64,000 nucleotides of DNA, from NCBI GenBank assembly GCA_963726255.1, contig CAVSBL010000002.1, positions 1 to 64,000 on the forward strand, given 5' to 3'. Made by a program: the position numbers and the translations under genes. Of the stretch, positions 1 through 64,000 are shown piece after piece (positions within the stretch are counted from its first letter, which is position 1; every line of letters starts with the position of its first letter). The DNA is from Candidatus Bathyarchaeota archaeon. Lineage in GTDB: Archaea > Thermoproteota > Bathyarchaeia > 40CM-2-53-6. Below the pieces are notes generated by a model. That model was not told the origin of the DNA. It was given only the letters and a program-made list of their open reading frames with translations, and searched no databases.

Positions 1-2
1 GC

Positions 3-182
3 TGGCTGCAGGTCGTTTCCCAAGTTAACCCATTAACCTATGAGACTGACGCGCTGCGGGCATTAATGCTCAGCAACGGACCCACCGTGTACGGAGTGCC
101 CTTCGACTTACTGTTCCTAGTGGTTGCCACCGCGGTGAACGTTGCCATCGGCGCCAAACTGTACCCGAGGGTTGTCATCTAG
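3..182 (+). CDS. ABC-2 type transporter permease, C-terminal part (truncated by window edge)
   Basis: Frame 3 reads WLQVVSQVNPLTYETDALRALML...AKLYPRVVI*; the NPLTY motif plus a final TM helix is typical of ABC-2 permeases. Confidence 0.75.
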   Translation, partial: WLQVVSQVNPLTYETDALRALMLSNGPTVYGVPFDLLFLVVATAVNVAIGAKLYPRVVI

Positions 183-394
183 GGCAATGACGGTGGATGG
201 CAAGTGTTACTGGTGAGTGAGATAGGCAGGAAGCTGCGCTTGGCAGGGAGGCTGAACAGCAGGCCACTCTGCGGCTCAAGAATAATCCCGACGGAAGTAG
301 CCACCGATCCGAATAGTCTGCGACAATTCGCAGAAATGTTGCCTAAGCTCAAATAACAATAACCTATCCAAGAAGTTTCGCAATTAGGCGTACG

Positions 395-1828
395 TTGATG
401 GAATACAAGTGGAAGGCCTTCTCGGTAACCTCCGTCGGTTCCCTGATGTCGGCAGTCGACAGCACAATCGTTCTCTTGGCCCTAGTTCCCATTGCTGAAG
501 AACTCAGCTCAGATTACGTGACAATGGTCTGGGTCGTGGTCGCATACATTCTAGCAAACACAGCCCTAGTTCTAAGCCTAGGCCGCCTAGCGGACATGTA
601 TGGCAGAAAGAGGATGTACAATTTCGGCTTTGTTGTCTTCATTGTAGGTTCGGCGTTGTGCGGTCTTGCTGCCAGTGGCTTGACACTCGTGGGGTTTAGG
701 GCCCTGCAGGGCGTGGGTGCCGCCTTACTCGCCGCAAACTCCTTCGCCATATTGTCCGAAGCCTTCCCAAAGAATGAGAGAGGTAGGGCATTCGGTGCGA
801 GCTCTATTGTCTGGGGTTCAGGGACAATTCTGGGAATAATTCTCGGGGGCGTGATAATCACCTACACAAGCTGGCGTCTCATTTTCCTGATTAACGTCCC
901 AATAGGTGCATTTGGCACGTTTTGGGCATATAGAACGCTGAGAGTCGTTAAGAACAATGCGAGGAAGCGGTCTTTCGATTTCCCTGCAACGTTGACGTTC
1001 ACGCTTGGCTTAGTTGCACTCCTGCTGGGGGTTACTTGGGGAATAATCTATTCATGGGCAAGTCTAACGACCCTTGTTTCAATCGCCGTTTCACCATTTT
1101 TCTTCCTGTTCTTCGTTTACTGGGAGACGAAACGCAGCAAGGATCCGGTGGTAGATTTCTCCTTCTTCAGGAACAGAGTCTTCACGCTCTCGATCATCAC
1201 AGCTATGATTCAATCGCTAGCATTGTTCAGCGTCAACTTTCTACTGATCTTCTACCTTGAAGGCATAGCTGGGCTTTCAATTCTCACCGCGTCGTATCTG
1301 ATAATTCCGATGGCGCTAGCATCATCCATCATCGGCCCATTCGCGGGTGTGCTTTCCGACCGATTCGGTGCGAGAATTGTAGCTTCAATTGGGTTGCTTG
1401 TGCAGATGATTGTTCTGTTTCTGCTGAGCAGGCTGACGGCAAATACCACGCTACTACAAGTCGGGGTAATCGAAGCCTTATACGGCGTTGGAAGCGGCCT
1501 CTTCTGGCCAGCGAACACTAGCGCGATAATGGCATCCTCTCCTCCCGAAAGTTACGGAGTGGCGTCAGGCATCATGAACACATTTCGAAACAGCGGTATG
1601 GTGATGAGCTTCGCACTTGCACTGACGGCTCTGACTGGCGTAATTCCGACGTACATAATCTATCAGCTATTCATAGGAACCTTTTCTGGGACGCTAGGAC
1701 CCAACTATGCAACCGCCTACCTTGCGGGGCAAAGTTTCGCATTCGAACTCTCCGCAGGCCTGCTAATCTTGGCAGCGGTCTTCTCGCTAGCAAGGGGCAA
1801 GGAGACAAGGCAGGCTAGGGATACTTGA
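395..1828 (+). CDS. MFS transporter, DHA2 (EmrB/QacA) family
   Basis: About 14 hydrophobic segments; motif A GRLADMYGRKR; DSTIVLLAL start motif. Confidence 0.9.
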   Translation: MMEYKWKAFSVTSVGSLMSAVDSTIVLLALVPIAEELSSDYVTMVWVVVAYILANTALVLSLGRLADMYGRKRMYNFGFVVFIVGSALCGLAASGLTLVGFRALQGVGAALLAANSFAILSEAFPKNERGRAFGASSIVWGSGTILGIILGGVIITYTSWRLIFLINVPIGAFGTFWAYRTLRVVKNNARKRSFDFPATLTFTLGLVALLLGVTWGIIYSWASLTTLVSIAVSPFFFLFFVYWETKRSKDPVVDFSFFRNRVFTLSIITAMIQSLALFSVNFLLIFYLEGIAGLSILTASYLIIPMALASSIIGPFAGVLSDRFGARIVASIGLLVQMIVLFLLSRLTANTTLLQVGVIEALYGVGSGLFWPANTSAIMASSPPESYGVASGIMNTFRNSGMVMSFALALTALTGVIPTYIIYQLFIGTFSGTLGPNYATAYLAGQSFAFELSAGLLILAAVFSLARGKETRQARDT

Positions 1829-1845
1829 TAAACAACTCTGATGAC

Positions 1846-2157
1846 TTAGCAACTAGTCCGCTCTTGGTTTAGCTTGCGAATTCCCTTTGGCACATAATCG
1901 AAGAACTTTTCGATCGTATTGCCTGAGGTCCATTCTGCCCGGATTCTGGTTCTCCTCTCCGCTTTGCGCATCTCCGACAATAGCATGCGGTTGAGGTCCC
2001 GCGCGCTTTCACCTTCCAGATCCGCTTCAACTTCGAAGCCCTCCTCGGTCGGTTTCAACGTTCCCTTACTATTGATTAACCTCTGAAGAATTGGCTTAAT
2101 GGCGGATGGATCATCACTGCTTATACGTGCCGATAGCCTGAACTTCTTCTGAGCCAT
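1846..2157 (-). CDS. hypothetical protein
   Basis: Non-overlapping 103-aa ORF with protein-like composition. Confidence 0.65.
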   Translation of the reverse strand: MAQKKFRLSARISSDDPSAIKPILQRLINSKGTLKPTEEGFEVEADLEGESARDLNRMLLSEMRKAERRTRIRAEWTSGNTIEKFFDYVPKGIRKLNQERTSC

Positions 2158-2370
2158 TGTAATACTTCCTCTCTCATAGAGCCGGAAGACCCAGCAGTTG
2201 CTTGGCTCCGGCGTTTGTGTGGTAACCTATTTAGAAATACCCTAAATCATGACTCCCATTTCTGCGCGTCAGAGTCTATCGAAGAAAGCAGCAAAGCTTG
2301 CCATCACAGGGTAAGGCCTTTTATTCTCAGCAATTCTCATCTTCGTACAGAAGCCTGGTCGTCCAAGAGT

Positions 2371-3453
2371 TTGACTAGAATTCCGTTAACTCTTGCAGCG
2401 CTAATTTCCATAGTGATCCTACTACCAACGGTAACGTATGGTGCTGGGCAGCAATGGGTTGAGTATTCAGGCAACCCGGTGCTCGGGCCTTCCGTAGGCA
2501 GTTGGGACGGCGACTATACGGTTAGCCCCAGAATACTCCTCCTGAATGCCACATACAGAATGTGGTTTAGCGGCGGCGGTAGGCCTGCCAGTAATGGAAT
2601 TGGTTACGCGACATCGGCGGATGGGATTTCGTGGAGTGAGCACGTGGGCCCGGTTCTATCCCCTAGTTCGGCGGGCGTTTGGGATAGTTCATCCGTGGCT
2701 CTAGGGTCGGTCCTCTGGAATGGAACGCTCTTCTTCATGTGGTATAGGGGAACGAACTCCACCACCTACCAAACCGGCGCCGTAGGTTTAGCGATCTCCA
2801 CCGACGGAGTTTCCTGGACAAAATTCTCCGGCAACCCGGTGCTGAAGGCGACTGCGGTTGATCAGGGGTACATAGCCAGCCCATACGTCCTCAAACCAAC
2901 GGGAACGTACGGCATGTGGTATACAGCGAGAAGTGCGGCCTACCCCAAGACTAGCCCATACGCAGAAATTCTGTTCGCAACCTCCTACGATGGAACCCAC
3001 TGGACCAAGTGGCCTCACCCTGTATTCCAGCCTTCAACAGATTCAATGCAGTGGGATTCAGGCGCCGTCTATTCGCCCTCCCTTTACTGGAACGGCACAA
3101 TGTTCTGGATGTGGTATACCGGTTTGGGCCAGAGTTTCTTGAACCCACAAATCGGAATCGCCACCTCACCCGACGGCGCAACATGGACACGGTCCCCAGA
3201 CAACCCCATACTCAGCCCGGGCCCCTCAGACTCGTGGGACTCCGCCGGCGTTGAACAAGCCGACCTAACAATCGGCAGAAATGGCCTGATGCTCTACTAT
3301 GACGGGTTAGGACCCAATACGGCTGGAAGAATAGGGTTCGCCCAACCCCCGCAGGGGTTCGCAATTCCAGAATTCCCGTTCCCGTTTGTCATCGTCCTAC
3401 TCGAGGTTGCTGCCTGCGCGGCCGTACTCCTCCGAAAACACCAATCGTCTTGA
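2371..3453 (+). CDS. secreted glycoside-hydrolase-like beta-propeller protein with PEF-CTERM-like anchor
   Basis: Repeated NPVL..WD..Y.MWY..IG.A.S.DG..W blades; signal peptide from TTG at about 2371 (ORF track starts at 2215); C-terminal IPEF + TM + basic tail. Confidence 0.8.
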   Translation: MTRIPLTLAALISIVILLPTVTYGAGQQWVEYSGNPVLGPSVGSWDGDYTVSPRILLLNATYRMWFSGGGRPASNGIGYATSADGISWSEHVGPVLSPSSAGVWDSSSVALGSVLWNGTLFFMWYRGTNSTTYQTGAVGLAISTDGVSWTKFSGNPVLKATAVDQGYIASPYVLKPTGTYGMWYTARSAAYPKTSPYAEILFATSYDGTHWTKWPHPVFQPSTDSMQWDSGAVYSPSLYWNGTMFWMWYTGLGQSFLNPQIGIATSPDGATWTRSPDNPILSPGPSDSWDSAGVEQADLTIGRNGLMLYYDGLGPNTAGRIGFAQPPQGFAIPEFPFPFVIVLLEVAACAAVLLRKHQSS

Positions 3454-3556
3454 GCAACTCCCTAAGATTCCACACGAGCTTCGTGATTTCTACCAAGTGG
3501 AACTACCTTTAACAGTCAACCACGCCATCTGGGCGTCTAGCGGAGACCAAGTAAGA

Positions 3557-4192
3557 ATGTCCCAAGCAAGCGGAACTCAGCCGAGCGGGAAATCTGGTGG
3601 CAAGAAAGCTCTGTGGCTAGGCGCTATAGCCTTGGTCGTAGTCGCAGTTGGCGCGGGCTTATTCAACTATGTTGGTATGGCGCCTCACACGGTCACGTCA
3701 ATATCAACGAGCTACGCAACAAACACATCCATACTTACGAGCACTCAAACTGTCACGAGCCTTAGCACTAACACTTTCACGAGTGTAGTAACCACAACTG
3801 CAGCTGCCTCGGTGGGAAATCCGTATGCTCAACAGTATTGTCCACCCAATTGTCAGCAACCATGCTACTACAATAATTGCCAAATGGCAAATTGCTACCT
3901 CTACAACCAGTGCGACTTCTTCAACGTCTGCCAGACACAAAGTGACAATACCGTTCAATGTTCCGGCTACTTGTACCAAGACCCGAGCGGTTGTGTGGAA
4001 CTCGTTATTGTAATATGGAGCCCATATGCGCAGCCATCATACCAGTATTACACGTTGCAAGATCTGCCTGCGTCCCATCCATCCTTCGGGAGTTGGGTGA
4101 CGGTAACAGGGCAATCATACCGAGGTTCCAATTCGGCCTCGAACGGCGCTGCCTGCCCAGGCAACTACATCGTCGTATCCTCAATATCCTAG
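3557..4192 (+). CDS. membrane-anchored Ser/Thr-rich, Cys-rich protein
   Basis: ATG 3557, one TM helix, S/T stalk, Cys/Tyr/Gln-rich segment. Confidence 0.65.
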   Translation: MSQASGTQPSGKSGGKKALWLGAIALVVVAVGAGLFNYVGMAPHTVTSISTSYATNTSILTSTQTVTSLSTNTFTSVVTTTAAASVGNPYAQQYCPPNCQQPCYYNNCQMANCYLYNQCDFFNVCQTQSDNTVQCSGYLYQDPSGCVELVIVIWSPYAQPSYQYYTLQDLPASHPSFGSWVTVTGQSYRGSNSASNGAACPGNYIVVSSIS

Positions 4193-4320
4193 AAGTCCCA
4201 TGCTGAACGTTCAGGTGCGTTGATCACATACCAACGTACTGGACGTGCCTTAGTTTTTCTCCCTCTGGTCGCCATGCAAGCTCTTGTAGCAGTTGCAAAC
4301 GCGGTCGTAAATGACGTGCC

Positions 4321-4632
4321 TTATGGCGACGGCTGTGCTAGGATTTCGTAGTGAGTTACGTTTGGTTCAAGTTCGAGTAGGAAGTTCTTGTCTTCGGGGT
4401 AATACACGGCCTTTTCAAGGTTCGGTCCAGTGAACCTCTTGATAGCGTCGTACGATTCCCATAGTGACATTAGCAGGAATACTGCACGGTCGTTTTCGAT
4501 GCGCCGGAAGACGTAGACTCCGCGATTACCTTCCGTGGATCTGTATTCCTTCAGGCCTGTCTTTTCGAGGTAGTGGAAATATTCGTCGGCTTTCGACTTC
4601 GGCGTAACGCCTCGCCAGAATCTAGCTATCAT
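4321..4632 (-). CDS. antibiotic biosynthesis monooxygenase (ABM) domain protein
   Basis: MIARFWRG...GNRG...SLWESYDAIKRF pattern. Confidence 0.8.
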   Translation of the reverse strand: MIARFWRGVTPKSKADEYFHYLEKTGLKEYRSTEGNRGVYVFRRIENDRAVFLLMSLWESYDAIKRFTGPNLEKAVYYPEDKNFLLELEPNVTHYEILAQPSP

Positions 4633-4739
4633 AGACTATAGCACATGATCAGAGAGCTAAATGGTCTATGGCGTGTGCTGACGTCCACCGCACAACATAT
4701 TTTAGACATGCCTGAAAGTCCACATCCGCAGGGAAACCG

Positions 4740-6074
4740 TTGGAAAAACGTTTGACTTTCGAAGACCTAAGACGTTTCTCACAATCCTTCAACAAGTACC
4801 CAAAGAACTTACTTGCGTTGAATGCGGTCACGGCAAATGGTATAGCCGCAGTTGCCTTGAGCAGAAAAGAAGTGGACAGGCAAAACTTCACCTTCAGCGA
4901 TCTTATCGAATCTCCAGATGCCACCAACCAAGAAAGGTCAGGAAGATGCTGGCTATTTTCTGGACTGAGTATGCTGGCTTTTGAAGCCATGAAAAAGCTG
5001 AATCTGCGGACATTCGAGCTCTCTGAAATATACCAGATGTTTTGGGACAAGCTAGAGAAAGCCAACTATTTCCTAGAAACCATCATTGAAACAAGGCAGG
5101 AGCCCTTGGATGGTAGGCTGGTCGATTCGCTTCTTTCAGATCCAATATCAGACGGCGGTCAATGGAACATGTTTGTCAATCTCATAAGAAAATACGGAGT
5201 CGTGCCAAAAGCATTCATGCCGGAAACAGCTAACAGCAGCAATTCTGATCCCATGAACGCTCTGTTGGCCTCCAAACTGCGAGAATATGCCAAGGTGCTA
5301 CGTGACATGAGTGAGGAAGGGGCGTCCCCGACTGAACTGAGAGAGAAAAAAGGAGGACTAATGGAAGAATTCTACAAGTTGCTGTGCATCGATCTTGGCG
5401 TTCCTCCAGAGAAGTTTTACTGGGAGTGGCAGGACAAGAATGGCGTTTTCCACAGAAGGGGAAACATTACTCCGGTTGAGTTCTACAATGAATATGTCGG
5501 TCTGGAGCTCGATGATTTCGTGAGCCTCCTGAACTCCCCCAATAAACCCTTCAACAAACTGTACACAATCCAGTATCTCGGCAACGTGGTCGATGGACAA
5601 GATATTCGTTACCTAAATGTCGACTTGAAGGCAATGAAGAAGGCAACGATAGACATGATCAAAGGTCATCATGCTGTATGGTTCGGGTGTGACGTAGCTA
5701 AGATGCTGCAGACTAGGATGGGTGCAATGGATCTGAGTATTTATGACTACGAGTCAGTCTATGGCACAAAATTTCAGCTCGATAAAGCTGCAAGATTGAA
5801 TTATGGAGATAGTGAGATGACCCACGCCATGGTGATTACAGGAGTTGACCTCGATGAGAAAGGCATTCCTAGAAAATGGCGAGTTGAAAACAGCTGGGGA
5901 GCCGCCATAGGGGACCAAGGATACATGTCTATGATGGATGAATGGTTCGACCAATACCTCTTCGAGGTTGTCGTGAGGAAAGAGTATCTCTCTCCAGACC
6001 TCCTGAAAATCCTTGACACTGAGCCAGTGGTTCTATCGTTGTGGGACGCGCTGTGTTCGTTGACAAGGAATTAG
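4740..6074 (+). CDS. pepC: aminopeptidase C / bleomycin hydrolase (peptidase C1B)
   Basis: NQERSGRCWLF (catalytic Cys), MTHAM (His), VENSWG (Asn). Confidence 0.95.
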   Translation: MEKRLTFEDLRRFSQSFNKYPKNLLALNAVTANGIAAVALSRKEVDRQNFTFSDLIESPDATNQERSGRCWLFSGLSMLAFEAMKKLNLRTFELSEIYQMFWDKLEKANYFLETIIETRQEPLDGRLVDSLLSDPISDGGQWNMFVNLIRKYGVVPKAFMPETANSSNSDPMNALLASKLREYAKVLRDMSEEGASPTELREKKGGLMEEFYKLLCIDLGVPPEKFYWEWQDKNGVFHRRGNITPVEFYNEYVGLELDDFVSLLNSPNKPFNKLYTIQYLGNVVDGQDIRYLNVDLKAMKKATIDMIKGHHAVWFGCDVAKMLQTRMGAMDLSIYDYESVYGTKFQLDKAARLNYGDSEMTHAMVITGVDLDEKGIPRKWRVENSWGAAIGDQGYMSMMDEWFDQYLFEVVVRKEYLSPDLLKILDTEPVVLSLWDALCSLTRN

Positions 6075-6175
6075 AGTAAATTCCATGGTTTTTTCAGTTA
6101 TCTCTTGTAAAGAGAGTCATTACAAATGATTCGAAAGCCACAAATCCGATTGCCATAAGTAAACGTCCGATTCCT

Positions 6176-6574
6176 ATGAACAGCGATCAAGAGATTCTGG
6201 AAGAGTTAAGGAAGATTCGTGAAGCAGTTTCCCCTAAACCTGCTCCGCCGCCCGCGAAGCCGAAGGGTGTGTGGGCTGAGTTCATGGATTTCATTGGCAA
6301 AGCGGGAGTAATTGGGCTGGCTGTTGGTTTCATTATGGGAACCTACATTGGCAGAGTGGTTTCCGCGCTTGTGCAAGATATCATAATGCCCATCCCCGGC
6401 GCCTTGATATCTGGGGGTGATTGGAGAAAAGCCGTATTCACCGTGCCTATCGGACAGGGAATGAATTTTGCTGTTGGCGACTTTGTGGGCGTGATAGTTG
6501 ATTTCCTCATAGTCGCAGTTGTCGTCTTCTTCATCGCCAAATACGCGGGTAAGGCCATGGAAAAGCAAGAGTGA
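6176..6574 (+). CDS. mscL: large-conductance mechanosensitive channel family protein
   Basis: EFMDF...VIGLAVGFIMG...VSALVQDIIMP...GDFVGVIVDFLIVA. Confidence 0.85.
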   Translation: MNSDQEILEELRKIREAVSPKPAPPPAKPKGVWAEFMDFIGKAGVIGLAVGFIMGTYIGRVVSALVQDIIMPIPGALISGGDWRKAVFTVPIGQGMNFAVGDFVGVIVDFLIVAVVVFFIAKYAGKAMEKQE

Positions 6575-6705
6575 CGTTTTGCACTCTCTCTACGAAATAT
6601 ACGAAATCTCTTCTAATCTTTCAGTTACGCTAATGCCGCGGTTGCGGGACGCCAATTCCTTCAAGATTTCGCGGGAATCGGATGAGCCTCTCAGGTTTCC
6701 AATGC

Positions 6706-7545
6706 TCAATGGAACTTCTTTGTCTCGATGAAGCGTTCTTCTACTCTGATCTTCCTCTTGCCCATCTCTATGAAGAACGGTTCAGGATCAACCGTTGCTT
6801 CGGGCGGGAAGACCCCCGGCTCCTTGATCTTTCCGGCAGCCTGCCATTGTGACACAACCGCTGGGGGCACAGAAGTGTCGCGCGCTGAAGATATTCCTCG
6901 TTGCGGGTCGTTCCTTGTTATTATGTGGTATGTAACCGTCGCAGGAGATTCTTTGCGAGCTCCAAAGACGTCAACTCTGCACGCCTCATATTCGTATTCC
7001 TCGTGCGGTTGAGGGTCGTGTCTCGATTTCGCGATGGCTCGCTGATACATAGCAGTCAAATAATCGAGAGGTGAGATCTGCTGGTCACCGAACTGGATTG
7101 CCTTCGGTTTCACCGAAGCCGAGACTCTTCAGGGTCTTGAATGTAGCAAAGTCTGTACTTGGGAAACCGATTCGGAATGTCACGTTGAGGCAGCCTTTCC
7201 ACACATATCTTCCTAAGGTTGCAGGCTCGGAGTGCTTCACATATATGCTGTGACCTTGCCGATGGGTTCTTGCATTGTCACCGTGGTCTCACCTGACAAC
7301 ACAGGTTGTTCGAGTACTTGCCGTCGAGCCACATGACCGGTTCTTGCGTGAACTCTGTATGACCGGGCGTATGGAGTAAGGTGGCAGTTTAAAAGTAATG
7401 TTATAAGATAAGCGTCTGCATGACGTTCAATGGGAACGTTTGGGTTATTCTATATATTTAGTTTGCAAGATGCGCGGAGGTCATCCGTGATTGACTTTGT
7501 TGATCGTAACTTGGCCATTGCCCCACCGAGGACCAAGGCCTTCAA
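6706..7545 (-). pseudogene. saccharopine/lysine dehydrogenase family pseudogene
   Basis: MKALVLGG start at 7545; fragments PPYSI, EFTQEPVMWLDGKY, EQPVLSGE..EPIGKV, HSEPATL..FRIGFP and the C-terminal GVFPPE lie in shifting frames (at least 4 frameshifts plus a large deletion). Confidence 0.75.
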
Positions 7546-7642
7546 ACCGTACTCATCTCACAACGTTGGCAACGTCCAATCATACTCTTCCCACCTACTA
7601 AGAATTATATGAGCCTACGCCAGGTTACACGCGTGATTCAAC

Positions 7643-8020
7643 TTGAAAACAAAATTCACCTACGTTGGGATTAGAGTCAAAGACTTGGAGAAATCCATCG
7701 ACTTCTACACGAAGCTGCTCGGCATGAAGGTGAAGGGCCGAAGCAAGATGGAGCGAACCAAGGGTGAACTTGTCAGCTTGGAAGCTGAGGTTGGAGGGTT
7801 CGAATTGGAATTGAACTACTACGAGAAAGACAGCCCGTACTACGCTGAGTACACGGTGGGAGAAGCCTTGGATCACCTGGCTTTCGGCGTCGAAGACCTA
7901 ACCAAAGCCTTGCAGGAAGCCCAGGCGAGCGGCTACGGGGTTATTTCGGAAATGAAATCGGATCAAAGCCGCTGGGCCTACATAGAAGACCCCAACGGAA
8001 TCTGGATAGAACTATTCTAA
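7643..8020 (+). CDS. VOC / glyoxalase I family protein
   Basis: GIRVKDLEKSIDFY, LELNY, DHLAFGV, DPNGIWIE. Confidence 0.9.
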   Translation: MKTKFTYVGIRVKDLEKSIDFYTKLLGMKVKGRSKMERTKGELVSLEAEVGGFELELNYYEKDSPYYAEYTVGEALDHLAFGVEDLTKALQEAQASGYGVISEMKSDQSRWAYIEDPNGIWIELF

Positions 8021-8094
8021 CAAAAACGACATGCAGCCACCACAGTTAGTTTAATATTTGCAAACGCGGCTTCTACGGGCGGAGCGGCATCACG

Positions 8095-8472
8095 ATGTTA
8101 GCGGACATCACTGGCCTAATAATTCACCTTATCATAGCAGGCATCATTGGCGGCATTTTCGTTTGGCTAGCTGGTAAAGCTCTGGGCGCGCCTAGAGCCA
8201 CGTACTGGCATGGGATTCTCATCGTCATTACAGCGATAATCCTCACCGATATCATAAGCTACTTCCTGAGCGGCCTAGGTTGGCTGACGGCCATCATCGA
8301 AATCATCATCATCCTTCTGCTGATCAAGCACTTCTTTGCGGTCGGATGGGTGAAAGCAATCGTAATCGCGATCTTGGCTGTGGTCATAGCAATTGTAGTC
8401 GCGTTCGTCCTCGCATTAATTGGGCTTGGTTTCGCTGCGGCTGCGTTGAAGGGCCTTCTTCCAGGCGTCTAA
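8095..8472 (+). CDS. small integral membrane protein
   Basis: Four hydrophobic helices. Confidence 0.7.
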   Translation: MLADITGLIIHLIIAGIIGGIFVWLAGKALGAPRATYWHGILIVITAIILTDIISYFLSGLGWLTAIIEIIIILLLIKHFFAVGWVKAIVIAILAVVIAIVVAFVLALIGLGFAAAALKGLLPGV

Positions 8473-8475
8473 GCT

Positions 8476-8685
8476 TCAGCTAGCTGCGGGCTTTTCCGGA
8501 ATGCCCTCAGGCCCTTTACAGGTCTGAATATGTACAGCCGCTGAACTTTCGTCGTCGAAGGCAGCGCCGCATTTCTCGCATTTGAATGATTGGGGAAGGG
8601 GCCCATGCGGCGCAGGTGGATGCGCAATTTCTAGTGCAGGCTCTGGCGTTGGTTCAGCATTCGGCTCGGGGCTAGGAGTACTCAA
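8476..8685 (-). CDS. small Pro-rich C2HC zinc-finger protein
   Basis: FKCEKCGAAF..H..C. Confidence 0.6.
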   Translation of the reverse strand: MSTPSPEPNAEPTPEPALEIAHPPAPHGPLPQSFKCEKCGAAFDDESSAAVHIQTCKGPEGIPEKPAAS

Positions 8686-9073
8686 ACTTTCATCTCCATA
8701 TCCCGCCGAGGGGATGGAATTCTCTAAGGTCGTTGTTGGAAACAGTGGACTCCCGCTATATCGGGAATAATCCTAAGTGCTTATATTGTAGAAATGTGCT
8801 ACACAACTACAGGTGTTATGAATTGGACTCTGACTATGATGGCTTGAATGAATTGTTCGACAAAGGCGCATATCACAAGGCCGAACGGTTTCACCTGAAG
8901 GGCATCTTAGCCGGGTTCACGTGGCGGAAGCTTGAGCCGCGCATACCGCTCCTAATCGCATTTCTGTACGCGGCCTCAGGCGACTACATATCCCTACTGC
9001 GCCACATACGGATGATTGTCTAGAAGCTGCTGCCCAAAGGGCATCTAGCATTCGTTTATCGGAAGGACTCTGC

Positions 9074-10198
9074 TCAGCGTTTTTCGATTGGCACGACCTT
9101 CCGGTCGCGTGGTCCAGTGTACTCTATTTCCGGCCGGATCAACCGGTTGTTAGCGACCTGTTCCAGCACGTTCGCGGACCATCCGGCGCATCGGCTCGCA
9201 GCAAAGGTTGCGGTAAAGAGGTCCGGGGGCAAACCAGCGGAATCCATCACGACCGCCGAGTAGAATTCCACGTTCGTATACAACTTCTTGCGGAGTTTTT
9301 CCTCTTGGAGGACGCGGAGTGCGGTTTCTTCAACGTGTTGGGCTAGGTCAAAGAATTTCTTGTCCGCTGTCTTGCTGGCTATGTCGCGGAGGATTTCAGC
9401 ACGTGGGTCAGTTGTCCTGTAGACCCTGTGCCCAAACCCCATTATCCTTCTCCCGGCTTTCAACTCATTCCTAATCCAGCTTTCGGCGCGCTCGGGGCTG
9501 CCGATATCCTTCAGCATTTGCAGAACGGGGGCGGGGGCGCCGCCGTGCAGTGGTCCCTTCAAAGCGCCGATTGCAGCGGTTATGGCCGAGTACATGTCTG
9601 ACCAAGTGGACGCCACAACCCTAGCTGTAAAAGTTGACGAGTTCATACCATGGTCCGCGAGGAGGATCAAGTACTTGTTCAAAGCGTCGGCCTTGACGCT
9701 CTCCGGTTCCTTCCCTGTGAGCATGTGAATGTAATTTGCGGCATGCCCTAGCTCGGTAGCCGGGTCTACTGGTTCTTGGCCTCGGTGAATGCGGTCGAAT
9801 GCGGCGTTGATGGTGGGTATCTTTGCAGTTATTGTGATCGCGTCAGAAATGTCAGGTTTCTTGAGGGGTAAGCCTGTCCCAAGTGTTGAGATCGCCGTTC
9901 GGAGTACATCAAGGGTGCTCGAAGAGCGGGGAAGGTTACGCATCATAGCCTTCAGGTTTGCAGGGATAGCACGTTCCGCGCTCAGCTGTTGCTTCAGGTC
10001 GTCGAGTTGGGTTCTTGTGGGCAACTCGCCATACCATAGAAGGTAGGCCACTTCTTCGAAGGTTAGGTTCGCGGCCAGGTCGTGAATATCGTAACCGCGG
10101 TAAATCAGGCGTCCCGCGTTCCCATCGATCATGCAAATGCTGCTATCATCAACGATAACTCCTTCAAGCCCTTTGGCGACGGATTTGGCAATCGACAT
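9074..10198 (-). CDS. citrate synthase / 2-methylcitrate synthase
   Basis: KGLEGV, DHGMNSST, GPLHGGA, GFGHRVY, NVEFY. Confidence 0.95.
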   Translation of the reverse strand: MSIAKSVAKGLEGVIVDDSSICMIDGNAGRLIYRGYDIHDLAANLTFEEVAYLLWYGELPTRTQLDDLKQQLSAERAIPANLKAMMRNLPRSSSTLDVLRTAISTLGTGLPLKKPDISDAITITAKIPTINAAFDRIHRGQEPVDPATELGHAANYIHMLTGKEPESVKADALNKYLILLADHGMNSSTFTARVVASTWSDMYSAITAAIGALKGPLHGGAPAPVLQMLKDIGSPERAESWIRNELKAGRRIMGFGHRVYRTTDPRAEILRDIASKTADKKFFDLAQHVEETALRVLQEEKLRKKLYTNVEFYSAVVMDSAGLPPDLFTATFAASRCAGWSANVLEQVANNRLIRPEIEYTGPRDRKVVPIEKR

Positions 10199-10263
10199 TG
10201 GTCAGATCTCTCCAACTGCCATGCTCATCTTACTTATTACCCAATCTCGCAACCGTTCGCATC

Positions 10264-11454
10264 CTACTGGCTTGGGCGTCTAAGCCTGAAGAGGAGTGCT
10301 AAGGCCACGGAAATCGCGGCGTAGACTGGGCTGAGGAGCCACGGTAGGTTTGCGTTCCCGGTAAGCTGCCAAATTGTCCCGCCGAGTAGCGGGGAAACGT
10401 TTCCCCCTATGTTCAGGAAGAGGCTGAAGGCGCCAACATACATTCCACGTTCAGCTTCGGGTGCGATTTCAGTCACTAGCGTCTGTGCGATGGGGAAGAA
10501 CATGTTCTCCCCAAGCGTCATGACCACCACAGCCACCAGAAGCCAGTTGAAGCTGGGGGCCAACGCCAAACTTGTGATGCCTATTGCCAAAATCACCACG
10601 CCGAGGATGTAACCGCTCTGCTTGGGGATTTTCTCCAGCCATCTAGAAGTGGGAAGCTGTAGTACTACGACCGTTGCCCCAGATATGGAGAATAGCGCTC
10701 CAACCTGTAAGGAGTCTAGGCCTTTCACTTGTGTTGCGAAAATTGGCAACAGTGAGTAGAACTGTGTGTAGAACAGCATGGTGAACAGCGAGGCAACGCA
10801 GAGAACCAGCAGTTCCCTATCGCGGAGTACTCCGATTTTTGGCAGTTTGGGCGTCGCTAAACCTGTCTTGCGTGATTCGGGTACTAGGCCGATGAACGCT
10901 AGGAGGCCGATGAGGCCGATGAATGCAGAGACTAGGAAGAGGGGCAGAAAGTTTCCTTGCCCCGCCAATATGGTTCCGCCTATGAGTGGGGCAACGATCC
11001 ATGCGGCATTGCTGACAATTCTGCTTACGCCGTAGGCCGTATTCCTTTTACTCTCCTCTACCTGGTCTGCGATGATAGTTGTCTGCGAAGCCCGGCTAGC
11101 TGAATCCATAACTCCTGAGATAGTGATTATCGGGAAAGCTTGGCTAAAGGTGGTGGTTGTGGCCAGCGCGGCAGGAATTATCGCAGCGCTCGATGTGCCG
11201 AAGGCGTACACTTTCTTCCGCCCAACCCTGTCAACAAGCCAACCCATGATCAGGACTGTGAAAGTTCCAGCTAGGCCACTTGCAAAGTACAGGAATGAGA
11301 CGGCACCCACGGAAATGCCGAGCTGCTTGTTGAGGAAGATGGGGAGGAATGGTCCAAGCATTGTAGAGGCTAGGCCCGTAACGGCAACGTTCACCATGAG
11401 GAACCAGAAAAACCTGCCACTCGGAAGGTTGGAGAGGTATTTTCCGAGACTCAT
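10264..11454 (-). CDS. MFS transporter
   Basis: About 12 TM helices, GWLVDRVGRKK. Confidence 0.9.
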   Translation of the reverse strand: MSLGKYLSNLPSGRFFWFLMVNVAVTGLASTMLGPFLPIFLNKQLGISVGAVSFLYFASGLAGTFTVLIMGWLVDRVGRKKVYAFGTSSAAIIPAALATTTTFSQAFPIITISGVMDSASRASQTTIIADQVEESKRNTAYGVSRIVSNAAWIVAPLIGGTILAGQGNFLPLFLVSAFIGLIGLLAFIGLVPESRKTGLATPKLPKIGVLRDRELLVLCVASLFTMLFYTQFYSLLPIFATQVKGLDSLQVGALFSISGATVVVLQLPTSRWLEKIPKQSGYILGVVILAIGITSLALAPSFNWLLVAVVVMTLGENMFFPIAQTLVTEIAPEAERGMYVGAFSLFLNIGGNVSPLLGGTIWQLTGNANLPWLLSPVYAAISVALALLFRLRRPSQ

Positions 11455-11587
11455 GGCCGAATCTGCTCCGTAGCCTCAGAACGCTCAATAAATATCTTGT
11501 AGCGTCACTTGAAACTCGCTTCATCCAGCTCGGCCGGTGCAATATTTCTTAAGGGAAGTCGCCTAAGGTCGTCCGCGGGGTAGAAAC

Positions 11588-12613
11588 TTGACGTATGAAA
11601 CGGGAGGGCGTGAGTCCGGGGTTGTCGCGTTCAAGGAAAATGATGCCGTAAGAGTAAACGACGACGCTATCGTGGCACCGGAAGCGGTTCGTGGAGAAGT
11701 CGGGACGATTGTGAAGATCAACCGTTTTCTGAGCGAGTCCACTCAGCTCTCCGAAGGAATTATCGCGGTCGACCGTTACCAGCAGCTAGTTAAACAGCCC
11801 CGCGAGACTGAAATACTTGGCTTCGCCCTTCAAGTCTTCTTTCCCAAGATTAATGATTCGCTCCTCGTAGCCTCAAACGAGGTAACCCTTCTCTCGAAAT
11901 TTCAGGAAAGAATCTCCAAGCTCGAAGACAGGCTGATAGCCCACCTAACCGACCCACAACAATTCACAGTGCTGGGCGACGGCGGCCTGGATGTTGCATT
12001 CATCAATCAGAACTTCGATGCGCAATTTTTCGGTGACCTGGTAAGATACGTGCTCAGGCCAAAGCTCGGCAGAACTTCAACCAAAGTCCTCTCGCCGGAA
12101 GCCTCTGGGCCACCTCTGGCGGCCGTGTATGCAAGTATGGCCGGCCTCAGCTTCGTGCGCGCCGTGAAGGTGTACGATAAGGCGAGGCCACAGGTTCCTG
12201 GAACTTGGCGGGGAACTGTAGTGGGAGATGTGAAAGTCCCTTCCGCGACGAAGAAGACTGAGCACTACTTTGCCGTACCCGAAGGCTCCATAACCGCCGA
12301 AGACCGCGTAATCATATTCGACGACGTGGGCTTCACCGGGCGAACCCGCAACGCCTGCATACAACTAATCGAAAAACAAGGTGCAAAGGTTTCCGCAATC
12401 GTGAACGTGATCGAGAAGGCGTACGGTGAACAGCGAAACGTAACTGTGAACTCGAAGGCCATTCTCGCAATAACCGGCTTCGAACCCGAGACGGCCACAA
12501 CCTGCAGGCTGAAGATCAACGAACTTCTCTTGGAGCGTCTTGAAACTCCCCGCATCGTTGGCGGCGTGAAATACGAGCCGAAGCGGCTTCTCTCAACTCT
12601 TCGGGTTGACTAG
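11588..12613 (+). CDS. type I purine phosphoribosyltransferase-like protein with extra N-terminal domain
   Basis: PRPP loop VIIFDDVGFTGRT, PEASG; about 100 extra N-terminal residues. Confidence 0.75.
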   Translation: MTYETGGRESGVVAFKENDAVRVNDDAIVAPEAVRGEVGTIVKINRFLSESTQLSEGIIAVDRYQQLVKQPRETEILGFALQVFFPKINDSLLVASNEVTLLSKFQERISKLEDRLIAHLTDPQQFTVLGDGGLDVAFINQNFDAQFFGDLVRYVLRPKLGRTSTKVLSPEASGPPLAAVYASMAGLSFVRAVKVYDKARPQVPGTWRGTVVGDVKVPSATKKTEHYFAVPEGSITAEDRVIIFDDVGFTGRTRNACIQLIEKQGAKVSAIVNVIEKAYGEQRNVTVNSKAILAITGFEPETATTCRLKINELLLERLETPRIVGGVKYEPKRLLSTLRVD

Positions 12614-12640
12614 TAACCCAGATCAAGGGCCAAACGCGAC

Positions 12641-13306
12641 TTGCAGATCGACTACTGCGATTTCCCGGAAGACGCCCTCTACGACCTCGACAACAACGTA
12701 TGGATTAGGCTGCGGTCGAAGAACGTTGCGATGCTTGGCATCACAAGCATCCACGCTGCACTAGCCGGAAAGCTCAACAAAATCAGCTTCAAGCCTGTCG
12801 GTTCGCCCCTGAGAAAGGGGCAGAGCGTCGCAACCATAGAAGGCGTCAGGTACTTCGGCGTTGTCCGAACCCCGCTGACCGGGACATTGGTCGAAACCAA
12901 CTCTGTCCTAAGTACGCAACCGAAACTCGCGAACGACTCGCCCTACGAAAACGGTTGGTTCGTGAAGATCGAATCCACCCTTGCACCAGAAGAAATGAAG
13001 TCCCTCCGTGACTTGGCAGCCGCCCAAGAAACCATAAAGTCACAAATCACTGAATTCCGGGTTCGGTGTTTCAAGGCGTTCCCGGATTACGATATGTGGG
13101 AGATTGGGGTCGAATGCGCCGCAGTTCTCGTCAGGTTGAATGAGCTTATCGAGCGCTGCGGTTTGAATGAGGTGATTCACGTGGTCTCCGACGATCCGAC
13201 CGCGGACATCGAGATGGAGCGTTGGTCTGATGAAACAGGCCAGTTGGTGCTTGAATCGAGGAAGGAAGGTAGACTTGTGCACTTCATTGTTAAAAAAGTG
13301 AAATGA
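12641..13306 (+). CDS. GcvH-like domain fused to TusA-like domain
   Basis: GIT..AALAG...PLTG...N..L...P..ANDSPYENGWF (GcvH); GVEC...VVSDDPTA...HFIVKK (TusA). Confidence 0.8.
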   Translation: MQIDYCDFPEDALYDLDNNVWIRLRSKNVAMLGITSIHAALAGKLNKISFKPVGSPLRKGQSVATIEGVRYFGVVRTPLTGTLVETNSVLSTQPKLANDSPYENGWFVKIESTLAPEEMKSLRDLAAAQETIKSQITEFRVRCFKAFPDYDMWEIGVECAAVLVRLNELIERCGLNEVIHVVSDDPTADIEMERWSDETGQLVLESRKEGRLVHFIVKKVK

Positions 13307-13327
13307 TGGGAGGGGTTGTTGGAGGTC

Positions 13328-14173
13328 TCAGGGTTTCTGGATTGGGTTGCGGACCATGTTTCCCCACTCTGTCCACGACCCGTCATAATTCCTGACCTTC
13401 GGGTAGCCGAGGAGGTATGTGAGAACAAACCAGCTGAAGGACGACCGTTCGCCGATTCTGCAATAGGTTATGACTTCCTTATTTGCTGTCACGCCCTTGC
13501 CTTGGTAGAGTTTGGCTAGCTCCTCTGCGGTTTTGAAGGTTCCATCCTCCTTCACAGCTTGGGACCAGGGAATGTTTACGGCACCGGGGATGTGTCCTCC
13601 GCGCTGCGCATGTTCGTTCGGGTATTCAGGTGGGGCCGTTATTTCTCCTGTGAATTCGGCTGGGCTGCGCACATCGACGAGAACCTTATCTCGTTTGCCA
13701 AGCTTCTTCCTGACGTCGTCAAGGTAGGTTCTGATCCCCTCGTTTGTGCCTTTGACTTTGTACGCGGCGAGGGTTGGCTTAGGTAAGTCCTTGGTGACTT
13801 CTCTATCTTCTGCGAGCCATTTCTTTCGGCCCCCATTCATCAGGACCACCTTCTCCACGCCGTAATACTTCAGGACCCAGAAAGCGAAGGCGGCAAACCA
13901 GTTGTTGAAGTCGCCATAGAGAACGAGGGTCGTGTCCTTACTGACGCCGGAGCGGGAGAGGAGCTCTTCAAGCTGTTGTTTGCTTAGTATGTCCCGGGTC
14001 AAGGGCTCGTTTATGTCTTTCTTCCAGTCGAAGAGTACTGCGCCGGGCAAGTGGCCGAGGTTGTAGTTGGCGATGGGGTCGTAGTCGACTTCGGCGAAGC
14101 GTACAGCAGGATCGTTGAGGTGCTGGCTGGCCCAATCGGTTTCGACTAGGACTTCAGGGTGCTTGTATGACAA
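13328..14173 (-). CDS. two-domain thiosulfate sulfurtransferase (rhodanese)
   Basis: GHLPGA, GHIPGA, active-site CRIGER, YDGSWTEW. Confidence 0.95.
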   Translation of the reverse strand: MSYKHPEVLVETDWASQHLNDPAVRFAEVDYDPIANYNLGHLPGAVLFDWKKDINEPLTRDILSKQQLEELLSRSGVSKDTTLVLYGDFNNWFAAFAFWVLKYYGVEKVVLMNGGRKKWLAEDREVTKDLPKPTLAAYKVKGTNEGIRTYLDDVRKKLGKRDKVLVDVRSPAEFTGEITAPPEYPNEHAQRGGHIPGAVNIPWSQAVKEDGTFKTAEELAKLYQGKGVTANKEVITYCRIGERSSFSWFVLTYLLGYPKVRNYDGSWTEWGNMVRNPIQKP

Positions 14174-14403
14174 TTAGTTTCACGGCCAAAAGCATGCCGT
14201 ACGGCATATTTAACCTCGCCCCAAAGCCACCCGGACGTTCGCGTGAACACGCGAACCCGCCAGCCAAAGTTTAAATGCGAACGGAAAGCTGCAGCACAGT
14301 AACGGGCACATTATTGACGCCCGGTGAATCAGGATTTTTCCAAGGCTTACTCGGCGCTTTAAGGCCCTGCGTTGTCTAGCTTCCACAATTGAGTGATTGA
14401 ATA

Positions 14404-15854
14404 TTGTCCGACAAGATTCTTGATGGGTTAACGTTCGACGACGTCTTACTCGTCCCGAAAAAGTCAACGGTCCGCTCTCGAAGAGACGTACACACTACGA
14501 CGCGGCTATCGCGAAACATCGAGTTACGAATTCCGATGGTCAGCGCTCCCATGGACACAGTTACCGAGCATGCCATGGCGGCCACGATTGCGCGGGCGGG
14601 TGGAATCGGAATCATCCACCGTTTCATGACCATAAAGCAGCAGGTTGAGGAAGTCTTGAAGGTGAAACGGTCTGAGAGCATAGTCATCGAGCAACCCTAC
14701 AGCCTAACTGCTGACCAGAAACTCAAGGATGCGAAACGGCTGATGTCCCAGCGGGGAGTATCCGGCCTTCTAGTCCTTGATGAACGTGGCCGGCTTCAAG
14801 GAATCCTAACGACTCGGGACATTCAATTTGAACGGGACCCAGAGAGGAAGGTTGCTGACTTGATGACTGGGATTAAAGACATGGTCACAGCGCCGCCCGG
14901 GATATCATTGGACGAGGCGGAGCGAATTCTGCACAAACGTAAACTCGAAAAGCTCCCGCTCGTCGACAAGGACGGAAAACTGCGCGGCCTCATAACAAGC
15001 CGCGACATGCTCAGCCTCGAAGAATACCCCAACGCGTCGAAAGACGAGAAAGGCCGCTTGATGGTAGGCGCCGCCATTGGTGTGAAGGCAGGTTACTTGG
15101 AGAGGGCTAGGGAATTGCATGAGGCTGGCGCTGACGTACTCGTTCTCGATGTCGCCCACGCCCACTCCGACATAACCCTAGACGCCGTACGCAACATCAA
15201 AAAAGCCATACCGAAAGCCGAACTAATCGTGGGAAACGTCGCAACCAAAGAAGGAACGGAAGACCTCATCACCGCGGGAGCGGACGCTGTGAAAGTTGGA
15301 ATCGGTTCCGGCTCAATATGCATTACCCGAATCGTAACCGGTGCAGGCGTCCCTCAACTCACGGCAATCATCGAGTGCACAAAAGTGGCCGATCAGAAGG
15401 GTGTCCCGATAATTGCGGACGGCGGGATCCGCAAGTCCGGTGATATTACGAAAGCTATCGCTGCTGGAGCCTCAACCGTCATGGTCGGGAGTCTGCTCGC
15501 GGGGACGGAGGAAAGCCCAGGCATGACCGTGATGAGGGAGGGCAGAAAATTCAAGCTCGTACGTGGTATGGCTTCAGTCGCCGCTTCCTTCGATCGGAGT
15601 ACTCGAGAATCGGAACAGGCGGACGAAGACGCGGCAGTTGACCTCTTAGACTACGTACCGGAAGGCGTTGAAGCGTTCGTGGCATACAAGGGGAACGCAT
15701 CCGAATTGATTAGCCAACTGGTCGGCGGTTTGCGTTCTGGAATGAGCTACTGCGGCGCAACTGAAATCTCGCAATTCCAGGAAAAGGAGACTTCGTAAGA
15801 ATCTCGCCGGCCGGGTTGAAGGAAAGCTACCCACACGACGTTGACGTCATGTAG
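14404..15854 (+). CDS. guaB: IMP dehydrogenase with apparent 1-nt frameshift near 15788
   Basis: [11 protein letters not shown] pair, GSGSICITR; conserved tail [17 protein letters not shown] is in another frame and ends at TAG 15852-15854. Confidence 0.93.
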
Positions 15855-15887
15855 CCGCCGAACCGCTGCTAAACTAATTGGCGTACT

Positions 15888-16451
15888 GTGTTGCGAATAT
15901 TCACTGTAGGCCATTCTACCAGAACCTTCGACGAGCTCGTCAAACTCTTGCAAGCTTACGCAGTGAACATACTAATCGACGTACGCAGTTTTCCGCGGTC
16001 CTTCAAGAACCCACAATTCAACAAGGAAGTCATTGGCGTCAAACTCGGGGAGCATAACATCCGGTACGTTTGGATGGAGAGACTTGGCGGGCGAACAAAA
16101 GGGCTGGGAAAAGAGTCGAAGAACATTTGCTGGAAGAACCAGTCATTCAGAAACTACGCGGACTACATGGAAACGCCTGCTTTCCGCGATGGCATCGATG
16201 AACTTACGCAACTAGCCCGGGACGGGACGCCAGCTATCATGTGTGCGGAAGCAGTCTACTGGAGATGTCATCGGTCCATGATATCGGATTATCTGAAATC
16301 GAAAAGGGTCGAAGTTACACACATCCTCGACGAGAAGCACATTAAGGAACACGAATACACTCAATGCGCTAAACTCGTAGACGGGCAACTCAGCTATCAT
16401 GAGCCGAGAAGCGGCTGCTATGGTATGTCGACCAATACGTCGTTTCCTTGA
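15888..16451 (+). CDS. DUF488 family protein
   Basis: TVGHSTR, DVRSFP, MCAEAVYWRCHR. Confidence 0.88.
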   Translation: MLRIFTVGHSTRTFDELVKLLQAYAVNILIDVRSFPRSFKNPQFNKEVIGVKLGEHNIRYVWMERLGGRTKGLGKESKNICWKNQSFRNYADYMETPAFRDGIDELTQLARDGTPAIMCAEAVYWRCHRSMISDYLKSKRVEVTHILDEKHIKEHEYTQCAKLVDGQLSYHEPRSGCYGMSTNTSFP

Positions 16452-16744
16452 ATTGTGACTTTGTACGCGGGTTCTGGTGGAATGGTGTTTGCGGGTTCGC
16501 CGTCCGGTCCACCTAGAACCTTCCCAGTTGTCACGTCGAATTGAGCTCCGTGTTCGGGACAGGTGAGAACATTCTTGTTGAGCTCCCCTTCCGAGAGGTT
16601 CCCCTGCTCATGCGTGCACCAATTGTCAATCGCATAGAAGTTGCCGTCAATGTTGGCGACAACAAGGTCCTTCCCGCCAGCTGTCACGAGTTTGAGGCCG
16701 CCAGGTTTAACATCTGACTTGCTGCAAACCTTTACAGTGGGCAT
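16418..16744 (-). CDS. Rieske [2Fe-2S] ferredoxin
   Basis: CTH...CPEH ligands. Confidence 0.9.
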   Translation of the reverse strand: MPTVKVCSKSDVKPGGLKLVTAGGKDLVVANIDGNFYAIDNWCTHEQGNLSEGELNKNVLTCPEHGAQFDVTTGKVLGGPDGEPANTIPPEPAYKVTIQGNDVLVDIP

Positions 16745-16778
16745 AAGGCCATCAAGTTTCTGCGAGGTTGTTGCGGTT

Positions 16779-18626
16779 TTAAGTCTTCCCTACTTCTGTT
16801 TTGCTTTTGCGGAGCACTTGGGTCAATGTTGGGACAACTTCTGCGTAATCGCCTACGATGCCGTAGTCGCAGTTCTGGAAGATCGGCGCATTCGGATCTC
16901 TGTTGATGGCGACTACTATCCTTGCCTTGCCAATGCCGACCATGTGGTTGAAAGCACCTCTCACACCAACCGCTACATACAGCTTCGGCGCCACAGACCT
17001 GCCCGTCAACCCAATCTGAAGCTGTCTCGGAAGCCAACCCAAATCCACAACTTTCCTCGTCGTCGCTATGGGCGCGTCGAGGACCTCAGTCAGCGCTTCT
17101 ATGCTCCTCATCTTTTCGGGGCCGCCGACTCCAAATCCCGCGGACACGATGACATCTGCATTATCTAACCTCAAGGCGTCGCGGTCAGCCTCAAACCTCT
17201 CCTCCACCACGTGAGCCATAGCCTTCAAACCGGTCGGGTGCAGTTCAACGACTACCCCCTGCCTAGATGTGTTTACGCCCGCCGCAACGAGCATGCCCGG
17301 CCGCACAGTCGCCAATTGTGGAAGCGTTCGGCTAAGTATGGGTGCAACAATGTTTCCGCCGAAGGCCGGTTTCAACTGAATCAACTGTTCCTCCTCGTTT
17401 AGCTCTAAGCCAATGCAGTCGCTAGTCATCCCCAAGCCTAGGCGGGCGGCGACTCGTGGAATGTAATCCCTCCCCTGCGAGGTTGCGGCTCCGATAACCG
17501 CATACGGCTTGTACTCCTGGATGGCCTCTGCTAACGCAGCCGCGTACGCGTCACTTGAATAATTCAACAATTCCTCATGTCTCACCACGTAGACCCTGTC
17601 TGCTCCGTGGGCGATGAGGTCTTGGCAGTGTTCCTTCGAGGCATCGCCTAGCAAAACGGCGCACAATTCGGATTCCAGCTTTGTGGCCAGCTGCAAGGCC
17701 CGTCCCAACAGTTCGTAGCTGACGTTTCTTACATGCCCTTGAACGAGTTCAGCTACAACCCAAAAGGACTTGTTGCCACGCATCGGGCGTGACGCGGGTG
17801 GCTTGACGTTCTTCTCCCCCACCTCCTTCCATCCGGAAAACAGGCCCCGTGCGACAAGGTTCTCTGCGAGTGTCTTAGTTTTCTCCTCGAGCGTCGACCC
17901 GTCGATAATTTCGCATTTCCGTTTAGTTTCAATTGAGTAGATTTCCGAGACAGAAGTCGGCGAACCATCGAACCCGAACAGTGAGGCGTCCTGGCTTAGG
18001 TCTGATGCTGAGACAACTGTGTAGGGTTTCGATTTGGCTGCCTCCAGCTCGTCTCGAGTTGGCGTGTGCGGTTTGATTAGTCGCTCAGCAGCCGTCAAGA
18101 GAAATGGCATCGTTGTTTCTATGCGCTGGAAGCCGTAGTCAGTTTCCGCTTCGATGATTGCCAGACTGTGTGGGTTTGGCAGCTCCACTTTAGTGGCCCC
18201 GTTCACGTGTGGGATTCCAAGGAATTCAGCAACCTCAGGGCCGACATGCCCTGTTTCAGCATCTACACTGTATTTTCCACAGAGCACTATGTCATATGGC
18301 TTCTCTCTCTGGATAGCTAGGGAGAGTGCACGTGACGTGGCTAGAGTGTCGGATCCCGCGAAAGCTCTGTCTAGGAGGTGAAGCGCCCGGTCGGCACCCA
18401 TGGCCATTGCCTCGGTCAGGGCGTCTTTAGCTTGGGGCGGGCCCATTGTAATGGCAACCACTTCACCCCCATGTTGAGCCTTCGCTGCAGAGGCGAATGT
18501 TATGGCCCGTCTATCAAAGGGGTTAATTTCGTTGTGAACGCCTTCCCGAATGAGCGTCTTCTTTTCGTTGTCGAACTTGAGTTCCGAAACCGCCGGAACC
18601 TGCTTAATGCACACGATGAACTTCAT
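16779..18626 (-). CDS. fused electron transfer flavoprotein beta-alpha
   Basis: VCIKQVP, GSDTLAT (beta); QIGLTG, YVAVGVRGAFNH, AINRDPNAPIF (alpha). Confidence 0.92.
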   Translation of the reverse strand: MKFIVCIKQVPAVSELKFDNEKKTLIREGVHNEINPFDRRAITFASAAKAQHGGEVVAITMGPPQAKDALTEAMAMGADRALHLLDRAFAGSDTLATSRALSLAIQREKPYDIVLCGKYSVDAETGHVGPEVAEFLGIPHVNGATKVELPNPHSLAIIEAETDYGFQRIETTMPFLLTAAERLIKPHTPTRDELEAAKSKPYTVVSASDLSQDASLFGFDGSPTSVSEIYSIETKRKCEIIDGSTLEEKTKTLAENLVARGLFSGWKEVGEKNVKPPASRPMRGNKSFWVVAELVQGHVRNVSYELLGRALQLATKLESELCAVLLGDASKEHCQDLIAHGADRVYVVRHEELLNYSSDAYAAALAEAIQEYKPYAVIGAATSQGRDYIPRVAARLGLGMTSDCIGLELNEEEQLIQLKPAFGGNIVAPILSRTLPQLATVRPGMLVAAGVNTSRQGVVVELHPTGLKAMAHVVEERFEADRDALRLDNADVIVSAGFGVGGPEKMRSIEALTEVLDAPIATTRKVVDLGWLPRQLQIGLTGRSVAPKLYVAVGVRGAFNHMVGIGKARIVVAINRDPNAPIFQNCDYGIVGDYAEVVPTLTQVLRKSKTEVGKT

Positions 18627-18734
18627 CTTCGACCACTGCCCTCCGGTGGAAAAGTGGAATTTTCTCTAAACACGACTATTCTTCCAAGCTACCATAAATA
18701 CACTGGGCCGAAACTTGCATTGCTGGTAATCGGG

Positions 18735-18911
18735 ATGGGTGTATACTTCGTTGGGGCTGGGCAGTCAACGCAGCACCAGACGCTTCGGTGCCTCTTCTGC
18801 GAGCGTCCGTTCTCGGATACGAGTATGCTCAACGAACATTACCTGACCGCTCACATTGAAGCATTTTCCGAAGAAGAATTGAGAACGGCACACTCAGAGG
18901 TACATGCCTAG
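18735..18911 (+). CDS. small C2H2 zinc-finger protein
   Basis: CLFC..F....L..H....H; this is the 3' part of track ORF 18378..18911. Confidence 0.55.
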   Translation: MGVYFVGAGQSTQHQTLRCLFCERPFSDTSMLNEHYLTAHIEAFSEEELRTAHSEVHA

Positions 18912-18928
18912 CCTCAGAGTGAGACTTG

Positions 18929-19354
18929 TCAGGCTATCTTCTTGCCCGCGTTCGGGCTAAATGCCAGAGATTGAACTTCTTCAAGCTTGACACTCACGAC
19001 CGCCTTAGGCTTGAAACCCAAGTTCTCCAGGTTCTTGGTCGCTTGTGAAAAGAGTGGGCCGAAAGTCTCCATAACCGCCTTTCCCCTCATCCTGAACCCG
19101 ATGACTGCCTGAGGGTCGAAGAAAACGACGGTAACGTCCGGGGTTTTCTTGAGTACCTCGCTTAGTGTCGTGGAAAACACATCCGTGAACTCCAAGTTTT
19201 CATCATCCCTCACACGGAAGTGCTTCGGTGAAGCGTTGGGTGTTCCATCGCTTCTCAAGGAGGACAGGACTCCGACAGTCCCATTGTATTCCTTATCGAA
19301 CCGGTCTTGAATGAACTTCCTCACTACATCCGGTAACACGGCCATTAACTCCAA
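18929..19354 (-). CDS. pyridoxamine 5'-phosphate oxidase-like split-barrel protein
   Basis: LSS..DGTPNASPK...GFRMRGKA. Confidence 0.8.
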   Translation of the reverse strand: MELMAVLPDVVRKFIQDRFDKEYNGTVGVLSSLRSDGTPNASPKHFRVRDDENLEFTDVFSTTLSEVLKKTPDVTVVFFDPQAVIGFRMRGKAVMETFGPLFSQATKNLENLGFKPKAVVSVKLEEVQSLAFSPNAGKKIA

Positions 19355-19538
19355 ATCCTTGATCGGACGCGACTTAGTTCCGCTTAACGCCAGTCATGCT
19401 ATTTGAAGGTTTGAGCGAAGGTGGCCTATGAGATACCGCGAACGGCACGTCCGTCAACACGAATTGCATAGTTCATTTAGGAAAAATTCAATAAGCCTAA
19501 CCCATGCGATGCAAAGCCTTGAGGCGTGAGATGCAAGA

Positions 19539-20099
19539 GTGAAAAACGGAATATACGTTTCCGCACTCAAGTACGCGAACAGTTTCGACCACAGCGCTCT
19601 AGTATCCGGGATAGCTAGGACTTATGCCCAACGTGGCATTGCAGTAAAATCCGAGCCCATGCTGCCAGGCGGTAAACACGCAGACCTCGCGGTCGCCTTA
19701 GGTGACCGTTGGACTTACATTGAAGTGAAAACCAGGGCGAACGGCATATCTGATCGGCGTCGGCGCCTTTCCTACCGCCAAGATTTCTTAAGGGAATTAC
19801 TTCGGCTAAGAGCCCACTCCCTCAAACAGTTGCCGAAGAAAGAAGCCTCGCTCGTCGTGCTCTCCACTTCGATTTCTGCCGACCGTAGAAAGGCGATGAG
19901 CAAGATCGCTCTCGCTCGTTCATTTACGGGGAGAATCTTCGATCATGATTCACAGAAAATTCTGGGCATGATGATCTTCGCGCCCTTTCGCGCTCCTTAC
20001 GGGTCTTCAGGTTGGCGTTACGCCTCAACCCTGATACCTAATCCGAATTTGAAGGCTCAAGGCGAGGGCTTCAACAAGCTCGCCGGCGTTCAACTCTGA
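19539..20099 (+). CDS. PD-(D/E)XK nuclease-fold protein
   Basis: EP...ADL...YIEVK. Confidence 0.6.
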   Translation: MKNGIYVSALKYANSFDHSALVSGIARTYAQRGIAVKSEPMLPGGKHADLAVALGDRWTYIEVKTRANGISDRRRRLSYRQDFLRELLRLRAHSLKQLPKKEASLVVLSTSISADRRKAMSKIALARSFTGRIFDHDSQKILGMMIFAPFRAPYGSSGWRYASTLIPNPNLKAQGEGFNKLAGVQL

Positions 20100-20163
20100 G
20101 CTACAGCTCCTCGCATTTCCTATGCTTTAATTACGCGTCTTCTCCCATCTTGGTCTGAGGCCG

Positions 20164-20718
20164 ATGCAAAGTCTCCCCTCTCTCCAATCCAAACTCGGAA
20201 CTGTAGTAGATGAGTTCCGAAGGAAGTATTCGTCGTTTGATGAATCCTTTAGCACCTATTCGGCGCAGTACGGTGAGGGCGCTGTGAAGGTCTATGAGCC
20301 TTTCAAGATCAGCGATACCATCGACCCAGTCATAATAATTCTCGGCCGAACTACGCCGTTATTTTACAAAGCCTCACGCCGTCTCTTATCAGGCAGCCTC
20401 AGCTCGGTCACTATTGAGGCGGGCAACGTTTACGTTATGGGTAGGCGCGAGCCCTCCGATTCGAAACTAATCGTCTGGTCAGCCAAGGATGAGACTGAGA
20501 TTGAACAATACGACAGCCGCGTACGCATAATTGCTTCACGAATTCACGCCGCGATCTTCGGCCTAGAAGATGGAAGCGTTCTCTTCGCCGATTTGGGAAG
20601 CTCGTCGGGTTCAATTTTGGCCGGTGAAACTTCAAAGCCGGAACCCTTCATCACCCTGTACGCCTCACCAAGAGTGGACATTCACAGAGTCCCGACAGAA
20701 ACAAAGTACGCACATTAG
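20164..20718 (+). CDS. FHA-domain protein
   Basis: MGR...SRIHA...DLGSSSGS. Confidence 0.65.
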   Translation: MQSLPSLQSKLGTVVDEFRRKYSSFDESFSTYSAQYGEGAVKVYEPFKISDTIDPVIIILGRTTPLFYKASRRLLSGSLSSVTIEAGNVYVMGRREPSDSKLIVWSAKDETEIEQYDSRVRIIASRIHAAIFGLEDGSVLFADLGSSSGSILAGETSKPEPFITLYASPRVDIHRVPTETKYAH

Positions 20719-20855
20719 GGCTCACTCCACGTCCTGCGACGCAAGCGAAACTAGGCTGAAAAGCTGTCTGGCGTGGGTCGTTCACGAAACTTGATATTTG
20801 ATTCGTTAACCGAGAGTTAACCCTAAATTTCCGTTTCTTAAGGGCTTGCATGAGG

Positions 20856-20948
20856 GTACCGGGGGAGCTGGGTATCCCGGCTGAGAGGACGGCTGACGCC
20901 GTCGACCCCGTGAACCTGATCCGGGTAATGCCGGCGTAGGGAGTGTGC
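20856..20948 (+). promoter_or_regulatory. TPP riboswitch aptamer
   Basis: GGGGAGC...GGCTGAGAG...GACCC..GAACCTGATCCGGGTAATGCCGGCGTAGGGA consensus; lies upstream of a thiamine transporter. Confidence 0.92.
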
Positions 20949-21005
20949 TAAGTGAACTCAAGTTACGCAGACTGTTTCTGCAACCCATCCAGAGCGTTCC
21001 ATGTT

Positions 21006-21054
21006 ACTGTCCTCGGTAACCTTCACCTAAATCATGGAGGTGAAGTTGGACAGT
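21006..21054 (+). promoter_or_regulatory. SD/start-sequestering hairpin (riboswitch expression platform)
   Basis: ACTGTCC(21006-12)/GGACAGT(21048-54) and CTTCACCT(21021-28)/AGGTGAAG(21038-45) pair over SD GGAGGTGA and the GTG start. Confidence 0.7.
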
Positions 21055-21571
21055 GAAGATTGAAACAAAGATACTGACGGAGGTAATCGCTATGGTTGCT
21101 CTGGCGGGAGTCCTTGAGTACGTTTCTGGATTTCTACCATTGCAAATGCCTGAAGGTGGCAGAGTAACCCTTGCAGCCATGGTCCCGATCTTTTTCGTGG
21201 CCCAAAGAAGAGGCCCGCGCATTGGAATCTTGGCAGGCATTGCTTTCGGCCTAGTAGTGCTCGTAGAAGAACCCTTCATCTACCACCCTGTTCAAGTACT
21301 GCTGGACTATCCGCTGGCTTTCGGTGCGCTAGGGCTAGCTGGCTTCTTCCGCAATTCACCAGTACTCGGCGTCGCAGTGGGAATAGGAGGCAGGTTCATC
21401 TGCCATTTCACATCAGGCCTCGTCTTCTTCGCTACATACGCGCCAGCTGGGGTGAACCCGGCACTTTACTCCGCAATATACAACGCCTGGTATCTGGTTC
21501 CAGAACTCATCGTTAGCTCCGTGTTCATGTTCATACTGCAAAGAAGGCACATCCTACAGCTCTACCTCTGA
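21053..21571 (+). CDS. thiT: ECF transporter S component, thiamine-specific
   Basis: MPEGG.VT.A.MVP, HPVQVLLDYPLAF, RFICHF.SG..FF, YS..YN; riboswitch context. Confidence 0.9.
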   Translation: MKIETKILTEVIAMVALAGVLEYVSGFLPLQMPEGGRVTLAAMVPIFFVAQRRGPRIGILAGIAFGLVVLVEEPFIYHPVQVLLDYPLAFGALGLAGFFRNSPVLGVAVGIGGRFICHFTSGLVFFATYAPAGVNPALYSAIYNAWYLVPELIVSSVFMFILQRRHILQLYL

Positions 21572-21658
21572 GCCACCACAAGGAAATCTGGAACAAAGCA
21601 AACTCCCCCCTTCCCCCTCTTGGGCATACAATCTTTGAATGGAGTGTTTAGGTGAAGA

Positions 21659-22711
21659 TTGGCACGTAACTTTGGAAAAGTCAACAGAAGCTACTTGGAC
21701 AGAGTTATCTATCCTAGGCTCGGCGCCGCACGCCAAGAAGTAATCATTGGTCCAAAATTCGGCGTTGACAACGCAGTCGTTAGGGTTGGCAGGGGGAAAG
21801 TATTGGTGGCCACAACCGACCCGCTATCTTTCATCCCAGGCTTGCGGCCAAGTGAATCCGCGTGTCTCTCTGTAAACCTTCTAGCATCCGACTTAACCAC
21901 GTGTGGTTCCGCTCCTCAATTTGGTATCTTCGACTTCAACCTCCCTCCCCAAATGACTAACCACCAATTTGCCGACTACTGGAAAGCTTTCCACGCCGAA
22001 TGCAAGAGGCTCGGGGTCGCAATCGTAGGGGGCCACACGGGAAAATACCAAGGCTGCGACTACTCGATAATCGGCGGAGGCGTCCTGTATACGGTCTGCG
22101 AACAAGGCCGGTACCTGACATCTGAAATGGCTAGTAGCGGAGACGACATTATCCTCACGAAGGGCGTCGCCGTCGAGACGACCGCAATCCTCACCCGCGC
22201 ATTCCCTCGAACAATCAAGAAAGTACTAGGCGCCAAAATGTTCGAAAAGGCCTTCCGCTACTTGAAGCAGGTCTCGACAGTCAAAGACGCGCTCACGACG
22301 GCATCTGTTGGAATTCACCGGGAGGGCGTGACTGCCATGCATGACGCAACAGAGGGCGGGGTCATCGCCGCTGTCCTAGAACTTGCAACGGCATCAGGCC
22401 TCGGAACAGAAATCGACCTCGACCAGATTTCGATTACCCAAGAGACGCGGGAGATCTGCAAGTTCTTTCGAATCGACCCCTTGACCTCGCTCAGCGAAGG
22501 AACTCTCATAATCGCATCCCGGCCGAATAAAACCGCGAAAGTCTTGAACCGACTAAAATCAGCCGGAATACACTCACAACTTATCGGCCGTTTGACGAAG
22601 TCACGTTCAGCGTATGCATCAACGAGGCGGGGGCGTGTTCGCCTCACCTACCCTAGTTTCGACCCGTATTGGAGAGCTTACTGGAAGGGAACAACGAAAC
22701 GGTGGCGTTGA
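21659..22711 (+). CDS. AIR-synthase-related (PurM/HypE/ThiL superfamily) protein
   Basis: GVDNA, TTDP, IVGGHT, MHDATEGG. Confidence 0.85.
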   Translation: MARNFGKVNRSYLDRVIYPRLGAARQEVIIGPKFGVDNAVVRVGRGKVLVATTDPLSFIPGLRPSESACLSVNLLASDLTTCGSAPQFGIFDFNLPPQMTNHQFADYWKAFHAECKRLGVAIVGGHTGKYQGCDYSIIGGGVLYTVCEQGRYLTSEMASSGDDIILTKGVAVETTAILTRAFPRTIKKVLGAKMFEKAFRYLKQVSTVKDALTTASVGIHREGVTAMHDATEGGVIAAVLELATASGLGTEIDLDQISITQETREICKFFRIDPLTSLSEGTLIIASRPNKTAKVLNRLKSAGIHSQLIGRLTKSRSAYASTRRGRVRLTYPSFDPYWRAYWKGTTKRWR

Positions 22712-22719
22712 ATTTTGGG

Positions 22720-23013
22720 TTAGGCCGCCGACCTGAAGTTCAGGTAGCCGACTTTTTCGATGCAGTTCTTGCACCAGAACTGGTTACGCTCAAGGGAGTA
22801 CTCAGCGTAGGCGTCAACAACAACGGTTCCGCAGTTCCAGCATCGGAGAAGGAGCATTCGTTTCATCTTATGGAACTTCATTTCTTTCTGGTGCTCCAGC
22901 CAAATATAGTCGCCATATTCGCAGACGGCGTTGCAAACCTCGCAAAAGAAGAAATTGCCAACCACGGCCACCTCGCGTGACTGAAAACTCGTACTCTCCG
23001 TGGTTTGGCTCAT
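22720..23013 (-). CDS. small multi-CxxC zinc-binding protein
   Basis: CEVC, CWNC, CKNC. Confidence 0.6.
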   Translation of the reverse strand: MSQTTESTSFQSREVAVVGNFFFCEVCNAVCEYGDYIWLEHQKEMKFHKMKRMLLLRCWNCGTVVVDAYAEYSLERNQFWCKNCIEKVGYLNFRSAA

Positions 23014-23089
23014 TTCTCCTCAAATCCAGTGAAGTTTCGCACAAAACGAGTTGGACTATACATATGCTTTTGGTTCAACCTGCCAACAA

Positions 23090-23983
23090 TCAGGGCGAAG
23101 GTGGTTTCCAAAAATCGAGTAGGTACTCGAACGTTGTACCCATCGTTATGTAGTTCGACGGCCAGCCAAAGATTCCAACTCTGTTCACGATGTTGGTTCT
23201 GTCCCAGATAATTGTGTTCCGAAGTTCGTAACCCGCTTCAACGAGCGCGTGGTAAACGTGGACGTGGAGCGGGACTCTCTCCCCATGCCGCTCGTTCTTC
23301 CACCACACGTCGGGCACGTTGATGACCGCATGGCCCCTAGGTTTCAGGATTGGAAGAAGACCTGTGAAAATATCTCGAATTTCTGCCGTGTATTTCTCGA
23401 CGGCTAGTGTTCCAAGGTCTCTCTCGTCTTGGCTGTACTGTTCTACCTTGAGGTACTGCTTGTTCCGCCTCAGTTCGCCCCTTCTGCTCTTGTTCGACCT
23501 AGGCCTGTTGAGTAGGTTCGCGTAAGGAGGAGAAGTGAAGATCAAACTCACTGCGTCCCGGCCAAGATAGGCAGGTATTCTCCTGGCATCATCACAGACC
23601 ACAGTCTGCTGGGCATCGGATCTCCGTCCGGCACTGCCCAGTCGCTCCCTGGCAACGTGGCAATAGCGGGAGTTGATATCAAACCCCACCGCATTCCGCT
23701 CACCGTCTTGGCAAGCAATCAGCGTTGTCCCGATTCCGTTGAACGGGTCAAGCACAAGCTCGCCCTTGTGCGTGAACAAGTCCACCGCCCTCTCAGCAAG
23801 GGCGATCGGCATCACTGCTGGGTGGATTTCTTTGTCTCTGATGTCACGTTTCTCGTAGAAAACTTTCCAAACGCCGATCTGGGCCTTAATCCACTCCTTA
23901 GGTGACATACAGTTGAGATGGTTTTCAGGACAGTTACATCGTCTCCCCGACGAAATTGGGAGTTTGGCTGGCGAGTGCAGCAA
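23090..23983 (-). CDS. DNA amino (N4-C/N6-A) methyltransferase, permuted motif order
   Basis: HPAVMP, DPFNGIGT (motif I) precede TSPPY (motif IV). Confidence 0.88.
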   Translation of the reverse strand: MLHSPAKLPISSGRRCNCPENHLNCMSPKEWIKAQIGVWKVFYEKRDIRDKEIHPAVMPIALAERAVDLFTHKGELVLDPFNGIGTTLIACQDGERNAVGFDINSRYCHVARERLGSAGRRSDAQQTVVCDDARRIPAYLGRDAVSLIFTSPPYANLLNRPRSNKSRRGELRRNKQYLKVEQYSQDERDLGTLAVEKYTAEIRDIFTGLLPILKPRGHAVINVPDVWWKNERHGERVPLHVHVYHALVEAGYELRNTIIWDRTNIVNRVGIFGWPSNYITMGTTFEYLLDFWKPPSP

Positions 23984-24038
23984 TGGTGTTCAATCTATGC
24001 AGGTAGGCTGATGTAAAAAGCGCTCCTGAACATCTCTG

Positions 24039-24479
24039 CTACGTGCTACTCGCATGCCAGGCAAATACGCCAACGGGCTTGATCTTGATAACCGGCCGGT
24101 CTTCAAGTTTCATCTGACGATACTGCACGTACTTTTCTCGTAAGAGCTGAACCGCGTGCTCATGCTCCTCTCCGGTGTGAACGATTTCTGCGGAGCCGCG
24201 TACGAGCACGTACTTCAGTTTGCTCCAGTCTTCTTCATACAGATCGACAACCAAGGACACGCTAGGGTTCTGAACGATATTCAGGACTCGCTGCAACCGC
24301 GTTGGGCTTCTTCGCTTAGGTTTCTCATCGATCGAGCTATAGAGCGAGTCGCCGTCGTATACATAACAAATCGGGATAACTTGAGGCTTGCCATTCTTCG
24401 TTGATGTAGCCAAGTGTGCTAAGCGGGATTCAAGGAGAAATGCGCGCGCCCAATCCTCCATTCTCATGCCCCGCCTCAC
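24039..24479 (-). CDS. PPOX-class probable F420-dependent oxidoreductase (Rv0121-like)
   Basis: AHLAT, IDEKPK, R..NI..NP.V...VD.Y.EDW. Confidence 0.85.
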   Translation of the reverse strand: MRRGMRMEDWARAFLLESRLAHLATSTKNGKPQVIPICYVYDGDSLYSSIDEKPKRRSPTRLQRVLNIVQNPSVSLVVDLYEEDWSKLKYVLVRGSAEIVHTGEEHEHAVQLLREKYVQYRQMKLEDRPVIKIKPVGVFAWHASST

Positions 24480-24535
24480 CGCTTCGATGTAAAGCTCTTA
24501 TTCTCCGTGGGGAGAGGGTTGGAGGAGAGTTAACT

Positions 24536-24934
24536 TTGCCTATTTTCTTCACTCCCAAGCAAGCCAATGAACTCCTACCGGAAGTGAAAGAGACGGTTGC
24601 ACGTATTATCGCTATCAAGAAAGACGCCGATGGCGTGAAAGATGATGACGAGATGACGGACACGATGGAACGGCTTGAAAAAGAAATTCAGAAACTGGAG
24701 GAACTGGGCTGTGTCCTCAAGGACATGAGCATCGGGTTAGTTGATCTCCCCGCCGTCAGGCTCGGGACGCGCGTCTGGCTCTGCTGGAAATTGGGTGAAG
24801 ATAACGTGTCCTTCTGGCATGGATTGCGTGAAGGGTATAGGGAGAGAAAGGCGGTTGACGGGAAGGAATTCTACGAGGACGATGTTGCGATAAAGTCACT
24901 AACGGGCGAGGTTCTCTCGAAACCTCACACATAA
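24536..24934 (+). CDS. DUF2203 family protein
   Basis: FTP.QANELLP, LKD...GLVD.P, LCWKLGE...WH; TTG start at 24536 chosen. Confidence 0.85.
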   Translation: MPIFFTPKQANELLPEVKETVARIIAIKKDADGVKDDDEMTDTMERLEKEIQKLEELGCVLKDMSIGLVDLPAVRLGTRVWLCWKLGEDNVSFWHGLREGYRERKAVDGKEFYEDDVAIKSLTGEVLSKPHT

Positions 24935-25547
24935 GACCCGTAGCTCCTCAAAGAAAAGTGGACGCTTCGCTATTACAGAGTATTGGAATTCTGGGTGCCC
25001 TTCGAGGAAGGACGAGGGGTCATTTAGGCTGCTGGCTAAAAGCAGGGTCGTCCCACTCGACCTGAGGTGGGTTGATAATCCGGCCAAGAATCGCTTCGAC
25101 AATTCTGTGCCCTCGTGGCCTCCATCAACGGTACTATCACCCACGGTTGAACTGGGCAGGTACGGCGGGTTGAAGAGGACCAAATCGAACTGGCCCTGCA
25201 CCTTCGAGAACATATCGGAAAGAATTGTTTGCACCTCAAGCCCCAGCAAGCCAGCCGCTTTCTTAGCATGTTGTAATGCTACCTCGTCAATATCGGTAAG
25301 CGTTACTGTAGCCCCCCGCATTGCGCAAAACAGGCCAAGGATTCCCGATCCAGTCCCCACATCGAGCACTTCTCTCCGTTCGACAGGCACCTTAGCTATG
25401 GCGTCTAGCATTAGGAAGCTATCATCGCTCGGAGAGTAGACGCTCTCTGGCGCATCCCGTATGGCTCGGAAGATTTTCCTCAGAACCTCAGCGTTCTCTG
25501 CGCTTAGCAAGAACTCGTTCTCTTTGTCTGCGGCTTCTCTGGGGTTA
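24899..25547 (-). CDS. HemK2/aPrmC-type protein N5-glutamine methyltransferase (start approximate)
   Basis: VYSPSDDS, DVGTGSG, FNPPYLP, LFFEEL. Confidence 0.88.
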
Positions 25548-26177
25548 AGGTTCAGCCATGAATTTGATGAATTCTTCTTGTGTGCGGGGTTTGAGTGTAT
25601 AATTGTTCTTGCGCTCATATCCAATGGTTGACGAAGGTTTGTTTCCATAGTCGTGGCCAGGGTAGACCTCTATTGAGTCCTCCAGGGTAAGGATCTTCCT
25701 GACTAGGCTAACGTACATATCGCTAGGGTTTCCGCCGGCCAAGTCCGTTCTTCCGCATTCACCAACGAACAGAGTGTCTCCCGTGAGCAGTTTTCCATCA
25801 ACAAGTAGGCAAATGTGGTCGGGGCAATGTCCCGGCGTGTAGATTACCTTCACCTTCAACGACCCAACCTCGATAACGTCGCCATCCTTCACTGCAATGT
25901 CCTTTCGAACTGGGGATTTCTCGTGCATGACAACTTTGGCGCCAGTGCGCTTGGCTACCGCTTCGTTTCCTTCCACGTGGTCATGGTGGGAATGAGTATT
26001 GATGATCCGCGTCACCTTCAAACCAAAACCTTCGCACATCGCGAGCAGGTTGTCAACTTCCCAAGCAGGGTCGACTAACGCAGCCGACTTGGTCTCTTCG
26101 TCGCCGATAATGAATGAAAAGTTCTGGAAGGTGCCAACAGGAACCTGTCTGAATATCATAACTGCCCCTACAACCAA
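25545..26177 (-). CDS. metallo-beta-lactamase fold hydrolase (glyoxalase II/ETHE1-like)
   Basis: THSHHDH, TPGH, TGDTLF, PGHDY. Confidence 0.9.
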   Translation of the reverse strand: MVVGAVMIFRQVPVGTFQNFSFIIGDEETKSAALVDPAWEVDNLLAMCEGFGLKVTRIINTHSHHDHVEGNEAVAKRTGAKVVMHEKSPVRKDIAVKDGDVIEVGSLKVKVIYTPGHCPDHICLLVDGKLLTGDTLFVGECGRTDLAGGNPSDMYVSLVRKILTLEDSIEVYPGHDYGNKPSSTIGYERKNNYTLKPRTQEEFIKFMAEP

Positions 26178-26297
26178 GTTGGAAGCCGGCGAACTTTAAT
26201 CAATTTCGCTTCCTTTAATGTGGAGGGGAAAGGGGCACAATGAGCTATCATTCAAAACGGGCAATACCTTCGACTTACCTGCGACGGATCTGGAAGA

Positions 26298-26696
26298 GTG
26301 TTCTGGATTATCTGGAAGAACTCGCGAGGAGGGCTAGCGCAAACGACTGAACTGATTGCCTTTGAGCCCGACCTTTTGTTCTCATCAAGAATAGAGAGCG
26401 CGGCCACTAAGGCGGGAGTTCAAGTGAAGGTCTTCGGCAACCTTGAGGAATTTATCCTTGAAGCGAAGCAATCGACCGCACAAGTGGCTCTAGTAAACCT
26501 CGACGCCGCGGAGGGAGAACTGGCGAGCCTAGAAGGATTCGCCAAGAACGCGTCGTGCAACGTTATTGGTTATTATTCGCACGTGAACAGCCGGTTAGCG
26601 GAGGAGGCGCGGCGCATTGGAATTGGCATGGTGCTCTCTCGAGGAGCGTTTGCGAGCAAACTTGAAGGGATTTTGAAAGAGTTCTCTTCAGGCTGA
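26298..26696 (+). CDS. degenerate receiver (CheY-like) domain protein
   Basis: DLLFSSRI...ALVNLD...GYYSHV; no phosphoacceptor Asp in the usual position. Confidence 0.6.
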   Translation: MFWIIWKNSRGGLAQTTELIAFEPDLLFSSRIESAATKAGVQVKVFGNLEEFILEAKQSTAQVALVNLDAAEGELASLEGFAKNASCNVIGYYSHVNSRLAEEARRIGIGMVLSRGAFASKLEGILKEFSSG

Positions 26697-27530
26697 CAGT
26701 TCCCTTGCCTTTCGCATGTTCGCTTTCTCGTCCCCACGGTCATCAATGGGTGTTTCCATGATGAATGGCAGGCCTCGAACCGCCTCATGTTTGAACAGTG
26801 CCTTGAAACCTTGTTCCCCAATGTATCCCAACCCGATGTGTTCATGCCTGTCCCTGCCTGAACCCAAACCGACCTCCGAATCATTCAGGTGGATTACCTT
26901 CAAGAGGCCTAGGCCAAGCACCGAGTCGAATTTTCCGAGAGTGTCGTCGACGCCGCGTGGTGAGTGTAGGTCGTAACCGGCCGCGTACGCGTGCGCGGTA
27001 TCGAAACAGATACCCACCCTCTTCTTGTTCTCGACGCGAACTAAGATTCTCTTGATATCTTCGAAAGAAGAACCCATACTGTTCTTAGTGCCCGCAGTGT
27101 TCTCAAGGAGTAGCATAACATCGTTTGGATTCTCTGAAAGTGCACGATTTACTGCACCTACGATCCTCTCCAAGCCTATGTCAGAGCCTTCGCCGAGGTG
27201 GCTGCCGAGGTGCGTCACGATGTATTGGATTCCAAGCGTGCCGCATCTATCAAGCTCGGCACTTAGCGACTTCACGGACCTGTTGTAAATCAACTTCTTA
27301 GGAGACGACAAGTTTGGCAGGTACGGCATATGAGCGACCACGGGCGACAGGTTATATGATCCAACCTTCCGTTTGAACTCTTCAACTTCCCCACCATCGA
27401 GCTTCTTGAACTTCCAACCTCTCGGGTTTCGCGTAAACATTTGGAACGTGTCGCAGCCCAGGTCCCGGGCGCGGTCGGCCGCTTGATCTATTGTTCCAGA
27501 AATCGAAACATGCATCCCAAGCCTGATCAA
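26688..27530 (-). CDS. nfo: endonuclease IV
   Basis: HMPYLPNL, LENTAG, CFDTAH, HLNDS, DRHEHIG, METP. Confidence 0.95.
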   Translation of the reverse strand: MIRLGMHVSISGTIDQAADRARDLGCDTFQMFTRNPRGWKFKKLDGGEVEEFKRKVGSYNLSPVVAHMPYLPNLSSPKKLIYNRSVKSLSAELDRCGTLGIQYIVTHLGSHLGEGSDIGLERIVGAVNRALSENPNDVMLLLENTAGTKNSMGSSFEDIKRILVRVENKKRVGICFDTAHAYAAGYDLHSPRGVDDTLGKFDSVLGLGLLKVIHLNDSEVGLGSGRDRHEHIGLGYIGEQGFKALFKHEAVRGLPFIMETPIDDRGDEKANMRKARELSA

Positions 27531-27663
27531 GAGAAATTCCTACAATGTGCAGTGGAACATGTGTGGAAAGAAAAGGTGTTCGATTCCCAGCCGGTTTTCA
27601 TGAGCCGCCACCGTCGTAGCTTGGAAAGGTTGATATGAGAACAGACCTGCACCGTGACGCGAT

Positions 27664-27801
27664 GGCCGCCGTAGCGTAGAGGAGTCCTGAACTCCGCGAA
27701 GCTTGGTAGCGTATAGGCCCTACTTGGGGTACACGGCTGTGGACCCTACGGGGTGGGTTCAAAGCGTCGCTAAAACCGGCGTGAAAGTCCCACCGGCGGC
27801 C
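27664..27801 (+). tRNA. tRNA-His(GTG) with 3 introns, G-1 encoded
   Basis: Removing 27680-27701 (15/16), 27717-27734 (29/30) and 27764-27787 (59/60) gives a cloverleaf: GCCGCCG/CGGCGGC, TAGGG-CTGTGGA-CCCTA, GTGGG-TTCAAAT-CCCAC, C73. Confidence 0.88.
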
Positions 27802-27857
27802 CTCAACACTCTATTTTTGAACTGGGACACGTAGATTCCTACTTCATAGATTGAAGG

Positions 27858-28103
27858 ATGGTGGCTAGGATTATTGATCGGATGCTGAGGCAAGGCGGAC
27901 CTGGTACCTGTGAAATCTGCGAGAAAAAACCTGCGACGAGGAAGGCGAAGTTCACTGCACAATCCCTTCAATCCTCCTCAATGCCGTTGTTTGACGAAGA
28001 GTCGCTTGTCGCCAGCGAATTTGAGAAAAGGGTATGCGAAGATTGCCTTGCTTCATTGCAGAATGCGAAGAACGTAGCGAACCTTACCTTTGAACGATTA
28101 TGA
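27858..28103 (+). CDS. small zinc-finger protein
   Basis: CEICEKKPA...VCEDC. Confidence 0.65.
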   Translation: MVARIIDRMLRQGGPGTCEICEKKPATRKAKFTAQSLQSSSMPLFDEESLVASEFEKRVCEDCLASLQNAKNVANLTFERL

Positions 28104-28226
28104 ACGAGTATAGTTCCAACACTCGACACCGCGTTTGGGCGTCGCTGGAGAGGAATAATTGCAGATGTCGTATACGCGTATGGCGCGGAAGGGTTAAAGG
28201 AGCGAGTCAGAAACTGTTGGCAAGGT

Positions 28227-28342
28227 GGGCCGGTAGTTCAGCCTGGTATACCAAGCGTTTGCTGGGCCGAAGAACGTCCGGTTTGCAAGTTCTTCACCAA
28301 GCATCCGGAAGGTCGCGGGTCCAAATCCCGCCCGGTCCACCA
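28227..28342 (+). tRNA. tRNA-Ala(TGC) with 2 introns
   Basis: G3:U70 pair, CCA encoded; introns 28250-28271 (21/22) and 28288-28303 (37/38) with BHB motifs. Confidence 0.9.
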
Positions 28343-28469
28343 AATGCTGTTTTCTCCCGGCGCATCGCGAAACATGCCGGGTCCTAGAACCTGGTTCAGT
28401 GAGAAAACGTGTGGGGGTTGTGGTGACCCACACTCCCCATGTGGGTCGCCCTATTGAGTTTCGTTATAT

Positions 28470-28616
28470 CTAGAGAATTGCTACCGGTGGAGGCGAATAC
28501 TGGACGGGTACAGGGAACCTGAATCTCACGTAGTTAACCGGGTAGAACAGCACGGGTGGTTGAGGTTGGCATTCTATCGGAACCATTATCGGTGCAGCGA
28601 AGTAGATGAATTCCAT
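28470..28616 (-). CDS. 48-aa Pro/Val/aromatic-rich peptide
   Basis: MEFIYFAAPIMVPIECQPQPPVLFYPVNYVRFRFPVPVQYSPPPVAIL*; TTATAA about 20-25 nt upstream; resembles 46527..46754. Confidence 0.5.
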   Translation of the reverse strand: MEFIYFAAPIMVPIECQPQPPVLFYPVNYVRFRFPVPVQYSPPPVAIL

Positions 28617-28875
28617 TGGCTTTACCTTTGGCTTATAAGCCGCCCGGAGCTGTCATAAACGTTTCCTGTCTGGCGTGAAATTTGATGGATGTTCATCTTT
28701 ACCTTCCCTCATTAAATCAACACCTTGGTGTCAACGAGTTTTGACTACATGATGCTTGCTTAACCTAAGCTCAGGCTGCCGTAGCGTGTGATTCGAGCAT
28801 GTTTTTGCCTACTGAGAAAGTGGCAATTGTTATGTGATTCGTAAGCCGAGGCTTAGTGTTTACTGAGGTTTCAGA

Positions 28876-29763
28876 ATGGAACCCGCACCTGTCCTCATGC
28901 CGGCTCCCGCGGTTATCGAAGACAGATCAAAGCCGGTAGTGATTAGGCCCCCAGAGGTTAACGGAGCCCATGACTACGCCGTTATTGGCTACTTGCTTAT
29001 CTTTCTCTATTCGCTTCCCTGGTTCATTATCGTTCTCACAATAGGCGCGTACGGAATCCTCGCTTCCCCCTACCTTTCATTCCCGGTAATACTGCCGCCC
29101 ACTCTACCCGCGTGGCTGACGGCGATACCGCTGATCGGGCCGCTTCTGTTAATCCTAACATTTCCAGGAGTAGGGCTGCCCGCGTCTTGGTTCGTTTACT
29201 TGGGGGTCGGCGTGCTAGGTCTACTTGTAGCCATAATCTTCCTCGGAATCGTCTACTTCTCAACCGTACGTAACATCAACAGAGGGCGCTACGAGAAAGC
29301 GCGTGGCGCATCATTATTCTGGGCAGTGCTGTTTACCATCCCAGTATTCTTGGTGTTCGCCGGGCCCTTGTCCTTCTACCCAACAGTTCTGCTAATCCTT
29401 CCTGCGTTCTTCTACTACATGACCTATGGCCGACTTGGCGAAGTCATAGCAAAATACGGCCCAGTGGCAGTATTGGGTGAAGCAGTACCAGGTGTAGGCA
29501 TGGCCGGTCCGCCAGGTCCTCCGCCTGTTCCAATGCCGGGTCCGATGGGTATGCCCATGTCGTCGATGGGTGGTCCGATGGGCGGGCCAGCAATGGGTGG
29601 CCTGCCAATGGGCGGTCCAATGCCTCCTATGCCGACCGGTATGCCAAGCCAACCTGCCGCGGCGCCAAGAACTCCGGTCTGCCCTACGTGCGGTAGGGAC
29701 CTATACTACGCAGCAAACCACAGACGGTGGTACTGCCAAACCTGCGACCAGCCTGGCCGCTGA
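28876..29763 (+). CDS. membrane protein with Pro/Met/Gly-rich linker and C-terminal zinc ribbon
   Basis: About 5 TM helices, GGPM repeats, CPTC...WYCQTC. Confidence 0.75.
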   Translation: MEPAPVLMPAPAVIEDRSKPVVIRPPEVNGAHDYAVIGYLLIFLYSLPWFIIVLTIGAYGILASPYLSFPVILPPTLPAWLTAIPLIGPLLLILTFPGVGLPASWFVYLGVGVLGLLVAIIFLGIVYFSTVRNINRGRYEKARGASLFWAVLFTIPVFLVFAGPLSFYPTVLLILPAFFYYMTYGRLGEVIAKYGPVAVLGEAVPGVGMAGPPGPPPVPMPGPMGMPMSSMGGPMGGPAMGGLPMGGPMPPMPTGMPSQPAAAPRTPVCPTCGRDLYYAANHRRWYCQTCDQPGR

Positions 29764-29764
29764 C

Positions 29765-30622
29765 CTATCCAAACATCTTCAATTGCTTTACGCGTCCCAG
29801 GTAGGTGCCATCGAGTAGGTGCACCTCCGCATCGTCCATGTCTACCGCCCCAGACCTTAGAACGGGCCCAAGCCGCTCGCCCGCATGCGTTTCCTCAATC
29901 TTCCGAGAATTCACCGGCCGCCCGCCAAGGAAGTCATTGAACGGCGGGACGAATACGCACCGTGTTGTAGCCAGTTTCACTCGAAACTTCTCCTCCAATA
30001 CTTCTTCAAGGTTCCCTTTAGGTTGAATTCCTGCGGCCTTCAAAGTTCCGCGAACAAGTTTCTTCGGATCGCAAGGGGCCGTAACCCAAGCGGGTTTCGT
30101 CAACCTGTAACCCAAGGCGTCGCGTAAAGTAACCGCAGGGTGTAGGTGCCCGAGAATCAGAGTCTCGCATCCAAGTATTTCAGGGGACGGCCACGCGTGT
30201 CCGTGCAACAACCCAAATCGGTTCCAGAGCGCGAGGCCCGTGGACGGGAGAATTTCAACTTTAGATGGAGTCAGAGGTTCTAGATTACCGTCATGGTTTC
30301 CCAAGATAACCTGAACAGCGGGAACCAGCTTGAGCAACGCCTCAAAGAAATCTGGGACATCACGCCATTCTTCCAGCTCAGCGCCGGTTACGCTATGCTT
30401 CACGTCGCCAAGCATGATAATTCTTGAGGGGTGTTCCTTCTCAATTATCGCCTTAAGCCTTTGAAGCATTTTTCCGGTTTGCGAGGGAATGTGAATGCCC
30501 TGCTGGGAAAGCGTAACTTCCCAGCCTATGTGAAGGTCGCCGAGAACCACAACCCTCTCGCCCCGTCGTCTCAGCAGAAGGGCGGGCTCCGACCCGATCG
30601 GTTTGAGAGCATTCAAGGACAA
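29765..30622 (-). CDS. calcineurin-like metallophosphoesterase
   Basis: DLH, GDVKH, GNHD, HGH, GHLHP. Confidence 0.9.
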   Translation of the reverse strand: MSLNALKPIGSEPALLLRRRGERVVVLGDLHIGWEVTLSQQGIHIPSQTGKMLQRLKAIIEKEHPSRIIMLGDVKHSVTGAELEEWRDVPDFFEALLKLVPAVQVILGNHDGNLEPLTPSKVEILPSTGLALWNRFGLLHGHAWPSPEILGCETLILGHLHPAVTLRDALGYRLTKPAWVTAPCDPKKLVRGTLKAAGIQPKGNLEEVLEEKFRVKLATTRCVFVPPFNDFLGGRPVNSRKIEETHAGERLGPVLRSGAVDMDDAEVHLLDGTYLGRVKQLKMFG

Positions 30623-30716
30623 CCTTTCCCGCTAAGATGAGATGGTAACCGGGTTATGTGTTCATCCCATGCTGAACAAAAGGTTAGATACTTCCCGTGG
30701 ATTTTCACCAACCAGT

Positions 30717-30831
30717 AGCCCGGTGGTGTAGTGGACAGTTCAAACCCGCAGAAGCATAGAGGGCTTTGGACCCTCCGACGGGAGTTCGAATGGCATTAAG
30801 AAAATGCCCGAGCCTCTCCCCCGGGCTACCA
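30717..30831 (+). tRNA. tRNA-Gln(TTG) with 2 introns
   Basis: AGCCCGG/CCGGGCT-A-CCA, GAGGG-CTTTGGA-CCCTC; introns 30737-30751 (D-loop) and 30791-30814 (59/60). Confidence 0.9.
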
Positions 30832-30842
30832 TACCGCTCCGC

Positions 30843-31157
30843 TCACTTCATTTTTAGTTCTATGCCGACGGTTCGCTTGATTAGTTGAGCGAGCGCATCC
30901 ACCTGAGCCGTAGGGCCACCCTTAGCTGGTATCGAGACAACTAACGGGAATTCCTTCCTCGTCCTTTCGAGGATTGGTTGGATCCATTGCATTACGGGCT
31001 CGGTGACCATGATAAGTGAAATTGTTTCATCGGAGTAAATGGTCCTGAATACCTTCTCAGCATCCTCCCTATCCTTCACGGCATAACTTTTCTTTATTCC
31101 GGTGACTCTGAAGTACGCGGACGCGGCTCGGTCCGCGAGCAGCGCTATCTGTCCCAA
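30843..31157 (-). CDS. A/V-type ATP synthase subunit F
   Basis: IALLAD..F...GI, PLVVSIP, LIKRTVGIEL. Confidence 0.8.
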   Translation of the reverse strand: MGQIALLADRAASAYFRVTGIKKSYAVKDREDAEKVFRTIYSDETISLIMVTEPVMQWIQPILERTRKEFPLVVSIPAKGGPTAQVDALAQLIKRTVGIELKMK

Positions 31158-31181
31158 AGCTCATCGCACTGTCCGATTGCT

Positions 31182-31649
31182 TCAAAATTGCGCTAGAACA
31201 TCTTCCCGCTCCATCACATGCCCACAGAAGTAGCAGCGGAGGCGAATTGGTTCCCGACGGTCAACGCCGAACCGAGGCTCCACAGGTTCCCTAGAATTAG
31301 ATATGCAGGACGGGTTGTCGCATTTTATGATTCCTCGAATAGTGGGTGGGAGTTCCACGACTTTTTTCGACGCAACATCGTAATTTCGTATTATGTTGAT
31401 GGTCGCGTTGGGGGCAATCAGCGCGATCTTATCGACCTCGCCGGGCCTAAGCTCCCTGTTCTGTATTTTCACAATATCCTTATCGTGTAACTGCTTACTC
31501 TCGACGTTCAGGGCGACGCTCACCATCTCACCATCCTTTCCATTGATTCCGAGAATTTTGAGTACGTCGAGGGCGAAACCAGGTGTAATGTGGTCAATGA
31601 CCGTTCCGTCTTTGATCTTCCTAACGTAGAGTTCTTGACGCGCTTGCAA
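31182..31649 (-). CDS. pyrI: aspartate carbamoyltransferase regulatory chain
   Basis: GTVIDHI, KDIVKI, CDNPSCIS, CYFC. Confidence 0.96.
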   Translation of the reverse strand: MQARQELYVRKIKDGTVIDHITPGFALDVLKILGINGKDGEMVSVALNVESKQLHDKDIVKIQNRELRPGEVDKIALIAPNATINIIRNYDVASKKVVELPPTIRGIIKCDNPSCISNSREPVEPRFGVDRREPIRLRCYFCGHVMEREDVLAQF

Positions 31650-31757
31650 ACCTATCCAAATACCACAATCTTTGAGAACCGTTATTTAACCCTAAGAAAC
31701 GTCACAGCCCACTGTCCGCTTGGAGGCATTAAAGACAGTTTGGCTTGAGCGGAGCGT

Positions 31758-32228
31758 TCATTTTCGTTTTATTGGGACTTGCACTTCACAGTTGGCCCAC
31801 GCGCGGGCACTGGTCCACGGGCTTCCAGTGTAAACTTCCCTCGATGGCCCTAATTGCTTGAAGGGCCTGTATTGCAGCCAGCCTTCAATCCCATGGTAGA
31901 CCACCTGCTCTGCTACCTTATCAGGGTTGAATGTCACGCTTACCACTCTTCGTTTCGGTAATTTCATTATGCCTATCTTGCCCTCAGGCTTCGCCTTACT
32001 CTTGAGCTCCAGGCATGCTGCGGAACGGCGTTTACTGTCAGGTTTCTTTCCCCATTCGTCGATGAAGAACACTATCCACTTTCCCGTTCTGATTCGCCGT
32101 TTCTTAGCCCATCTCGTGAGTTGGTTGAATTCCCTGCGCCACATGTTCGGGCCGGTATATCCACCAATACGGATTATGTAAGCGACTTTGTAGCTCGGCG
32201 CAACTTTGATGCTGAAATCAACCGCCAT
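31758..32228 (-). CDS. GyrI-like small-molecule-binding protein
   Basis: VAYI...G.Y, Y..I..W, GPSREVY...EVQVP. Confidence 0.75.
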   Translation of the reverse strand: MAVDFSIKVAPSYKVAYIIRIGGYTGPNMWRREFNQLTRWAKKRRIRTGKWIVFFIDEWGKKPDSKRRSAACLELKSKAKPEGKIGIMKLPKRRVVSVTFNPDKVAEQVVYHGIEGWLQYRPFKQLGPSREVYTGSPWTSARAWANCEVQVPIKRK

Positions 32229-32623
32229 TAAGGCTCACTTTGACGCTATCCATGAGTTCTATGTTCTCACTAATCTTGCTTTCGAGACGTTGATTTTTCA
32301 TCGGTTGAAGTTGACCAGTCGCAGGGTGGCCATGGCCTGGTCACGTTGAGTTTCAAGGTCCACTTGACGCACTGTTGTCTTGTGTCTTGCGTATGGTCCC
32401 GTCGATTGTAGTGCATTTGGCTCGGGTATTATTCGGATTGCAATTGTTTTCATAGTGAAGGCCAAGGAATCGATCATCTTCGCCCAGTTGGGGATTCTTT
32501 CACTTAACATTCTATTCATCTCCGAAGCGATCGTTATCGGATCTCCAATTAAAGGGCAGGGCACGTTTCAGGATTACAATTTGCACTCACAAGATGTGAG
32601 TTCTTCCGATGGCAAGAGTCGGT

Positions 32624-32956
32624 TTAATCTAAGAAGTCCATCGGTGTACTGGGCCGTCGAGGTTCTGTGTCTAGGTATGTGATTAGATCCTGTATCTTCT
32701 TGTAGGCCTCGAGGTATTCCATCCCCTTTCTCGTAATGCCATAGTACTGGCGCTGGTTAAGGTTCCCTTGCAAGGGTAATCCCAGGACGTGGATCCTGAT
32801 CAATTCATATCGACTCAGAGTTTCAAGCATTGGCTTCATTCTATCGATGGGTAGTCCAGCGCCGTAGGAGAGCCTTGTAACTTGACAACCGTCTGGGTGG
32901 CGTTTCAGGTACTCGAGAATATCGGCGTAGATATCTAGCCGAGAACGCTTCTTCAA
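32624..32956 (-). CDS. winged-helix transcriptional regulator
   Basis: RSRLDIYADIL...TRL.Y...YGITRKG.EYL. Confidence 0.8.
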   Translation of the reverse strand: MKKRSRLDIYADILEYLKRHPDGCQVTRLSYGAGLPIDRMKPMLETLSRYELIRIHVLGLPLQGNLNQRQYYGITRKGMEYLEAYKKIQDLITYLDTEPRRPSTPMDFLD

Positions 32957-33120
32957 GAACTCTCCTCAGCGATCCTCGAGGCTCCTTACAATCTTAAGTT
33001 GAATTATAGGTTGCGGCTGGGTGAGGTTGCATTGTTCTCTGGCCATTCCACTGCGATGCATGGCCAGGGGATTCTAACTGAGCGCTAAACGCACACGCTG
33101 GAAGAGGAGGTGCTTATTAA

Positions 33121-34074
<954 letters not shown>

Positions 34075-34137
34075 CGTTAGTGTTACCTAAGGTAACGCTT
34101 ATATGATGATTTTCCCCAACATATTACCTGAACGAAG

Positions 34138-34890
34138 ATGCGTCTAGAATTACTCCCATCATCCCGAAAACGCCGAGTCCTACCTAGGCACGTAGTGAAC
34201 TACACGGCGTTTCGTGAAGACTTTCGCATGCAAGAGGACGAGAGCGAACTTCACCTCCTAGAGAAATTCCACGCCGCGAGGGTTCTTTCCAAGAACGGAG
34301 ATGTTGATACCTTTGTCGAACCAGTTCTTTACGACTCCGAGAAACATTCGCACAGGTTCACCTCAGACCTGGTCGGAATTGAAGGCGCTATCTTAACGGC
34401 GGTTTTCTGTGAAACAAAGCAACCGAGCGAATCGCTGCTGAAGGATCTGGGGGTAGTAGATGAGGCGGAGAACTCAAAAGCCGTTGTCGTTTACCCGTCG
34501 AAAGTGAACTCTAACCAAATAAGTTCCTACTTCCCCGAGGCCGTTGACTCAGGCAAATTCGTAATCGAGCATCTCAATTGGCGGGACCGAGGGCTGGAGC
34601 GGGCTTTTCGAGAAGCACTGGAACTCATGGACTTGCTCTGCAACGAAACACGTGTGAAAATGCTTCTACCGCTGTTGGAGCATCCGCAGGGGAAGAAGAA
34701 TTTCAGGGAAGGAATAAACCCTAAGCTCATCTATGAAAATGTCCCCTTGCTTAGAGCACATAAACTCATAGACGAGCTATCGGATGACCTGTACGACCTT
34801 ACTCCGATTGGCAAAACGATCCTCGGCGAGTACCTGGCATTCGTCGAGAAGGTCAGGGATCTGCTCGAAAGAGCGGACAAAGAAGAATAG
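34138..34890 (+). CDS. hypothetical protein with C-terminal wHTH
   Basis: NETRVKML...YDLTPIGK. Confidence 0.6.
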   Translation: MRLELLPSSRKRRVLPRHVVNYTAFREDFRMQEDESELHLLEKFHAARVLSKNGDVDTFVEPVLYDSEKHSHRFTSDLVGIEGAILTAVFCETKQPSESLLKDLGVVDEAENSKAVVVYPSKVNSNQISSYFPEAVDSGKFVIEHLNWRDRGLERAFREALELMDLLCNETRVKMLLPLLEHPQGKKNFREGINPKLIYENVPLLRAHKLIDELSDDLYDLTPIGKTILGEYLAFVEKVRDLLERADKEE

Positions 34891-34916
34891 GCCTGGGGCT
34901 GAGAAAGACGGGTACA

Positions 34917-35396
34917 ATGGTTGAACGCCTAGACGCTTCCCGTGACTTTGGCGACGTTTTCGAGGTTGTCAAGAAATCTGCGGAGCATTCCCTGGGGCGT
35001 CGTAGAGCAGGCCTAATGCTGTATCTGGCTAAGCTGCCCAGGCACATTGGTGCGTTTCACACCATGGGGACAAACGGCATCGTCATGAATAGAACTATCC
35101 TCGACATGGTGACGCATGGCGCACGGTCACTTCGCGAAATCAATTCCTACGTGTATTCAATCCTGCTACACGAGTATTTGCATGCGCTCGGCTACGTGGA
35201 AGAACAGGACGTGCGAAAGCTGGTGTACGATGTCTCATTGCAAACATTCGGCCCAGAACACCCCGCCACCCAAATAGCCTCAAGAGGTCCAGGCGCCATG
35301 TTCCCCGAAATCTCACTTCATGATGCGCCAACAGAGACGCCTGACATTGAAGTAATTCCAGACCTCGAGAGAAGCAGCCAGCGGTACATCAGCTAG
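34917..35396 (+). CDS. small zincin-like metalloprotein
   Basis: LHEYLHALG (HExxH). Confidence 0.7.
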   Translation: MVERLDASRDFGDVFEVVKKSAEHSLGRRRAGLMLYLAKLPRHIGAFHTMGTNGIVMNRTILDMVTHGARSLREINSYVYSILLHEYLHALGYVEEQDVRKLVYDVSLQTFGPEHPATQIASRGPGAMFPEISLHDAPTETPDIEVIPDLERSSQRYIS

Positions 35397-37704
35397 CTAC
35401 CGTGTAAGATATTCGTCTATCCACAATTCTCTTCTTTGCTTCAGGCCAAAGCGTGAACGGCAGCAGACCGTACGATGAACGACCTAGGTGCGTGGTCCTG
35501 TCTGAGCCGCAATTGCTGCATTTCGGTGTGATTCCAAGGTCGGTGTGGTTGCAGACGCTGCAGGCTGAATAGTTCGCTGTATACGTCAAGAACTTGCAAC
35601 CATATTCAAACGCTCTCTCGGTGAGCTTCAAAAGAGCGGGCGCCGTGGAATCAGGGGAGATACAGACCACGCTGAGATGTCCGCCAGGCGTCGCTGATTG
35701 AAACCCCGATTCCATATCCAACCTGCTGTCGATAGTCATTTTCGTTGTCAAAGGAATGGTCGGCAAGTCGGTGTAGTACAAGAGGCCCCTAGATCCGTCT
35801 GCTACAATAACCGCCCTCCCATATTGCTCCATGTCCAATTCCGCGAGCCTACCCGCGGCTTCGTCCCCGGGCCGTTGTGAAACCAGAATGCGCAGCTCCG
35901 ATTCATCTGAGGCGGACTTTAGCAGGTTCGAAGCCTCTTGCAGGATTCTTAGGCCGAAATCAGCTGCCGCTTTGTCCCGTTCCATCCTGAGTCCGGTATG
36001 GGCGTCGACGGCTTCGTTCAGGCCAATAAATGAGAGATTGTAGGAAGAGTTCTTTTCGTAAAAGTAGGGTGAGGCGCCACCCTCCCCAGCCAAGAGAGGG
36101 AGCAGCGGTTGTTTCAGACGTTCGCTGACGAACTTTTTCTTGACTTTGAAACCTTCCACAGTTAACGCGACAGCCTCGCTAAGTAATGCTAGGAATTTTT
36201 CGTCGTTCTTCTTGGCCTCGTACGCTATTCGAGGAAGATTTATGAAAATAGTGTCCATGCTACCTGTTCTGATACAGTCCGCGTCCCAATGATTCGTCCA
36301 CTCATCGCCTAACCTAAGCCCCGTAGCCGAGTAACTGCTCTTTTCTTCGTCGCCAATTAGTTCGAAGAAGGGGATGCTGCGTTCTGCGGCCAGTTGGTGG
36401 GCTTTCTCAAGAATCAGTCTACCCTGCGCGTCACTCAGAGCCTTGCGCCTAACTTTTACTACAAGATGGGGCAAAACCGGCGGGCGTGACTGTGACATTT
36501 TCTGAAAAGCTTCGATTGTCGCACCGGCCAGCCGACTGCTTTCATCCGAGAAATCTGAATATTTGCCGGCGCTTTTGCCACCTGGACCGATCGCATTCTC
36601 CTGCGAAAGGAACGCTGGCATCGCCAAGTCAACTGAGACTGATATCCCTGCTAGAGGAGTGCTTGAGGGGATATCTTTCCGCAATGAAGTGAGGAAGTAG
36701 TAGATGCCGTTAGAAATGTCCTCCGCCGATCTTCCTTGGATGTATGGGGAGAGGAAAATGTTGAAGAATTCAAGCGTCTGCTCTCCTGAGACCTCGCCGG
36801 CCCCGAGTTCCAATACTTGGCGGACCAGTGCAAGCGCCGCTTCGAAAGTGTCGGGTGGTGATATTCCCGGGAGACTGTTCTTTAGGAAGTAACGGATGTC
36901 GTGAACAACTTCGTTTGGGGAAAGAATCCAGTTTTCCAAGTTAGCTATGTGAATCTCGCCCGAAAGGTGCGCATCCGCGAGTTTGTGAGGTAGGCAGTTG
37001 AGCAGAACATATTCCGAGAGAACCGACCTCGCCGACGAACGTTGAACGTAACCAGCGCTAAGCTGCTTCTCGCCCGCAGTTTTGATGAGTTGGGCCACAT
37101 CGTAAACTGGCATTCCAAGCCTTGTGAGCTTGTGGCGGTACTCCTCCAGTTTCTTCTCAATCAAAATCGCATTGACGAATTCGCGAATTAGCGGCGCAGT
37201 AAGGTAAGTCGTCTTTAATCTGACGAGCCTATCCTCAGCCTCGGCTGCTATCTCGTCTGCGATTTCTTGTGGGACGCCCGCTTCAACTACGAGTGACCTC
37301 GCGATCTTGTTCCTGTGGAATTCCTCTATTGCAAGCCTTGAAGATCTCACGTAGAGTTTGCCGCGCTTGACATTAACGTACTCGTCCAAGTCTCGAGCGA
37401 AGGATACGATCATTCGGCCGAGTTCAGTGACCTCGTACCGCTTTGTCTTCTTTTCAAGGGTCACTAGGCCTATGTCGGTTAGGCTTCGGAGATGATAGAC
37501 AAATTTGCCAGCGTCCCGCACAGGGTCAAGTTTGAGCTGGAACATTATTTCCGTATACTGGAGGGGGCCTTTGGTTGATAGAAGTCGTAAAATTTGTAGC
37601 CTTACGGGGGCAGACGCGGCGTCGAAAATGCCGGCGCCGACTCTCTCCGATGAACGAAGCAAGTGATTACCGCCTAGAAGATGGCTCGCAACCACCATAA
37701 GCAT
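35389..37704 (-). CDS. ArsR-type HTH + ATP-cone-like + class III ribonucleotide reductase-like (NrdD) protein, probably non-catalytic
   Basis: YHLRSL HTH; TAPLIREFVN; DAHLSGEIHI, INLPRIAY, FIGLNEAV, PGGH, CSVC/CSNC; catalytic motifs are altered. Confidence 0.85.
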   Translation of the reverse strand: MLMVVASHLLGGNHLLRSSERVGAGIFDAASAPVRLQILRLLSTKGPLQYTEIMFQLKLDPVRDAGKFVYHLRSLTDIGLVTLEKKTKRYEVTELGRMIVSFARDLDEYVNVKRGKLYVRSSRLAIEEFHRNKIARSLVVEAGVPQEIADEIAAEAEDRLVRLKTTYLTAPLIREFVNAILIEKKLEEYRHKLTRLGMPVYDVAQLIKTAGEKQLSAGYVQRSSARSVLSEYVLLNCLPHKLADAHLSGEIHIANLENWILSPNEVVHDIRYFLKNSLPGISPPDTFEAALALVRQVLELGAGEVSGEQTLEFFNIFLSPYIQGRSAEDISNGIYYFLTSLRKDIPSSTPLAGISVSVDLAMPAFLSQENAIGPGGKSAGKYSDFSDESSRLAGATIEAFQKMSQSRPPVLPHLVVKVRRKALSDAQGRLILEKAHQLAAERSIPFFELIGDEEKSSYSATGLRLGDEWTNHWDADCIRTGSMDTIFINLPRIAYEAKKNDEKFLALLSEAVALTVEGFKVKKKFVSERLKQPLLPLLAGEGGASPYFYEKNSSYNLSFIGLNEAVDAHTGLRMERDKAAADFGLRILQEASNLLKSASDESELRILVSQRPGDEAAGRLAELDMEQYGRAVIVADGSRGLLYYTDLPTIPLTTKMTIDSRLDMESGFQSATPGGHLSVVCISPDSTAPALLKLTERAFEYGCKFLTYTANYSACSVCNHTDLGITPKCSNCGSDRTTHLGRSSYGLLPFTLWPEAKKRIVDRRISYTVAS

Positions 37705-37855
37705 GCGCTGACGTTTAAAAAATTGTAGTTACCGCTATACCCCCATTATGGGGTTCAGAAATTCCCCATTCACAGCAATTGAGAATCTTTATTTTGGTTC
37801 GGCATGCGAGGAAGCGCCTCACAATGTAGGTGTTACGCGAGTGGATGAAGTGCGA

Positions 37856-38356
37856 ATGCGGGGAGCGGATTACAGTACCCTGGCGAAACTTGAAGAGGCC
37901 TTCGAACGAAAGGACCTTTCATTCTTCAAAACGTTCCTGCAAAACTCAAAGGGGCTCCCCCTCCTACTCCGAGTTCACGCAGTTTGCATGCTCGAGCACA
38001 TTGGAAACGAGGAAATGGTAGAGCCATTGTGCAAGGTCCTTGCGGAAGACCCTAGTCCCCTCACACGGCACGAAGCTGCGTTCACCCTTGGCCAGTTGGG
38101 TCACAGCTCAGCCGTGCCGGCATTGGTAGAGGCGATGCAACATGACGAGAGCCCAATCGTTCGACATGAGTCGGCCGTAGCACTGAGCTCCATAGGCGAC
38201 GATCGTGCAGTTCCTGATCTGAAGAAAGCAATCGAGGATAGCGATGAGGACGTCAGCAATTCAGCACTGATTGCTTTCGAGTATCTAGACTACTTACACC
38301 GAAGAAGAGAAAATGCTTCCGATAGGTTCGCGGTGAAACCGAAGATTAGGCTGTGA
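37856..38356 (+). CDS. HEAT-repeat protein resembling one half of deoxyhypusine hydroxylase
   Basis: RHEAAFTLGQL and VRHESAVAL His-Glu motifs; start approximate (ORF track gives 37748). Confidence 0.75.
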   Translation: MRGADYSTLAKLEEAFERKDLSFFKTFLQNSKGLPLLLRVHAVCMLEHIGNEEMVEPLCKVLAEDPSPLTRHEAAFTLGQLGHSSAVPALVEAMQHDESPIVRHESAVALSSIGDDRAVPDLKKAIEDSDEDVSNSALIAFEYLDYLHRRRENASDRFAVKPKIRL

Positions 38357-38392
38357 AGCCTTTTAGCTAGTGCCGCGTCCCTACTGGGCTTA

Positions 38393-38567
38393 GGGGCGGT
38401 GGTCCAGGCCACGAGTCTACCCATCGTGGGGACAACTTGGTCTAAGATAGCATCCACTTGCCTTAAAACCGGTCTCGGGACCTAAAAAATGCCGAACAGC
38501 GAGTACACCGGTGAGCGAGGGTTCAAAATGACCTCCCATGGTCAGGATATTCCCTCCCGCCCCACCA
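38393..38567 (+). tRNA. tRNA-Pro(CGG) with 4 introns
   Basis: Introns 38408-38435 (15/16), 38449-38467 (25/26), 38480-38505 (37/38), 38528-38550 (59/60); spliced product is a 79-nt cloverleaf with CCA. Confidence 0.85.
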
Positions 38568-38624
38568 AACGATCCTTGCTCTTCACGCGAGCATTTTAGC
38601 GATATCGTATCGGTGTCAATTCGC

Positions 38625-39044
38625 CTACTTTCGTTCTAAAAGTTCTATCCAGATTCCATTTGGATCTTTGATGTACGCTTCTGTCCATCCGATTTCCGAT
38701 CCGATCGCATATGGTTCGACGACAACGTCGACGCCTCGTCGTTTCAGCTCTTTGACGGCACCTTCCAGATCTTGAACATCGAAGGCTATGTGGTCGAGGT
38801 CTTCACCGTTAACGTACGCCGAATTGAATGGGCTGTCTTCTTCGTAATGGTTGAGTTCTAGAACTTGTCCCGAGCTTGGGCTCTTGAGTGTAACCACACT
38901 GCCTTTGGTTGGTGTCATCTTCTGAAGAGGTTCCGCGATGATCATCCCTAGTACGTCCGTGTAGAACTTCAGTGATTCTTCCATGTTTTTCACTCGAATT
39001 CCGGTATAAGTGAAACGAAATCCAAAGGACATAGGCGATCGCAC
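38625..39044 (-). CDS. VOC / glyoxalase I family protein (paralog of 7643..8020)
   Basis: GIRVKN..FY, LELN, DHIAFDV, DPNGIWIE. Confidence 0.9.
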   Translation of the reverse strand: MRSPMSFGFRFTYTGIRVKNMEESLKFYTDVLGMIIAEPLQKMTPTKGSVVTLKSPSSGQVLELNHYEEDSPFNSAYVNGEDLDHIAFDVQDLEGAVKELKRRGVDVVVEPYAIGSEIGWTEAYIKDPNGIWIELLERK

Positions 39045-39318
39045 TCAATAGTTCATGGATATGCGTTAAAGGCTTAAGGCGATTGTTCTGGTGGGACCAG
39101 AAATCGTGTATTCAGAACACCTCAAAATGAAGCCAACTGGAATCAATTGGCTTGGTGCACCATGAAGCTCCCTCCCGCCCCACCATACCATTACGATGAT
39201 ACCAGTCCCGTTGCGATAAACTCAGCAATTTCTCTGCAGGAGTCATCCTCGATGATACAATCACGGTGAATAATGGTTTTGTTTCCGGAATGTCCGCGGT
39301 CATCAAACGGGATTTGGA

Positions 39319-40107
39319 TTGATGAAAGTACTGGTCGCCCTGCTGTTATTGTCGACGTTATCGTTCCCAATCGGTGTCAACGCTCTTGCGACGCCGCAGG
39401 CTCAGGTTCAGGAGCCTGCTTTGTTTCTCTCATCATTGAACGCAACGCGGCCTATGGGCTACTATGCTGGGAGTCTTGTGTCCTCCTTGAACCATGCAGG
39501 ATACAACGTTACATACCTGGCTGACGACGCCGTTACAATCAACCTTCTGTTGACTAGGATGAAGAATTACAGTGTCGTAGTCTGGCGCACGGACAGCTTC
39601 ACCCAGAAGAACGCAACATATTGGTATGTCGGCGAGAAACCCAGCGATGCGGCTGAACAGAGGTACGGTTCGGATTTTGCTGCGGGTCGGATAACAACTA
39701 GTACGGGCATGGTCGCAGTTAGTAAAGACTTCTTCACAAATCACTTCGGGCCTTATGCCCTGCAAGGGATCAAACTGCTGATCTTTGTGTCGAGTCATGG
39801 TAATGAATTAGCGCCGATTTTTCTTGCAGCAGGGGTGACGTCAGTAGTTTTCTCTAGCGGAGCCATCACACTTCAATTCGGCCTGGTGGATGACTTAACT
39901 GCCCAACTGGTCGGGTTCCTGACTCAGGGTGAGACTGTTTACAATGCCGTGTACGATACAATTTCTCCATTCAACCAGGGAGAAAACCTGAAAGACCCCC
40001 TCGATTCAACGTTCGGAATAATCTTCTGGTACCTCGGCGACGGTACCGCTACGATAGCGCCCACAATTCATTCAGTTCCTTCCGCACGACTTCCCAGGCT
40101 ACCCTGA
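39319..40107 (+). CDS. secreted hypothetical protein
   Basis: N-terminal signal peptide, alpha/beta-like body. Confidence 0.65.
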   Translation: MMKVLVALLLLSTLSFPIGVNALATPQAQVQEPALFLSSLNATRPMGYYAGSLVSSLNHAGYNVTYLADDAVTINLLLTRMKNYSVVVWRTDSFTQKNATYWYVGEKPSDAAEQRYGSDFAAGRITTSTGMVAVSKDFFTNHFGPYALQGIKLLIFVSSHGNELAPIFLAAGVTSVVFSSGAITLQFGLVDDLTAQLVGFLTQGETVYNAVYDTISPFNQGENLKDPLDSTFGIIFWYLGDGTATIAPTIHSVPSARLPRLP

Positions 40108-40232
40108 ATCATTCGTATTCGTATCGGGTTAGACTATTTCTAGTGGAGCGGAAGCTAACAGCATCCAAGCGCTGAACTTGCTACATGTCGAAAACTACCC
40201 ATTGCGACAGCATTGCCAAAGTCGGGCCCTGG

Positions 40233-40985
40233 TCACTTCTCGTATCCCGCATGCATGAATGTGTGCGGCGCGCCAAAGGATGGGATAAAGATGTCCTCAT
40301 ATCGAACATTAGAGAGGTACCGCCTGCTCGCACTTAATGCAGCATCTCTAAACCGCCGATTGTAAGCTAGCTCGACCGATGACCCGACGTATTGACTACA
40401 GCGTCCTCTGCATTTTTCCTTGATGTCAGCGTATAGTTGGTTAAGTGTCTTCAAATTGCTCTTAATTCCAAAAGGCTTCTCGGTAAGGTCGATTATGGTT
40501 GCATCAAACTCTTCGCTCGTGGAATAAAGAAACCTGAAGGCATCGCCTATCAAGATTCTAACCCTCCGGTCTCCGAAGGCTCGGCCTACGCCCTTGATGT
40601 ATTTCTTACAACACTCGACAAGCAGGGGGTCGATTTCGACGACAGTGACGTGCTCGATTGTCGGAGAGTCGAGTAGTGCTAGCAAGGTCTGTCCGCTACC
40701 GCCCCCAAGCACAAGGACTTCGGCGCAGCTATTTCTCTTGGCAGGGCCACAGAGGGCTTTGTTGAAGATTCGCGAATCATAGGCAGTATGCTGAACATTA
40801 CCGTCAAGAAACAACATTCTACCATAGGCATCGTTGTCGATTATGTCGATTTCTTGGTATTTTGACCGTCCTGAAAAGTAGAATTTCTTGGCATGGTATG
40901 CCAGATGTAATCCGGGGTAGGGTTCGTACACGATGTATTCAGATTTCGGAAAGCACACTTTGCGGCCGTTCGACATATGCGTCAT
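40233..40985 (-). CDS. spermidine synthase-like protein (divergent)
   Basis: SKYQEI, GRMLFLDG.VQ, VLVLGGGSG, VEID, IPSF. Confidence 0.8.
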   Translation of the reverse strand: MTHMSNGRKVCFPKSEYIVYEPYPGLHLAYHAKKFYFSGRSKYQEIDIIDNDAYGRMLFLDGNVQHTAYDSRIFNKALCGPAKRNSCAEVLVLGGGSGQTLLALLDSPTIEHVTVVEIDPLLVECCKKYIKGVGRAFGDRRVRILIGDAFRFLYSTSEEFDATIIDLTEKPFGIKSNLKTLNQLYADIKEKCRGRCSQYVGSSVELAYNRRFRDAALSASRRYLSNVRYEDIFIPSFGAPHTFMHAGYEK

Positions 40986-41036
40986 GAGCTAGCTCAAGAA
41001 TAATGTATAATAGACCTCCGTAGCGCATTCGAACTA

Positions 41037-41822
41037 ATGCGCCGACCGCTCTACCGTCAACTTGTCTCTTACTACGAGCTCATCGAGGGTCGGGACTGGA
41101 AGAGCGAGGTCGGGCTCATCACTTCAATTCTGCGAGATCACGGTTCCAAATCCTTAGTCGACTTAGGATGTGGAACTGGATACCACGTGAGAGCGCTAAC
41201 GAAACTGGGCTTCGAGGCGACGGGAATTGACATCTCGAAAGAGAATATTCAATTCGCCAGAAGAAAAGCCGCTGAGGAGAAAATACACTCGCGCTTTGTC
41301 GTTGGTAGCTATTATGATTATCACCACCATGCGAGGTTTGACGCCGCTGTATGCCTGAACTGGTCTATCCCGGTCAGAAATGACGAGGTGAAACGCTTTC
41401 TTGATAACACGTACGCCCTGCTTCGACCTGGGGGGTTGTTGATTCTTGATTATGAAAGAGTATCGCAGATCGTATGGTCTGATGTCGGAAAGGCAATAGT
41501 ACAGTCATGGGAGCAGAAGAACCAGCTTATTGTAAGAGTCTCCCTTGGCAAGGTAGCCTCAAACGTGTTGTATTCAAGGGACGTTTACATTATCTACCCA
41601 AGGCTTCAGAAACTGATAGTGCCGAGCGAAAGGTCAAGGTACCAAGCCGATGAAAGAAATAGCCGTGTTCAGGTGTATGTCGATAGTTCATGTGTGCGTT
41701 TCTTCTCGATGTCAGAGATCAGAGACTTCGCACGCAGATCTGGGTTCAGGGTCATTAGCAATTTCGTTTTGCCGAGGAATGATTACAAGCGAAACTATGT
41801 TGTCCTAGAGAGGGTCAACTGA
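41037..41822 (+). CDS. class I SAM-dependent methyltransferase
   Basis: VDLGCGTG, GIDIS, LRPGG. Confidence 0.88.
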   Translation: MRRPLYRQLVSYYELIEGRDWKSEVGLITSILRDHGSKSLVDLGCGTGYHVRALTKLGFEATGIDISKENIQFARRKAAEEKIHSRFVVGSYYDYHHHARFDAAVCLNWSIPVRNDEVKRFLDNTYALLRPGGLLILDYERVSQIVWSDVGKAIVQSWEQKNQLIVRVSLGKVASNVLYSRDVYIIYPRLQKLIVPSERSRYQADERNSRVQVYVDSSCVRFFSMSEIRDFARRSGFRVISNFVLPRNDYKRNYVVLERVN

Positions 41823-41891
41823 CCCACATGTTCCCCCGTTCGCGTTGTGAAGGCTTTGGTGTGACCCGATGATTGGACGATTTCCTTTAGC

Positions 41892-42569
41892 CTAATGAAG
41901 GCGTGTTCCGCACCGGTCGCAGAAGTTTGCGCCAGGCTGGTTGGGAGCGCCGCAGTTAGCGCAGGCGACCGGTCCAAAAGGCGTTGGTTGTGGGGAAGCT
42001 TGTGGGTAGTAGGGTTGTTGGACGCTGGGTTGGGGATAAGGTGATTGAGTTGGAGGCACGTACGGCTGACCTACCGGCGGCGGGACCGGCGGGCGCATCA
42101 CAGCATATCCGCCCGTTCGCCCGAAGAATGCCCGAACGTTTCCCGAATTCAAGTAGACTAGTATGATGAGGTAAAACACGATTGTGCACACTATGCTCGC
42201 AAGGCTCTCGTAAAGCCCACTTCCTTCCACGAAACCTACTGTGATAGTCATGATTCCAAAGATGATTCCTAAGATGATCCCGATGATTGCGCCGATCAGG
42301 GTGAGGGTCCAAGCCCAGCCCTTGCCAGTCCAAAGGCCGTAAGCCATTATGAAAGAAAATATCCCCAAGGCGATGACAACAAAATCCAGCAAGAACAACA
42401 GGGTTACGAGAGCCCCACCGATTAGGGCGCCAGCGAGGACTGCCAAGATGAGCAGTACCGCTCCGATAGTTATGTCTCCGAGACCGCTTAGGATTTGTAG
42501 TATGGTGAGAACGGCTACCCCCACAGGCCGTGGGGGACGGGTCATGTTGGCCGCGTACAACGGATTCAT
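41892..42569 (-). CDS. membrane protein with Pro/Gln linker and zinc ribbon
   Basis: RPVGVAVL, GLWTGKGWAW, CANC...FCDRCG. Confidence 0.8.
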   Translation of the reverse strand: MNPLYAANMTRPPRPVGVAVLTILQILSGLGDITIGAVLLILAVLAGALIGGALVTLLFLLDFVVIALGIFSFIMAYGLWTGKGWAWTLTLIGAIIGIILGIIFGIMTITVGFVEGSGLYESLASIVCTIVFYLIILVYLNSGNVRAFFGRTGGYAVMRPPVPPPVGQPYVPPTQSPYPQPSVQQPYYPQASPQPTPFGPVACANCGAPNQPGANFCDRCGTRLH

Positions 42570-42666
42570 CCTCCTGTCTCAATTGGACTGAAGGGTATTA
42601 TGAAACCTCCGGAAATGCGTTTCCGGCCTTAGCACGCCTACATAGTGCGAGGCTAATAACTTAGAT

Positions 42667-42814
42667 TGGTAGCGGGGGGTGGATGTTCGGGCTTTTCGCC
42701 TTTCGAACCACCGGTTGAGGAGTTTTTTCGACTCAATCTCAGGGTTTCTCGCCAGGATATGAGCCCTCCGCACGGGAAGGTTCTGCGGGTTAAACCTGGC
42801 TACCCCACCCCGCT
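42667..42814 (-). tRNA. initiator tRNA-Met(CAT) with 4 introns
   Basis: A1:U72, three G-C pairs in anticodon stem, CCA; introns 42766-42782 (29/30), 42746-42757 (37/38), 42714-42735 (47/48), 42684-42701 (59/60). Confidence 0.88.
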
Positions 42815-42910
42815 AGCAGGAAACCAAAATCGGGTCGCGGTCTTTTAGGTTTACTTGTGGTTGTCTGACAGGTGTTGGTGTTGTGTTTTGATTGGTGACC
42901 TTCATTGTTT

Positions 42911-44206
42911 CTAGCTTGCTTGGGGGATTTCGTGCACTGAGCCGATGGGGCTTACCAAGATCAGGAGCACAGGGAGCAGGGAGATTAATCCGCCGATGAT
43001 GATGGTCTGCGTAATTCCAAACTCTGTACCGAAGATTCCTCCGATGAAAGCCCCAACTGGCAGCGCTCCCCAGACTATTGCACGCATGGTGGCGTTCATC
43101 CGGCCCTGAAGCCTGTCGGGCACAATCGCCTGACGAAGGCTGATCTGGGTGATATTGTAGATCGTTATTCCAACCCCAGAGACCATCCAGAGCGCCGCTA
43201 ACACTGGTACTGAGGGACCGTACATAGCAAGGGGGATTGCAAGGAGCCCGAAGCCGACAAGAGATAAGGCGGTGGCAAGGGTAGGAGCGAGCCCGAATCT
43301 CTGCCCGATCTTAGGCGCGATGATTGCACCAATCAAAGAACCCACGCTTCCGATTCCGAGTACGACGCCCGCCAATCCAGGGGACAGTCTCAACTCGTTG
43401 TACATGAAGAGAAAGAACACGGCTGAGAAGATGCTGCTTCCGAGATTCAAAGTTGTGGTCGTCGCTGCGAGGCTTCGGAGCCATGGATTGTGAAAGATTA
43501 CTTCAGCGCCTTCCCTGACCTCCCTAACGAAGTTGCGGTCTGCTTTTGAACTGTATGTGTTTTCAGTCTTCTTGATTGAGAAGATGGCTAGGGCGGCGAA
43601 CAACGTGGTGAGTGCGTCCGCTGTGATAGCTATGGCGGCTCCAGTGAGTTGTATGAGGAAACCGGCCAGCGCAGGGCCAGCGATCTGTGAGGTTGATTCG
43701 CTGGTTGTGAGCTTGGAGTTTCCTTCCACTAAATTCTCCCTATCAACCAGCGTTGGTAGATAGGACTGGTATGCGACTTCGAAAAACACAGTGGATATTC
43801 CCATAACCGCGGCAACGGCGAACAAATGGTAGAGGTTGAGTTTGCCTAGGAGGAACGCGATTGGAATTGTTCCAAGGGTGATGACCTGTACAATATTCGC
43901 CAGAACCATCATTGGGCGCCGCGGCCACCTGTCACCCATCACACCCACGAAGACCCCTAGAATCGGAAAGGCAAGGTAGCCCAAGGCGTTTAGAACTCCA
44001 ATATCGAAAGCTCCAGCCTTTAGAGCGAAAATGGCGATAGTCGGCAACGCCAAGTAGGTTATTTGACCTCCAAACCACTCGACAGTTTCGCCAACCCATA
44101 AACGCATGAAATCCCTATGGTGCCACAGCCGTCCTGACAAAGCAAACTTCAAACTAGCATCCTCTTCCATCCCCCAGGACGGTCGCTCTTTTGCCGTGAC
44201 GAACAC
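42911..44206 (-). CDS. MFS transporter
   Basis: About 12 TM helices, GVMGDRWPRR, LQGRMNA. Confidence 0.9.
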   Translation of the reverse strand: MFVTAKERPSWGMEEDASLKFALSGRLWHHRDFMRLWVGETVEWFGGQITYLALPTIAIFALKAGAFDIGVLNALGYLAFPILGVFVGVMGDRWPRRPMMVLANIVQVITLGTIPIAFLLGKLNLYHLFAVAAVMGISTVFFEVAYQSYLPTLVDRENLVEGNSKLTTSESTSQIAGPALAGFLIQLTGAAIAITADALTTLFAALAIFSIKKTENTYSSKADRNFVREVREGAEVIFHNPWLRSLAATTTTLNLGSSIFSAVFFLFMYNELRLSPGLAGVVLGIGSVGSLIGAIIAPKIGQRFGLAPTLATALSLVGFGLLAIPLAMYGPSVPVLAALWMVSGVGITIYNITQISLRQAIVPDRLQGRMNATMRAIVWGALPVGAFIGGIFGTEFGITQTIIIGGLISLLPVLLILVSPIGSVHEIPQAS

Positions 44207-44284
44207 GGCAGGCGACTTGGACTTGAGTAGTACCGAGTGAAAGTCAGCAAGTTCGCACTAGACACATAACATCCAATGCGTGTC

Positions 44285-45445
44285 CTAAGCGCTAATTCCC
44301 ACATTCTCTATTTTCTGCAGCTTAGAAGAACACTTCTCGAAATCAACAACCCATCCTTTCTCGTCGTCAAAGAGTTCTTCTGATATCGTCTGACCCTGTT
44401 TGCTTACAAAGTCAATTCTTACTGAAGAATATGAATTTAGGATGCCGGCTCTAGCCATCTGTGAGAAGAAGGCGAACATCTTCGGCAGTTGCGATTCCAA
44501 CATCCATGTTTGAACCATGAACGCGTTCCGGCGCAGAAGCTTGGCTACGCCTAATACGAAAAACATCTTAGGGACGATTGAGTAGAACCTGTCCAAATCC
44601 TCCTTGCTATTGAATTCAAGCATAACCTCATGATACGCAGAAACCTCCATGGGGTATGGATGAACTCTGAACTGGATCGGGTCAACTACCCCCAGAGCAG
44701 TCAGCTTCTCGTAATGATACTTCACACCTTGCGGTGTCATTCCCACCGTTTTCGCGATGTCGGCGAAGCTTGTGCGAGCATCCATTTCCAGCTGCCATAT
44801 TACCATTAGATCTGTCTTATCGACCTTCATCTCATAGCTCTGAGGGTCATCAATCGTAACGTCGTTACGTTCCTCACCGAGTGAAGCGCGCCAACCTTCC
44901 CAATCAAATTTCCATCGGCTTTCGGTTGAGTCATAGTAGTCGAAATCAGGGAAGTTGGGGACATAATCCCCTGTGTAGATCAGGCTGAAGGACCGGATTA
45001 ACTCGCTATCAGCAAGCTGTTGGACGTAAGACCTGAACTCTTTAAGGTATTTCACTGGGACGAGTTGAACCGAGATGTGGGTGAAGTTGCCTTCGCAGAA
45101 ACCCACTGAACGCCAAAGGTTAGGGGCCTTGAGTGCGGCAGTGACCTCATCCTCACGTCCCGGTGTAGCTGATGCTAGAATGACGACTCTAACCATGCCT
45201 AGTTTTGAGACCGGGGGGACAAGGGCAGCGACTTCCTGTGACTTAGCCTCTATCTTGGCAATTCTATGGTAGACCGAGGTAAACGGTATCCCTGTTCGGC
45301 GGGATACTTCGAGTAGATTCCTCGGACCATACTTCCACATAGCTGAGAAAATTCGTATGTTGGGTCCATCAAGGTGTCTAGCGATTTCCTTGTACTGCAT
45401 CTTCTTGAAGTGGTCGTAGAGACTGACCCACTCGGTTCTCAGCAA
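44285..45445 (-). CDS. duplicated Lrp/AsnC-type regulator
   Basis: Two HTH + RAM-like halves (EVSRRTGIPFTSVYHRI; DARTSFADIAKTVG). Confidence 0.8.
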   Translation of the reverse strand: MLRTEWVSLYDHFKKMQYKEIARHLDGPNIRIFSAMWKYGPRNLLEVSRRTGIPFTSVYHRIAKIEAKSQEVAALVPPVSKLGMVRVVILASATPGREDEVTAALKAPNLWRSVGFCEGNFTHISVQLVPVKYLKEFRSYVQQLADSELIRSFSLIYTGDYVPNFPDFDYYDSTESRWKFDWEGWRASLGEERNDVTIDDPQSYEMKVDKTDLMVIWQLEMDARTSFADIAKTVGMTPQGVKYHYEKLTALGVVDPIQFRVHPYPMEVSAYHEVMLEFNSKEDLDRFYSIVPKMFFVLGVAKLLRRNAFMVQTWMLESQLPKMFAFFSQMARAGILNSYSSVRIDFVSKQGQTISEELFDDEKGWVVDFEKCSSKLQKIENVGISA

Positions 45446-45455
45446 CGTGATTCAA

Positions 45456-45713
45456 CTAGGCTTTGGCTAAGTATCGCTTAGGTGCTTGAGAGATGGCCAC
45501 AACTTCAAAAGGCGTATCTGGGGAAAACGCAGTGGCCGTCGATGTTCCTCGTTCACCGTGCAGCTCGTTTGTTACTCTGCCCATGATAACTCGTGAGACT
45601 TTCGAACCGAGTAGGTCTGTCAGAACGTTTTCCATTGCGCGGCAGTGGTCACACACTATGGTCATCTCGCTAAAGGCAGCGTCGTCGTCCTCCGGGATAA
45701 AAACCTCTACCAA
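45456..45713 (-). CDS. hypothetical protein
   Basis: Co-oriented directly upstream of the regulator; CDHC. Confidence 0.4.
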   Translation of the reverse strand: MVEVFIPEDDDAAFSEMTIVCDHCRAMENVLTDLLGSKVSRVIMGRVTNELHGERGTSTATAFSPDTPFEVVAISQAPKRYLAKA

Positions 45714-46526
45714 ACGCGTGGGTAATTTAGGTAAAAACCAAAGCTACCGCTAGGCGCCCCTTAGCACAATCATGTCTATGCCAAGCAGGCGAAACTCACG
45801 AAATAAGTTCGATTTCTACACAAACGAAACTATTTAGCCACCCGAGCGGCCGCCAGTATCATGACCCATCAATTCACCCCCAATAAATCACGCCTTACAA
45901 GGCGAGAGAATGATGCACGCATTGAAGATATTTAACTTCCGCAAATGAAGAACTTAGTTTTCCCTTTGCATTTGACAAAACCGCCTCCCATCTGCGGTAA
46001 CGCTTCTTACTAGGGTCATTTTGCACTGTTACGCCGCAGGAAAGCAGATTACGACCTTAAATCGCCGTCTTGGAGCGCCTCTAGCCACTTATCAACAGAA
46101 AGAAGCCTCACTTGTCCTTGTTGTTGCGATCTTGACATCATCTCGGCGAGAACCGCTAACTCATTCTCGAAGATATCAATTTGCCGAACCTCACGATAGT
46201 GTTCGTGGTCACCTCGAGTCCAGTTAGACAGCAGGATTCTTCGCTGCTGGAGCTGAGGGCGCATGCGATTCACGTCTAGATCATTCTCGGTCTAGGTGGC
46301 ATTCTGCGCGCCGCATCTCTTGCAGTGTCTTCCTGTCATTGCAAGCTTGATAGTCAGAGGTCAATGACGCTAATTGTTTGAAAAGCGTCCACAACTTTCG
46401 TGTTTACATTCTTCTGCGAAACTGAACAACCTGCCGTTCGGGTTTTGCTGTGAATGTCGACACCCCGAGGGCACCAGCGAAGTAAGCCTTATTCGTTGTT
46501 ATTCAAGCGGGTGTTGGTGATTGGAC

Positions 46527-46754
46527 ATGTCTTACTATTGCGTTCCGAAACCACCTTTGACTGCCACTTGCTATGTTCCCGCGCCGTGTCTTGTTCCTCA
46601 GCCGCCGGAGGTCTACTATCAACCCCCTCCACAAGGCTACGCGTACCAACCGCCGCCAGTAAACTACGTGTACCAACCGCCACCGGTGCCATACTCCGTC
46701 TTGCCTCCAGCGCAGTACTATTGGTATCAGCACCCCGCAGTCAGGGTGCAATAA
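46527..46754 (+). CDS. Pro/Tyr-rich repeat peptide
   Basis: YQPPP three times; ATG 46527 preceded by SD-like GGTGA. Confidence 0.55.
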   Translation: MSYYCVPKPPLTATCYVPAPCLVPQPPEVYYQPPPQGYAYQPPPVNYVYQPPPVPYSVLPPAQYYWYQHPAVRVQ

Positions 46755-46891
46755 TCCCCTTTTTCCGCAGACGACCGGCTCAGGCAAATCTACAGCTCGG
46801 CGTCAGGGCGTGGGTGCCGTGCGCCCGGCGTTAATTTTTTCGTCGTGTGAATGATGATGCCTTCTCTGAAGTGTTCCTGTGCATTAGGTTC

Positions 46892-48237
46892 CTATGGGTC
46901 GTGCCAATTGCCGAAAGGAGAGCTATGGTCACGAGTTTTCTTTTCAAGTCCATAGCGGGAGAGCGGCTTAGTGAGATGTCTCTGCGCTTTCCTATCGGGA
47001 ACATAGAGACCTTCTTCCAATGCTCGGTCTCTGCGCGTCAACTTCTTCTTTGCAGATGGCGCTCGGAACGAACATCTTGAGCATCTGAAGCCCTGCGCTT
47101 TGCCAGCCGATTTCAAGTGTTTCTTACATTTTGGGCAAACTGGGTTCTCAATGCTAATCGATTCCCCCAACCGGTGGATCTGAAGTTTCTCCAAGTTCAA
47201 GACCAGCGGTAAGTCCCGCGTTTCTTCAAGCCACCAAATACTGTCACTTCGTCACCAGGGATCAGTCTCGCCACGATTTCTCGAAACCTGCCGGTCGGTT
47301 CGAAAGCGGCGCAGCGCAGACTCGACCCATTGTATCTGAGCGTGAAGAATACGTGGCCTCCCCTGATGCGTTCTGGTTTCTCCGCGACGACTCCTTTCAG
47401 AACAAGAGGCCTGAAGGGCCTTACTCGGGTGCTCAAGGGCGAAGCGTTAAGATGCGCATCTGTTCCATGATTAGTCCGAAATATCACCCATCGTTCGATT
47501 GGTTCCCCTATCCTCAGCATGCGGAACGCCTTCAGAAGGATGTGGGGATTCTCTCCCCGAATCCCGAGGAGGACAGGGTCCGGACCGTGTGGCGTAATGA
47601 GCGTTCGCCTATTGTCGAAATCGTAACTATTGAAAGTCCAGGGTGCGGTACGTCGGTCCATTCTCATTACGGATCTTTCTTCGACCCGCCTTCTTGTTCC
47701 CCAGTTCTTCCTCTCTCTATATGCGACAAGCTCATACGTGTGGTCATTCTCCAAACATTCTCCAACAGCGGACAAGGCGCCTACCAAACCCAATCGGGAA
47801 CCGTAAGCTAGCGCGGTTATTTTGCAGCGAGTGATTGTTTCTTGGGCTTCATGTTCACTTACGATATCTCTAAGAGCTTTCCGGGCCAGCCTCCTGACCA
47901 TGCCCGGAGGCTTCCCGTTTAGAAAGACAATCGCCGGGTCTGTCCCTGCGCTGCCAATCCGGCTGTTTGCCTCTACCTCTTCGATTGCCGCCTCCTGAAC
48001 GGTGCCGTAAAAGTTGGCTGGAATCTTGAGCCGCAAGGCTACTGCTGCATTTCCACGTGTCTTGTACGGAATGTTCGGGTTCAGCCTTATGATGTTGGGG
48101 TAGTCGATGAATTGGGCGCCCAGTTTACACAATTTTTCGACTAGCCGAGCTGCGATGTAGGTGGTGCAGCCGCCTGCCTTCGAGTCTGTATCATCAATTC
48201 CTATGTGCAGTTCGGTTCCGTTAACTTGTTGGCTCAT
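46892..48237 (-). CDS. tiaS: tRNA(Ile2) agmatinylcytidine synthase with apparent frameshift near 47215
   Basis: HIGIDDTDS..GCTT, RLNPNIPYKTRGN, TNHGTD, GGHV, AFEPTG; NLEK..NPVCPKC..QGFRC..RHLTKP lies in a second frame. Confidence 0.93.
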
Positions 48238-49402
48238 GGAGCCTCAACTCGTTAACTCGCTTCCATCGACTTTCAGGATTACCGATTGCCGAGGGTTCCT
48301 GTACCATCGCTTCAACTGGAAGCGCGCCGGCCCTGAACCTCAGGGCTCTCGCCAGAATATTTCTGGCGGCGTTTACGTCTCGGTCAACTGTGAATCCACA
48401 CGATTGGCACTTGAGTTGTCGGTTCTCTTCGGGTTTCATTCTTGACCCACATATCGAACACTTCACTGAAGTACCCCTCGGATTCACATAGATGATTGGC
48501 ATGCCTTCCCACTTGGCTTTGTATTCGATTTGGCGCTGCAGTTCAAAGTAACTCCAGCTGTTCATCATCCCACGGTAGCTTCCTCCCTGCCAGTTACCTT
48601 TACGGTAAAGCTTCCTTATGCCTGTCAGCTTCTCCATGACGATGCCGAACTGCTTGCGTTTCGCGTCTAGGATAATCTGTTTTGAGGCGTGGTGGAGGAT
48701 CTGTTTCACCTTCTCGCGTTGCTTACGCCCGTACTTTCCAGTGACCCGTTGGCGTATGCGCAGGTCGTTTCGCCGCATATGCGAACGAATCTCACGGTAC
48801 ATCGCTTTAACTTCCGTTGCCTTAGCCAAATTCCGCCTTTTCACCTGCCCATCTGAGTCTGCCGTCGTCAAATTGTTGAGGTTTCGGTCGATGGCAATTA
48901 GGCCTCGCGGTTGAATTGGTTGAATTTCCTTCGCGTATGAGATGCTTAGCTCTTTGTTCGTCAATGTGACGGAACGAACTTGGATGCCCGGTTCAGAGAG
49001 GACGCGGAGCGTGTGTGCGTTCAACGGGATGGGTAACCGTTGCTTAGGTTTGAATGGCAGCAAGAGCATTCCTGGTTTCGCTCTAATTTTGAAACCATAA
49101 CAGGTTGTCAATTGCGGGCCTCGTGAATAAGGTTCCCTTGCTTCAGGATTCTTCTTTCTAGCCTTACGATAGTTCCGTAAGATGCCGGTGGCTTTGCTGA
49201 TTGCGCAGAGCTTGTAGTAGCTCATGATGTTGTAGGTTGCGAGTTGATGGTAGGTTTTCGTGGAGAGTGATTTGAGGCTGGTCACGTCCTCGGCAAGTCC
49301 AATCCGTACGCAGTCGTTGAGCATCTGAGGAAATTCATCAAGCATCCGTAGAATCTCGCAGCTGGGCGTGTAGTGTTGTTGAACTGATTTGACCGCCCGC
49401 AT
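48221..49402 (-). mobile_element. tnpB: IS200/IS605-family TnpB RNA-guided nuclease, no adjacent TnpA
   Basis: RuvC AIDRN / VMEKL / DRDVNAARN, TS..CSIC...CQSC zinc finger. Confidence 0.92.
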
Positions 49403-49551
49403 AGCTTAACCTAAACTTTCATCCTCTTTTAGGCATGAGAGATAAGTGAAAAACAAGGACCCGACAAGTTAACAGAGCCTGCAGTTCCACAAGCAGAAAC
49501 CCAGTCGGTATTTCGCCTGTACCGACTCTTCTGGTGAGGTCGTTGGGTTGA

Positions 49552-49788
49552 TTAGGTTCCTTCTACGACGATCATTGTGAGCGTGGAGCGGACCTTGTCG
49601 AGTCTGCGTATCTTCCACGTAACAATCTCTTTCAGCTTGTCCATGGAATCGGCTTCGACTTTCGCAACAATGTCATATACGCCGTAGACGACGTATGATT
49701 CCTTCACGTTCCCTATCTTGCGCAGTTCTCCGGCTACTTCATCTTCAGATCCTATTTCCGCATTAATCAGGACGAAGGCAAGTGGCAT
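49552..49788 (-). CDS. stand-alone Lrp/AsnC ligand-binding domain
   Basis: AFVLIN, VYGVYDIVAKV, STLTMIV. Confidence 0.88.
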   Translation of the reverse strand: MPLAFVLINAEIGSEDEVAGELRKIGNVKESYVVYGVYDIVAKVEADSMDKLKEIVTWKIRRLDKVRSTLTMIVVEGT

Positions 49789-49861
49789 TACGAAACCTCG
49801 TCGTAGCCTTGATGTTCAGAGTGTCGCTAAAAGCATTTGCCTAGCTCATTGCCGAGGCCAA

Positions 49862-50083
49862 TCAGGTTATGGCTATTTCTTTCGCCTTATTAGTCGGGAA
49901 AATCTTCGTGGCAGACCCGTTTTCGTCAAGAATGGCTACCGTATCAACCACCCAGTTGTCAGAGAGCGCACTTGACTCGATTGTTCGACGTATTTGCTCC
50001 ACCAACTTATCTGGTGGCAAGACGTCATGAGTGGAACCGAGAACTAGGGTGACAAGTGCGAACTTACCCGTAGCGTACACCAA
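49862..50083 (-). CDS. hypothetical protein
   Basis: Non-overlapping 73-aa ORF with protein-like composition. Confidence 0.45.
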   Translation of the reverse strand: MVYATGKFALVTLVLGSTHDVLPPDKLVEQIRRTIESSALSDNWVVDTVAILDENGSATKIFPTNKAKEIAIT

Positions 50084-50292
50084 CTACAATAGGCTGTGAA
50101 ATCTGAATATATGGTTTGCCAAGTACGTCTTACGTCATGTCAACCCGCCTAAAAACTGCCGAGAAAGCGCTGAACTGCACTCAAAATCATTTCAACGTTG
50201 AGCTACTGCTCCAAAAACAAGTTGCCGTGTTGAATTCAACGGTTCAGCTCTGTAGCCCACAACTTTTACCGGACCGCTCGGATTAACCACCC

Positions 50293-51840
50293 GTGACAAG
50301 TTTGACTTTCCTAAGTTACCCGCTAACATCCTTGGAAACGATGATTCTAGACAAGAATTCAGAGTACCTAGGCGTGTCCACACTGCAACTAATGGAGAAT
50401 GCAGGCCGTTCCGTAGCGGATGAAATTACCGCCCGGTTTGGGACGGGCAGTTCCGTTGTGTTGTATGGTGGAACCGGTCGAAACGGGGGAGACGGAATGG
50501 TCGTTGCGCGCCATCTCGCGGGAAGAGGCTTTAACGTATCTTACAAGCTTGTAGGCAGCAGTGATGCAATCTCAGACCCAGCCGCAATTCTGAACTGGCG
50601 TGCCCTCAAATCGATGTACTCCACCGTCAAGGTCGAAGAGTATCATGACTCATCGTCATTATCCGAATCCGAATCGGATATAGTGGTTGATGCGCTTCTC
50701 GGGACTGGTGTTAAAGGGAAACTTCGCCAACCCATCCTCAAAGCAGTAGAGGCGGTCAACGGCTCTCGCGGTTACAAGGTCGCAGTGGATGTCCCCACAG
50801 GGATAGACTCGGATACAGGCGAGGTGTTGGGTGCAGCTGTTCGGGCAAATCTAACGGTAACCCTTCACGCGACGAAGAAGGGGTTTGCGAAAGCGAAAGA
50901 GTTCTGCGGCGAGATCAAAGTTGCGGACATCGGAATACCGCCAGAAGCCGCCGTCTTTGCCGGGCCTGGAGATGTGGAAGCTGCAGTTGTTCGAAGGCTT
51001 CCTGAGGCACACAAAGGCCAATTCGGCAGATTAATCGTAATTGGTGGCAGCGACGTTTTCACCGGGGCACCGACCTTCGTCGGCCTAGCCGCATATCGAA
51101 CTGGCACCGATTTAGTGTTCGTAGCCGCACCGGAAAGAACGGCGCAAGCAATCTCAGCAATCTCGCCGAACTTAATGACGATCAAGCTCCCTGGAACGAA
51201 CCTAGCGCCAACGCACATCCGCATTCTACGAGAACATTTGGAGAAGGCGACCGCTGTGGCCATTGGCCCTGGCCTGGGCTTGGATAAGCAGACGGTCTCT
51301 GCGGTTCGCAAAATCGTCCTACTGGTACGCCAGCTCAAGATACCGCTTCTCCTGGACGCTGACGCTTTGAAGGCACTCGGTGTCGTAAGAAAGAAGATAT
51401 TCGACAGTTCAACCGTTGTGACCCCGCATGCGGGCGAATTTCAAGCGATTTCCGGAAAGGCTCCATCTCGAGACATGAGTGTGCGGCCGCGCGAGGTGAA
51501 GGCCCTCGCTTCTAGTAGTGGCGCTGTTGTCCTTCTCAAGGGACATACCGACATCATCTCCGACGGAGAGAGGGTGAAGCTGAATGACACGGGCAACCCA
51601 GGCATGACTGTGGGCGGGACCGGTGACGTTCTGTCCGGAATAGTTTCGGGTTTGATGGCGCAGGGCGTCAGCGGTTTCAGGGCGGCTGTTGCGGGAGCTT
51701 TCGTGAACGGAGCAGCAGGCGACCTTGCCCAAGAACAATATGGCTATCACCTAACCCCAACCGATTTGATCGGCCACATCGCCAAAGTCTTGGACGACCC
51801 TATGTGCCACAAAGTTATTCATGACAAGAGGCTTCAGTAA
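50293..51840 (+). CDS. nnr: bifunctional NAD(P)HX epimerase/dehydratase
   Basis: LMENAG, GRNGGDG, DVPTG, HKGQFG, TPHAGEF, GGTGDVL. Confidence 0.95.
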   Translation: MTSLTFLSYPLTSLETMILDKNSEYLGVSTLQLMENAGRSVADEITARFGTGSSVVLYGGTGRNGGDGMVVARHLAGRGFNVSYKLVGSSDAISDPAAILNWRALKSMYSTVKVEEYHDSSSLSESESDIVVDALLGTGVKGKLRQPILKAVEAVNGSRGYKVAVDVPTGIDSDTGEVLGAAVRANLTVTLHATKKGFAKAKEFCGEIKVADIGIPPEAAVFAGPGDVEAAVVRRLPEAHKGQFGRLIVIGGSDVFTGAPTFVGLAAYRTGTDLVFVAAPERTAQAISAISPNLMTIKLPGTNLAPTHIRILREHLEKATAVAIGPGLGLDKQTVSAVRKIVLLVRQLKIPLLLDADALKALGVVRKKIFDSSTVVTPHAGEFQAISGKAPSRDMSVRPREVKALASSSGAVVLLKGHTDIISDGERVKLNDTGNPGMTVGGTGDVLSGIVSGLMAQGVSGFRAAVAGAFVNGAAGDLAQEQYGYHLTPTDLIGHIAKVLDDPMCHKVIHDKRLQ

Positions 51841-51920
51841 CAGCCGACCGAGAGCTAGCCTTTCGCCCCGGCACTGGCGGGCAGCGGAAGACGGAATTGA
51901 ACCGATGACCTTGCCCGGTT

Positions 51921-52160
51921 TTGTCTTTTCCATCTGCTTTAATTGCCCAGCCATCGGACCAGCATTCAGTGGTCCACGTGGATTGGAGGAAGATGAGGCC
52001 CGAGGAGAGGGTAAGGGTCACCCTAGAGATGGTGGACCTAGTAACTAGCATCGCTGCGGGCAGCGAGAGGGCCAAGAACCCTGGGATTACGGAGGATGCT
52101 CTAATTTCCCGTATGCGGCGCAGGTGTCAGCAAGGACGGAGATTCCCCTTAAGGCGATAA
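51921..52160 (+). CDS. small helical protein, partner of downstream nucleotidyltransferase (start uncertain)
   Basis: WRKMRPEERVR...NPG; abuts the next gene. Confidence 0.55.
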   Translation: MSFPSALIAQPSDQHSVVHVDWRKMRPEERVRVTLEMVDLVTSIAAGSERAKNPGITEDALISRMRRRCQQGRRFPLRR

Positions 52161-52709
52161 GTGTTGGAAACCTTTTCCGGCCTCGTCAGACGGGTCGCAA
52201 GGTCCCTCAACCGCAGTACATTGCAGTATATGTTCACAGGAGCAATAGCTTCAAGCTTCTATGGCCGCCCGCGAACGACACTCGATATTGACATCGTTGT
52301 CGCGGCCCAGCAAAAGGAGCTTGAAAGGCTCGCAAAATCGCTAAAGCAAGCCAGCCTAATAGTTAGCAAGAGAAAGCTCAAGATTGCATGGAACTCGGAT
52401 TATCGGATTGCCACTCTCGAAGACAAGAAGAGTCCATACACAGTCGACATCATATTCACTGACCAAGAACTGGACCGAATTGCAGGGCGCATCTCAGGCA
52501 TACCCACCTATTACGAAACCGCAGAATCACTCATACTTGCAAAGCTGAGAATGCTCAAGGTCACAATCCAACCCGAGAGGGCCGCAACCGATCGCCAGGA
52601 TATCATAGCGATGCTCAAGATTACCAAAATTGATCTGAAATCATTGCGAAAGAATGCGGAAAGAGAGACCACCGCCAGAATCTTGGACGACTTGATGAGG
52701 GAATCCTAG
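52161..52709 (+). CDS. nucleotidyltransferase-fold protein
   Basis: TGAIA..YGRPRTTLDIDIV, E.LILAKL...DRQDI. Confidence 0.8.
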   Translation: MLETFSGLVRRVARSLNRSTLQYMFTGAIASSFYGRPRTTLDIDIVVAAQQKELERLAKSLKQASLIVSKRKLKIAWNSDYRIATLEDKKSPYTVDIIFTDQELDRIAGRISGIPTYYETAESLILAKLRMLKVTIQPERAATDRQDIIAMLKITKIDLKSLRKNAERETTARILDDLMRES

Positions 52710-52755
52710 TGCATGGAAATAGCTGAGCGAGGCGCCGACGATTTCCGAGCCTAAA

Positions 52756-53250
52756 TTGTACGTTTTGCTAATGAGGCAGGACGACCCGGCCAAATGTACC
52801 GCGGCAAAGTTAGCTCGATTCAGGCTTGCAATCCCACTGCATCGGATACAGCAAATCCCGCGCAGGTCCTTGGTTTTGAACCCTTTCGCAAACCAACGCC
52901 TTCTGCCAGCGGACAAGATCCAAGCCGTACAGCATGGATTAGTGGCTATCGACTGCTCTTGGGAGAAAGTGCAAGGGGCATTCATGATCCGCTTGCCTGG
53001 TCTTGGTAGACGCCTTCCAACATTCCTTGCGGCCAACCCCGTCAACTACGCCAAGCCGCACAAGCTGTCGTCAGTCGAAGCGCTTGCAGCTGGGCTCTGC
53101 ATAATTGGTTTCAAAGAGAAAGCGAGTCAACTGCTATCGCTCTTCAAGTGGGGCCCAACCTTCTTGACACTGAACGCTCAGCCTCTCGAAGCTTATTCAG
53201 CGGCGAACAGCGAGGATGAGATGGCGAAAGCAGAGGCCGAGTTCTTCTGA
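52756..53250 (+). CDS. tsr3: 16S rRNA aminocarboxypropyltransferase
   Basis: QDDP.KCT, DCSW, RRLP...AANPVNY, LSSVEA, FKWGPTF. Confidence 0.93.
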   Translation: MYVLLMRQDDPAKCTAAKLARFRLAIPLHRIQQIPRRSLVLNPFANQRLLPADKIQAVQHGLVAIDCSWEKVQGAFMIRLPGLGRRLPTFLAANPVNYAKPHKLSSVEALAAGLCIIGFKEKASQLLSLFKWGPTFLTLNAQPLEAYSAANSEDEMAKAEAEFF

Positions 53251-53372
53251 GCATTACATCAAAAGTAAGTTACCAGAGCCAACTGACGACAAGTTTAGGA
53301 TATTAGAAAATCTAGCCGCCAAACGAAACGTAACAGCCAAAATCATCCAGCTAACTCAACAGAAAGCCATAA

Positions 53373-53765
53373 TTGAACGAAGGATCATCAAACTCAGTAG
53401 GGGTTCATTTGTTAACCGCCGACGATGTTTTTCGCCTTCATCCGAAGATTAGATGGGTGGCTCTGTCAACAGATCCTACTACCGTGGTTTTCTCTGAAAT
53501 GCGGCCGGGTGTGAAGAGTTACACGCCTAACTCAGAGGATAGAGCATTCATGGAAATGGGCCCCTTATTCATGACCGGTGTAGCGGAGCGGTTGACGCCT
53601 CAAGGCACGGCTGGAAAACTAGAGTGCGTCATTGCATGTTTCGAGAAAGACTGTGTTCTCATGGCTAAGGTGCCAGATGGCCACCTGGCTCTGTCAGTAG
53701 ACGCCCCCCACGCATTATCCGTATTTCAAGAAATAATGCCTCAAATCCGCAAACTAACAGCTTAA
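53373..53765 (+). CDS. roadblock/profilin-like hypothetical protein
   Basis: KIRWVAL...MRPGV...LALSV pattern. Confidence 0.55.
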   Translation: MNEGSSNSVGVHLLTADDVFRLHPKIRWVALSTDPTTVVFSEMRPGVKSYTPNSEDRAFMEMGPLFMTGVAERLTPQGTAGKLECVIACFEKDCVLMAKVPDGHLALSVDAPHALSVFQEIMPQIRKLTA

Positions 53766-53998
53766 CGACCCATTCTGTAGGACTACTACTGATACTTCAC
53801 TGAGCGAGTCCACTCCATATTCAACTGTGGATAATGGCAGATGCTGAAGCGGAGTACTTCTAGAGTGATTTGAATGCAACGGGACTCGCGCCTTCAAAGT
53901 GCGGTGACAATTATGCGCACAGAACCGGCGCATCTGTGACTTTCAGGACTTGAGCTGGGTAACACAATGGAATTCACTGACGTAGCCTTCAGCCCTGT

Positions 53999-54238
53999 AT
54001 GTTGAGAGCGTTACGAGGCGAATGGCAACTTAATCATAAATATGCCTTGGTGAGTTTTGTTTTGGTGGTTCATCAGAGCTTGAGTTCAAAATCCGAAGCC
54101 GACAGTTGCCCAGTCTGTTCCCGTCAGCGTGAGGCTCTGAGAAAACTCTGGACTCAAGTCGCCGATCGCGCTCGCCCAACTGTGTTCAATTGGCACTGCT
54201 CTATGTGTGGCCAGGAACGAGAGCTAGTCATTGACTAG
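53999..54238 (+). CDS. small zinc-ribbon protein (start uncertain)
   Basis: CPVC...CSMC. Confidence 0.45.
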   Translation: MLRALRGEWQLNHKYALVSFVLVVHQSLSSKSEADSCPVCSRQREALRKLWTQVADRARPTVFNWHCSMCGQERELVID

Positions 54239-54313
54239 AAGCGTGATCCTTCGAATGGGAGTGTGACATTGGATGACGGCCAATTGGCCGAGATACCCGA
54301 TTTGTATTAGCCT

Positions 54314-56350
54314 TCAGGGGCGGTGTTTTCTTCTTCGTGTCGAGATTGTGGCGACCGCCCAGATTAGCAGGGCTATGGGTATTAGTGCTCCTATTATGCC
54401 TGCGATAATCAGCCTCTGCGTTTGAACCCTCGGGGATTGGATGACTTTGAGGTTATATGCGTCCGTTGCGATTCCATGGTTTCCAAAGCGGTCGTTGGCG
54501 CTGAACGAGAAGGTTAGGTTTCCCTCCTCGGGTACAGAGAAATACATGTGCCAAGCGCGTCCGGTGTCGTTGTAGGCTAGCGGCAGCGTGAAGACGCTAC
54601 CCGTAGAGTTAGCGTAAGAACCAGTCACATTACCAAAACCGTTCGTCAGCGTCGTACCGTTAGGATACCTGACCGTTACGTTCAGGTCCAGATTGCTTAG
54701 GGCGCTCATGGTTGAATTATTAGATGGGAGCGTGAACCTGAAGCGTGCCGGGATCACGATCGATGTGGATGTGTAGTTTCCTCCGTTGCCGTACGAATCG
54801 TGCGTCGCCCAGGTGATATTGTAGGGGCCGAGGGTTGCATTCTGCACAATGTAAAGCGAACCAGACCACACTAGAGTCGTTGAATTGATACTGAGTTCCG
54901 GCCTCCAGGTCAGATTTCCATGAGAAATCAGCAAGGTAGCCGTTGAATTCATCGGCGTTCCGTCTGGGTAGTACATCGTGTTCGTGACGTTCAGGGATGT
55001 TGTTCGCTCGGTAGTTGGGGGGGTTTGGAGTTGGAAGGTTGGAGAGGCACGTTGAACTTGTATCGTGGACGCGTCTGAGCCTGAATTGCCCCAAAGGTCT
55101 TGAACATTGTAACTTAGAGTCCAATTGCCAAGTGACGCGTTGACTGGGATTGTGTAGCGTGCAGGCACAAGCGTGCCATTCGCCGAGGCTGGGAGAGTGA
55201 TTTTCTCACCATCGGTTCGGGTGACGATCACGCTGGCCTGAGTTACGTTTGCGGCGTTGGCTCCGGTATGATATTCTGCTGAAATTGCTACTGTGATTGT
55301 TTGGGTTCGTTGCAGAGTTGGTTCTGATTGGATGATGAGTTGGAGTTTAGCGGGAACGACGTTGAAGTCTGTTGAGGCAGCTGGGCGACCTTGCCCTGTA
55401 TTTCCGTAGGCGTCGGTGAGGGTTTCTGGGTCGACTTGGAAGCGGTATGTGGTTGTGGTGTTCGCTGAGGGCGGGGGCACCCATGTTGCTCGCCATTCGC
55501 CTGTTGTTGAGTTAACAAGTGTGAGTGGGACGCTGGATACTCTCTGGCTTGATGTGATGATGTCCGCGGTGGCGTTTAGGGCTGTTGCGGGGGAATGGTC
55601 GGGGTATGAGAGCTGGTACGTGGCGTTCACCTCAGCGGTCCTCTCAACCTGTTTAGCTGGCGGGCTGAGGGCTTGCACGCTGATTGTTGTAGGCCTAACT
55701 ATGAAGAAGGAGCTGGTTCTGTCGGTTTGGTGTGCATCGAAGGTCAGCCCGGACAGCGTCGCGTTGAGAGTTCCGGTCACTGCCGATGGTGAGAGTTTGA
55801 AGGTGTAGGAGAACTCTCCGTTCGCTTGAGTAGCAACGTTTGTGGGGAAACCGGAGACGGATCGGTTGCTGGATCTTATGTCTAGGATGAGTGAGGAATT
55901 TGAGGCGAAGCCTCCTCCCGCGATTGTGACGCTTTTGGTTCTCTCGTAGCTAAGCGAGTCTGTTCCTATGATTCCGAAGTGCACGACCGCCTCTCTTGTG
56001 TCGGATATCGCGGACTTTGACAAGCTAAGGACGTAAGTCCCCGGAGGGTCGCTCGGTGATATCGAAATCACTATCGGAGCCTGAGTGGTGCCATTTACAC
56101 CTTTGAACGGTGTGCTAACTGGGTGGGCGAGGATCTGCTTGGGATTTTGTAGCCAGAGAGAATAAGTGACATTCGTTTCGAGATTCTCGGCCGTAACCTT
56201 GATTGTTCCCCCGATTTGCCATATCGGATAGATGGCCTGATCAGTTGTGAGTGTCCCCGACGCGGCTTGGACCTGGTGACTGTTTGCAAGCAAGCAAGTA
56301 GCATAGACGAATGCAATAAGGCAGACTGAGGCAGCTCTCATTTTCTTCAT
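54314..56350 (-). CDS. cell-surface glycoprotein with Ig-like repeats and C-terminal TM anchor
   Basis: Signal peptide, repeated ERT...YPDG...W...D.YGN.G units, many N-x-S/T sites, TM + RRRKH. Confidence 0.8.
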   Translation of the reverse strand: MKKMRAASVCLIAFVYATCLLANSHQVQAASGTLTTDQAIYPIWQIGGTIKVTAENLETNVTYSLWLQNPKQILAHPVSTPFKGVNGTTQAPIVISISPSDPPGTYVLSLSKSAISDTREAVVHFGIIGTDSLSYERTKSVTIAGGGFASNSSLILDIRSSNRSVSGFPTNVATQANGEFSYTFKLSPSAVTGTLNATLSGLTFDAHQTDRTSSFFIVRPTTISVQALSPPAKQVERTAEVNATYQLSYPDHSPATALNATADIITSSQRVSSVPLTLVNSTTGEWRATWVPPPSANTTTTYRFQVDPETLTDAYGNTGQGRPAASTDFNVVPAKLQLIIQSEPTLQRTQTITVAISAEYHTGANAANVTQASVIVTRTDGEKITLPASANGTLVPARYTIPVNASLGNWTLSYNVQDLWGNSGSDASTIQVQRASPTFQLQTPPTTERTTSLNVTNTMYYPDGTPMNSTATLLISHGNLTWRPELSINSTTLVWSGSLYIVQNATLGPYNITWATHDSYGNGGNYTSTSIVIPARFRFTLPSNNSTMSALSNLDLNVTVRYPNGTTLTNGFGNVTGSYANSTGSVFTLPLAYNDTGRAWHMYFSVPEEGNLTFSFSANDRFGNHGIATDAYNLKVIQSPRVQTQRLIIAGIIGALIPIALLIWAVATISTRRRKHRP

Positions 56351-56429
56351 AGAGATGACAACGTGCCCGGAGCGGTGAAGGACTACTTATATTTGGCGTG
56401 ACCAATTCGAACCAAAGAGAACACCACGA

Positions 56430-57605
56430 ATGCCTTCTAGAGCGCCCTCTACCGATCCATTGGGCGAAATCGAGACGTTAACTCGCGAGATTGCTAGCCT
56501 TGAGACTCAATTTTCGAACCGTAAACTGAGTCGGGACCAATTTGAGTCGATGTCTGAGCAACTCAAGGAGCGAATCTCGAACGCAGAATCGATGGCATAT
56601 GGGATGGCGAAGGCAGACGAATCCATCGCGAAACGAATGAGGGCTCGAACCTACAGCGAGATAGGCGTCCAGCAGGTATGCAATCATTTCATTTACGGTT
56701 CCAAGAAATCGTTGGAGCCTGAGTTTGGCGTGGACCGTGTCCCACGATATTTACTCGAGATTGAAGGTGGACAGAGGCTGCCAGTTGACACCGCACTCCT
56801 CGAACGACTCGCCAACATTAGGCTGCTCACGGCTACGCTGTTCGAGAAGATGCCCTTCTGCCCAAAATGCGGCACCCCATCGAACGTGTATGCGCGGTTC
56901 AAATGCACCCAGTGTGCGTCCATCGATATCACGATTAACCGTATGATTGAGCACCTGGCTTGCGGAACCATTCACGAGGAGAGGGCGTTTCGGCTTGGTG
57001 AGAATTTGGTGTGCCCTTCCTGCAAGAAAGTTCTCCAGAAGCCTGACGAGCAACGTTTGATCGGCCTAGTTTGCGCCTGTAACAAGTGCGGGGCGCATTT
57101 TGAAGACCCGTCCCAGAGTTTCTTCTGCAGAAAATGCGACGTTGACTTCAACCTTACAAGCGGCCTCATAACAGACGTTTACACTTACAACATCAACGAA
57201 AAGGTACTCCCCGAGATTCGCTCTCACATCGGTATACCTGCGATTGCGAAATTGCTTCAGAGCAACGGATTCGAGTTAACCATACCCGGAATCATCGAGG
57301 GCGCAGGGAAGCAGGCCCAATTCTCAATCGTCGCGCAGAAAGGGCCGAAAGTCATTGTAATAGATGTCGGCACGAGCGATGCTGAGGTCGAAGTAGAGCC
57401 GGTCCTAGAACTCTACGTGAAACTTCTCGAAGCCAAACCGGACGTGGCAGTTTTCGGAGCCATACCACGATTGTCGGCCACAGCCCGAGACGTGGCATCA
57501 AAGCATGGTATCTCAGTTGCTGAAGGTTCAACGCCCGACGAGGTTGCCCGCAAGATTTTGGAAATTACTGAAGCGGATATGCCGTCCCCCAAGATGCGAA
57601 CATAG
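56430..57605 (+). CDS. TackOD1-like multi-zinc-ribbon protein with C-terminal restriction-endonuclease-like domain
   Basis: CPKC, CTQC, EHLACG, CPSC, CNKC, CRKC. Confidence 0.75.
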   Translation: MPSRAPSTDPLGEIETLTREIASLETQFSNRKLSRDQFESMSEQLKERISNAESMAYGMAKADESIAKRMRARTYSEIGVQQVCNHFIYGSKKSLEPEFGVDRVPRYLLEIEGGQRLPVDTALLERLANIRLLTATLFEKMPFCPKCGTPSNVYARFKCTQCASIDITINRMIEHLACGTIHEERAFRLGENLVCPSCKKVLQKPDEQRLIGLVCACNKCGAHFEDPSQSFFCRKCDVDFNLTSGLITDVYTYNINEKVLPEIRSHIGIPAIAKLLQSNGFELTIPGIIEGAGKQAQFSIVAQKGPKVIVIDVGTSDAEVEVEPVLELYVKLLEAKPDVAVFGAIPRLSATARDVASKHGISVAEGSTPDEVARKILEITEADMPSPKMRT

Positions 57606-57619
57606 GAGCAAGCACACAG

Positions 57620-59116
57620 ATGGTAGCCACACCCGTTAGCGCTCAAAGGGCGGAGCTGCAAGGCTCGATTGGACACGTAGCATATGATGAGGGTTTTCCC
57701 AGCGGCGAAAGTCAGTACTGCCGCGTGGAATGTGAAGATGCGAAGCCCCCGCGTGGCATGTATGTACGCATAGCCGACCCGTCGGGGGAATCTTTCGTTG
57801 CGCGAATCATTGATGGGCCGTTCTTCACGAAGGGTTCGCGTTCAACCTTCTACAGCCTCGAGCTTGGCGCCATGATTGTTGAGGAGCGTAAGACCGCGCT
57901 CCGAAGCCGACCCCAACCAGGAAGCCCAGTTACGTTGCTCGACGCTAATGCTACCCAAGATTACTTGGGACTCGCAGGGGACCTTAGACTTGGCCAGCTG
58001 CTGGGACAACCTGACGTCGTAATTTCCTTAGACTCCGGAACGTTGGTCCGGCACGTAGGGATATTCGGTACAACGGGCAGTGGGAAATCTAACACGCTTC
58101 AAGTAATCGCCGAAGAGGCCAGAAAGGGCGGCCGTGCGATCGCATTGTTTGACATTGAAGGCGAGTTTGTGCGGATGAACGAACCGACCGAAGACCTTAT
58201 CCCGCTACTCGCGGAATTCGGCGAGAAACCGGGTTCCATCGAAGACCTTCACGTTTACGTTCCCGCACCCAATGGCAGCCTCAACCCCAAGGCGAAAAAA
58301 TTCGGAATTCCATTCCAAGACCTTGATTTGGAGATTTTCGCCGATGTTCTGGGATTAACACCATTCGAACGCGTCTATTTGCTCGATGTCGCACGAAAGG
58401 CCAAAGACATGTCCGGAAGCCTTCAAGCGTATGATTTGAGTAGTGTAATGAACACCCTTAGGAGGAGGATTGAGGGCCAGGTTGACAGGACATCCGTACC
58501 TGAGATGGTTGCTGAAGCCCACATGGGCTTATTCACGAAGCTTTCCGTGGCTCAACGCGCAGCCATAATTGATGCACCATATGAGAAAGTCACACCTGAA
58601 GCACTGTGCGTCCCTGGTAGAATATCGGTGATTGATGTAAGCGAGTCTTCGGATGTCCTTCGTAACCTTTGCGTAGCCCACTATCTCCGGGACATTTTCA
58701 GGTACAAGACGCACCACCCAGAATCATCACCCCTGATGCTTTTCGTCGAAGAGATTCATACTTTCATTAGCAAAGGGAAGAGCAGTAAGATGATCGCCAC
58801 AATCACTATGCTCACCGAGATGGCGCGGCAAGGGAGGAAGAGGGGGCTTGGGTTGGGCATTGTATCGCAGCAGCCAGCCCTGCTGCCGTCTGAGCTAATT
58901 GAGCTCTGTAATACACGCTTCATTCACAAACTAGGTTCAACACCGAACCTCCAAGCCTTGCGGCAATCGACGGGCAACGTGCCCGATTCGCTGTGGGCGC
59001 TCTTGCCGTCGCTGGGAAAGGGAGAGGTGTTGGTATCCTCGCCCAAATTCGAACAGGCGATCATGGCTAAGATCAGGCCTAACACATCGAAAAGATTGCG
59101 AACTGAATTTGGATGA
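57620..59116 (+). CDS. HerA/FtsK-like (DUF87) ATPase
   Basis: HVGIFGTTGSGKS, FDIEGEF, FVEEIH, ARQGRKRG, SQQP. Confidence 0.88.
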   Translation: MVATPVSAQRAELQGSIGHVAYDEGFPSGESQYCRVECEDAKPPRGMYVRIADPSGESFVARIIDGPFFTKGSRSTFYSLELGAMIVEERKTALRSRPQPGSPVTLLDANATQDYLGLAGDLRLGQLLGQPDVVISLDSGTLVRHVGIFGTTGSGKSNTLQVIAEEARKGGRAIALFDIEGEFVRMNEPTEDLIPLLAEFGEKPGSIEDLHVYVPAPNGSLNPKAKKFGIPFQDLDLEIFADVLGLTPFERVYLLDVARKAKDMSGSLQAYDLSSVMNTLRRRIEGQVDRTSVPEMVAEAHMGLFTKLSVAQRAAIIDAPYEKVTPEALCVPGRISVIDVSESSDVLRNLCVAHYLRDIFRYKTHHPESSPLMLFVEEIHTFISKGKSSKMIATITMLTEMARQGRKRGLGLGIVSQQPALLPSELIELCNTRFIHKLGSTPNLQALRQSTGNVPDSLWALLPSLGKGEVLVSSPKFEQAIMAKIRPNTSKRLRTEFG

Positions 59117-59141
59117 TGAGAATGAAAGAGTGTGAGATGGT

Positions 59142-59879
59142 TTGAGTACGGTTGCTAGAGCTAAGACTGGAATACCCGGCTTAGATGAGGCCTTAGAGGG
59201 AGGCCTCCTGAGGAACCACGTGTACTCGGTCATTGGACCCCCAGGCGCCGGAAAGACGATCATGGCGGCCCAATTCATCTTCAGAGGCGCAACCCAATAC
59301 GCCGAGAACGGTGTTTACGCTTCCCTGGAGGAGGCACCGCACTCAGTCGCTAACAGCGTGATGCCTTTCAACTGGAACCTCTTCGACCTGGAAAGCCAAG
59401 GAAAAATCGTGCTAGTCGACGCGGCACCGTTTCAAGAGCGTCCCGGCTCGGAATTGAAGATTCGAGGAGGCGTTCTAAGTTCTGAGGCTTTCGATTTAGA
59501 CGGCCTGCTGGGCGTGATCGCCCATGCGCGTAAGAGGGTAGCAGCAAAGAGGTGTGTAATCGACTCCTTGGACGCCATGGGCGGAGTTTACAGGACCGAA
59601 TTCGAGTTTCGATTCAAACTTCTCCAATTTTTCCGAGCGCTCTCCCAGCTCGAACTGACTACGCTCGTGCTGACTGATGCGCCAACGCCTACGGTCGAGA
59701 AGTTCGGCGTCGAATCCATACTTGCGAGCGGATGTTTCATTCTCCACAACTCCACCAAAGAAGCACCGTCCCAGACTATGGAGATTCAAAAGATTCGTGG
59801 CATTAAAACACCGAAGCGGGTTATGGCATACAGGATTACGCCAGACGGGTTCGAGGTTAGACCACAAGAATCCGTATAG
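59142..59879 (+). CDS. single-domain KaiC/RAD55-like ATPase
   Basis: TGIPGLDE, GPPGAGKT, SLEE, VIDS, KIRG. Confidence 0.9.
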   Translation: MSTVARAKTGIPGLDEALEGGLLRNHVYSVIGPPGAGKTIMAAQFIFRGATQYAENGVYASLEEAPHSVANSVMPFNWNLFDLESQGKIVLVDAAPFQERPGSELKIRGGVLSSEAFDLDGLLGVIAHARKRVAAKRCVIDSLDAMGGVYRTEFEFRFKLLQFFRALSQLELTTLVLTDAPTPTVEKFGVESILASGCFILHNSTKEAPSQTMEIQKIRGIKTPKRVMAYRITPDGFEVRPQESV

Positions 59880-59893
59880 GACGTGGGACGAAC

Positions 59894-60910
59894 ATGACTG
59901 TCGCGAGCCAGGTGAAAGAAGACGCGCCGACCGGAATATATGCCAACACGGAGGCGAGGAAGATACTCCAATATTTGCTTGGGCACACCCAGACCGCCTT
60001 AGAGCCAAGTTTCCTAGCAAACGATGAGCTAAGCTACGGGCTGGTGGATACGATTCTAGGGAACGTACAGCTGAATGTCTCTGACTTGCTAAACGAGATG
60101 GTTTCGGCTGGCGCGCTGACTTCTGAACTTGTTGATACGGCCCCATCATGCCCCGAATGTGGCTCAAAACAGCTGAGCACAAGGTACACTTGCCCCAAGT
60201 GCTCAGCATACGACATAAACCGCACCTACCTCTTCGAGCACTTAAAGTGCGGCAAGATGGGGAATGAAGACAGTTTCAAGAAGGGCGGCGAGATCATTTG
60301 TCCGAACTGCCAGACAGTGCTGCACAACTATGCTGTTGAATACCGCGCGCTTGGCGTCTGGTACGAATGCAATAAATGCGGGAATTCATTCAACACCCCA
60401 AACCACTTGCACTTTTGCAGGTTCAAGCACCATAAGTTTTCGCCGGACCGCGTAAATCTCGTTCCAATCTACAGGTACGACCTAAACAAGAAGGCGATTG
60501 AACAAATCCGGAAGGAAATCCTCGTCTACGCAGAGGCGATAACATTCTTCGAAAATCTTGGGCTGAACGTGAAAGCACCCCACAGCTTACCGGGAAAATC
60601 TGGCGAACCTCAGCCTTTCGATATCGTTCTGGTGTTGCGGAAGAAAGGTTGGAGAGGCGAAGAAAAGCTTGTTGCAGTCGATGCGATAGTTGGCAACTCA
60701 GCGGTGGGAAACGATGCGGTAAAGAGCTTCGCTGGAAAAGTCAAGGAGGCGAAACCCTCTGACAGCTACCTGATCGCTGTCCCAGGATTATCAGAAGAAG
60801 CCCGCACGGTCGCTAAGAATCTGAGAGTAGACTACTTTGAGAGCCCGACGCTGAGCGAAGCTATGCAGGCTTTTCAATCAAAGAGCATAATCAAAGATTA
60901 CGTAAGATAG
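59894..60910 (+). CDS. TackOD1-like multi-zinc-ribbon protein (paralog of 56430..57605)
   Basis: CPEC, CPKC, EHLKCG, CPNC, CNKC; GKSG...FDI nuclease-like tail. Confidence 0.75.
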   Translation: MTVASQVKEDAPTGIYANTEARKILQYLLGHTQTALEPSFLANDELSYGLVDTILGNVQLNVSDLLNEMVSAGALTSELVDTAPSCPECGSKQLSTRYTCPKCSAYDINRTYLFEHLKCGKMGNEDSFKKGGEIICPNCQTVLHNYAVEYRALGVWYECNKCGNSFNTPNHLHFCRFKHHKFSPDRVNLVPIYRYDLNKKAIEQIRKEILVYAEAITFFENLGLNVKAPHSLPGKSGEPQPFDIVLVLRKKGWRGEEKLVAVDAIVGNSAVGNDAVKSFAGKVKEAKPSDSYLIAVPGLSEEARTVAKNLRVDYFESPTLSEAMQAFQSKSIIKDYVR

Positions 60911-60966
60911 CTTCCTGGCCGCACCGTTCTCGCACCCATTTACGGCAGGCAAAGCGAGCCAGGTGA

Positions 60967-61434
60967 TTAGCGAAGCCCTACGCCAAGAGCCTGAATACAA
61001 GAACTATAATCGGGACCATTCGCGGTGGAGTCAATCTTCCTTTCTTCCCGGTCAATCATGCTTCTAATTCTTGCAACATGCTCATTGAGGCTAAGGTTCG
61101 GGACATCTACGAATTCCAAACCCAGCGTATCGTATAGTCTGTTGGCAATGCGTTTTTCGAGCGTCGCGGCACCTCTTCCGAGAGTCTTTACCAAGAGTTC
61201 GGAGAATTCATCGATGTGTGCTGGTATCTCTTCTTTCGCGAGGGAAGAATGACGCGCTAGATAATCGTAAATTGCCACTTTTACCTTTCCGCCGAGTAGG
61301 TCAGTTATGACTGCGTCAATGCAGTCCAGGAGGAGTTGGTCAGGTTGTCTGCGTGCAGCACTGCCTTGTATCGGTTGCCCAGAACACTGGTTCTCTAGTC
61401 GGCGAGTATTCCTGGTGAATAGGTTGACTGACAT
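60967..61434 (-). CDS. DUF3227/NitrOD5-like helical protein (start approximate)
   Basis: IDAVI..LLG....AIY.YL...EEIP....F...L...LG.GA..LEKRI..RLY. Confidence 0.7.
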   Translation of the reverse strand: MSVNLFTRNTRRLENQCSGQPIQGSAARRQPDQLLLDCIDAVITDLLGGKVKVAIYDYLARHSSLAKEEIPAHIDEFSELLVKTLGRGAATLEKRIANRLYDTLGLEFVDVPNLSLNEHVARIRSMIDREERKIDSTANGPDYSSCIQALGVGLR

Positions 61435-61524
61435 ATCGGGAATCGACACATAGATGTGCCGTAAGAGGTATATTAATGTTCCATGATAGCCGGGATTGAT
61501 GGTTCGGTATGACTCAGCATTTCC

Positions 61525-61645
61525 ATCCAAAGAGCTACGTGCGTTGGCCAAGAATCTGAGCGGAGGCTTTGAATGAGGTACGCTGGTCCAAGTGACACAA
61601 TCTTTTCAACTAAACAGCATAATCAAAGATTACGTAGGTAAGCTC
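61525..61645 (+). pseudogene. relic 3' end of another TackOD1-like gene
   Basis: 21-nt exact repeat 61616-61636 = 60884-60904; conceptual AKNL..FE*..FQ..SIIKDYV. Confidence 0.6.
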
Positions 61646-61649
61646 CCAA

Positions 61650-62111
61650 TTGCACCGATCCTTATCGAGCCGCAAAGGTGCTTCTGAAGTCATAGCCGCA
61701 TTGCTCTTGATATTAATAACAGTGGCTGCAGCAGTTCTCCTGTACGGCTATGTCTCGGGCCTTATGGGCGGTCTGCTAGGGGGCGCCGTTCAACAACCGT
61801 ACCTGGAACAGGTTACACTGGACTACTACGACTGGACAACCCTCTCCGCACTGAAACTCACCATCCGAAACGTGGGGGTGACGAAGTTGAATATCGTGGC
61901 AGCAGACTACTTCATTAATGGCCAGCTAATCGCGAGCCCGACTATAGCATGTGGAACATTCACTGCAAGCGCACTTATCCCGCAAGGTTCTTGCCTGGTA
62001 ACATTGACTAGCCCGTCTGGACTTATCAGCGGTGTTGCTTACAGCGTCAAAATTGCTACGAAAGAGGGTGCTATTTTTTCCTATTCTTGTATCGCAGGCC
62101 AAGCAGCCTAG
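61650..62111 (+). CDS. archaeal type IV pilin
   Basis: Class III signal peptide RKG/ASEVIAALLLILITVAAA; IRNVG. Confidence 0.88.
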   Translation: MHRSLSSRKGASEVIAALLLILITVAAAVLLYGYVSGLMGGLLGGAVQQPYLEQVTLDYYDWTTLSALKLTIRNVGVTKLNIVAADYFINGQLIASPTIACGTFTASALIPQGSCLVTLTSPSGLISGVAYSVKIATKEGAIFSYSCIAGQAA

Positions 62112-62157
62112 GGCTTCGGCATAGGTATACGCGACCTCTATGAAACTACTCCCAAGC

Positions 62158-63423
62158 TCAACATGAATATCGTATCCATAGCCCAGGCGAAAGAGCCACG
62201 CCGCCGACGAAACTTGTATCCTTCGTATTATCCGTTAGTGACATGGAGCCCCAAAACATGACTGCCGCATCCGAGGGGAGGCCAGTATCACCCGTACTCA
62301 GTTGCAATAGAGTGACTCTGAATATTGCGTAGAAACTCTTACCCACCGCGATGGTTTGTGTTGAACCTATCGGATAGAACTGTCCCGGAGCTGCACCGTA
62401 GTACATCCCAATTAGGTATCCAGTGATGTGACTGGAACCGTACCAGGTTAGATCTAATGTTCCCCCGGCGACGGCATACGGTGTGTTCCCTGTGTTTGTA
62501 ATATTTACGTAAATATAGAGCGTCGTGTAGTTCCTCCCCGAGTAACCTGGATAAGAACTACAACTACCGGAGTTGCAGGCCGACACGAAAATTGTCTGAG
62601 TCACCCACGGGTTGACGAACCATAATACGCCCGAGTCCCCAACGTTGGGATAATTAATTCCTGTAAGTTTTTCGGCATAACTCGACCCAGCTGGATACGG
62701 TTGCGAGGACTCTGAGTGGCAATATCCTGCTTGCACGCTGCCTCCACTGCCTCCTGCCACTGGGCCAGGCTCATTTCTGCTGTCGTATCCTGGCGACGTT
62801 CCCTGATATGCGACCTTCACTGTTCCCACGGAAAACGCTGATTGACTTTGACCGCCGATTTGAATTTGGAACGGCCATTGAAATGAGAAAACGTTTCCTC
62901 CACTTGTAACGATGAGAATCGTGTTCTGGGAAGCGGAAGCACTTGGCAGATAGACGGTGTTCGGCAAATACAGGAGTACCGCATGATTTACCTCACCAGG
63001 GTTGAGGAACTGTGTTGATTGCTTAAACGCGGATGAAGTAGAAGTGGGAGTGGAGCTCGATGGGTTGAGTATGCAGAGGGTTGTGCAGCCTGACCCTGTG
63101 GAAGTTACGTAGATTCTTGCGATCTGAACTCCAACCCCTCCTAAGTTGCTCAAGCTCATATTGTACATGTTGCATCCCCCGCAACCGCTCCAGGATGGGT
63201 TAGCCTGTAGGCCTGGGGAGTTGGCTACAAGATTCTCTGACTGTGCTTGGTCCCGGCTTTGGGCCATTTTGTTGGCTGTTTGTTGGTATTGGTCGTATTG
63301 CTGCGAAACGAAAACCATCGTCCCAAGCGCCGTTAGTATGAGTGATAGTATTATCATCCCGCCAACGATGGTACTAACCGCACGGCGCCGGCTAAGTCTG
63401 AAGAGGAGAAGCCTAAACATCAT
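62158..63423 (-). CDS. large pilin-like protein / adhesin
   Basis: RRRA/VSTIVGGMII class III signal; NLGG; IVTSGGNVF. Confidence 0.8.
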   Translation of the reverse strand: MMFRLLLFRLSRRRAVSTIVGGMIILSLILTALGTMVFVSQQYDQYQQTANKMAQSRDQAQSENLVANSPGLQANPSWSGCGGCNMYNMSLSNLGGVGVQIARIYVTSTGSGCTTLCILNPSSSTPTSTSSAFKQSTQFLNPGEVNHAVLLYLPNTVYLPSASASQNTILIVTSGGNVFSFQWPFQIQIGGQSQSAFSVGTVKVAYQGTSPGYDSRNEPGPVAGGSGGSVQAGYCHSESSQPYPAGSSYAEKLTGINYPNVGDSGVLWFVNPWVTQTIFVSACNSGSCSSYPGYSGRNYTTLYIYVNITNTGNTPYAVAGGTLDLTWYGSSHITGYLIGMYYGAAPGQFYPIGSTQTIAVGKSFYAIFRVTLLQLSTGDTGLPSDAAVMFWGSMSLTDNTKDTSFVGGVALSPGLWIRYSC

Positions 63424-63476
63424 GACGCCCTCCCTTCGCGAATGCCGATCGTAATATCCAAGCTATGCACAACTCC

Positions 63477-63998
63477 TCAGCATGAAGATGATGATGCTTC
63501 GTATCGGACCCAGAATCCAGAAAGAAGGACTGTGGCGGAAAAGTAACTTTGGTCTTCGGCATTGCCGGGATTGCTTCCAGACCCATTTGTGATTGACGCG
63601 TCGCCCCAGAGCATGACAGAACCTGACGGCATAGCACCTAGGGAGGAGGAGGGAGGGTTAGTTAGTTTCATGTAATTCATTTTGTATATTGCGTAGTAGT
63701 TCGTACTTGGTGTAATCCTTGGCGCGTTAGCGGCCCCTCCGAACGCGACGGCCGGGTAGAATGCTCCTTCGTAGTACACGCCAAGAAGCGTCCCGTCGAG
63801 GTGATTTGCACTGTACCAGCCTAGATCTATCGAACCCGCAGTAGGGGTATACGCTGTTTGCCCTGTGTTTATGATATTTACGTAGATATACATCTGTGTT
63901 TTCGCTGTTCTCCCTGAGTTAATTGTGGACCCCAGAACCCCCGCGTAAGAACTAACATACGTAACCCACGGGTTTACGAAGTACAATGTGTTACCGGT
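63477..63998 (-). CDS. paralog of the pilin-like adhesin, C-terminal part (truncated by window edge)
   Basis: Shares FVNPWVT, YIYVNI.NTG, DL.WY, VM.WG, G.W.RY with 62158..63423; frame is open to the edge. Confidence 0.75.
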   Translation of the reverse strand, partial: TGNTLYFVNPWVTYVSSYAGVLGSTINSGRTAKTQMYIYVNIINTGQTAYTPTAGSIDLGWYSANHLDGTLLGVYYEGAFYPAVAFGGAANAPRITPSTNYYAIYKMNYMKLTNPPSSSLGAMPSGSVMLWGDASITNGSGSNPGNAEDQSYFSATVLLSGFWVRYEASSSSC

Positions 63999-64000
63999 AA

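Follow-up and report, generated by a model that had tools for sequence, protein, structure and literature searches.

Interrupted tRNA Genes in the Window

The DNA analysed here, a window of 64,000 nucleotides, belongs to an uncultured soil or peat archaeon of the class Bathyarchaeia (phylum Thermoproteota) and carries five tRNA genes with between two and four introns apiece. A first-pass annotation had placed five genes with 15 intervening sequences between 27664 and 42814, and all of them were located as it described, with the same intron counts (His 3, Ala 2, Gln 2, Pro 4 and iMet 4). Its comparison lineage, Thermoproteales/Thermofilum, is corrected here, as the organism belongs to Bathyarchaeia, and it is added that the initiator tRNA gene lies on the minus strand, running from 42814 down to 42667, and the other four genes on the plus strand. 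The genes were located using our own BHB-aware spliced-cloverleaf search (DP) together with hand checks. The features are given below, where the motif figures state the central helix first and then its two flanks, in bp, and the null fraction is the fraction of random genomic segments at or above the observed motif.

27664..27801, plus strand: tRNA-His(GUG), 3 introns, 0 mismatches; G-1 at 27664, position 1 at 27665, discriminator C73 at 27801, CCA not encoded
27680..27701, plus strand: His intron 1, 22 nt, 15/16 in the D-loop; relaxed BHB, central helix 3/4 bp, inner 5 bp, outer 1; null fraction 0.024
27717..27734, plus strand: His intron 2, 18 nt, 29/30 in the anticodon stem; strict hBHBh' (4/3/5); null fraction 0.000
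27764..27787, plus strand: His intron 3, 24 nt, 59/60 in the T-loop; strict hBHBh' (4/5/6); null fraction 0.0003
28227..28342, plus strand: tRNA-Ala(UGC), 2 introns, 0 mismatches, CCA encoded; Rfam RF00005 46.2 bits including two insertions
28250..28271, plus strand: Ala intron 1, 22 nt, D-loop, DP placement at 21/22 (4/3/0); null fraction 0.036
28288..28303, plus strand: Ala intron 2, 16 nt, canonical 37/38; strict hBHBh' (4/2/5); null fraction 0.0007
30717..30831, plus strand: tRNA-Gln(UUG), 2 introns, 0 mismatches, CCA encoded
30736..30752 (17 nt) or 30737-30751 (15 nt), plus strand: Gln intron 1, D-loop at about 20/21; BHB 3/0/4; null fraction 0.064
30791..30814, plus strand: Gln intron 2, 24 nt, 59/60; strict hBHBh' (4/6/5); null fraction 0.000
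38393..38567, plus strand: tRNA-Pro(CGG), 4 introns, 5 exons, 1 mismatch (C13.A22), CCA encoded
38408..38435, plus strand: Pro intron 1, 28 nt, 15/16; BHB 4/6/1; null fraction 0.004
38449..38467, plus strand: Pro intron 2, 19 nt, 25/26; HBh' type (4/3/0); null fraction 0.041
38480..38505, plus strand: Pro intron 3, 26 nt, canonical 37/38; BHB 4/1/6; null fraction 0.003
38528..38550, plus strand: Pro intron 4, 23 nt, 59/60; central helix 2/4 bp, inner 5, outer 5; null fraction 0.005
42667..42814, minus strand: initiator tRNA-Met(CAU), 4 introns, 0 mismatches, CCA encoded; A1:U72, three G:C pairs closing the anticodon stem
42766..42782, minus strand: iMet intron 1, 17 nt, 29/30; BHB 4/2/1; null fraction 0.037
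42746..42757, minus strand: iMet intron 2, 12 nt, canonical 37/38; minimal BHB (3/1/4); null fraction 0.010
42714..42735, minus strand: iMet intron 3, 22 nt, 47/48 in the variable loop; strict hBHBh' (4/4/2); null fraction 0.001
42684..42701, minus strand: iMet intron 4, 18 nt, 59/60; strict hBHBh' (4/3/5); null fraction 0.0003

Each gene is broken into three to five pieces by introns of 12-28 nt, of which 3/15 occupy the canonical 37/38 site and 4/15 the 59/60 site, in agreement with the earlier count. The spliced products have 21 stem pairs each, with C13.A22 in Pro as the single mismatch. U8, A14, G18G19, U33 and the T-loop are conserved in them, with C55 in Ala as the exception, and the identity marks of His (G-1/C73) and of the initiator (A1:U72 and the three G:C pairs) are present.

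Two other kinds of interrupted gene were considered and ruled out. Group I and group II self-splicing introns do not fit segments of such short length, and an Rfam search of 26500-44000 that allowed E values of up to 10 found no ribozyme family. Split or permuted genes do not fit exons that are collinear on one strand within 112-176 nt in all five genes.

The claim that standard annotation would miss these genes is supported for simple tools, as ARAGORN detected 0/5 both at default settings and with introns allowed, and the Rfam tRNA model detected 1/5. No further tRNA gene was found in the window by ARAGORN, Rfam or the anchored search, whose anchors are blind to interrupted acceptor stems; all 46 anticodons are, however, covered elsewhere in the genome. 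A lone 3' piece of tRNA-Pro, at 39130-39185, has the look of a remnant left by duplication and not of a half-gene.

BHB Motifs at the Introns

Among the 247 + 300 anchored candidate loci scored genome-wide, true tRNAs reach at least 62.5 and the best non-tRNA loci 52.5 and 48.5; another four rows, at 53.5-62.0, represent accepted genes with a different 5' anchor. A motif-free version of the search separates poorly, with the 99th percentile of the null at 55, one random window at 69.5 and the real genes at 60-67.

The motif at each intron was compared with 3000 random genomic segments of the same length, where five placements were allowed to offset the choice of boundary. The motifs of 14/15 introns lie above the 95th percentile of this null (0.75 expected) and those of 10/15 above the 99th, in a statistic that is partly circular because the boundaries were chosen by a program that rewards the motif; the circularity mainly concerns the D-loop introns of Ala and Gln, because the cloverleaf alone leaves their placement unfixed. 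The central helix has 4/4 bp in 10/15 introns, 3/4 in four and 2/4 in one. The strict hBHBh' form (4 bp, both flanks at least 2) is seen in 6/15 and the relaxed form (3-4 central pairs, one flank at least 2) in 8/15, and the remaining intron, Pro 59/60, has two central pairs with 5-bp flanks. This intron, the Gln D-loop intron and the iMet 37/38 intron, which measures just 12 nt, have weak motifs.

Conservation in Other Bathyarchaeia

Orthologs of the window genes were obtained from other Bathyarchaeia MAGs, 27 in all (Pro 13, iMet 6, Gln 4, Ala 3 and His 1), in which the neighbouring NrdD is 65-98% identical. The exon columns are invariant at 77/79 positions in Pro, 78/78 in iMet, 76/76 in Gln, 73/77 in Ala and 77/77 in His; the corresponding values for the intron columns are 46/107, 39/74, 20/39, 19/39 and 57/64. 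Purifying selection on the exons is strong in up to 14 MAGs, which come from several projects and were assembled independently. The intron sites are shared with the orthologs, and the introns differ in sequence and length, as in Pro 37/38 (14-26 nt) and iMet intron 1 (13-17 nt). A chance origin of the five genes is excluded by the score separation, the BHB null test and this conservation. The first-pass reading, of BHB-type introns and extreme fragmentation of the tRNA genes, is supported.

The parse is identical in the single His ortholog (L005), and in Gln both parse and mature sequence are identical in 5/5 sequences, the window copy included. Ala has two introns in 4/4 sequences. In iMet, the four intron positions and the mature sequence are identical in 7/7 sequences, and intron 2 has 12 nt in all of them. 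Pro has four introns in 14/14 sequences and an identical parse in 12/14. The central helix of Pro intron 1 is formed by the 5' strand of the D-stem and a conserved GGAC close to the 3' end of the intron; Pro intron 2 varies from 19 to 25 nt, with its inner helix preserved despite the sequence change; and the central helix of Pro intron 4, 2/4 bp in the window copy, has 3-4 of 4 bp in 12/14 sequences.

The boundaries are less fixed in the D-loop. Ala intron 1 can also be placed at 28247-28269 (19/20), where the central helix has 4 bp and the D stem serves as outer helix, so that its boundary is uncertain by about 3 nt (19/20 to 21/22). Gln intron 1, 15 to 17 nt among the orthologs, has the weakest BHB of the 15 and the sole null fraction above 0.05. 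These ambiguities could suggest that at least one of the 15 segments is mis-delimited, with introns merged or split, or that a D-loop insertion is retained as an enlarged loop of the mature tRNA. The search itself offered a five-intron parse of Pro and, in its motif-free version, fused two iMet introns into one, and annotators are said in the available part of a preprint on Asgard tRNA genes to leave D-arm insertions within 'mature' tRNAs (10.64898/2026.10.13.758758). However, the D-loop segments differ in sequence and length among orthologs while their flanks are invariant, the five-intron parse of Pro was dropped since the orthologs do not conserve the additional exon that it requires, and the four-intron parse of iMet gives 0 mismatches and a standard initiator anticodon arm in 7/7 sequences. 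Retention is further disfavoured by the size of the loop that would result, as we know of no mature D-loop of 24-32 nt. Mis-delimitation or retention of this kind is improbable.

tRNA Genes of the Whole Genome

The genome comprises 2.42 Mb and is MAG-like, with a completeness of 98.5% and an estimated contamination of 9.3%. In our own genome-wide census, every one of the 46 expected anticodons is represented by a single gene, one anticodon reading being tentative, and all 46 genes are located on a single 2.36 Mb contig. Interrupted tRNA genes are the rule in this organism, at 45/46 (98%), with about 110 introns, or about 2.4 per gene; the largest numbers are the five introns of tRNA-Trp and the four found in each of seven other genes. 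Among 107 extracted intron sequences of the whole genome, a single 11-nt match was the only one at E <0.01 between genes.

The first-pass annotation had named intron-less copies of its five isoacceptors as one half of what would speak against it. In the 2.42 Mb genome these isoacceptors (His, Ala, Gln, Pro and iMet) have no gene copy free of introns, and this half of the test therefore leaves the reading standing.

ARAGORN and Rfam recover almost no normal tRNAs in the genome, and this, together with the MAG-like assembly and its estimated contamination, might be taken to mean that the loci are decaying pseudogenes or assembly artefacts and that working tRNAs lie elsewhere or are missing from the assembly. 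Such an origin is extremely improbable, however, in view of the completeness, the location of all 46 genes on one contig, the presence of exactly one gene per expected anticodon with no spare uninterrupted copies, and the strong purifying selection on the exons. The five loci are very probably functional single-copy tRNA genes, each with two to four BHB introns removed by protein-dependent splicing.

Predicted Splicing Machinery

Typing of the EndA subunits, which had been called for in the earlier annotation, points to a two-subunit form (alpha + beta), encoded as two paralogs of 188 aa and 187 aa. The 188-aa paralog matches the catalytic chain of Aeropyrum pernix EndA (3p1z_B) at E 7.7e-41 over 179 residues and aligns with its Y125/H133/K164 triad, R157 and Trp; Lys stands at the places of A. 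pernix K44 and R46 in the Crenarchaea-specific loop. The roles of these residues, including the specificity loop, are described for A. pernix in the available part of PMC3241643. In the 187-aa paralog, a gap stands at the place of the catalytic His and no His is aligned there; this paralog matches NCBIfam beta-subunit models, below their cut-offs only. Judging from these alignments, the enzyme would assemble as a heterotetramer and may have broad specificity. The RtcB ligase is encoded at C2:1172995-1174305 (PF01139, E 8.5e-172, open frame of 521 aa).

The following course of splicing, including the excision itself, its order and the assignment of EndA as the enzyme, is what we infer from these genes. 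A single collinear precursor would be transcribed from each gene, and the RNA fold at each intron would put the two cut sites in 3-nt bulges, 4 bp apart. The (alpha-beta)2 EndA would cut both bulges; its catalytic subunit carries the loop through which crenarchaeal enzymes tolerate relaxed motifs wherever these lie. RtcB would then ligate the exons into ordinary tRNAs of 72-76 nt.

Comparison with Known Systems

The gene structure itself is of a known kind, and the intron density is near the highest published figures found. No paper on Bathyarchaeia tRNA introns was found in the literature. The closest load is that of Asgard archaea of wetland soil (Atabeyarchaeia, Freyarchaeia and Jordiarchaeaceae), for which the available part of one report gives introns in 92-95% of tRNA genes, several in more than half of them and many at non-canonical sites (10.1101/2023.11.21.568159), and that of another an average of 2.20 intervening sequences for each gene, with five as the maximum in one gene (10.64898/2026.10.13.758758). 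Set against these published figures, the present organism, also of a soil or peat lineage, is similar: 45/46 of its genes are interrupted, the average is about 2.4 introns, and no gene has more than five. Unlike the Asgard archaea, it belongs to Thermoproteota/Bathyarchaeia and has a two-subunit EndA of crenarchaeal type; in all relatives sampled, the introns of its window genes are fixed, whereas the Asgard introns are mostly recent terminal gains according to the available text.

With Thermoproteales (Pyrobaculum, Thermofilum and Caldivirga), it shares BHB introns at many non-canonical sites, in the D-arm, anticodon stem, variable loop and T-loop, and, as predicted here, an (alpha-beta)2 EndA as the cutting enzyme. 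The maximum in Thermoproteales was reportedly three introns per tRNA gene, as said to have been given by Sugahara in 2008, whereas eight genes here have four or five. The load here, 2.4 per gene in 98% of the genes, is also heavier than the approximately 70% of tRNAs with introns quoted for Thermoproteales (10.1101/2023.11.21.568159) and the 1.54 introns per gene of P. calidifontis (10.64898/2026.10.13.758758), as far as these sources were available. Intron transposition has been described for Thermoproteales, as cited in the available part of the latter source, whereas intron families common to several genes were not seen among the 107 introns here. The host also differs in being non-thermophilic, as judged solely from the peat or soil origin of related records.

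Compared with A. pernix EndA (PDB 3P1Z/3AJV), the 188-aa paralog keeps the triad, R157, Trp and the loop Lys, and differs in the replacement of R46 by Lys. The BHB and EndA machinery is also common to the split and permuted tRNA genes of Nanoarchaeum, Caldivirga and Thermofilum, in which, according to the available part of PMC3218864, the tRNA is built from pieces; in contrast to these, no trans-splicing or permutation is required here.

Possible Reasons for the Persistence of the Introns

The introns might be kept because broken-up tRNA genes are protected from viral and plasmid integrases that insert at tRNA attachment sites, an idea that Randau and Soll are said to have published in 2008 for split and intron-bearing tRNA genes. 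It is also cited, though not followed up, in the introduction of 10.64898/2026.10.13.758758. It is in line with introns that are old, with positions conserved within the genus, and with the 107 intron sequences, which bear no trace of having been copied recently from one gene to another. However, a 618-bp segment adjoining tRNA-Pro(CGG), which a relative with 96-98% identity lacks, is flanked by a 17-nt direct repeat that corresponds to the last exon; an intron-rich tRNA gene thus still undergoes rearrangement. The same data are explained by neutral accumulation under a permissive EndA, and protection from integrases is rather unlikely as the reason for the persistence of the introns.

It is tentatively suggested, as a possibility that falls short of probable, that tRNA introns have accumulated independently in this family of Bathyarchaeia, making it the third hot-spot of this kind after Thermoproteales and the wetland Asgard archaea, with introns that are old and maintained. 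If so, its load would be at or above the densest published averages, with about 2.4 introns per gene, 45/46 genes interrupted and four introns in the sole initiator tRNA. The positional fixity of the introns in the window genes points to long-term maintenance rather than ongoing invasion, and such maintenance, if true, may reflect, for example, a barrier to integrases or intron-dependent modification.

Structures of the tRNA genes in the window

ARAGORN reported no tRNA in the window, and Rfam at gathering thresholds reported one, at 28227-28339, bearing two large insertions. When the intergenic stretches were read by eye, acceptor-stem pairs and T-arm halves were found at the five places named in the first-pass annotation, where the fifth gene is an initiator tRNA (iMet) only when read on the minus strand. 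The genes were parsed using three methods of our own design: depth-first removal of bulge-helix-bulge (BHB) candidates with a cloverleaf function as the score; parsing by hand, applied to the initiator tRNA; and a dynamic programme in which the cloverleaf is aligned to the DNA with jumps, a jump being cheaper if a BHB is present. The BHB geometry was worked out by hand from the canonical Ala intron. With an intron running from s to e, s-6..s-3 pair with e-5..e-2 to form the central helix, the bulges comprise s-2..s and e-1..e+1, and the inner and outer helices begin at s+1:e-6 and s-7:e+2, respectively. The final structures of the five genes agree among the methods and are listed below.

tRNA genes and introns in the window (position in the tRNA; length)
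27664/27665-27801, +, tRNA-His(GUG), 3 introns
27680-27701, +, His intron, 15/16; 22 nt
27717-27734, +, His intron, 29/30; 18 nt
27764-27787, +, His intron, 59/60; 24 nt
28227-28342, +, tRNA-Ala(UGC), 2 introns
28250-28271 or 28247-28269, +, Ala intron, D-loop; two placements
28288-28303, +, Ala intron, 37/38; 16 nt
30717-30831, +, tRNA-Gln(UUG), 2 introns
30736-30752 or 30737-30751, +, Gln intron, D-loop; two placements
30791-30814, +, Gln intron, 59/60; 24 nt
38393-38567, +, tRNA-Pro(CGG), 4 introns
38408-38435, +, Pro intron, 15/16; 28 nt
38449-38467, +, Pro intron, 25/26; 19 nt
38480-38505, +, Pro intron, 37/38; 26 nt
38528-38550, +, Pro intron, 59/60; 23 nt
42814-42667, -, tRNA-iMet(CAU), 4 introns
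42782-42766, -, iMet intron, 29/30; 17 nt
42757-42746, -, iMet intron, 37/38; 12 nt
42735-42714, -, iMet intron, 47/48; 22 nt
42701-42684, -, iMet intron, 59/60; 18 nt

The three parse methods bear out every count made from the sequence at first reading, namely 15 introns in five genes with only three of the 15 at position 37/38. After in-silico splicing, the stems contain no mismatch in four genes and a single C13.A22 in Pro. The tRNA-His gene encodes G-1 and has the discriminator C73, and the initiator tRNA has A1:U72 and three G:C pairs adjoining the anticodon loop.

Depth-first intron removal judged by ARAGORN proved too permissive, yielding many alternative parses, and it was replaced by our own cloverleaf score and then by the dynamic programme. 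A five-intron parse of Pro was dropped because the extra exon is not conserved in orthologs, and an ARAGORN call at 37390-37530, obtained with introns allowed, lies inside the nrdD reading frame and was judged false.

U55 is near-universal in the tRNA T-loop. The T-loop of tRNA-Ala(UGC) (28309-28315) reads U-C-C at positions 54-56, with C in place of U55; two of the three Ala orthologs share this C55, as do two glycine genes of the genome, Gly-UCC and Gly-CCC.

Conservation among relatives

The neighbouring NrdD protein, used as a query, matched 29 loci, nearly all from metagenome-assembled genomes (MAGs) of soil, peat and sediment projects titled Bathyarchaeia or Bathyarchaeota. The lineage, at first likened to Thermoproteales/Thermofilum, is corrected to Bathyarchaeia on this basis. 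Orthologs of the five genes were collected from these loci by BLAST and alignment, where only loci covering both gene ends were counted and those with partial hits were dropped.

Invariant alignment columns, counted over the window sequence plus its orthologs
Pro, 13 orthologs: exon 77/79, intron 46/107
iMet, 6 orthologs: exon 78/78, intron 39/74
Gln, 4 orthologs: exon 76/76, intron 20/39
Ala, 3 orthologs: exon 73/77, intron 19/39
His, 1 ortholog: exon 77/77, intron 57/64

When each sequence was parsed independently, the intron positions were identical in all sequences of iMet (7/7), Gln (5/5) and His (2/2) and in 12 of the 14 of Pro; in the remaining two of Pro the intron count is again four and the D-arm parse is shifted. 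Three of the four Ala parses agree, and in the fourth the D-loop intron is displaced by two positions. The lengths of orthologous introns vary (Pro 37/38, 14-26 nt; Pro 25/26, 19-25 nt; iMet 29/30, 13-17 nt; iMet 59/60, 18-23 nt), and their inner helices are kept despite sequence change. That the positions are shared, the lengths and sequences differ, and the exons are invariant or nearly so indicates that the introns are old in this Bathyarchaeia group and that selection acts on the exons, not on the introns.

Genome-wide census

The window lies at the beginning of a 2.36 Mb contig (G000 C2, hereafter C2) in an assembly of 2.42 Mb that is 98.5% complete. Over the whole genome, ARAGORN without introns gave two clean tRNAs; with introns allowed it made 30 calls, which include none of the five window genes. 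It was correct for one of the 46 genes of our census. The Rfam tRNA model gave 17 loci over the cut-off, and 14 with stricter filters. The census consists of 45 genes found by anchors plus Asp-GUC, one gene per expected archaeal anticodon.

Introns per gene, hand-corrected for class II tRNAs and for two mis-parsed class I genes, number zero in one gene (Arg-CCG), one in eight, two in 18, three in 11, four in seven (Pro-CGG, iMet, Pro-GGG, Gln-CUG, Glu-CUC, Lys-UUU and Tyr) and five in one (Trp). The total is about 110, or 2.4 per gene, and could be off by two or three, since the structures of two genes are unsettled. Gly-CCC (G000 C2:500947-500774, -) has about 100 extra nt, which the programme parsed as two introns and reading by eye as three, at 8/9, 15/16 and 45/46. 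An Arg gene (G000 C2:1459292-1459149, -) has about 70 extra nt parsed as three introns; the programme assigns it the anticodon CCG, where CCU is the probable one, and the tally of one gene per anticodon carries this caveat. Allowing a penalty-free long variable arm for every gene mis-parsed the class I genes Met (144372) and Gly-GCC (2185881), for which the earlier parses were kept.

The 107 introns listed by the programme have a median length of 22 nt, and their positions include 37/38 (29 introns), 30/31 (12), 59/60 (11) and 29/30 (7). An all-against-all BLAST of these 107 introns returned a single 11-nt match at E <0.01, and their sequences give no sign of recent copying between genes. CCA is encoded in 43 of the 46 genes, as read by eye from the printed tails (all but His, Ser-GCU and Ala-GGC), which makes NCCA a useful anchor for interrupted genes.

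Asp-GUC (C2:1442099-1441996, -) was called intron-less by ARAGORN and Rfam, a reading rejected because its 3' acceptor strand does not pair; the acceptor stem pairs once a 28-nt segment at 68/69 is taken out, whose BHB is strict, 4/5/2 (central/inner/outer helix base pairs). The tRNA-Trp(CCA) gene (C2:267000-266776, -) is parsed with the highest count in the genome, five introns at 10/11, 28/29, 37/38, 45/46 and 59/60. Its 37/38 segment measures 61 nt, has a weak motif and may be compound.

Thermoproteales are the classic case of multi-intron tRNA genes. One preprint reports that 92-95% of the tRNA genes are interrupted in three Asgard genomes from wetlands (10.1101/2023.11.21.568159), and a second gives 2.20 intervening sequences per gene for Asgard archaea, a single gene having as many as five, and 1.54 per gene for P. 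calidifontis (10.64898/2026.10.13.758758). The genome studied here is a further case, with figures at or slightly above these averages. No account of tRNA introns in Bathyarchaeia or Bathyarchaeota turned up in a literature search whose coverage left out most subscription journals.

Comparison with chance

The genome-wide scan scored 247 loci anchored on the T-loop motif, T stem and acceptor stem, and 300 further loci anchored on the acceptor stem and NCCA. True tRNA genes scored 62.5-79.5, with the five window genes at 65.5-75, and the best loci other than tRNA genes reached 52.5 and 48.5 in the T-loop- and NCCA-anchored sets, respectively. Four rows of the T-loop-anchored set with scores of 53.5-62.0 belong to accepted genes, read from alternative 5' anchors.

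The BHB motif of each intron was compared with a null of 3000 length-matched random genomic segments, each allowed five placements. Fourteen of the 15 introns lie above the 95th percentile of this null and ten above the 99th, in a test that is partly circular because the dynamic programme favours BHB-compatible boundaries; the sole intron under the 95th percentile is that in the Gln D-loop (null fraction 0.064). In stems, anticodon loops and T-loops, the cloverleaf itself pins an intron boundary to between one and four equivalent placements; it does not pin those of the two D-loop introns (Ala and Gln). A motif-free version of the programme told real genes (60-67) poorly apart from random windows (median 48, 99th percentile 55, maximum 69.5), and was left out of the census because it misplaced boundaries.

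Splicing machinery and proposed pathway

PF01974 matches two loci in the genome. The 188-aa EndA aligns with 3p1z_B, the catalytic chain in the A. pernix heterotetramer, at E 7.7e-41; the alignment keeps Y125, H133, K164, R157 and the C-terminal Trp, and has Lys at the places of both K44 and R46 in the Crenarchaea-specific loop. This loop and K44 are reported to confer cleavage of non-canonical and of relaxed motifs (PMC3241643). The 187-aa EndA is 28% identical to its 188-aa paralog and matches M. jannaschii EndA with E 7e-15; it has a gap at the catalytic place with no His aligned, and its matches to NCBIfam beta-subunit models are all below the cut-offs. The two paralogs are predicted to be an (alpha-beta)2 arrangement, whose assembly and activity we infer. 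RtcB is also encoded in the genome.

An apparent A/T-rich box about 25-35 nt upstream of each window gene and an apparent T-run downstream of four of the five, both read by eye, suggest that each gene is probably transcribed alone. Each precursor must fold into two to four BHB motifs, several of which draw their exon half from a helix of the tRNA itself: from the D stem at Pro 15/16, from the anticodon stem at 37/38 and from the T stem at 59/60. The outer helix of the iMet 37/38 motif is split by the 29/30 intron and grows from 4 to 5 pairs after that intron is removed, which makes some order of excision plausible. The predicted mechanism is the standard one for archaea. The suggestion in the first-pass annotation that the introns serve as protection against integrating elements is a guess.

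Segment beside tRNA-Pro and other features

A 618-bp segment lies 3' of tRNA-Pro(CGG) (38551-39185). It contains a glyoxalase-family gene (38625-39044, -) and a partial second copy of the 3' part of tRNA-Pro (about 39113-39185) with a different, BHB-compatible 59/60-type intron. A 17-nt direct repeat flanks the segment (38551-38567 and 39169-39185) and equals the last exon plus CCA. In a relative that is 96-98% identical (locus L003), the segment is absent and the gene adjoins the downstream sequence directly; in a more distant relative (locus L013), a glyoxalase gene also lies beside the tRNA. The difference reflects one of two events: an integration that left this footprint, or loss of the segment by deletion between the repeats. 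Elsewhere in the window of this archaeal genome, a TPP riboswitch is found at 20851-20960 (+), as a full-length match to RF00059 with 74.8 bits.

Distribution in Bathyarchaeia and significance

Hits to the Rfam tRNA model (E ≤0.001, stricter filters) were used as a crude proxy in genomes at least 90% complete. They number 10-15 in six genomes of the window's family, 14-30 (median 19) in thirteen genomes of the order's other families and 17-51 (median 34.5) in 52 genomes of the class's other orders, where the genomes are relatives and not independent samples, and the proxy measures detectability, not introns. Fifteen further species of the window's genus, at any completeness, gave 8-19 hits. 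The hit counts are lowest in the window's family, and the shortfall of recognisable tRNAs is therefore deepest there.

Simple tRNA finders recover almost nothing in this lineage; therefore, MAG quality checks that count tRNAs, and inferences on codon usage and decoding, will be wrong for a widespread group of soil and peat archaea. The genome adds a third lineage with a near-saturating intron load and a crenarchaeal-type EndA, which helps to tell the permissiveness of the enzyme from the drivers of accumulation and makes possible a comparison with Asgard archaea of similar habitats. With four predicted excisions for the essential single-copy initiator tRNA and five for tRNA-Trp, these two would be good substrates for multi-site splicing, suited to the study of its order and fidelity.

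Follow-up and report, generated by a model that had tools for sequence, protein, structure and literature searches.

A class III ribonucleotide reductase descendant that has lost its radical motifs is a probable regulator of ribonucleotide reductase genes in archaea

Among the described systems, the bacterial repressor NrdR, which is specific for ribonucleotide reductase (RNR) genes (TIGR00244; PMC9110341, PMC12176259), is the one whose job and logic are most like those proposed here for a protein of a Candidatus Bathyarchaeota archaeon. Each joins an ATP-cone to a DNA-binding module, known in NrdR and putative here; the gene frequently accompanies RNR genes, and boxes (candidate boxes in the present case) lie on RNR promoters as well as on the gene's own promoter. 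However, the two proteins are not homologous as a whole: NrdR comprises a zinc ribbon and an ATP-cone in approximately 150 residues, whereas the present protein, of approximately 757 residues, combines a winged helix, a divergent cone and an apparently dead NrdD body. According to PMC9110341, NrdR is rare in archaea, and the control of archaeal RNR genes is therefore largely unknown. This gap would be closed by a regulator of wide occurrence that derives from a dead RNR.

By descent, the protein belongs with the class III reductase NrdD (T4, 1h78/1hk8; T. maritima, 4coi/4u3e; P. copri, 8p23; S. thermophilus, 9d3x), to which it is homologous. The two share the barrel fold and carry the NLPR motif, a Cys4 zinc ribbon and, N-terminally, an ATP-cone, which is divergent in the present protein. 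On the other hand, both catalytic cysteines, the aligned Asn, the HxHD motif, the glycyl-radical motif and the NrdG partner are missing from the present system, which has an extra winged helix-turn-helix (wHTH) and a score below the equivalog cut-off, and whose family stands on a branch of its own in the tree. At its N-terminus the protein has a domain that matches DUF7347, an archaeal wHTH of unknown function, and comes slightly under the cut-offs of ArsR-type models; unlike the ArsR/SmtB metalloregulators, it has no metal-site cysteines in residues 26-101, and it is fused to a presumed sensor of 650 residues instead of standing alone. Regulators derived from enzymes are exemplified by PyrR and BirA, in which the fold of a metabolic enzyme senses the metabolites of its pathway and controls the genes of that pathway. 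These two retain catalytic activity, whereas the present protein appears wholly inactive and derives from a radical enzyme; as a regulator, it would plainly exemplify the conversion of such an enzyme into a sensor.

[quoted passage not shown] Its most likely function is that of a non-catalytic, probably nucleotide-sensing regulator of RNR genes, with presumed binding of DNA and ligand. In the non-subscription literature that was searched, no paper was found describing this family or any HTH-fused or inactive NrdD, and the available parts of PMC13450708 and PMC4390871 do not mention such proteins. A regulator of this type, which most likely acts as an RNR gene switch, thus appears not to have been described for archaea. 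The features of the locus in the window (the whole 64,000-nt stretch that was analysed) are collected in Table 1.

Table 1. Features of the regulator locus, with positions counted from the first letter of the window
Feature	Position	Strand	Basis or remark
ORF of the wHTH, ATP-cone and putatively dead NrdD protein	35389..37704	-	771 aa as listed
Winged helix-turn-helix, residues 26-101	37402..37629	-	PF24038 profile match; cysteine-free
Divergent ATP-cone and nearly invariant linker YRHKLTRLG, residues 116-202	37099..37359	-	PF03477; presumed sensor
NrdD-like ten-stranded barrel body, residues 221-766, predicted non-catalytic	35407..37044	-	PF13597 and Foldseek
HIAN replacing the HxHD substrate-triphosphate motif, residues 252-255	36940..36951	-	HMMER alignments
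PNEVVHD at the canonical first active-site Cys, residues 263-269	36898..36918	-	Opposite '..NCCLVD' of T4
SATGLRL finger loop, residues 459-465	36310..36330	-	Opposite 'MGCRSF' of 9d3x
GRSSYGL, degenerate glycyl-radical loop, residues 741-747	35464..35484	-	Opposite 'RITGYL' of 8p23
Cys4 zinc ribbon (C715, C718, C729, C732), kept	35509..35562	-	Invariant in 61/61 family members
TACAATTTTTTAAAC, own promoter (TATA) overlapping one candidate RNR box copy	37713..37727	-	Sequence
pyrB (aspartate carbamoyltransferase), convergent conserved neighbour	33148..34074	+	Pfam
pyrI (ATCase regulatory chain), conserved neighbourhood	31182..31649	-	Likeness to neighbour cluster 3 (28 loci) and Cys motifs

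The ORF is a genuine one. The TATA-like sequence TTTTTTAAA at 37714-37722 is only ~10 nt from the ATG at 37704, and many relatives, covering 98% of the query, are 757 residues long; consequently, the true start is probably the TTG at 37662, which gives a protein of 757 residues. Its N-terminal domain scores 35.7 bits against PF24038 (DUF7347), above the gathering score of 27.6. The ArsR-type model HTH_5 reaches 21.9 bits against a cut-off of 22, HTH_20 and HTH_45 also fall slightly under their cut-offs, and NF033788 scores 25.3 bits against 55. In the AlphaFold model the domain consists of three helices and a two-strand wing, and GKFxYHLR is its presumed recognition helix. DUF7347 is present in 99 of the 120 relatives among those listed, and the N-terminal module was detected in 149/201 sampled genomes of the phylum.

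The ATP-cone is more divergent. Residues 118-189 score 21.9 bits against PF03477 in the protein scan, where the cut-off is 25.8, and 26.7 bits in the six-frame search; the relatives score 25.6-36.5 bits. In the alignment with canonical cones, the Lys-Arg pair is replaced by Ser-Ser or Thr-Ser, and the query itself reads Ser-Ser; in PMC11226230, Lys7 and Arg8 are among the phosphate ligands. Searched by itself against PDB sequences, the cone region yielded no match better than chance (E of at least 0.05). A stand-alone ATP-cone ORF of 104 residues also turned up in the six-frame search.

The body is recognizable as NrdD by profile and by fold. PF13597 (NRDD) matches with an E value of 3.8e-65, and the NrdD equivalog model TIGR02487 gives 240.9 bits, under its cut-off of 326.35. 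The AlphaFold model has a pLDDT of 89.5, with most of the barrel above 90; in Foldseek it comes closest to class III RNR structures, at E values between 8e-28 and 4e-19, with target-normalised TM values of 0.61-0.76 against NrdD structures. The wHTH, ATP-cone-like region, NrdD body and zinc site that the earlier note had read in this ORF are confirmed, the cone in divergent form.

The catalytic motifs were placed through HMMER alignments to solved NrdDs (T4, 8p23 and 9d3x). The thiyl-radical cysteine of the finger loop, Cys290 in T4, is replaced by Leu463, which stands opposite the Cys in MGCR of 9d3x, and this column holds Cys in none of 61 diverse family members. Ser482 aligns with position 311 of T4, an Asn. 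In the glycyl-radical loop, Tyr occupies the position of the radical Gly (RSSYG against RITGY of 8p23), and columns 745 and 746 vary across the family. The HxHD motif, which holds the substrate triphosphate in NrdD according to PMC11226230, reads HIAN here, and its columns 254 and 255 are variable in the family as well. Asn489 of the NLPR motif is invariant. The replacements are also held in 121 relatives and in HTH-bearing representatives, so the motif losses are more than chance. PNEVVHD, SATGLRL and GRSSYGL had been singled out in the earlier note as the places where catalysis was lost; each was found there, opposite a canonical catalytic element, and the NrdD alignment places neither a Gly nor a Cys at the catalytic positions. 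As well as sequence can show it, the protein is a pseudoenzyme, with radical and substrate motifs absent family-wide; the absence of NrdG from the genome and the missed NrdD equivalog cut-off bear out the same claim of the note.

The archaeal family to which the protein belongs is large, with more than 589 genomes carrying the gene. A single branch (SH-aLRT 100) separates this family from canonical NrdD, and the same split is obtained on core columns alone. The cone and linker are best conserved, with a median identity to the query of 66%, followed by the wHTH (46%) and the body (31%). Across the phylum, the NRDD match weakens from 229 to 18.8 bits and finally disappears, whereas DUF7347 and the ATP-cone persist. 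This order of conservation, the erosion of the NRDD match and the separate branch suggest that the gene is under selection as a regulator. Sources annotate the relatives as 'anaerobic ribonucleoside-triphosphate reductase'. If our reading is right, it would correct a systematic annotation error, in which the reductase label wrongly implies anaerobic dNTP synthesis in such genomes.

The 2.42-Mb genome (98.5% complete) carries one class II-type RNR gene, 1.66 Mb from the regulator gene, and canonical NrdD is absent. No activase gene adjoins the ORF, as the earlier note had remarked, and the search of the whole genome extends that remark, since the best NrdG-model matches remain far below their cut-offs (TIGR02495, 41.4 against 131 bits; TIGR02491, 27.5 against 126 bits). 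For NrdR, no TIGR00244 match was found in the genome at E values up to 0.01. This absence, together with gene linkage to RNRs of two classes and a shared cis-element (both described below), supports the proposal in the note of an NrdR-like transcription factor.

The cis-element is a candidate RNR box with the consensus TACAAAATTTTATACAA, made of TACAA-like hexamers spaced by roughly one helical turn. The 16-mer GTACAAAATTTTATAC was taken from nrdD promoters in other genomes, and when up to two mismatches are allowed, a single match to it exists in this genome. This match precedes a TATA-like box by ~20 nt and the probable start of the class II RNR gene by ~90 nt. Two copies of the 12-mer TACAATTTTTTA exist in the whole genome, one in the class II RNR promoter and one in the regulator's own promoter, and the empirical chance of any shared 12-mer within that 150-nt target is ~0.003. 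Part of the own-promoter match is a plain TATA box. At the regulator promoter, AACTACA[AG]TTTTTTAAAC is conserved in close relatives (L015-L020), and other sequences precede TTTAAAC in distant ones. This operator appears to be new. It appears to differ from the NrdR box.

TACAA-N4-TTGTA with at most one mismatch was found upstream of 5/24 nrdJ and 4/12 nrdD genes, against ~0.5 and 0.4 in shuffled sequences that keep mononucleotide composition only; the strict pattern is missing from the remaining 19/24 and 8/12 upstream regions. Thirteen RNR promoters align without gaps, all 13 having been picked for carrying the box. The loose pattern TACAANNNNTTRTAYA with one mismatch was not enriched over a reversed control in five other genomes (e.g. 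45+37 against 69+75), and genome-wide specificity of the box is therefore a result for the present genome only. Two further box-like sites, C2:605102 and C2:624917, were not counted as targets, one being in a region of small ORFs and the other inside a gene. In the phylum family f34, the loci have no TACAA box; their intergenic regions, as listed for loci other than L154, L165 and L173, are rich in GATC (12-16 per kb against 5.9), which may represent a lineage-specific operator.

No RNR gene adjoins the regulator gene within the window. In relatives (L095-L102), a working nrdD sits between the regulator gene and pyrB, and the order regulator, (redoxin) nrdD (nrdG), pyrB was seen in 12/12 Bathyarchaeia loci selected for adjacency; the near-identical regulator genes of L095 and L097 stand before different nrdD types. 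Sixteen f34 genomes occur in both samples, and in 15 of them the gene adjoins a class II RNR. Linkage thus extends to two RNR classes and to two lineages of archaea.

The most frequent neighbour is pyrB, and it has to be considered whether the protein is a DNA-binding regulator of pyrimidine or general nucleotide metabolism (e.g. of pyrBI) and not of RNR specifically, with another factor binding the RNR box. A convergent pyrB follows downstream in 45 of the best 80 loci (34/50 of those with at least 3.5 kb of flank), often only 5-40 nt away, and in 28 loci pyrI comes after it. Only a minority of this set has nrdD as the neighbour, directly downstream in 9 of the 53 unselected loci that have at least 3 kb downstream. 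Nevertheless, we regard this explanation as unlikely. The convergent arrangement means that the regulator gene and pyrB have no shared promoter, and inspection by eye of the sequence upstream of pyrB in the window showed nothing like the box, which across the genome has its unique matches at the RNR promoter and at the regulator's own. Moreover, the partner in f34 is a class II RNR, and no aspartate carbamoyltransferase-like N-terminus was found near L145 or L146 of that family, with ORF starts read by eye.

It is less probable still that the protein has no part in transcription and instead binds to RNR subunits or to nucleotides as a non-catalytic partner or decoy, as in a heterodimer with NrdD or a dNTP buffer, with the HTH serving protein contacts. 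The full NrdD fold is kept, including the dimer-forming core and the zinc ribbon, and the gene is frequently encoded beside nrdD, as such a role would have it. However, all 11 genomes of its own family, as well as the present genome, keep the gene and have no canonical NrdD. The gene is retained with nrdJ alone in that family (11/11) and with nrdD alone in families f3 and f8, and in f34 it stands beside class II RNRs. In addition, the body erodes while the wHTH and the cone stay, and the shared promoter box fits DNA binding.

A role as an enzyme of another kind, with non-radical chemistry in the old barrel and the HTH as a tether to DNA, could draw on the high confidence of the barrel prediction and on the invariance of Asn489 and the zinc site, and yet it seems very improbable to us. 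No conserved polar constellation has taken over where residues were lost, the aligned catalytic columns are occupied by a wide variety of residues, the HxHD motif for nucleotide phosphate has decayed, and the NRDD match itself fades to 18.8 bits or below detection in some lineages. That the protein is a working class III reductase, using Gly746 of 'YG' and some other cysteine and activated by the PFL-type activase of the genome, is hardly credible: the glycine does follow the canonical glycyl position by one residue and the genome does encode a glycyl-radical-enzyme activase (TIGR02494, 359.7 bits), but position 746 is Gly in only 7/61 sequences (some close relatives read YE or SS), the finger loop is Cys-free in 61/61, HxHD is lost, a class II RNR is already present, and this activase, the sole one of its kind in the genome, is located 1.47 Mb away, immediately in front of the gene of its own PFL-like enzyme.

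If the protein is a regulator of RNR genes, as we favour, its N-terminal winged helix would bind the candidate box of TACAA-like hexamers. Since the box abuts BRE/TATA at RNR promoters and overlaps TATA on the regulator's own promoter, the bound protein would be expected to hinder the loading of TBP/TFB or to help it. Nucleotides would be sensed by the conserved ATP-cone and linker, which would set the DNA affinity or the oligomeric state, and the fossil NrdD body might aid in nucleotide sensing. In this genome, the target would be the single class II-type RNR gene. We infer the DNA binding, the identity of the ligand (presumably (d)NTPs) and the direction of regulation; repression as the mode is assumed by analogy with NrdR. 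Given the candidate box, the idea can be put to a direct test on two defined promoter fragments, C2:1695800-1695900 for the class II RNR gene and 37690-37760 of the window for the regulator gene.

A wider proposal is that the family is a general archaeal master regulator of dNTP supply, which responds to more than ATP/dATP and in which the NrdD body keeps the old allosteric specificity site, so that one factor reads the balance of all four dNTPs and sets RNR transcription whatever the RNR class. We regard this as rather doubtful; if true, the allosteric apparatus of an enzyme would have been recycled whole into a gene switch.

As regards RNA, contigs from two RNA libraries (X19 and X20), which as contigs cannot prove transcription, strand or start, match parts of the gene at 95-99% identity. 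One of the X19 contigs extends to 37757, past the predicted TATA box.

From sequence comparison, we read the protein of the regulator gene, which joins a winged helix and an ATP-cone to a body like that of NrdD (class III ribonucleotide reductase, RNR), as a transcription factor controlling both RNR genes and its own gene. The winged helix and NrdD body described in the earlier note were both recovered by Pfam (see the table), where ArsR-type models score slightly below their own cut-offs on the winged helix, and the NCBIfam NrdD equivalog gives 240.9 bits, below its cut-off of 326.35. An AlphaFold2 model, with 61 family members as alignment input, is confident (pLDDT 89.5, pTM 0.80), and its top Foldseek matches are class III RNRs only (P. 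copri, S. thermophilus, T. maritima and phage T4; E 8e-28 to 4e-19). Translation likely begins at TTG 37662, for a product of 757 aa, a length common among the relatives; the ATG at 37704 has the TATA-like TTTTTTAAA only ~10 nt away. Portions of the gene are matched at 95-99% identity by contigs of two RNA libraries, which falls short of proving transcription.

Features of the regulator gene, its surroundings and related loci (window positions unless marked; G000, the window's own genome; C2, contig label within it; L-numbers, fetched loci)
Feature	Position	Strand	Details
Regulator ORF	35389..37704	-	771 codons, no interruption
Winged helix DUF7347	residues 26-101		35.7 bits, above cut-off (Pfam)
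ATP-cone	residues 118-189		21.9 bits, cut-off 25.8 (Pfam); 26.7 bits in six-frame search
NRDD, almost full length	residues 221-766		E 3.8e-65 (Pfam)
TATA-like TTTTTTAAA	37714-37722		
HEAT/PBS-lyase-repeat gene	37748-38356	+	
Unnamed ORF	34138-34890	+	250 aa
Unnamed ORF	34917-35396	+	159 aa
Small ORF between pyrB and pyrI	32624-32956	-	
Small ORF between pyrB and pyrI	31758-32228	-	
PFL-type activase and PFL-like glycyl radical enzyme	G000:C2:1511556-1514819		outside window (L008, L166-L168)
Lone ATP-cone match	G000:C2:1191966-1192160	+	27.8 bits (L137)

The catalytic set of T4 NrdD, which we take to be Cys79, Cys290, Asn311 and Gly580, has no counterpart at the thiyl and glycyl positions of the regulator. 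Gly580 is named in PMC2795772. HMMER alignments with solved NrdDs, in line with the check proposed in the earlier note, put no Gly or Cys at the canonical places and bear out the claimed loss of the glycyl-radical loop and both Cys regions: NCCLVD of T4 is aligned with NEVVHD, MGCRSF of 9d3x with TGLRLG (so that Leu463 occupies the thiyl Cys position), T4 residue 311 (Asn) with Ser482, and RITGYL of 8p23 with RSSYGL. In addition, the HxHD motif, which holds the substrate triphosphate according to PMC11226230, is replaced by HIAN. The same replacements were found in 120 relatives with 54-94% identity to the regulator. In an alignment of 150 cluster representatives, canonical NrdDs carry RP.C.QHDL, MGCR, TGN and SRITGY, whereas the HTH-bearing proteins differ. 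Among 61 diverse family members, none has Cys at the thiyl column and the glycyl columns are variable, while Asn489 and all four cysteines of the Zn site never vary; P0135, a cluster representative not among the 61, has the GCR loop and lacks the glycyl motif. As judged from these alignments, the replacements are a family trait and no accident of a single gene.

The family is both large and old. An exhaustive representative search returned 1884 clusters at E <=1e-3 and 379 at E <=1e-30, and relatives are encoded in no fewer than 589 species genomes; among the best 80 of these, titles are nearly all Bathyarchaeia/Bathyarchaeota, with other or unspecific titles in seven. Of 151 genomes sampled from the class, 144 have a TIGR02487 match, which attains the canonical cut-off in only 99; the window's own family has the sub-cut-off copy alone (11/11 genomes). 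A maximum-likelihood tree, unrooted and with its groups set by motifs, divides 58 HTH-bearing proteins from 20 canonical NrdDs by one branch (SH-aLRT 100), a split also recovered from the barrel columns alone. Measured against the query, median identity runs from 66% (cone and linker) through 46% (wHTH) and 31% (body) to 25% (Zn/C-terminal part). Across other lineages, NRDD scores drop from 229 to 18.8 bits or vanish, while DUF7347 and the ATP-cone are kept; searched for alone, the N-terminal module (residues 15-215) is present in 149 members of a phylum-wide sample of 201 genomes and absent from some families in that sample (0/15, 0/7 and 0/6). This uneven conservation and NRDD erosion would be expected of a protein whose function lies in its DNA-binding head and its cone.

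The NrdR-like role as a transcription factor, proposed in the earlier note, gains support from linkage to nrdD and class II RNR genes and from a common candidate promoter box. In many genomes of the sampled class, a canonical nrdD follows closely downstream of the sub-cut-off copy. In all 12 loci fetched, which were selected for this adjacency, the order is regulator, a small CxxC redoxin (some loci), nrdD with RIxGY, nrdG (the NrdD activase gene; L096), convergent pyrB and pyrI. Counted without selection, nrdD is downstream of the regulator gene in 9 of 53 loci having >=3 kb downstream, and pyrB in 34 of 50. Near-identical regulator genes in L095 and L097 are followed by different nrdD types. 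In L097, L100, L103 and L104, a small CP[RK]C ORF, glutaredoxin/NrdH-like by eye, precedes nrdD in the spacer and suggests a thiol-dependent class III subtype. In f34, another family of the phylum, the regulator gene adjoins a class II RNR gene (PF02867 plus ATP-cone) in 15 of the 16 genomes common to both samples (same strand upstream in 14, divergent in one, on separate contigs in the remaining one); wherever both genes could be located (13 loci), the spacer measures 235-474 nt.

The same frame is kept in the window, where the regulator gene is followed by two small unnamed ORFs, then pyrB and, farther on, pyrI; nrdD is absent from the window. The two ORFs standing in nrdD's place have no match in Pfam or NCBIfam, and each was found again in 7 related loci. 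Two small ORFs also separate pyrB from pyrI, a pair that in relatives is divergent and directly adjacent; the ORF of 110 aa in this interval is winged-helix-like by eye. On the other side, the HEAT/PBS-lyase-repeat gene starts on the opposite strand, only ~20 nt away from the promoter box of the regulator; shared control of the two genes is possible, as is an annotated start set too far upstream.

The whole genome (2.42 Mb; completeness 98.5%, contamination 9.3%) has no NRDD match besides the regulator gene, and it encodes one class I/II-type RNR, carrying its own strong ATP-cone. Whole-genome searches found no NrdG at cut-off, in agreement with the lack of an adjacent activase gene stated in the earlier note, and no NrdR. 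The glycyl-radical activase present is of the PFL type (TIGR02494, 359.7 bits), 1.47 Mb away and directly upstream of a PFL-like enzyme, whose Gly_radical domain near the C-terminus is divided between a 701-aa frame and the next, 124-aa frame, the cause being a frameshift or else an error of assembly. Within the window's order, families without class I/II RNR (0/4 and 0/6) possess canonical NrdD, and the window's family shows the opposite pattern; the regulator gene is present in both cases.

Regulator-nrdD spacers contain GTACAAAATTTTATAC or near variants 10-15 nt ahead of the TATA box. With <=2 mismatches on both strands of the whole genome, this 16-mer has exactly one match, GTACAATTTTTTATAC at C2:1695827, ~20 nt ahead of the TATA-like CTATTAAAG and ~90 nt ahead of the TTG at which the class II RNR gene probably starts. 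The regulator's own promoter reads AACTACAATTTTTTAAAC, and the 12-mer TACAATTTTTTA has only two sites in the genome, in these two promoters. Because 12-mers of the 128-nt own-promoter region matched 47 other positions, the chance of a match in a given 150-nt target is ~0.003. TACAA-N4-TTGTA with <=1 mismatch occurs in 5/24 upstream regions of nrdJ (class II RNR) and 4/12 nrdD spacers, against ~0.5 and ~0.4 in mononucleotide shuffles, a weak control. Thirteen RNR promoters picked for carrying the box (9 nrdJ, 4 nrdD) give the gapless consensus TACAAAATTTTATACAAAnnTGTCTAAAAnnTTAAA, and a TACAA word lies close to the TATA box of the regulator's own promoter in 3 of 4 further genomes. The strict pattern is missing from most promoters searched, a looser one has no genome-wide enrichment in five other genomes, and distant relatives have other promoter sequences. 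The f34 loci (L145, L146, L153, L155-L164) are instead GATC-rich upstream of the regulator gene (16.1/kb) and in the spacer to the class II RNR gene (12.4/kb) compared with whole loci (5.9/kb); words such as CGATCA...TGATC and ACGATCATCGT are repeated in these regions, which may hold a lineage-specific operator.

In the proposed mechanism, the regulator would bind hexamers adjoining BRE/TATA, a nucleotide held by the cone would set its activity, and control would be by repression, a direction assumed from analogy with NrdR, the bacterial RNR-specific repressor. The roles would be alike, but the regulator shows none of the NrdR membership features tested; it is homologous to NrdD, yet lacks five of the seven defining NrdD features tested. 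No description of an HTH-bearing, catalytically dead NrdD family was found in the literature searched, and database sources name its members as active enzyme. The cone retains Y-R-x-K-x-x-R in the last helix and an Arg ahead of the hairpin, with Ser-Ser at the position of the canonical Lys-Arg. Elsewhere in the genome, a lone ATP-cone match in a 104-aa ORF could represent a second small nucleotide sensor.

Follow-up and report, generated by a model that had tools for sequence, protein, structure and literature searches.

The window, a stretch of 64,000 nucleotides from the genome of a Candidatus Bathyarchaeota archaeon, carries a gene for a protein of 166 amino acids that, judged by profile scores and by alignment to both halves of eukaryotic deoxyhypusine hydroxylase (DOHH), belongs, with its single lobe, to the HEAT proteins of the DOHH lineage (Table 1). 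Structure models indicate that two copies of the protein probably pair to rebuild the active site. We regard it, with moderate confidence, as a candidate homodimeric diiron, O2-dependent hydroxylase of deoxyhypusyl-aIF5A. Hypusine has been found in Sulfolobus and other Crenarchaea, and no DOHH homologue was known in archaea, according to the passages on archaeal hypusination in PMC3306375 (2012), PMC5178350 (2016), PMC7773846 (2020) and PMC8153317 (2021). These passages agree with the initial annotation of the locus, which had stated that some archaea make hypusinated aIF5A without a recognised DOHH. The half-size family is a concrete, testable candidate for the enzyme said to be missing in archaea, and a targeted literature search found no paper on such a half-size archaeal protein.

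The open reading frame that begins at the first ATG spans 37748..38356 on the forward strand and would encode 202 amino acids. This start was ruled out, as many homologues begin at Met37 of the frame and others begin five residues earlier (MDExRM), where a GTG is found here. Because homologues begin at one of these two points, the half-size protein is, by comparison with its relatives, 166–171 amino acids long, and the start at 37856 yields the 166-amino-acid product (P0001). The family profile matches positions 37844–38353 of the window. The gene is present in a single copy in the genome. The upstream TATA-like element is a candidate only, by its likeness to the archaeal TATA consensus. RNA evidence consisted of a single contig of a relative that is 90–95% alike (run share 0.07), covering 37400–37757 on the nrdD side only.

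Table 1. Features of the half-size DOHH-like gene and its surroundings in the window. Residue numbers refer to the 166-amino-acid product; helices are those of the AF2 model.
Feature	Position	Strand	Remarks
Candidate TATA-like element, TTTATTTT	37788..37795	+	46 nt upstream of GTG 37841; putative
Half-size DOHH-like CDS, 166 aa + stop	37856..38356	+	alternative start GTG 37841, 15 nt earlier, may give 171 aa
HEAT repeat 1, residues 35–64, PLLLRVHAVCMLEHIG	37958..38047	+	helices 36–49 and 52–64 (AF2); preceded by cap helices, residues 3–29; aligns with DOHH PLxERFRALF
HEAT repeat 2, residues 66–96, first His-Glu motif	38051..38143	+	helices 68–81 and 84–96 (AF2); R71-H72-E73 and G79-Q80 invariant
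His72-Glu73 codons	38069..38074	+	align with first His-Glu motif of each eukaryotic DOHH half
HEAT repeat 3, residues 98–125, second His-Glu motif	38147..38230	+	helices 100–113 and 116–125 (AF2); R103-H104-E105 invariant
His104-Glu105 codons	38165..38170	+	align with second His-Glu motif of each eukaryotic DOHH half
HEAT repeat 4 / long C-terminal helix, residues 129–153, EDVSNSALIAFEYLDY	38240..38314	+	helix 131–153 (AF2); packs on partner repeats 1–2 in the dimer model

The protein is one of a tightly conserved family whose members are about 165 amino acids long. Searching 5.8 billion proteins gave 481 matches, the best 120 of which are 159–257 amino acids long (nearly all below 210) and 71–96% identical to the query. 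Source names among these best 120 include 'HEAT repeat protein', Bathyarchaeia and, often, the automatic JGI name 'deoxyhypusine monooxygenase', and ESM Atlas cluster names of Nitrososphaerota relatives carry '(DOHH)'. DOHH labels on relatives already exist in databases, so the candidate is not unrecognised. Named loci from Bathyarchaeia are 68–95% identical, with a few under bacterial bin names, and those from Thaumarchaeota, Nitrososphaerales and Nitrosopumilales are 42–52% identical.

Three strings had drawn attention to this protein in the initial annotation, and all of them are present: PLLLRVHAVCML at residues 35–46, SPLTRHEAAFTLGQL at residues 67–81 (with H72-E73) and SPIVRHESAVALSSIG at residues 99–114 (with H104-E105). 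The DOHH motifs with which they had been compared likewise match eukaryotic DOHH sequences, for example that of a spider (P0163), which reads PLKERFRALF, SALLKHECAYCLGQM and PIVRHEAAEALAAIG. Conservation of the His-Glu motifs proved strict: the pattern HE-x30-HE occurs in 121 of 121 family proteins (P0001–P0121) and in 46 of 48 related loci, and of the two exceptions one copy is cut by a contig end (L019) and the other is frameshifted (L027). Across 55 aligned sequences, R71-H72-E73, G79-Q80 and R103-H104-E105 do not vary. In generic HEAT-repeat proteins, on the other hand, just 16 of 2380 repeats have 'HE' at the corresponding place. These comparisons confirmed that the protein and its motifs are not a chance pattern. 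Each chain has two His-Glu motifs, so that a dimer would hold four, aligned with both DOHH lobes. Presumably, His72-Glu73 corresponds to H56/E57 and H207/E208 of human DOHH, and His104-Glu105 to H89/E90 and H240/E241. The two motifs lie 32 residues apart in the archaeal family versus 33 in 70 eukaryotic DOHH. PMC3306375 includes a list of the iron ligands of human DOHH.

Eukaryotic DOHH (yeast Lia1; EC 1.14.99.29; human structure 4D4Z) resembles the archaeal protein in its HEAT/PBS-type fold with four repeats per lobe and in having a pair of His-Glu motifs in each lobe, placed at matching points of the repeats. In a sequence search of the PDB, human DOHH (4d4z_A) was the best natural match (E 4.9e-27, 97.9 bits, two stretches); above it stood designed alphaRep consensus proteins only, whereas natural PBS-type proteins reached 27 (CpcE), 27 (QueG) and 22.5 bits (MTH187) against 98 for DOHH. 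BLASTP against spider and yeast DOHH aligned residues ~17–146 to both halves at 30–39% identity, with HE falling on HE. Matches of ~295–345 amino acids with a source name are mostly eukaryotic DOHH, and much longer generic HEAT proteins head the overall list. Two profiles were built from 70 eukaryotic DOHH, mostly of plants, one covering the N halves and the other the C halves. On these N and C half-profiles P0001 scores 87.0 and 86.0 bits, and 125 family members score 71–90 (N) and 67–86 bits (C) in a single stretch. The best generic HEAT window reaches 55.9 and 60.0 bits (median ~36), in a comparison set of 181/180 proteins above 450 amino acids that are themselves top matches of the family profile. 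Both these scores and a tree (SH-aLRT 99, see below) place the family nearer to the lobes of DOHH than to generic HEAT/PBS repeats, and the specific relation to DOHH that had been proposed at the outset is upheld by the half-profiles together with the BLASTP identity to both halves. As the N and C halves of DOHH score higher on each other's profiles (median 122–146 bits) than the archaeal family does (67–90 bits), the latter is a relative of the DOHH lobe and a copy of neither half.

The AF2 monomer (pLDDT 95.4, pTM 0.90) has nine helices, interpreted as four helical hairpins preceded by two cap helices at the N-terminus. With this model as a Foldseek query, 4d4z_A was again the best natural match, at rank 20 behind designed alphaRep chains (TM 0.70, rmsd 3.4 Å, 139 columns). 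Pfam, AF2 and the superposition on one lobe of 4d4z_A agree on a HEAT fold with four repeats per lobe, as in DOHH. Generic PBS-lyase HEAT proteins (CpcE/F, NblB, MTH187, E. coli YibA) and alphaRep share the repeat type and the helical hairpin geometry but are open solenoids, in contrast to the two-lobe clam of DOHH. The archaeal protein differs from eukaryotic DOHH in several respects. DOHH is described, in the structural passages of PMC3306375 and PMC8153317, as a single polypeptide that forms two symmetric lobes with eight HEAT repeats in all. Eukaryotic DOHH is ~300 amino acids long with two lobes per chain, whereas the archaeal protein has one lobe in 166 amino acids, encoded by a single-copy gene. 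It also lacks the inter-lobe linker and carries two additional cap helices at its N-terminus, and the Bathyarchaeia members have a conserved basic tail, KPKIRL. With one lobe per chain, the active site would need a homodimer.

A homodimer with two Fe was modelled three times, giving ipSAE values of 0.86, 0.88 and 0.89 (median 0.88) versus 0.00 for the best of three controls; iron was present in the model and its ligands were left unscored. Among proteins of solved structure, this mark is reached by 20 of 30 that were solved as pairs of one chain and by 1 of 23 solved as single chains. The runs share at least 82% of contacts, and partner pLDDT is at least 88. The predicted interface is two-fold symmetric and runs along the motif-bearing face (residues 36–37, 40–41 including H41, 67–69, 99–101 and H104); its use of the HE-bearing face is a further predicted likeness to eukaryotic DOHH. 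Repeat 4 of one chain lies on repeats 1–2 of the other, with contacts by residues 132, 135–136, 138–139, 142–143, 145–146 and 149–150. Residue 101 contacts its counterpart in the other copy, as expected at a two-fold axis, and H104 contacts partner residue 101 near this meeting point. Since the lobes of 4D4Z form the same kind of interface within one chain, the passing score may reflect model memory. The predicted homodimer would compensate for the missing second lobe. The earlier suggestion that a homodimer could rebuild the diiron site thus stands as far as a symmetric pair is predicted and the HE motifs are invariant.

In the mechanism that we propose, two identical chains would pack head-to-tail about a two-fold axis, so that the four His-Glu motifs of the pair would face one cavity, mirroring the N and C lobes within the eukaryotic DOHH chain. 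The pair may bind two iron ions, and this diiron pair would activate O2. Deoxyhypusine on the conserved lysine of aIF5A (loop KPGKHGAAK), the presumed substrate, would then be hydroxylated to hypusine. The genome does encode an aIF5A with this GKHG lysine loop, directly upstream of one DHS gene, and has a second DHS gene elsewhere. The aIF5A and DHS genes lie ~1.5 Mb from the window and have no conserved neighbourhood with the half-size gene. No report on the hypusine or deoxyhypusine content of Bathyarchaeia or ammonia oxidisers was found in the part of a large literature that was sampled, and one may exist.

Next to the half-size gene, the divergent neighbour at 35389..37704 encodes an anaerobic-type, NrdD-like ribonucleotide reductase with an N-terminal winged helix and an ATP cone; it is kept in 15 of 16 Bathyarchaeia loci, whose genomes are close kin. 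A spermidine synthase and methyltransferase pair lies 1.9 kb downstream and is also found near the gene in four closely related loci only. The spermidine synthase link is given little weight, because these kin loci are not independent and the Nitrososphaeria loci share none of it. Among the 25 neighbouring ORFs scanned in five Nitrososphaeria loci, none was related to hypusine and none was shared with the Bathyarchaeia neighbourhood. Gene neighbourhood was consequently set aside as functional evidence, the Bathyarchaeia loci being close kin and the Nitrososphaeria neighbours unrelated. In two Nitrososphaerales loci, a class I methyltransferase with weak UbiE/COQ5 matches is adjacent to the gene.

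Two-unit relatives of the half-size protein also occur in archaea. A set of archaeal proteins of ~280 amino acids, one member of which is named Nanoarchaeota archaeon (P0416), has four HE motifs with 32-residue spacing. When 1.84 billion representatives were searched with the family profile, P0292, P0324, P0367 and the singleton P0296 (363 amino acids) surfaced. In P0296, two archaeal-type units are naturally fused in tandem. That one Nanoarchaeota name is the basis for the taxonomy of the ~280-amino-acid set and of P0296. Like the half-size family, both the ~280-amino-acid proteins and P0296 are made of the HE-HEAT unit, but with two units fused in one chain. The AF2 model of P0296 (pLDDT 85.2), for which the input alignment contained eukaryotic DOHH rows, superposes on whole human DOHH with a TM of 0.80 normalised to the target, versus at most 0.51 on all other PDB matches, which are open solenoids. 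Such fusions support the pairing of the unit independently of the dimer model.

In a quick tree (59 rows, SH-aLRT only), the HE-bearing units form one clade against four generic windows (99), and the half-size proteins of Nitrososphaeria and Bathyarchaeia fall in one clade (91). N and C halves pair with their own partner in eukaryotes (92), in the 280-amino-acid type (99) and in P0296 (84). A careful tree (61 rows, five generic outgroup windows) recovers the archaeal half-size clade (96/89), joins the eukaryotic N and C halves (92/90) and makes the P0296 halves sisters (100/99). Read plainly, these trees suggest that duplication and fusion of the HE-HEAT unit occurred at least three times independently, in eukaryotes, in the 280-amino-acid type and in P0296. 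Gene conversion between halves would mimic such own-partner pairing, and the four to five generic outgroup windows leave the root unfixed. At least three separate duplications and fusions would fit a unit that works in pairs, with the stand-alone form as the older state. Both trees place the archaeal half-size clade outside the joined N and C halves of eukaryotic DOHH, a position that fits an unduplicated and possibly ancestral form and so sits well with the 'ancestral half' envisaged in the initial annotation. We tentatively propose, as a scenario that is possible rather than probable, that a stand-alone homodimeric lobe was the ancestral DOHH, hydroxylating aIF5A in oxygen-respiring archaea such as ammonia oxidisers and the Bathyarchaeia family with oxidases, and that the eukaryotic eight-repeat enzyme arose from such a gene by tandem duplication and fusion, with at least two further such events in archaea.

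The gene is unevenly spread. In an even sample of Bathyarchaeia, it is present in 13 of 201 genomes, all of one family (12 of 22 genomes in f1, plus the genome of the window). In a sample of the phylum, 69 of 401 genomes carry it, including 54 of 56 in f33, 9 of 17 in f41 and a few in f56, f76 and f77; the remaining 332 gave no match, and many large families have none. Carriers outside Bathyarchaeia are Nitrososphaeria, of which most of the genomes sampled have the gene, and archaeal amoA was found in three of five tested representatives (f33, f76 and f77). In the genome of the window (2.42 Mb, 98.5% complete, 9.3% contamination), a cytochrome bd oxidase is encoded alongside two heme-copper oxidases. 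COX1 occurs in 24 of the 201 sampled Bathyarchaeia (18 of 22 in f1) and in all 13 that bear the half-size gene, while the 177 genomes that lack COX1 all lack the gene as well. As these carriers are essentially one lineage, the pattern is consistent but does not amount to a statistical test, and the oxygen association in general involves very few independent lineages. Among the lineages sampled, the family is restricted to those with terminal oxidases.

Two control genomes, those of Sulfolobus acidocaldarius and Methanocaldococcus jannaschii, gave no HEAT_2 match. A passage of PMC5178350 reports that S. acidocaldarius contains hypusine. With no HEAT_2 match there, the family cannot explain this hypusine, and hypusine can be made without the family. 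Hypusine in Sulfolobales stays unexplained by the half-size proteins. The half-size DOHH reading as a whole thus retains its basis in the homology to each half, the invariant HE motifs and the predicted homodimer, but as an answer to the missing archaeal DOHH it is limited by the spread in both samples (13/201 and 69/401) and by the absence from S. acidocaldarius.

The same data can be read in other ways. The protein might be a non-catalytic, PBS-lyase-type HEAT adaptor, with the His-Glu pairs serving protein binding or structure and no metal chemistry. Domain annotation is compatible with this, since Pfam gives generic repeat families only (HEAT_2, 8.8e-33; HEAT_PBS, 2.5e-16; HEAT), and the NCBIfam matches are of NblB and CpcE type and far below threshold (NblB 37 versus a cut-off of 300 bits, CpcE 31 versus 330, CpcF 14 versus 220). 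These low values also mean that the protein does not reach the curated score of a CpcE/CpcF-type lyase or of NblB. The alphaRep designs that outscore DOHH in both the sequence and the fold search would likewise suit an adaptor, as would the outcome of the search of 1.84 billion representatives, in which 62,353 matches had E <=0.001 and the best 150 were almost all giant HEAT proteins. An adaptor is nonetheless very unlikely in our judgement: two HE pairs are absolutely conserved at DOHH positions, a rarity among generic repeats, and the DOHH half-profile scores lie well above those of any generic window. The 71–96% identity among the matches listed, spread over more than 100 clusters, would suit an enzyme, and the independent tandem fusions recreate the two-lobe layout of DOHH.

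A rather unlikely alternative, though a less remote one than the adaptor, accepts the homodimer and a diiron or other metal site and would have it use O2 or peroxide on another substrate (a protein side chain, a polyamine, a quinone or a small molecule), or serve as a sensor or scavenger of oxygen or iron. The half-size gene has no genomic link to aIF5A or DHS, and its spread follows aerobic respiration and not the universal aIF5A/DHS pair. Because the family branches outside both eukaryotic halves, it could act on a substrate other than theirs. A part in the futalosine (menaquinone) pathway does not hold for this organism, as its 98.5%-complete genome gave no match to MqnA/MqnD (PF02621). The UbiE/COQ5-like methyltransferase that adjoins the gene in two Nitrososphaerales loci could hint at such a substrate, but its matches are weak and UbiE-type matches are common for generic methyltransferases. 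Moreover, the likeness to DOHH is not confined to the metal ligands. It extends over the full RHEAAFxLGQ and VRHExAxALGxIG helices, and a Gly placed seven residues beyond the first His never varies. We know of no other substrate for any DOHH-type protein.

If the half-size protein is indeed a deoxyhypusyl-aIF5A hydroxylase, its distribution would predict which archaea carry hypusine rather than deoxyhypusine. DOHH, a signature enzyme of eukaryotes, would also gain a plausible ancestor in archaea, and homodimerisation would be a simple route from a repeat scaffold to a diiron oxygenase. PMC9040561, in which archaeal forms are unmentioned, views DOHH as an oxidase that arose from a non-enzymatic HEAT scaffold. 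Given amoA in three of the five tested carriers, cultured ammonia oxidisers are probably a bench system for such a hydroxylase. Ammonia oxidisers are cultivable. The Nitrososphaeria homologues, named 'PBS lyase HEAT domain protein repeat-containing protein (DOHH)', are of the same length class as the Bathyarchaeia proteins and have the same two RHE motifs, but differ in their C-terminal tails and gene neighbourhoods. H41 of the Bathyarchaeia proteins is replaced by Arg in Nitrosopumilales-type sequences.

The half-size deoxyhypusine hydroxylase (DOHH)-like gene is separated by approximately 150 bp from a gene for an NrdD-type anaerobic ribonucleotide reductase that is transcribed divergently, an arrangement that is present in 15 out of 16 Bathyarchaeia loci. 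One control region thus serves both an enzyme that is sensitive to oxygen and one that putatively depends on it. The reductase carries an N-terminal winged-helix domain (DUF7347/ArsR-like), and its match to the ATP-cone is weak (E 2.6e-4, under the Pfam cut-off).

Bathyarchaeia are commonly regarded as an anaerobic class. The genome that contains the window (G000) encodes both heme-copper and cytochrome bd oxidases, and COX1 is concentrated in its family, occurring in 18 of the 22 genomes versus 5 of 178 elsewhere in the class sample. This family looks like an oxygen-respiring branch within the Bathyarchaeia.

Spermidine donates the aminobutyl group of deoxyhypusine. A spermidine synthase gene paired with a divergent methyltransferase gene lies downstream of the DOHH-like gene in the window, and the same pair is found 0.25-6 kb downstream of the half-size gene in four related loci (L006, L009, L010 and L027). 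One of the two deoxyhypusine synthase genes (PF01916) of G000 is located directly downstream of aIF5A.

Coordinates of the features discussed (C2, positions within G000; L-numbers, loci)
Feature	Coordinates (strand)	Remarks
NrdD-type anaerobic ribonucleotide reductase	window 35389..37704 (-)	PF13597, 3.8e-65
Basic tail (V)KPKIRL	window 38336..38353	last residues, family alignment A1
Spermidine synthase gene and divergent class I methyltransferase	window 40233..40985 (-) and 41037..41822 (+)	1.9-2.7 kb downstream of DOHH-like gene
Heme-copper oxidase subunit I (two genes); cytochrome bd oxidase	G000:C2:171435-172748, 1083211-1084674, 1198909-1201135	
Deoxyhypusine synthase (PF01916), two genes	G000:C2:1278557-1279447 (-) and G000:C2:1565867-1566712 (+)	loci L002, L003, L004
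Class I methyltransferase, weak UbiE/COQ5-family matches	L026:6456-7103 (-), L031:6471-6998 (-)	two Nitrososphaerales loci

The Bathyarchaeia half-size proteins are also marked by their C-terminal end, where the (V)KPKIRL tail is conserved and R165 and L166 are invariant. In contrast, the Nitrososphaeria relatives lack this tail and have different C-terminal ends. In one Bathyarchaeia MAG (L027:6001-6500), a frameshift interrupts the half-size gene after the first HE motif and before the next helix; the cause is either gene decay or a mistake in the assembly.

Other relatives combine two units in a single chain. P0296, a protein of 363 aa retrieved in the representative search, consists of two Nitrosopumilales-type half-size units fused in tandem, preceded by a hydrophobic, signal-like N-terminus. 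AF2 predicts that it adopts a whole human DOHH-like fold; the protein is a singleton from an 18 kb contig. Four His-Glu motifs with a spacing of 32 occur in Lys/Asn-rich proteins of about 280 aa (P0400, P0409, P0411, P0416, P0418, P0421, P0423 and P0454), one of which is named as from a Nanoarchaeota archaeon and one as a deoxyhypusine monooxygenase (JGI). The closest relative of each N-terminal half in these proteins is the C-terminal half, and vice versa. In the ESM Atlas, a 162-aa cluster named 'Putative deoxyhypusine monooxygenase (DOHH)', in which Methanobacteriota are commonest, is a feature neighbour (0.96), known here by its name and feature score.

In the two Nitrososphaerales loci L026 and L031, the half-size DOHH-like gene and the adjacent methyltransferase gene converge, and a short-chain dehydrogenase comes after the methyltransferase.

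Follow-up and report, generated by a model that had tools for sequence, protein, structure and literature searches.

An initiator tRNA-Met gene with four predicted introns in a Candidatus Bathyarchaeota genome and its relatives across one archaeal order

Three introns is the maximum per archaeal tRNA gene given in a 2014 review (PMC4033280), and the same maximum is given for the multiple-intron tRNA genes of the Thermoproteales (Sugahara et al. 2007, 2008, as summarized in PMC4033280 and PMC8450103). In Asgard genomes 92–95% of the tRNA genes are reported to be interrupted (PMC11291895), and an October 2026 preprint (10.64898/2026.10.13.758758) describes individual Asgard tRNA genes interrupted by as many as five intervening sequences. 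The main text of the preprint mentions neither initiator tRNA nor Bathyarchaeia, and initiator tRNA is likewise absent from the main text of PMC11291895. A full-text literature search on four-intron tRNA genes returned no archaeal case. For a three-intron pre-tRNA of the red alga Cyanidioschyzon merolae, it is reported from experiments that the introns are removed stepwise, the one at position 37/38 last (PMC3728597).

The window analyzed here, a whole stretch of 64,000 nucleotides from a Candidatus Bathyarchaeota genome, contains a locus that is very probably a functional, single-copy initiator tRNA-Met gene with four introns whose precursor would be spliced stepwise (table 1); we infer transcription, the splicing itself and its order from the sequence. 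The assembly consists of five contigs (2.42 Mb, 98.5% complete, 9.3% contamination). The possibility that the gene is an assembly artefact or a contaminant was ruled out by its position on the 2.36-Mb contig and by the full-length orthologues in around 15 congeners. Read on the minus strand from 42814 to 42667, the gene opens with AGCGGGG, the 5′ strand of the acceptor stem, and closes with the complementary strand followed by A73 and CCA. The four introns were cut out by coordinates in a script, and the resulting product of 79 nt is called by ARAGORN as tRNA-Met(cat) over positions 1–79. The predicted cloverleaf has an A1:U72 pair, a 4-bp D stem, a 7-nt anticodon loop with CAU, three G:C pairs next to that loop (29–31/39–41), a 5-nt variable loop, a 5-bp T stem, and the CCA end. 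An A1:U72 pair and three G:C pairs at 29–31/39–41 are the hallmarks of archaeal initiator tRNAs. The preliminary description of this DNA had proposed four introns at 29/30, 37/38, 47/48, and 59/60 on the minus strand, with the initiator hallmarks intact after splicing; the coordinate-based splicing yields a complete tRNA-Met(CAT) and the ARAGORN drawing contains both hallmarks, so both proposals hold. The gene looks functional, and its spliced tRNA, as an initiator, would be charged with methionine and used by aIF2. The A-rich box upstream of position 1 is a possible archaeal promoter element; boxes of this kind are present at an equal distance upstream in 5 out of 15 other congeneric copies, and the remaining copies carry a different upstream motif at a varying distance.

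Table 1. Features of the initiator tRNA-Met locus, in window coordinates; numbers such as 29/30 are tRNA positions.
Feature	Coordinates	Strand	Description
Initiator tRNA-Met(CAT) gene	42667..42814	minus	148 nt, five exons and four introns, CCA encoded
Exon 1	42783..42814	minus	32 nt; tRNA positions 1–29: 5′ strand of the acceptor stem, D arm, and first part of the anticodon stem
Intron 1 (29/30)	42766..42782	minus	17 nt; HBh′ type, H = CCGC/GCGG
Exon 2	42758..42765	minus	8-nt micro-exon; positions 30–37, anticodon CAT inside
Intron 2 (37/38, canonical position)	42746..42757	minus	12 nt; relaxed, CTCA/CGAG (3 pairs + A.C)
Exon 3	42736..42745	minus	10 nt; positions 38–47
Intron 3 (47/48, variable loop)	42714..42735	minus	22 nt; strict hBHBh′, H = TGAG/CTCA
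Exon 4	42702..42713	minus	12 nt; positions 48–59: T-stem 5′ strand, most of the T-loop
Intron 4 (59/60, T-loop)	42684..42701	minus	18 nt; strict hBHBh′, H = TTCG/CGAA
Exon 5	42667..42683	minus	17 nt; positions 60–76: T-stem 3′ strand, acceptor 3′ strand, A73, CCA
A-rich TATA-like box	42842..42849	minus	29–36 nt upstream of position 1

The unspliced gene was missed by ARAGORN with the intron mode on or off, which called no tRNA anywhere in the window, and it was missed by Rfam both at the gathering threshold and in a permissive scan of 42500–43000 with E values up to 10. A lncRNA match that Rfam reported within 42500–43000 (E = 6.5) is spurious. Genomes of this kind can therefore seem to lack an initiator tRNA, because the standard tools miss the gene altogether. 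At the gathering threshold Rfam identified two elements in the whole window and nothing else. One is a full-length match to the TPP riboswitch at 20851–20960 on the plus strand (74.8 bits, E = 6.6e-13), in an archaeal genome. The other is a 113-nt tRNA match at 28227–28339 on the plus strand (46.2 bits) that was missed by ARAGORN and whose length implies at least one intron. A tRNA-Gln(TTG)-like gene at 30717–30828 on the plus strand contains two introns, one of 15 nt in the D region and one of 24 nt at 59/60; only a spliced alignment to a compact relative (three mismatches) revealed it, and both ARAGORN and Rfam at the gathering threshold missed it.

Across the whole genome, 17 tRNA genes score above the Rfam cut-off, of which 15 are at least 90 nt long and 16 encode CCA. 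The single gene among the 17 without an encoded CCA (G000:C2:1442027-1442099, minus strand) has a mismatched 3′ acceptor strand, possibly because of an intron close to its 3′ end. An alignment of the compact tRNAs of two relatives to the genome, which is noisy and partial, identified around nine loci with at most six mismatches and one to three introns each. Judged by the small number and the lengths of the genes above the Rfam cut-off and by these loci, the genome is intron-rich overall, and the four introns of the initiator gene are the highest count among the loci compared in this partial comparison.

The splice motifs were scored with the central helix (H) defined as the 4 nt that end 2 nt before each cut, together with the inner helix (h′) and the outer helix (h). 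A motif was classified as a canonical bulge–helix–bulge (BHB) according to the rule of the Asgard preprint (10.64898/2026.10.13.758758), which combines four central pairs with a flanking helix of at least two pairs. The scores (H, h′, h) for introns 1–4 are (4,2,1), (3,1,4), (4,4,2), and (4,3,5), with a flanking helix of at least two pairs at every intron. Introns 1, 3, and 4 are canonical BHBs with all four central pairs. Intron 2 is relaxed: three of its four central positions pair, the remaining one is an A.C mismatch, no inner helix is present, and with an outer helix of 4 bp the motif fits the relaxed hBH class. The four central helices listed in table 1, including the relaxed one, are those that the preliminary description had assigned, and all were reproduced by the scoring. 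The expectation by chance was assessed over all 3494 possible boundary pairs within the gene. Canonical BHBs account for 20 of these pairs, three of the four true introns are among the 20, and mononucleotide shuffles of the gene contain 8.3 canonical pairs on average. The relaxed class of intron 2 is common by chance (454 out of 3494 boundary pairs), and the case for intron 2 is therefore based on comparative evidence and not on its motif. Removal of intron 2 is needed for a mature anticodon loop of 7 nt and is also supported by relatives that lack this intron.

The gene has a match at E ≤ 1e-5 in 70 out of 105 genomes of the order, and 71 gene copies from 69 genomes were parsed against the computed mature sequence. 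The exons are the same as in the present gene in 55 of the 71 copies and differ by at most five mismatches in the others, and CCA is encoded in 64 out of 71. The number of introns per copy ranges from zero (one copy) through one (six copies), two (12 copies), and three (34 copies) to four (18 copies), and the positions in use are 4/5, 15/16, ~20, 22/23, 29/30, 36/37 or 37/38, 47/48, 59/60, and 71/72. Each of the four introns of the present gene is missing in some relative, where the exons are joined exactly as predicted: intron 1 is absent in genus g2 and others; intron 2 in g2 and in families f9 and f3, all three with an uninterrupted anticodon loop; and intron 4 in families f6, f8, and f10 and in genus g25 of family f2. 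Since every intron is absent from a relative with otherwise the same exons, all junctions are fixed without recourse to a motif.

The most widespread intron in the order is the one at 59/60 (59 out of 71 copies, canonical in 57 of the 59). The intron at 47/48, to which the preliminary description had drawn particular attention, is present as described but is not peculiar to this gene, as its position is the second most widespread in the order (50 out of 71 copies with 47 distinct sequences, canonical in 50 out of 50). Of the 41 copies with a 37/38 intron, 15 have four central pairs and 25 have three. Three further arrangements were observed. Introns at 15/16, 37/38, and 47/48 occur together in one genus of the order. 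In genus g15, which belongs to the same family as the present genome, an acceptor-stem intron at 71/72 (L044, L046-L049, L052, L055, and L056) reduces the 3′ exon to 5 nt, namely position 72, the discriminator, and CCA, with H = CCCC/GGGG in seven out of eight copies, the eighth being mis-parsed. Family f7 has a different four-intron architecture (4/5, 22/23, 37/38, and 59/60) in all four parsed genomes (L064, L070, L071, and L072); its exon 1 is 4 nt long and a conserved 5′ leader supplies the first intron with two central-helix bases and a 5-bp outer helix.

Within the genus, a BLAST search with the gene identified full-length orthologues in ~14–15 of the 22 other genomes, and the same four introns are present in 14 gene copies from 13 genomes, the present genome included. 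Two congeners, G002 (L014) and G006 (L015), carry three introns; the 47/48 intron is absent in both and the exons are joined exactly as predicted. As the intron is present in sister genera, this looks like a clean intron loss. The 37/38 intron of G006 is an 11-nt version. Among 13 aligned four-intron genes a total of 34 positions are variable, all of which fall within the 69 intron nucleotides and none within the 79 exon nucleotides (hypergeometric probability 1.6e-14, with positions as the units tested in genomes that are related). Exon 1, for example, is unchanged in 13 out of 13 genes, and in intron 1 the GCGG strand is constant while 11 out of 17 positions vary. The strands of the central helices are invariant in the genus, so that these helices are kept in 13 out of 13 congeners, and the changes fall in the inner helices and loops. 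Pairing in the proposed helices is retained in 97.0% of the cells, compared with 42–47% when the partners are slid by one to three columns. Compensatory changes were found in two inner-helix pairs (e.g., CG in seven, UA in five, and UG in one gene; CG/UA in the inner helix of intron 3); with two pairs and six cells from related, non-independent genomes, this covariation is thin but consistent. Judged by this pattern of variation, the gene is under purifying selection, and the combination of invariant exons, variable introns, and helices kept in 13 congeners argues that it is functional.

Several searches of the genome for a second initiator gene were conducted. No other locus in the genome was found to combine the initiator acceptor pair with an intervening tRNA, and a pattern search identified no contiguous initiator anticodon arm anywhere in it. 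A BLAST search of the gene against its own genome returned elsewhere just three chance matches of 17–19 nt (E = 0.09–3.8), and a blastn-short search with the mature sequence returned 952 short matches that form a collinear cluster of at least 30 nt only at this locus. Two other tRNA genes with a CAT anticodon (C2:144266-144372 and C2:1093572-1093675) have a G1:C72 pair and lack the GGG/CCC anticodon stem, the pattern expected of elongator tRNA-Met and tRNA-Ile2 genes, so they are not initiators. The preliminary description had reasoned that, since tRNA-iMet is essential, a sole copy would show four-fold splicing to be functional; the searches of this assembly, estimated at 98.5% completeness, identified no second copy.

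Eight of the 22 congeners (G003, G005, G008, G009, G010, G016, G017, and G020) yielded no initiator gene with the pattern and BLAST probes. The anticodon-arm pattern was run on all 22 congeners, the 3′-exon, 5′-exon, and T-arm patterns on G003, G008, G010, G016, and G017, and a BLAST search with the gene of an intron-less relative on G003, G005, G008, G016, and G017. When the weak BLAST places in the eight genomes were aligned, the best score was only 44 out of 152. One of the eight, G017, is 96% complete in three contigs. In these congeners the initiator gene may be unassembled, split, or composed of exons too short to detect. Two further matches in the genus were inspected. A second pattern match in G015 falls within an open reading frame and does not represent a tRNA. 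In G012, a second locus (L145, G012:C438:5955-5981) shows 96% identity to positions 1–27 of the gene, after which the likeness ends, and it could be a 5′ fragment, a half-gene, or a different tRNA whose 5′ part is identical.

These observations bear on the question of whether the locus is a decaying or silent copy, with the working initiator supplied by another gene that is unassembled, encoded as trans-spliced halves, or divided into exons too short to be found. The assembly is not closed (five contigs, 98.5% complete) and the eight congeners without a detected gene indicate that hidden forms may exist in the genus. Disrupted initiator genes occur elsewhere in the archaea. In Nanoarchaeum equitans the iMet gene is split. 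The iMet gene of Thermofilum pendens is permuted (Chan et al. 2011, cited in PMC4090602). However, a decaying copy would not hold 79 out of 79 exon positions across 13 species while 34 out of 69 intron positions change, nor would it retain all four central helices, and neither an exon cluster nor a half-gene was found elsewhere in a genome whose main contig of 2.36 Mb carries the gene. A silent copy is accordingly considered extremely improbable, and the locus is treated below as the working initiator gene. One metatranscriptome run (0.20 of the sampled words shared) yielded no contig over 42500–43000, from which nothing follows.

Two EndA paralogues, 188 and 187 amino acids long, match PF01974 with 80.9 and 53.3 bits, respectively; their genes are located in the regions of C2:748279-748530 and C2:1451759-1451998. 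The first passes the endA equivalog model TIGR00324 (90.9 bits) and aligns to the C-terminal catalytic repeat of the two-repeat enzymes. The second aligns to the N-terminal structural repeat, and its matches to the beta-subunit models are weak and below the cut-offs. On the basis of these alignments the pair would fit a broad-specificity endonuclease of the (alpha-beta)2 type. The ligase RtcB is also present (PF01139, 571 bits). Bathyarchaeota and Nitrososphaerota are among the nearest Atlas clusters of EndA and EF-2, and no Asgard cluster is; this is suggestive of a lineage that probably belongs to the Bathyarchaeia.

In the proposed pathway, one precursor transcript of ~150 nt or more would be cut at its four bulge–helix–bulge motifs by a putative two-subunit (alpha-beta)2-type endonuclease, RtcB would join the five exons, and the ends would be trimmed, the CCA being already encoded. 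The splicing is proposed to be stepwise because the four motifs and the cloverleaf cannot all coexist. The central helix of intron 1 uses positions 24–27 and borrows two D-stem bases, and that of intron 3 uses positions 42–45 and with them two anticodon-stem pairs. The sole outer helix of intron 2 is the anticodon stem, whose 5′ strand is split by intron 1 and whose 3′ strand overlaps the helix of intron 3. The outer helix of intron 4 is the 5-bp T stem, so that this intron could be cut at any time. The most plausible order on these grounds would be the removal of introns 3 and 4 first, followed by intron 1, with intron 2 at the canonical position last, and the cutting of one intron at a time would keep the micro-exons of 8–12 nt from falling off.

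All 15 splicing states were folded with ViennaRNA at 37 C. The BHBs of introns 3 and 4 are part of the minimum free energy structure of the full precursor (ddG 0, with helix probabilities of 0.64 and 0.86), and the motif of intron 1 costs 4.7 kcal/mol. The motif of intron 2 costs 4.4–6.6 kcal/mol, its central helix has a probability of 0.00 in all eight states that contain the intron, and it becomes no easier to form once intron 1 is removed (6.1 vs. 6.5 kcal/mol). As the folding model shows no gain for intron 2, the proposed order is based mainly on geometry and on analogy: a late removal of intron 2 would match the late removal of the 37/38 intron in C. merolae.

The same folding result, in which the removal of the other introns brings intron 2 no clear advantage, would also suit a functional gene whose four introns are excised independently of one another and in variable order. 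EndA would then capture BHB folds as they form transiently, and the enzyme itself or other proteins would hold the exons. Archaeal EndA is reported to recognize local BHB motifs without the mature domain (PMC4090602), and the outer introns of the three-intron pre-tRNA of C. merolae are removed in either order (PMC3728597). Introns 1 and 2 share motif bases, however, in that the outer helix of intron 2 includes the 3′ bulge of intron 1, and the anticodon stem that intron 2 needs is overlapped by the central helix of intron 3. Furthermore, simultaneous cutting of the introns on both sides would leave exon 2, with its 8 nt, attached through two G:C pairs only. Independent cutting is thus regarded as possible but rather unlikely, and stepwise splicing remains the preferred pathway.

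Intron 2 differs from the other three introns in its conservation, with 2 out of 12 positions varying in the genus compared with 32 out of 57 in the others (Fisher p = 0.023). Six of its bases form a perfect complement to the D-loop, and this pairing is predicted with a probability of 0.96–0.97 in the precursor (ViennaRNA). A 6-nt complement to some exon is found in ~7% of random 12-mers, and covariation between intron 2 and the D-loop cannot be tested because the D-loop is invariant; for these two reasons the pairing is a lead and not a finding.

The unusual conservation and the D-loop complement, together with a central helix of three pairs out of four, the missing inner helix, and the predicted motif probability of 0.00, might suggest that the insert at 37/38 differs from ordinary BHB introns and is removed by a variant route, such as recognition of its conserved sequence or of the D-loop pairing. 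Against this, relaxed hBH motifs at 37/38 are described as known substrates of (alpha-beta)2 endonucleases (PMC4090602, PMC4033280), 25 of the 41 copies of the 37/38 intron across the order likewise have three of four pairs, and the chance frequency and lack of covariation of the complement apply here as well. A variant route is therefore judged unlikely, and intron 2 is best read as a relaxed-motif intron that would be cut by the same endonuclease. A distinctly unlikely idea is that intron 2 acts as a folding guide: by pairing with the D-loop it would prevent closure of the D arm and allow the 29/30 motif to form, and by staying uncut until last it would impose the order of splicing. If this were true, an intron of an essential tRNA would be kept by selection for a role in processing.

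Taken as a whole, the order encodes the same invariant mature tRNA with zero to four introns at nine or more positions, and its four-intron initiator genes come in two different architectures. The order-wide set is a ready system for the study of tRNA intron gain and loss and of the motifs that suffice for splicing, which makes it the more useful result. The single gene is of interest in its own right. All protein synthesis in the organism would depend on a sole initiator tRNA that has to undergo four cut-and-join events, with a shortest exon of 8 nt, which puts the limits of archaeal tRNA splicing to a stringent natural test.

Among the known systems, the gene resembles the multiple-intron tRNA genes described for the Thermoproteales in its short introns, predicted to be protein-spliced, at canonical and noncanonical positions, its mixture of strict and relaxed BHB motifs, its putative two-subunit endonuclease, and its invisibility to standard tRNA finders; it differs from them in having four introns instead of a maximum of three and in belonging to a different lineage. 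With the Asgard genes it shares the presence of many introns in one gene at noncanonical positions, including the variable region and the T arm, whereas the Asgard reports, in their main texts, cover Asgard families only, and the present host lineage is neither Asgard nor Thermoproteales. The dependence of an essential single initiator tRNA on the BHB splicing machinery is shared with the permuted iMet gene reported for T. pendens and the split iMet gene of N. equitans, unlike which the present gene is colinear with four introns in cis. The nuclear tRNA genes of C. merolae also place several BHB introns in one pre-tRNA, but the case described there is that of a eukaryote, with three introns in a tRNA that is not the initiator (PMC3728597), compared with an archaeal initiator with four introns here. 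The four introns are thus one above the long-quoted maximum for archaeal tRNA genes, involve a known mechanism, and fall within the range described in the Asgard preprint.
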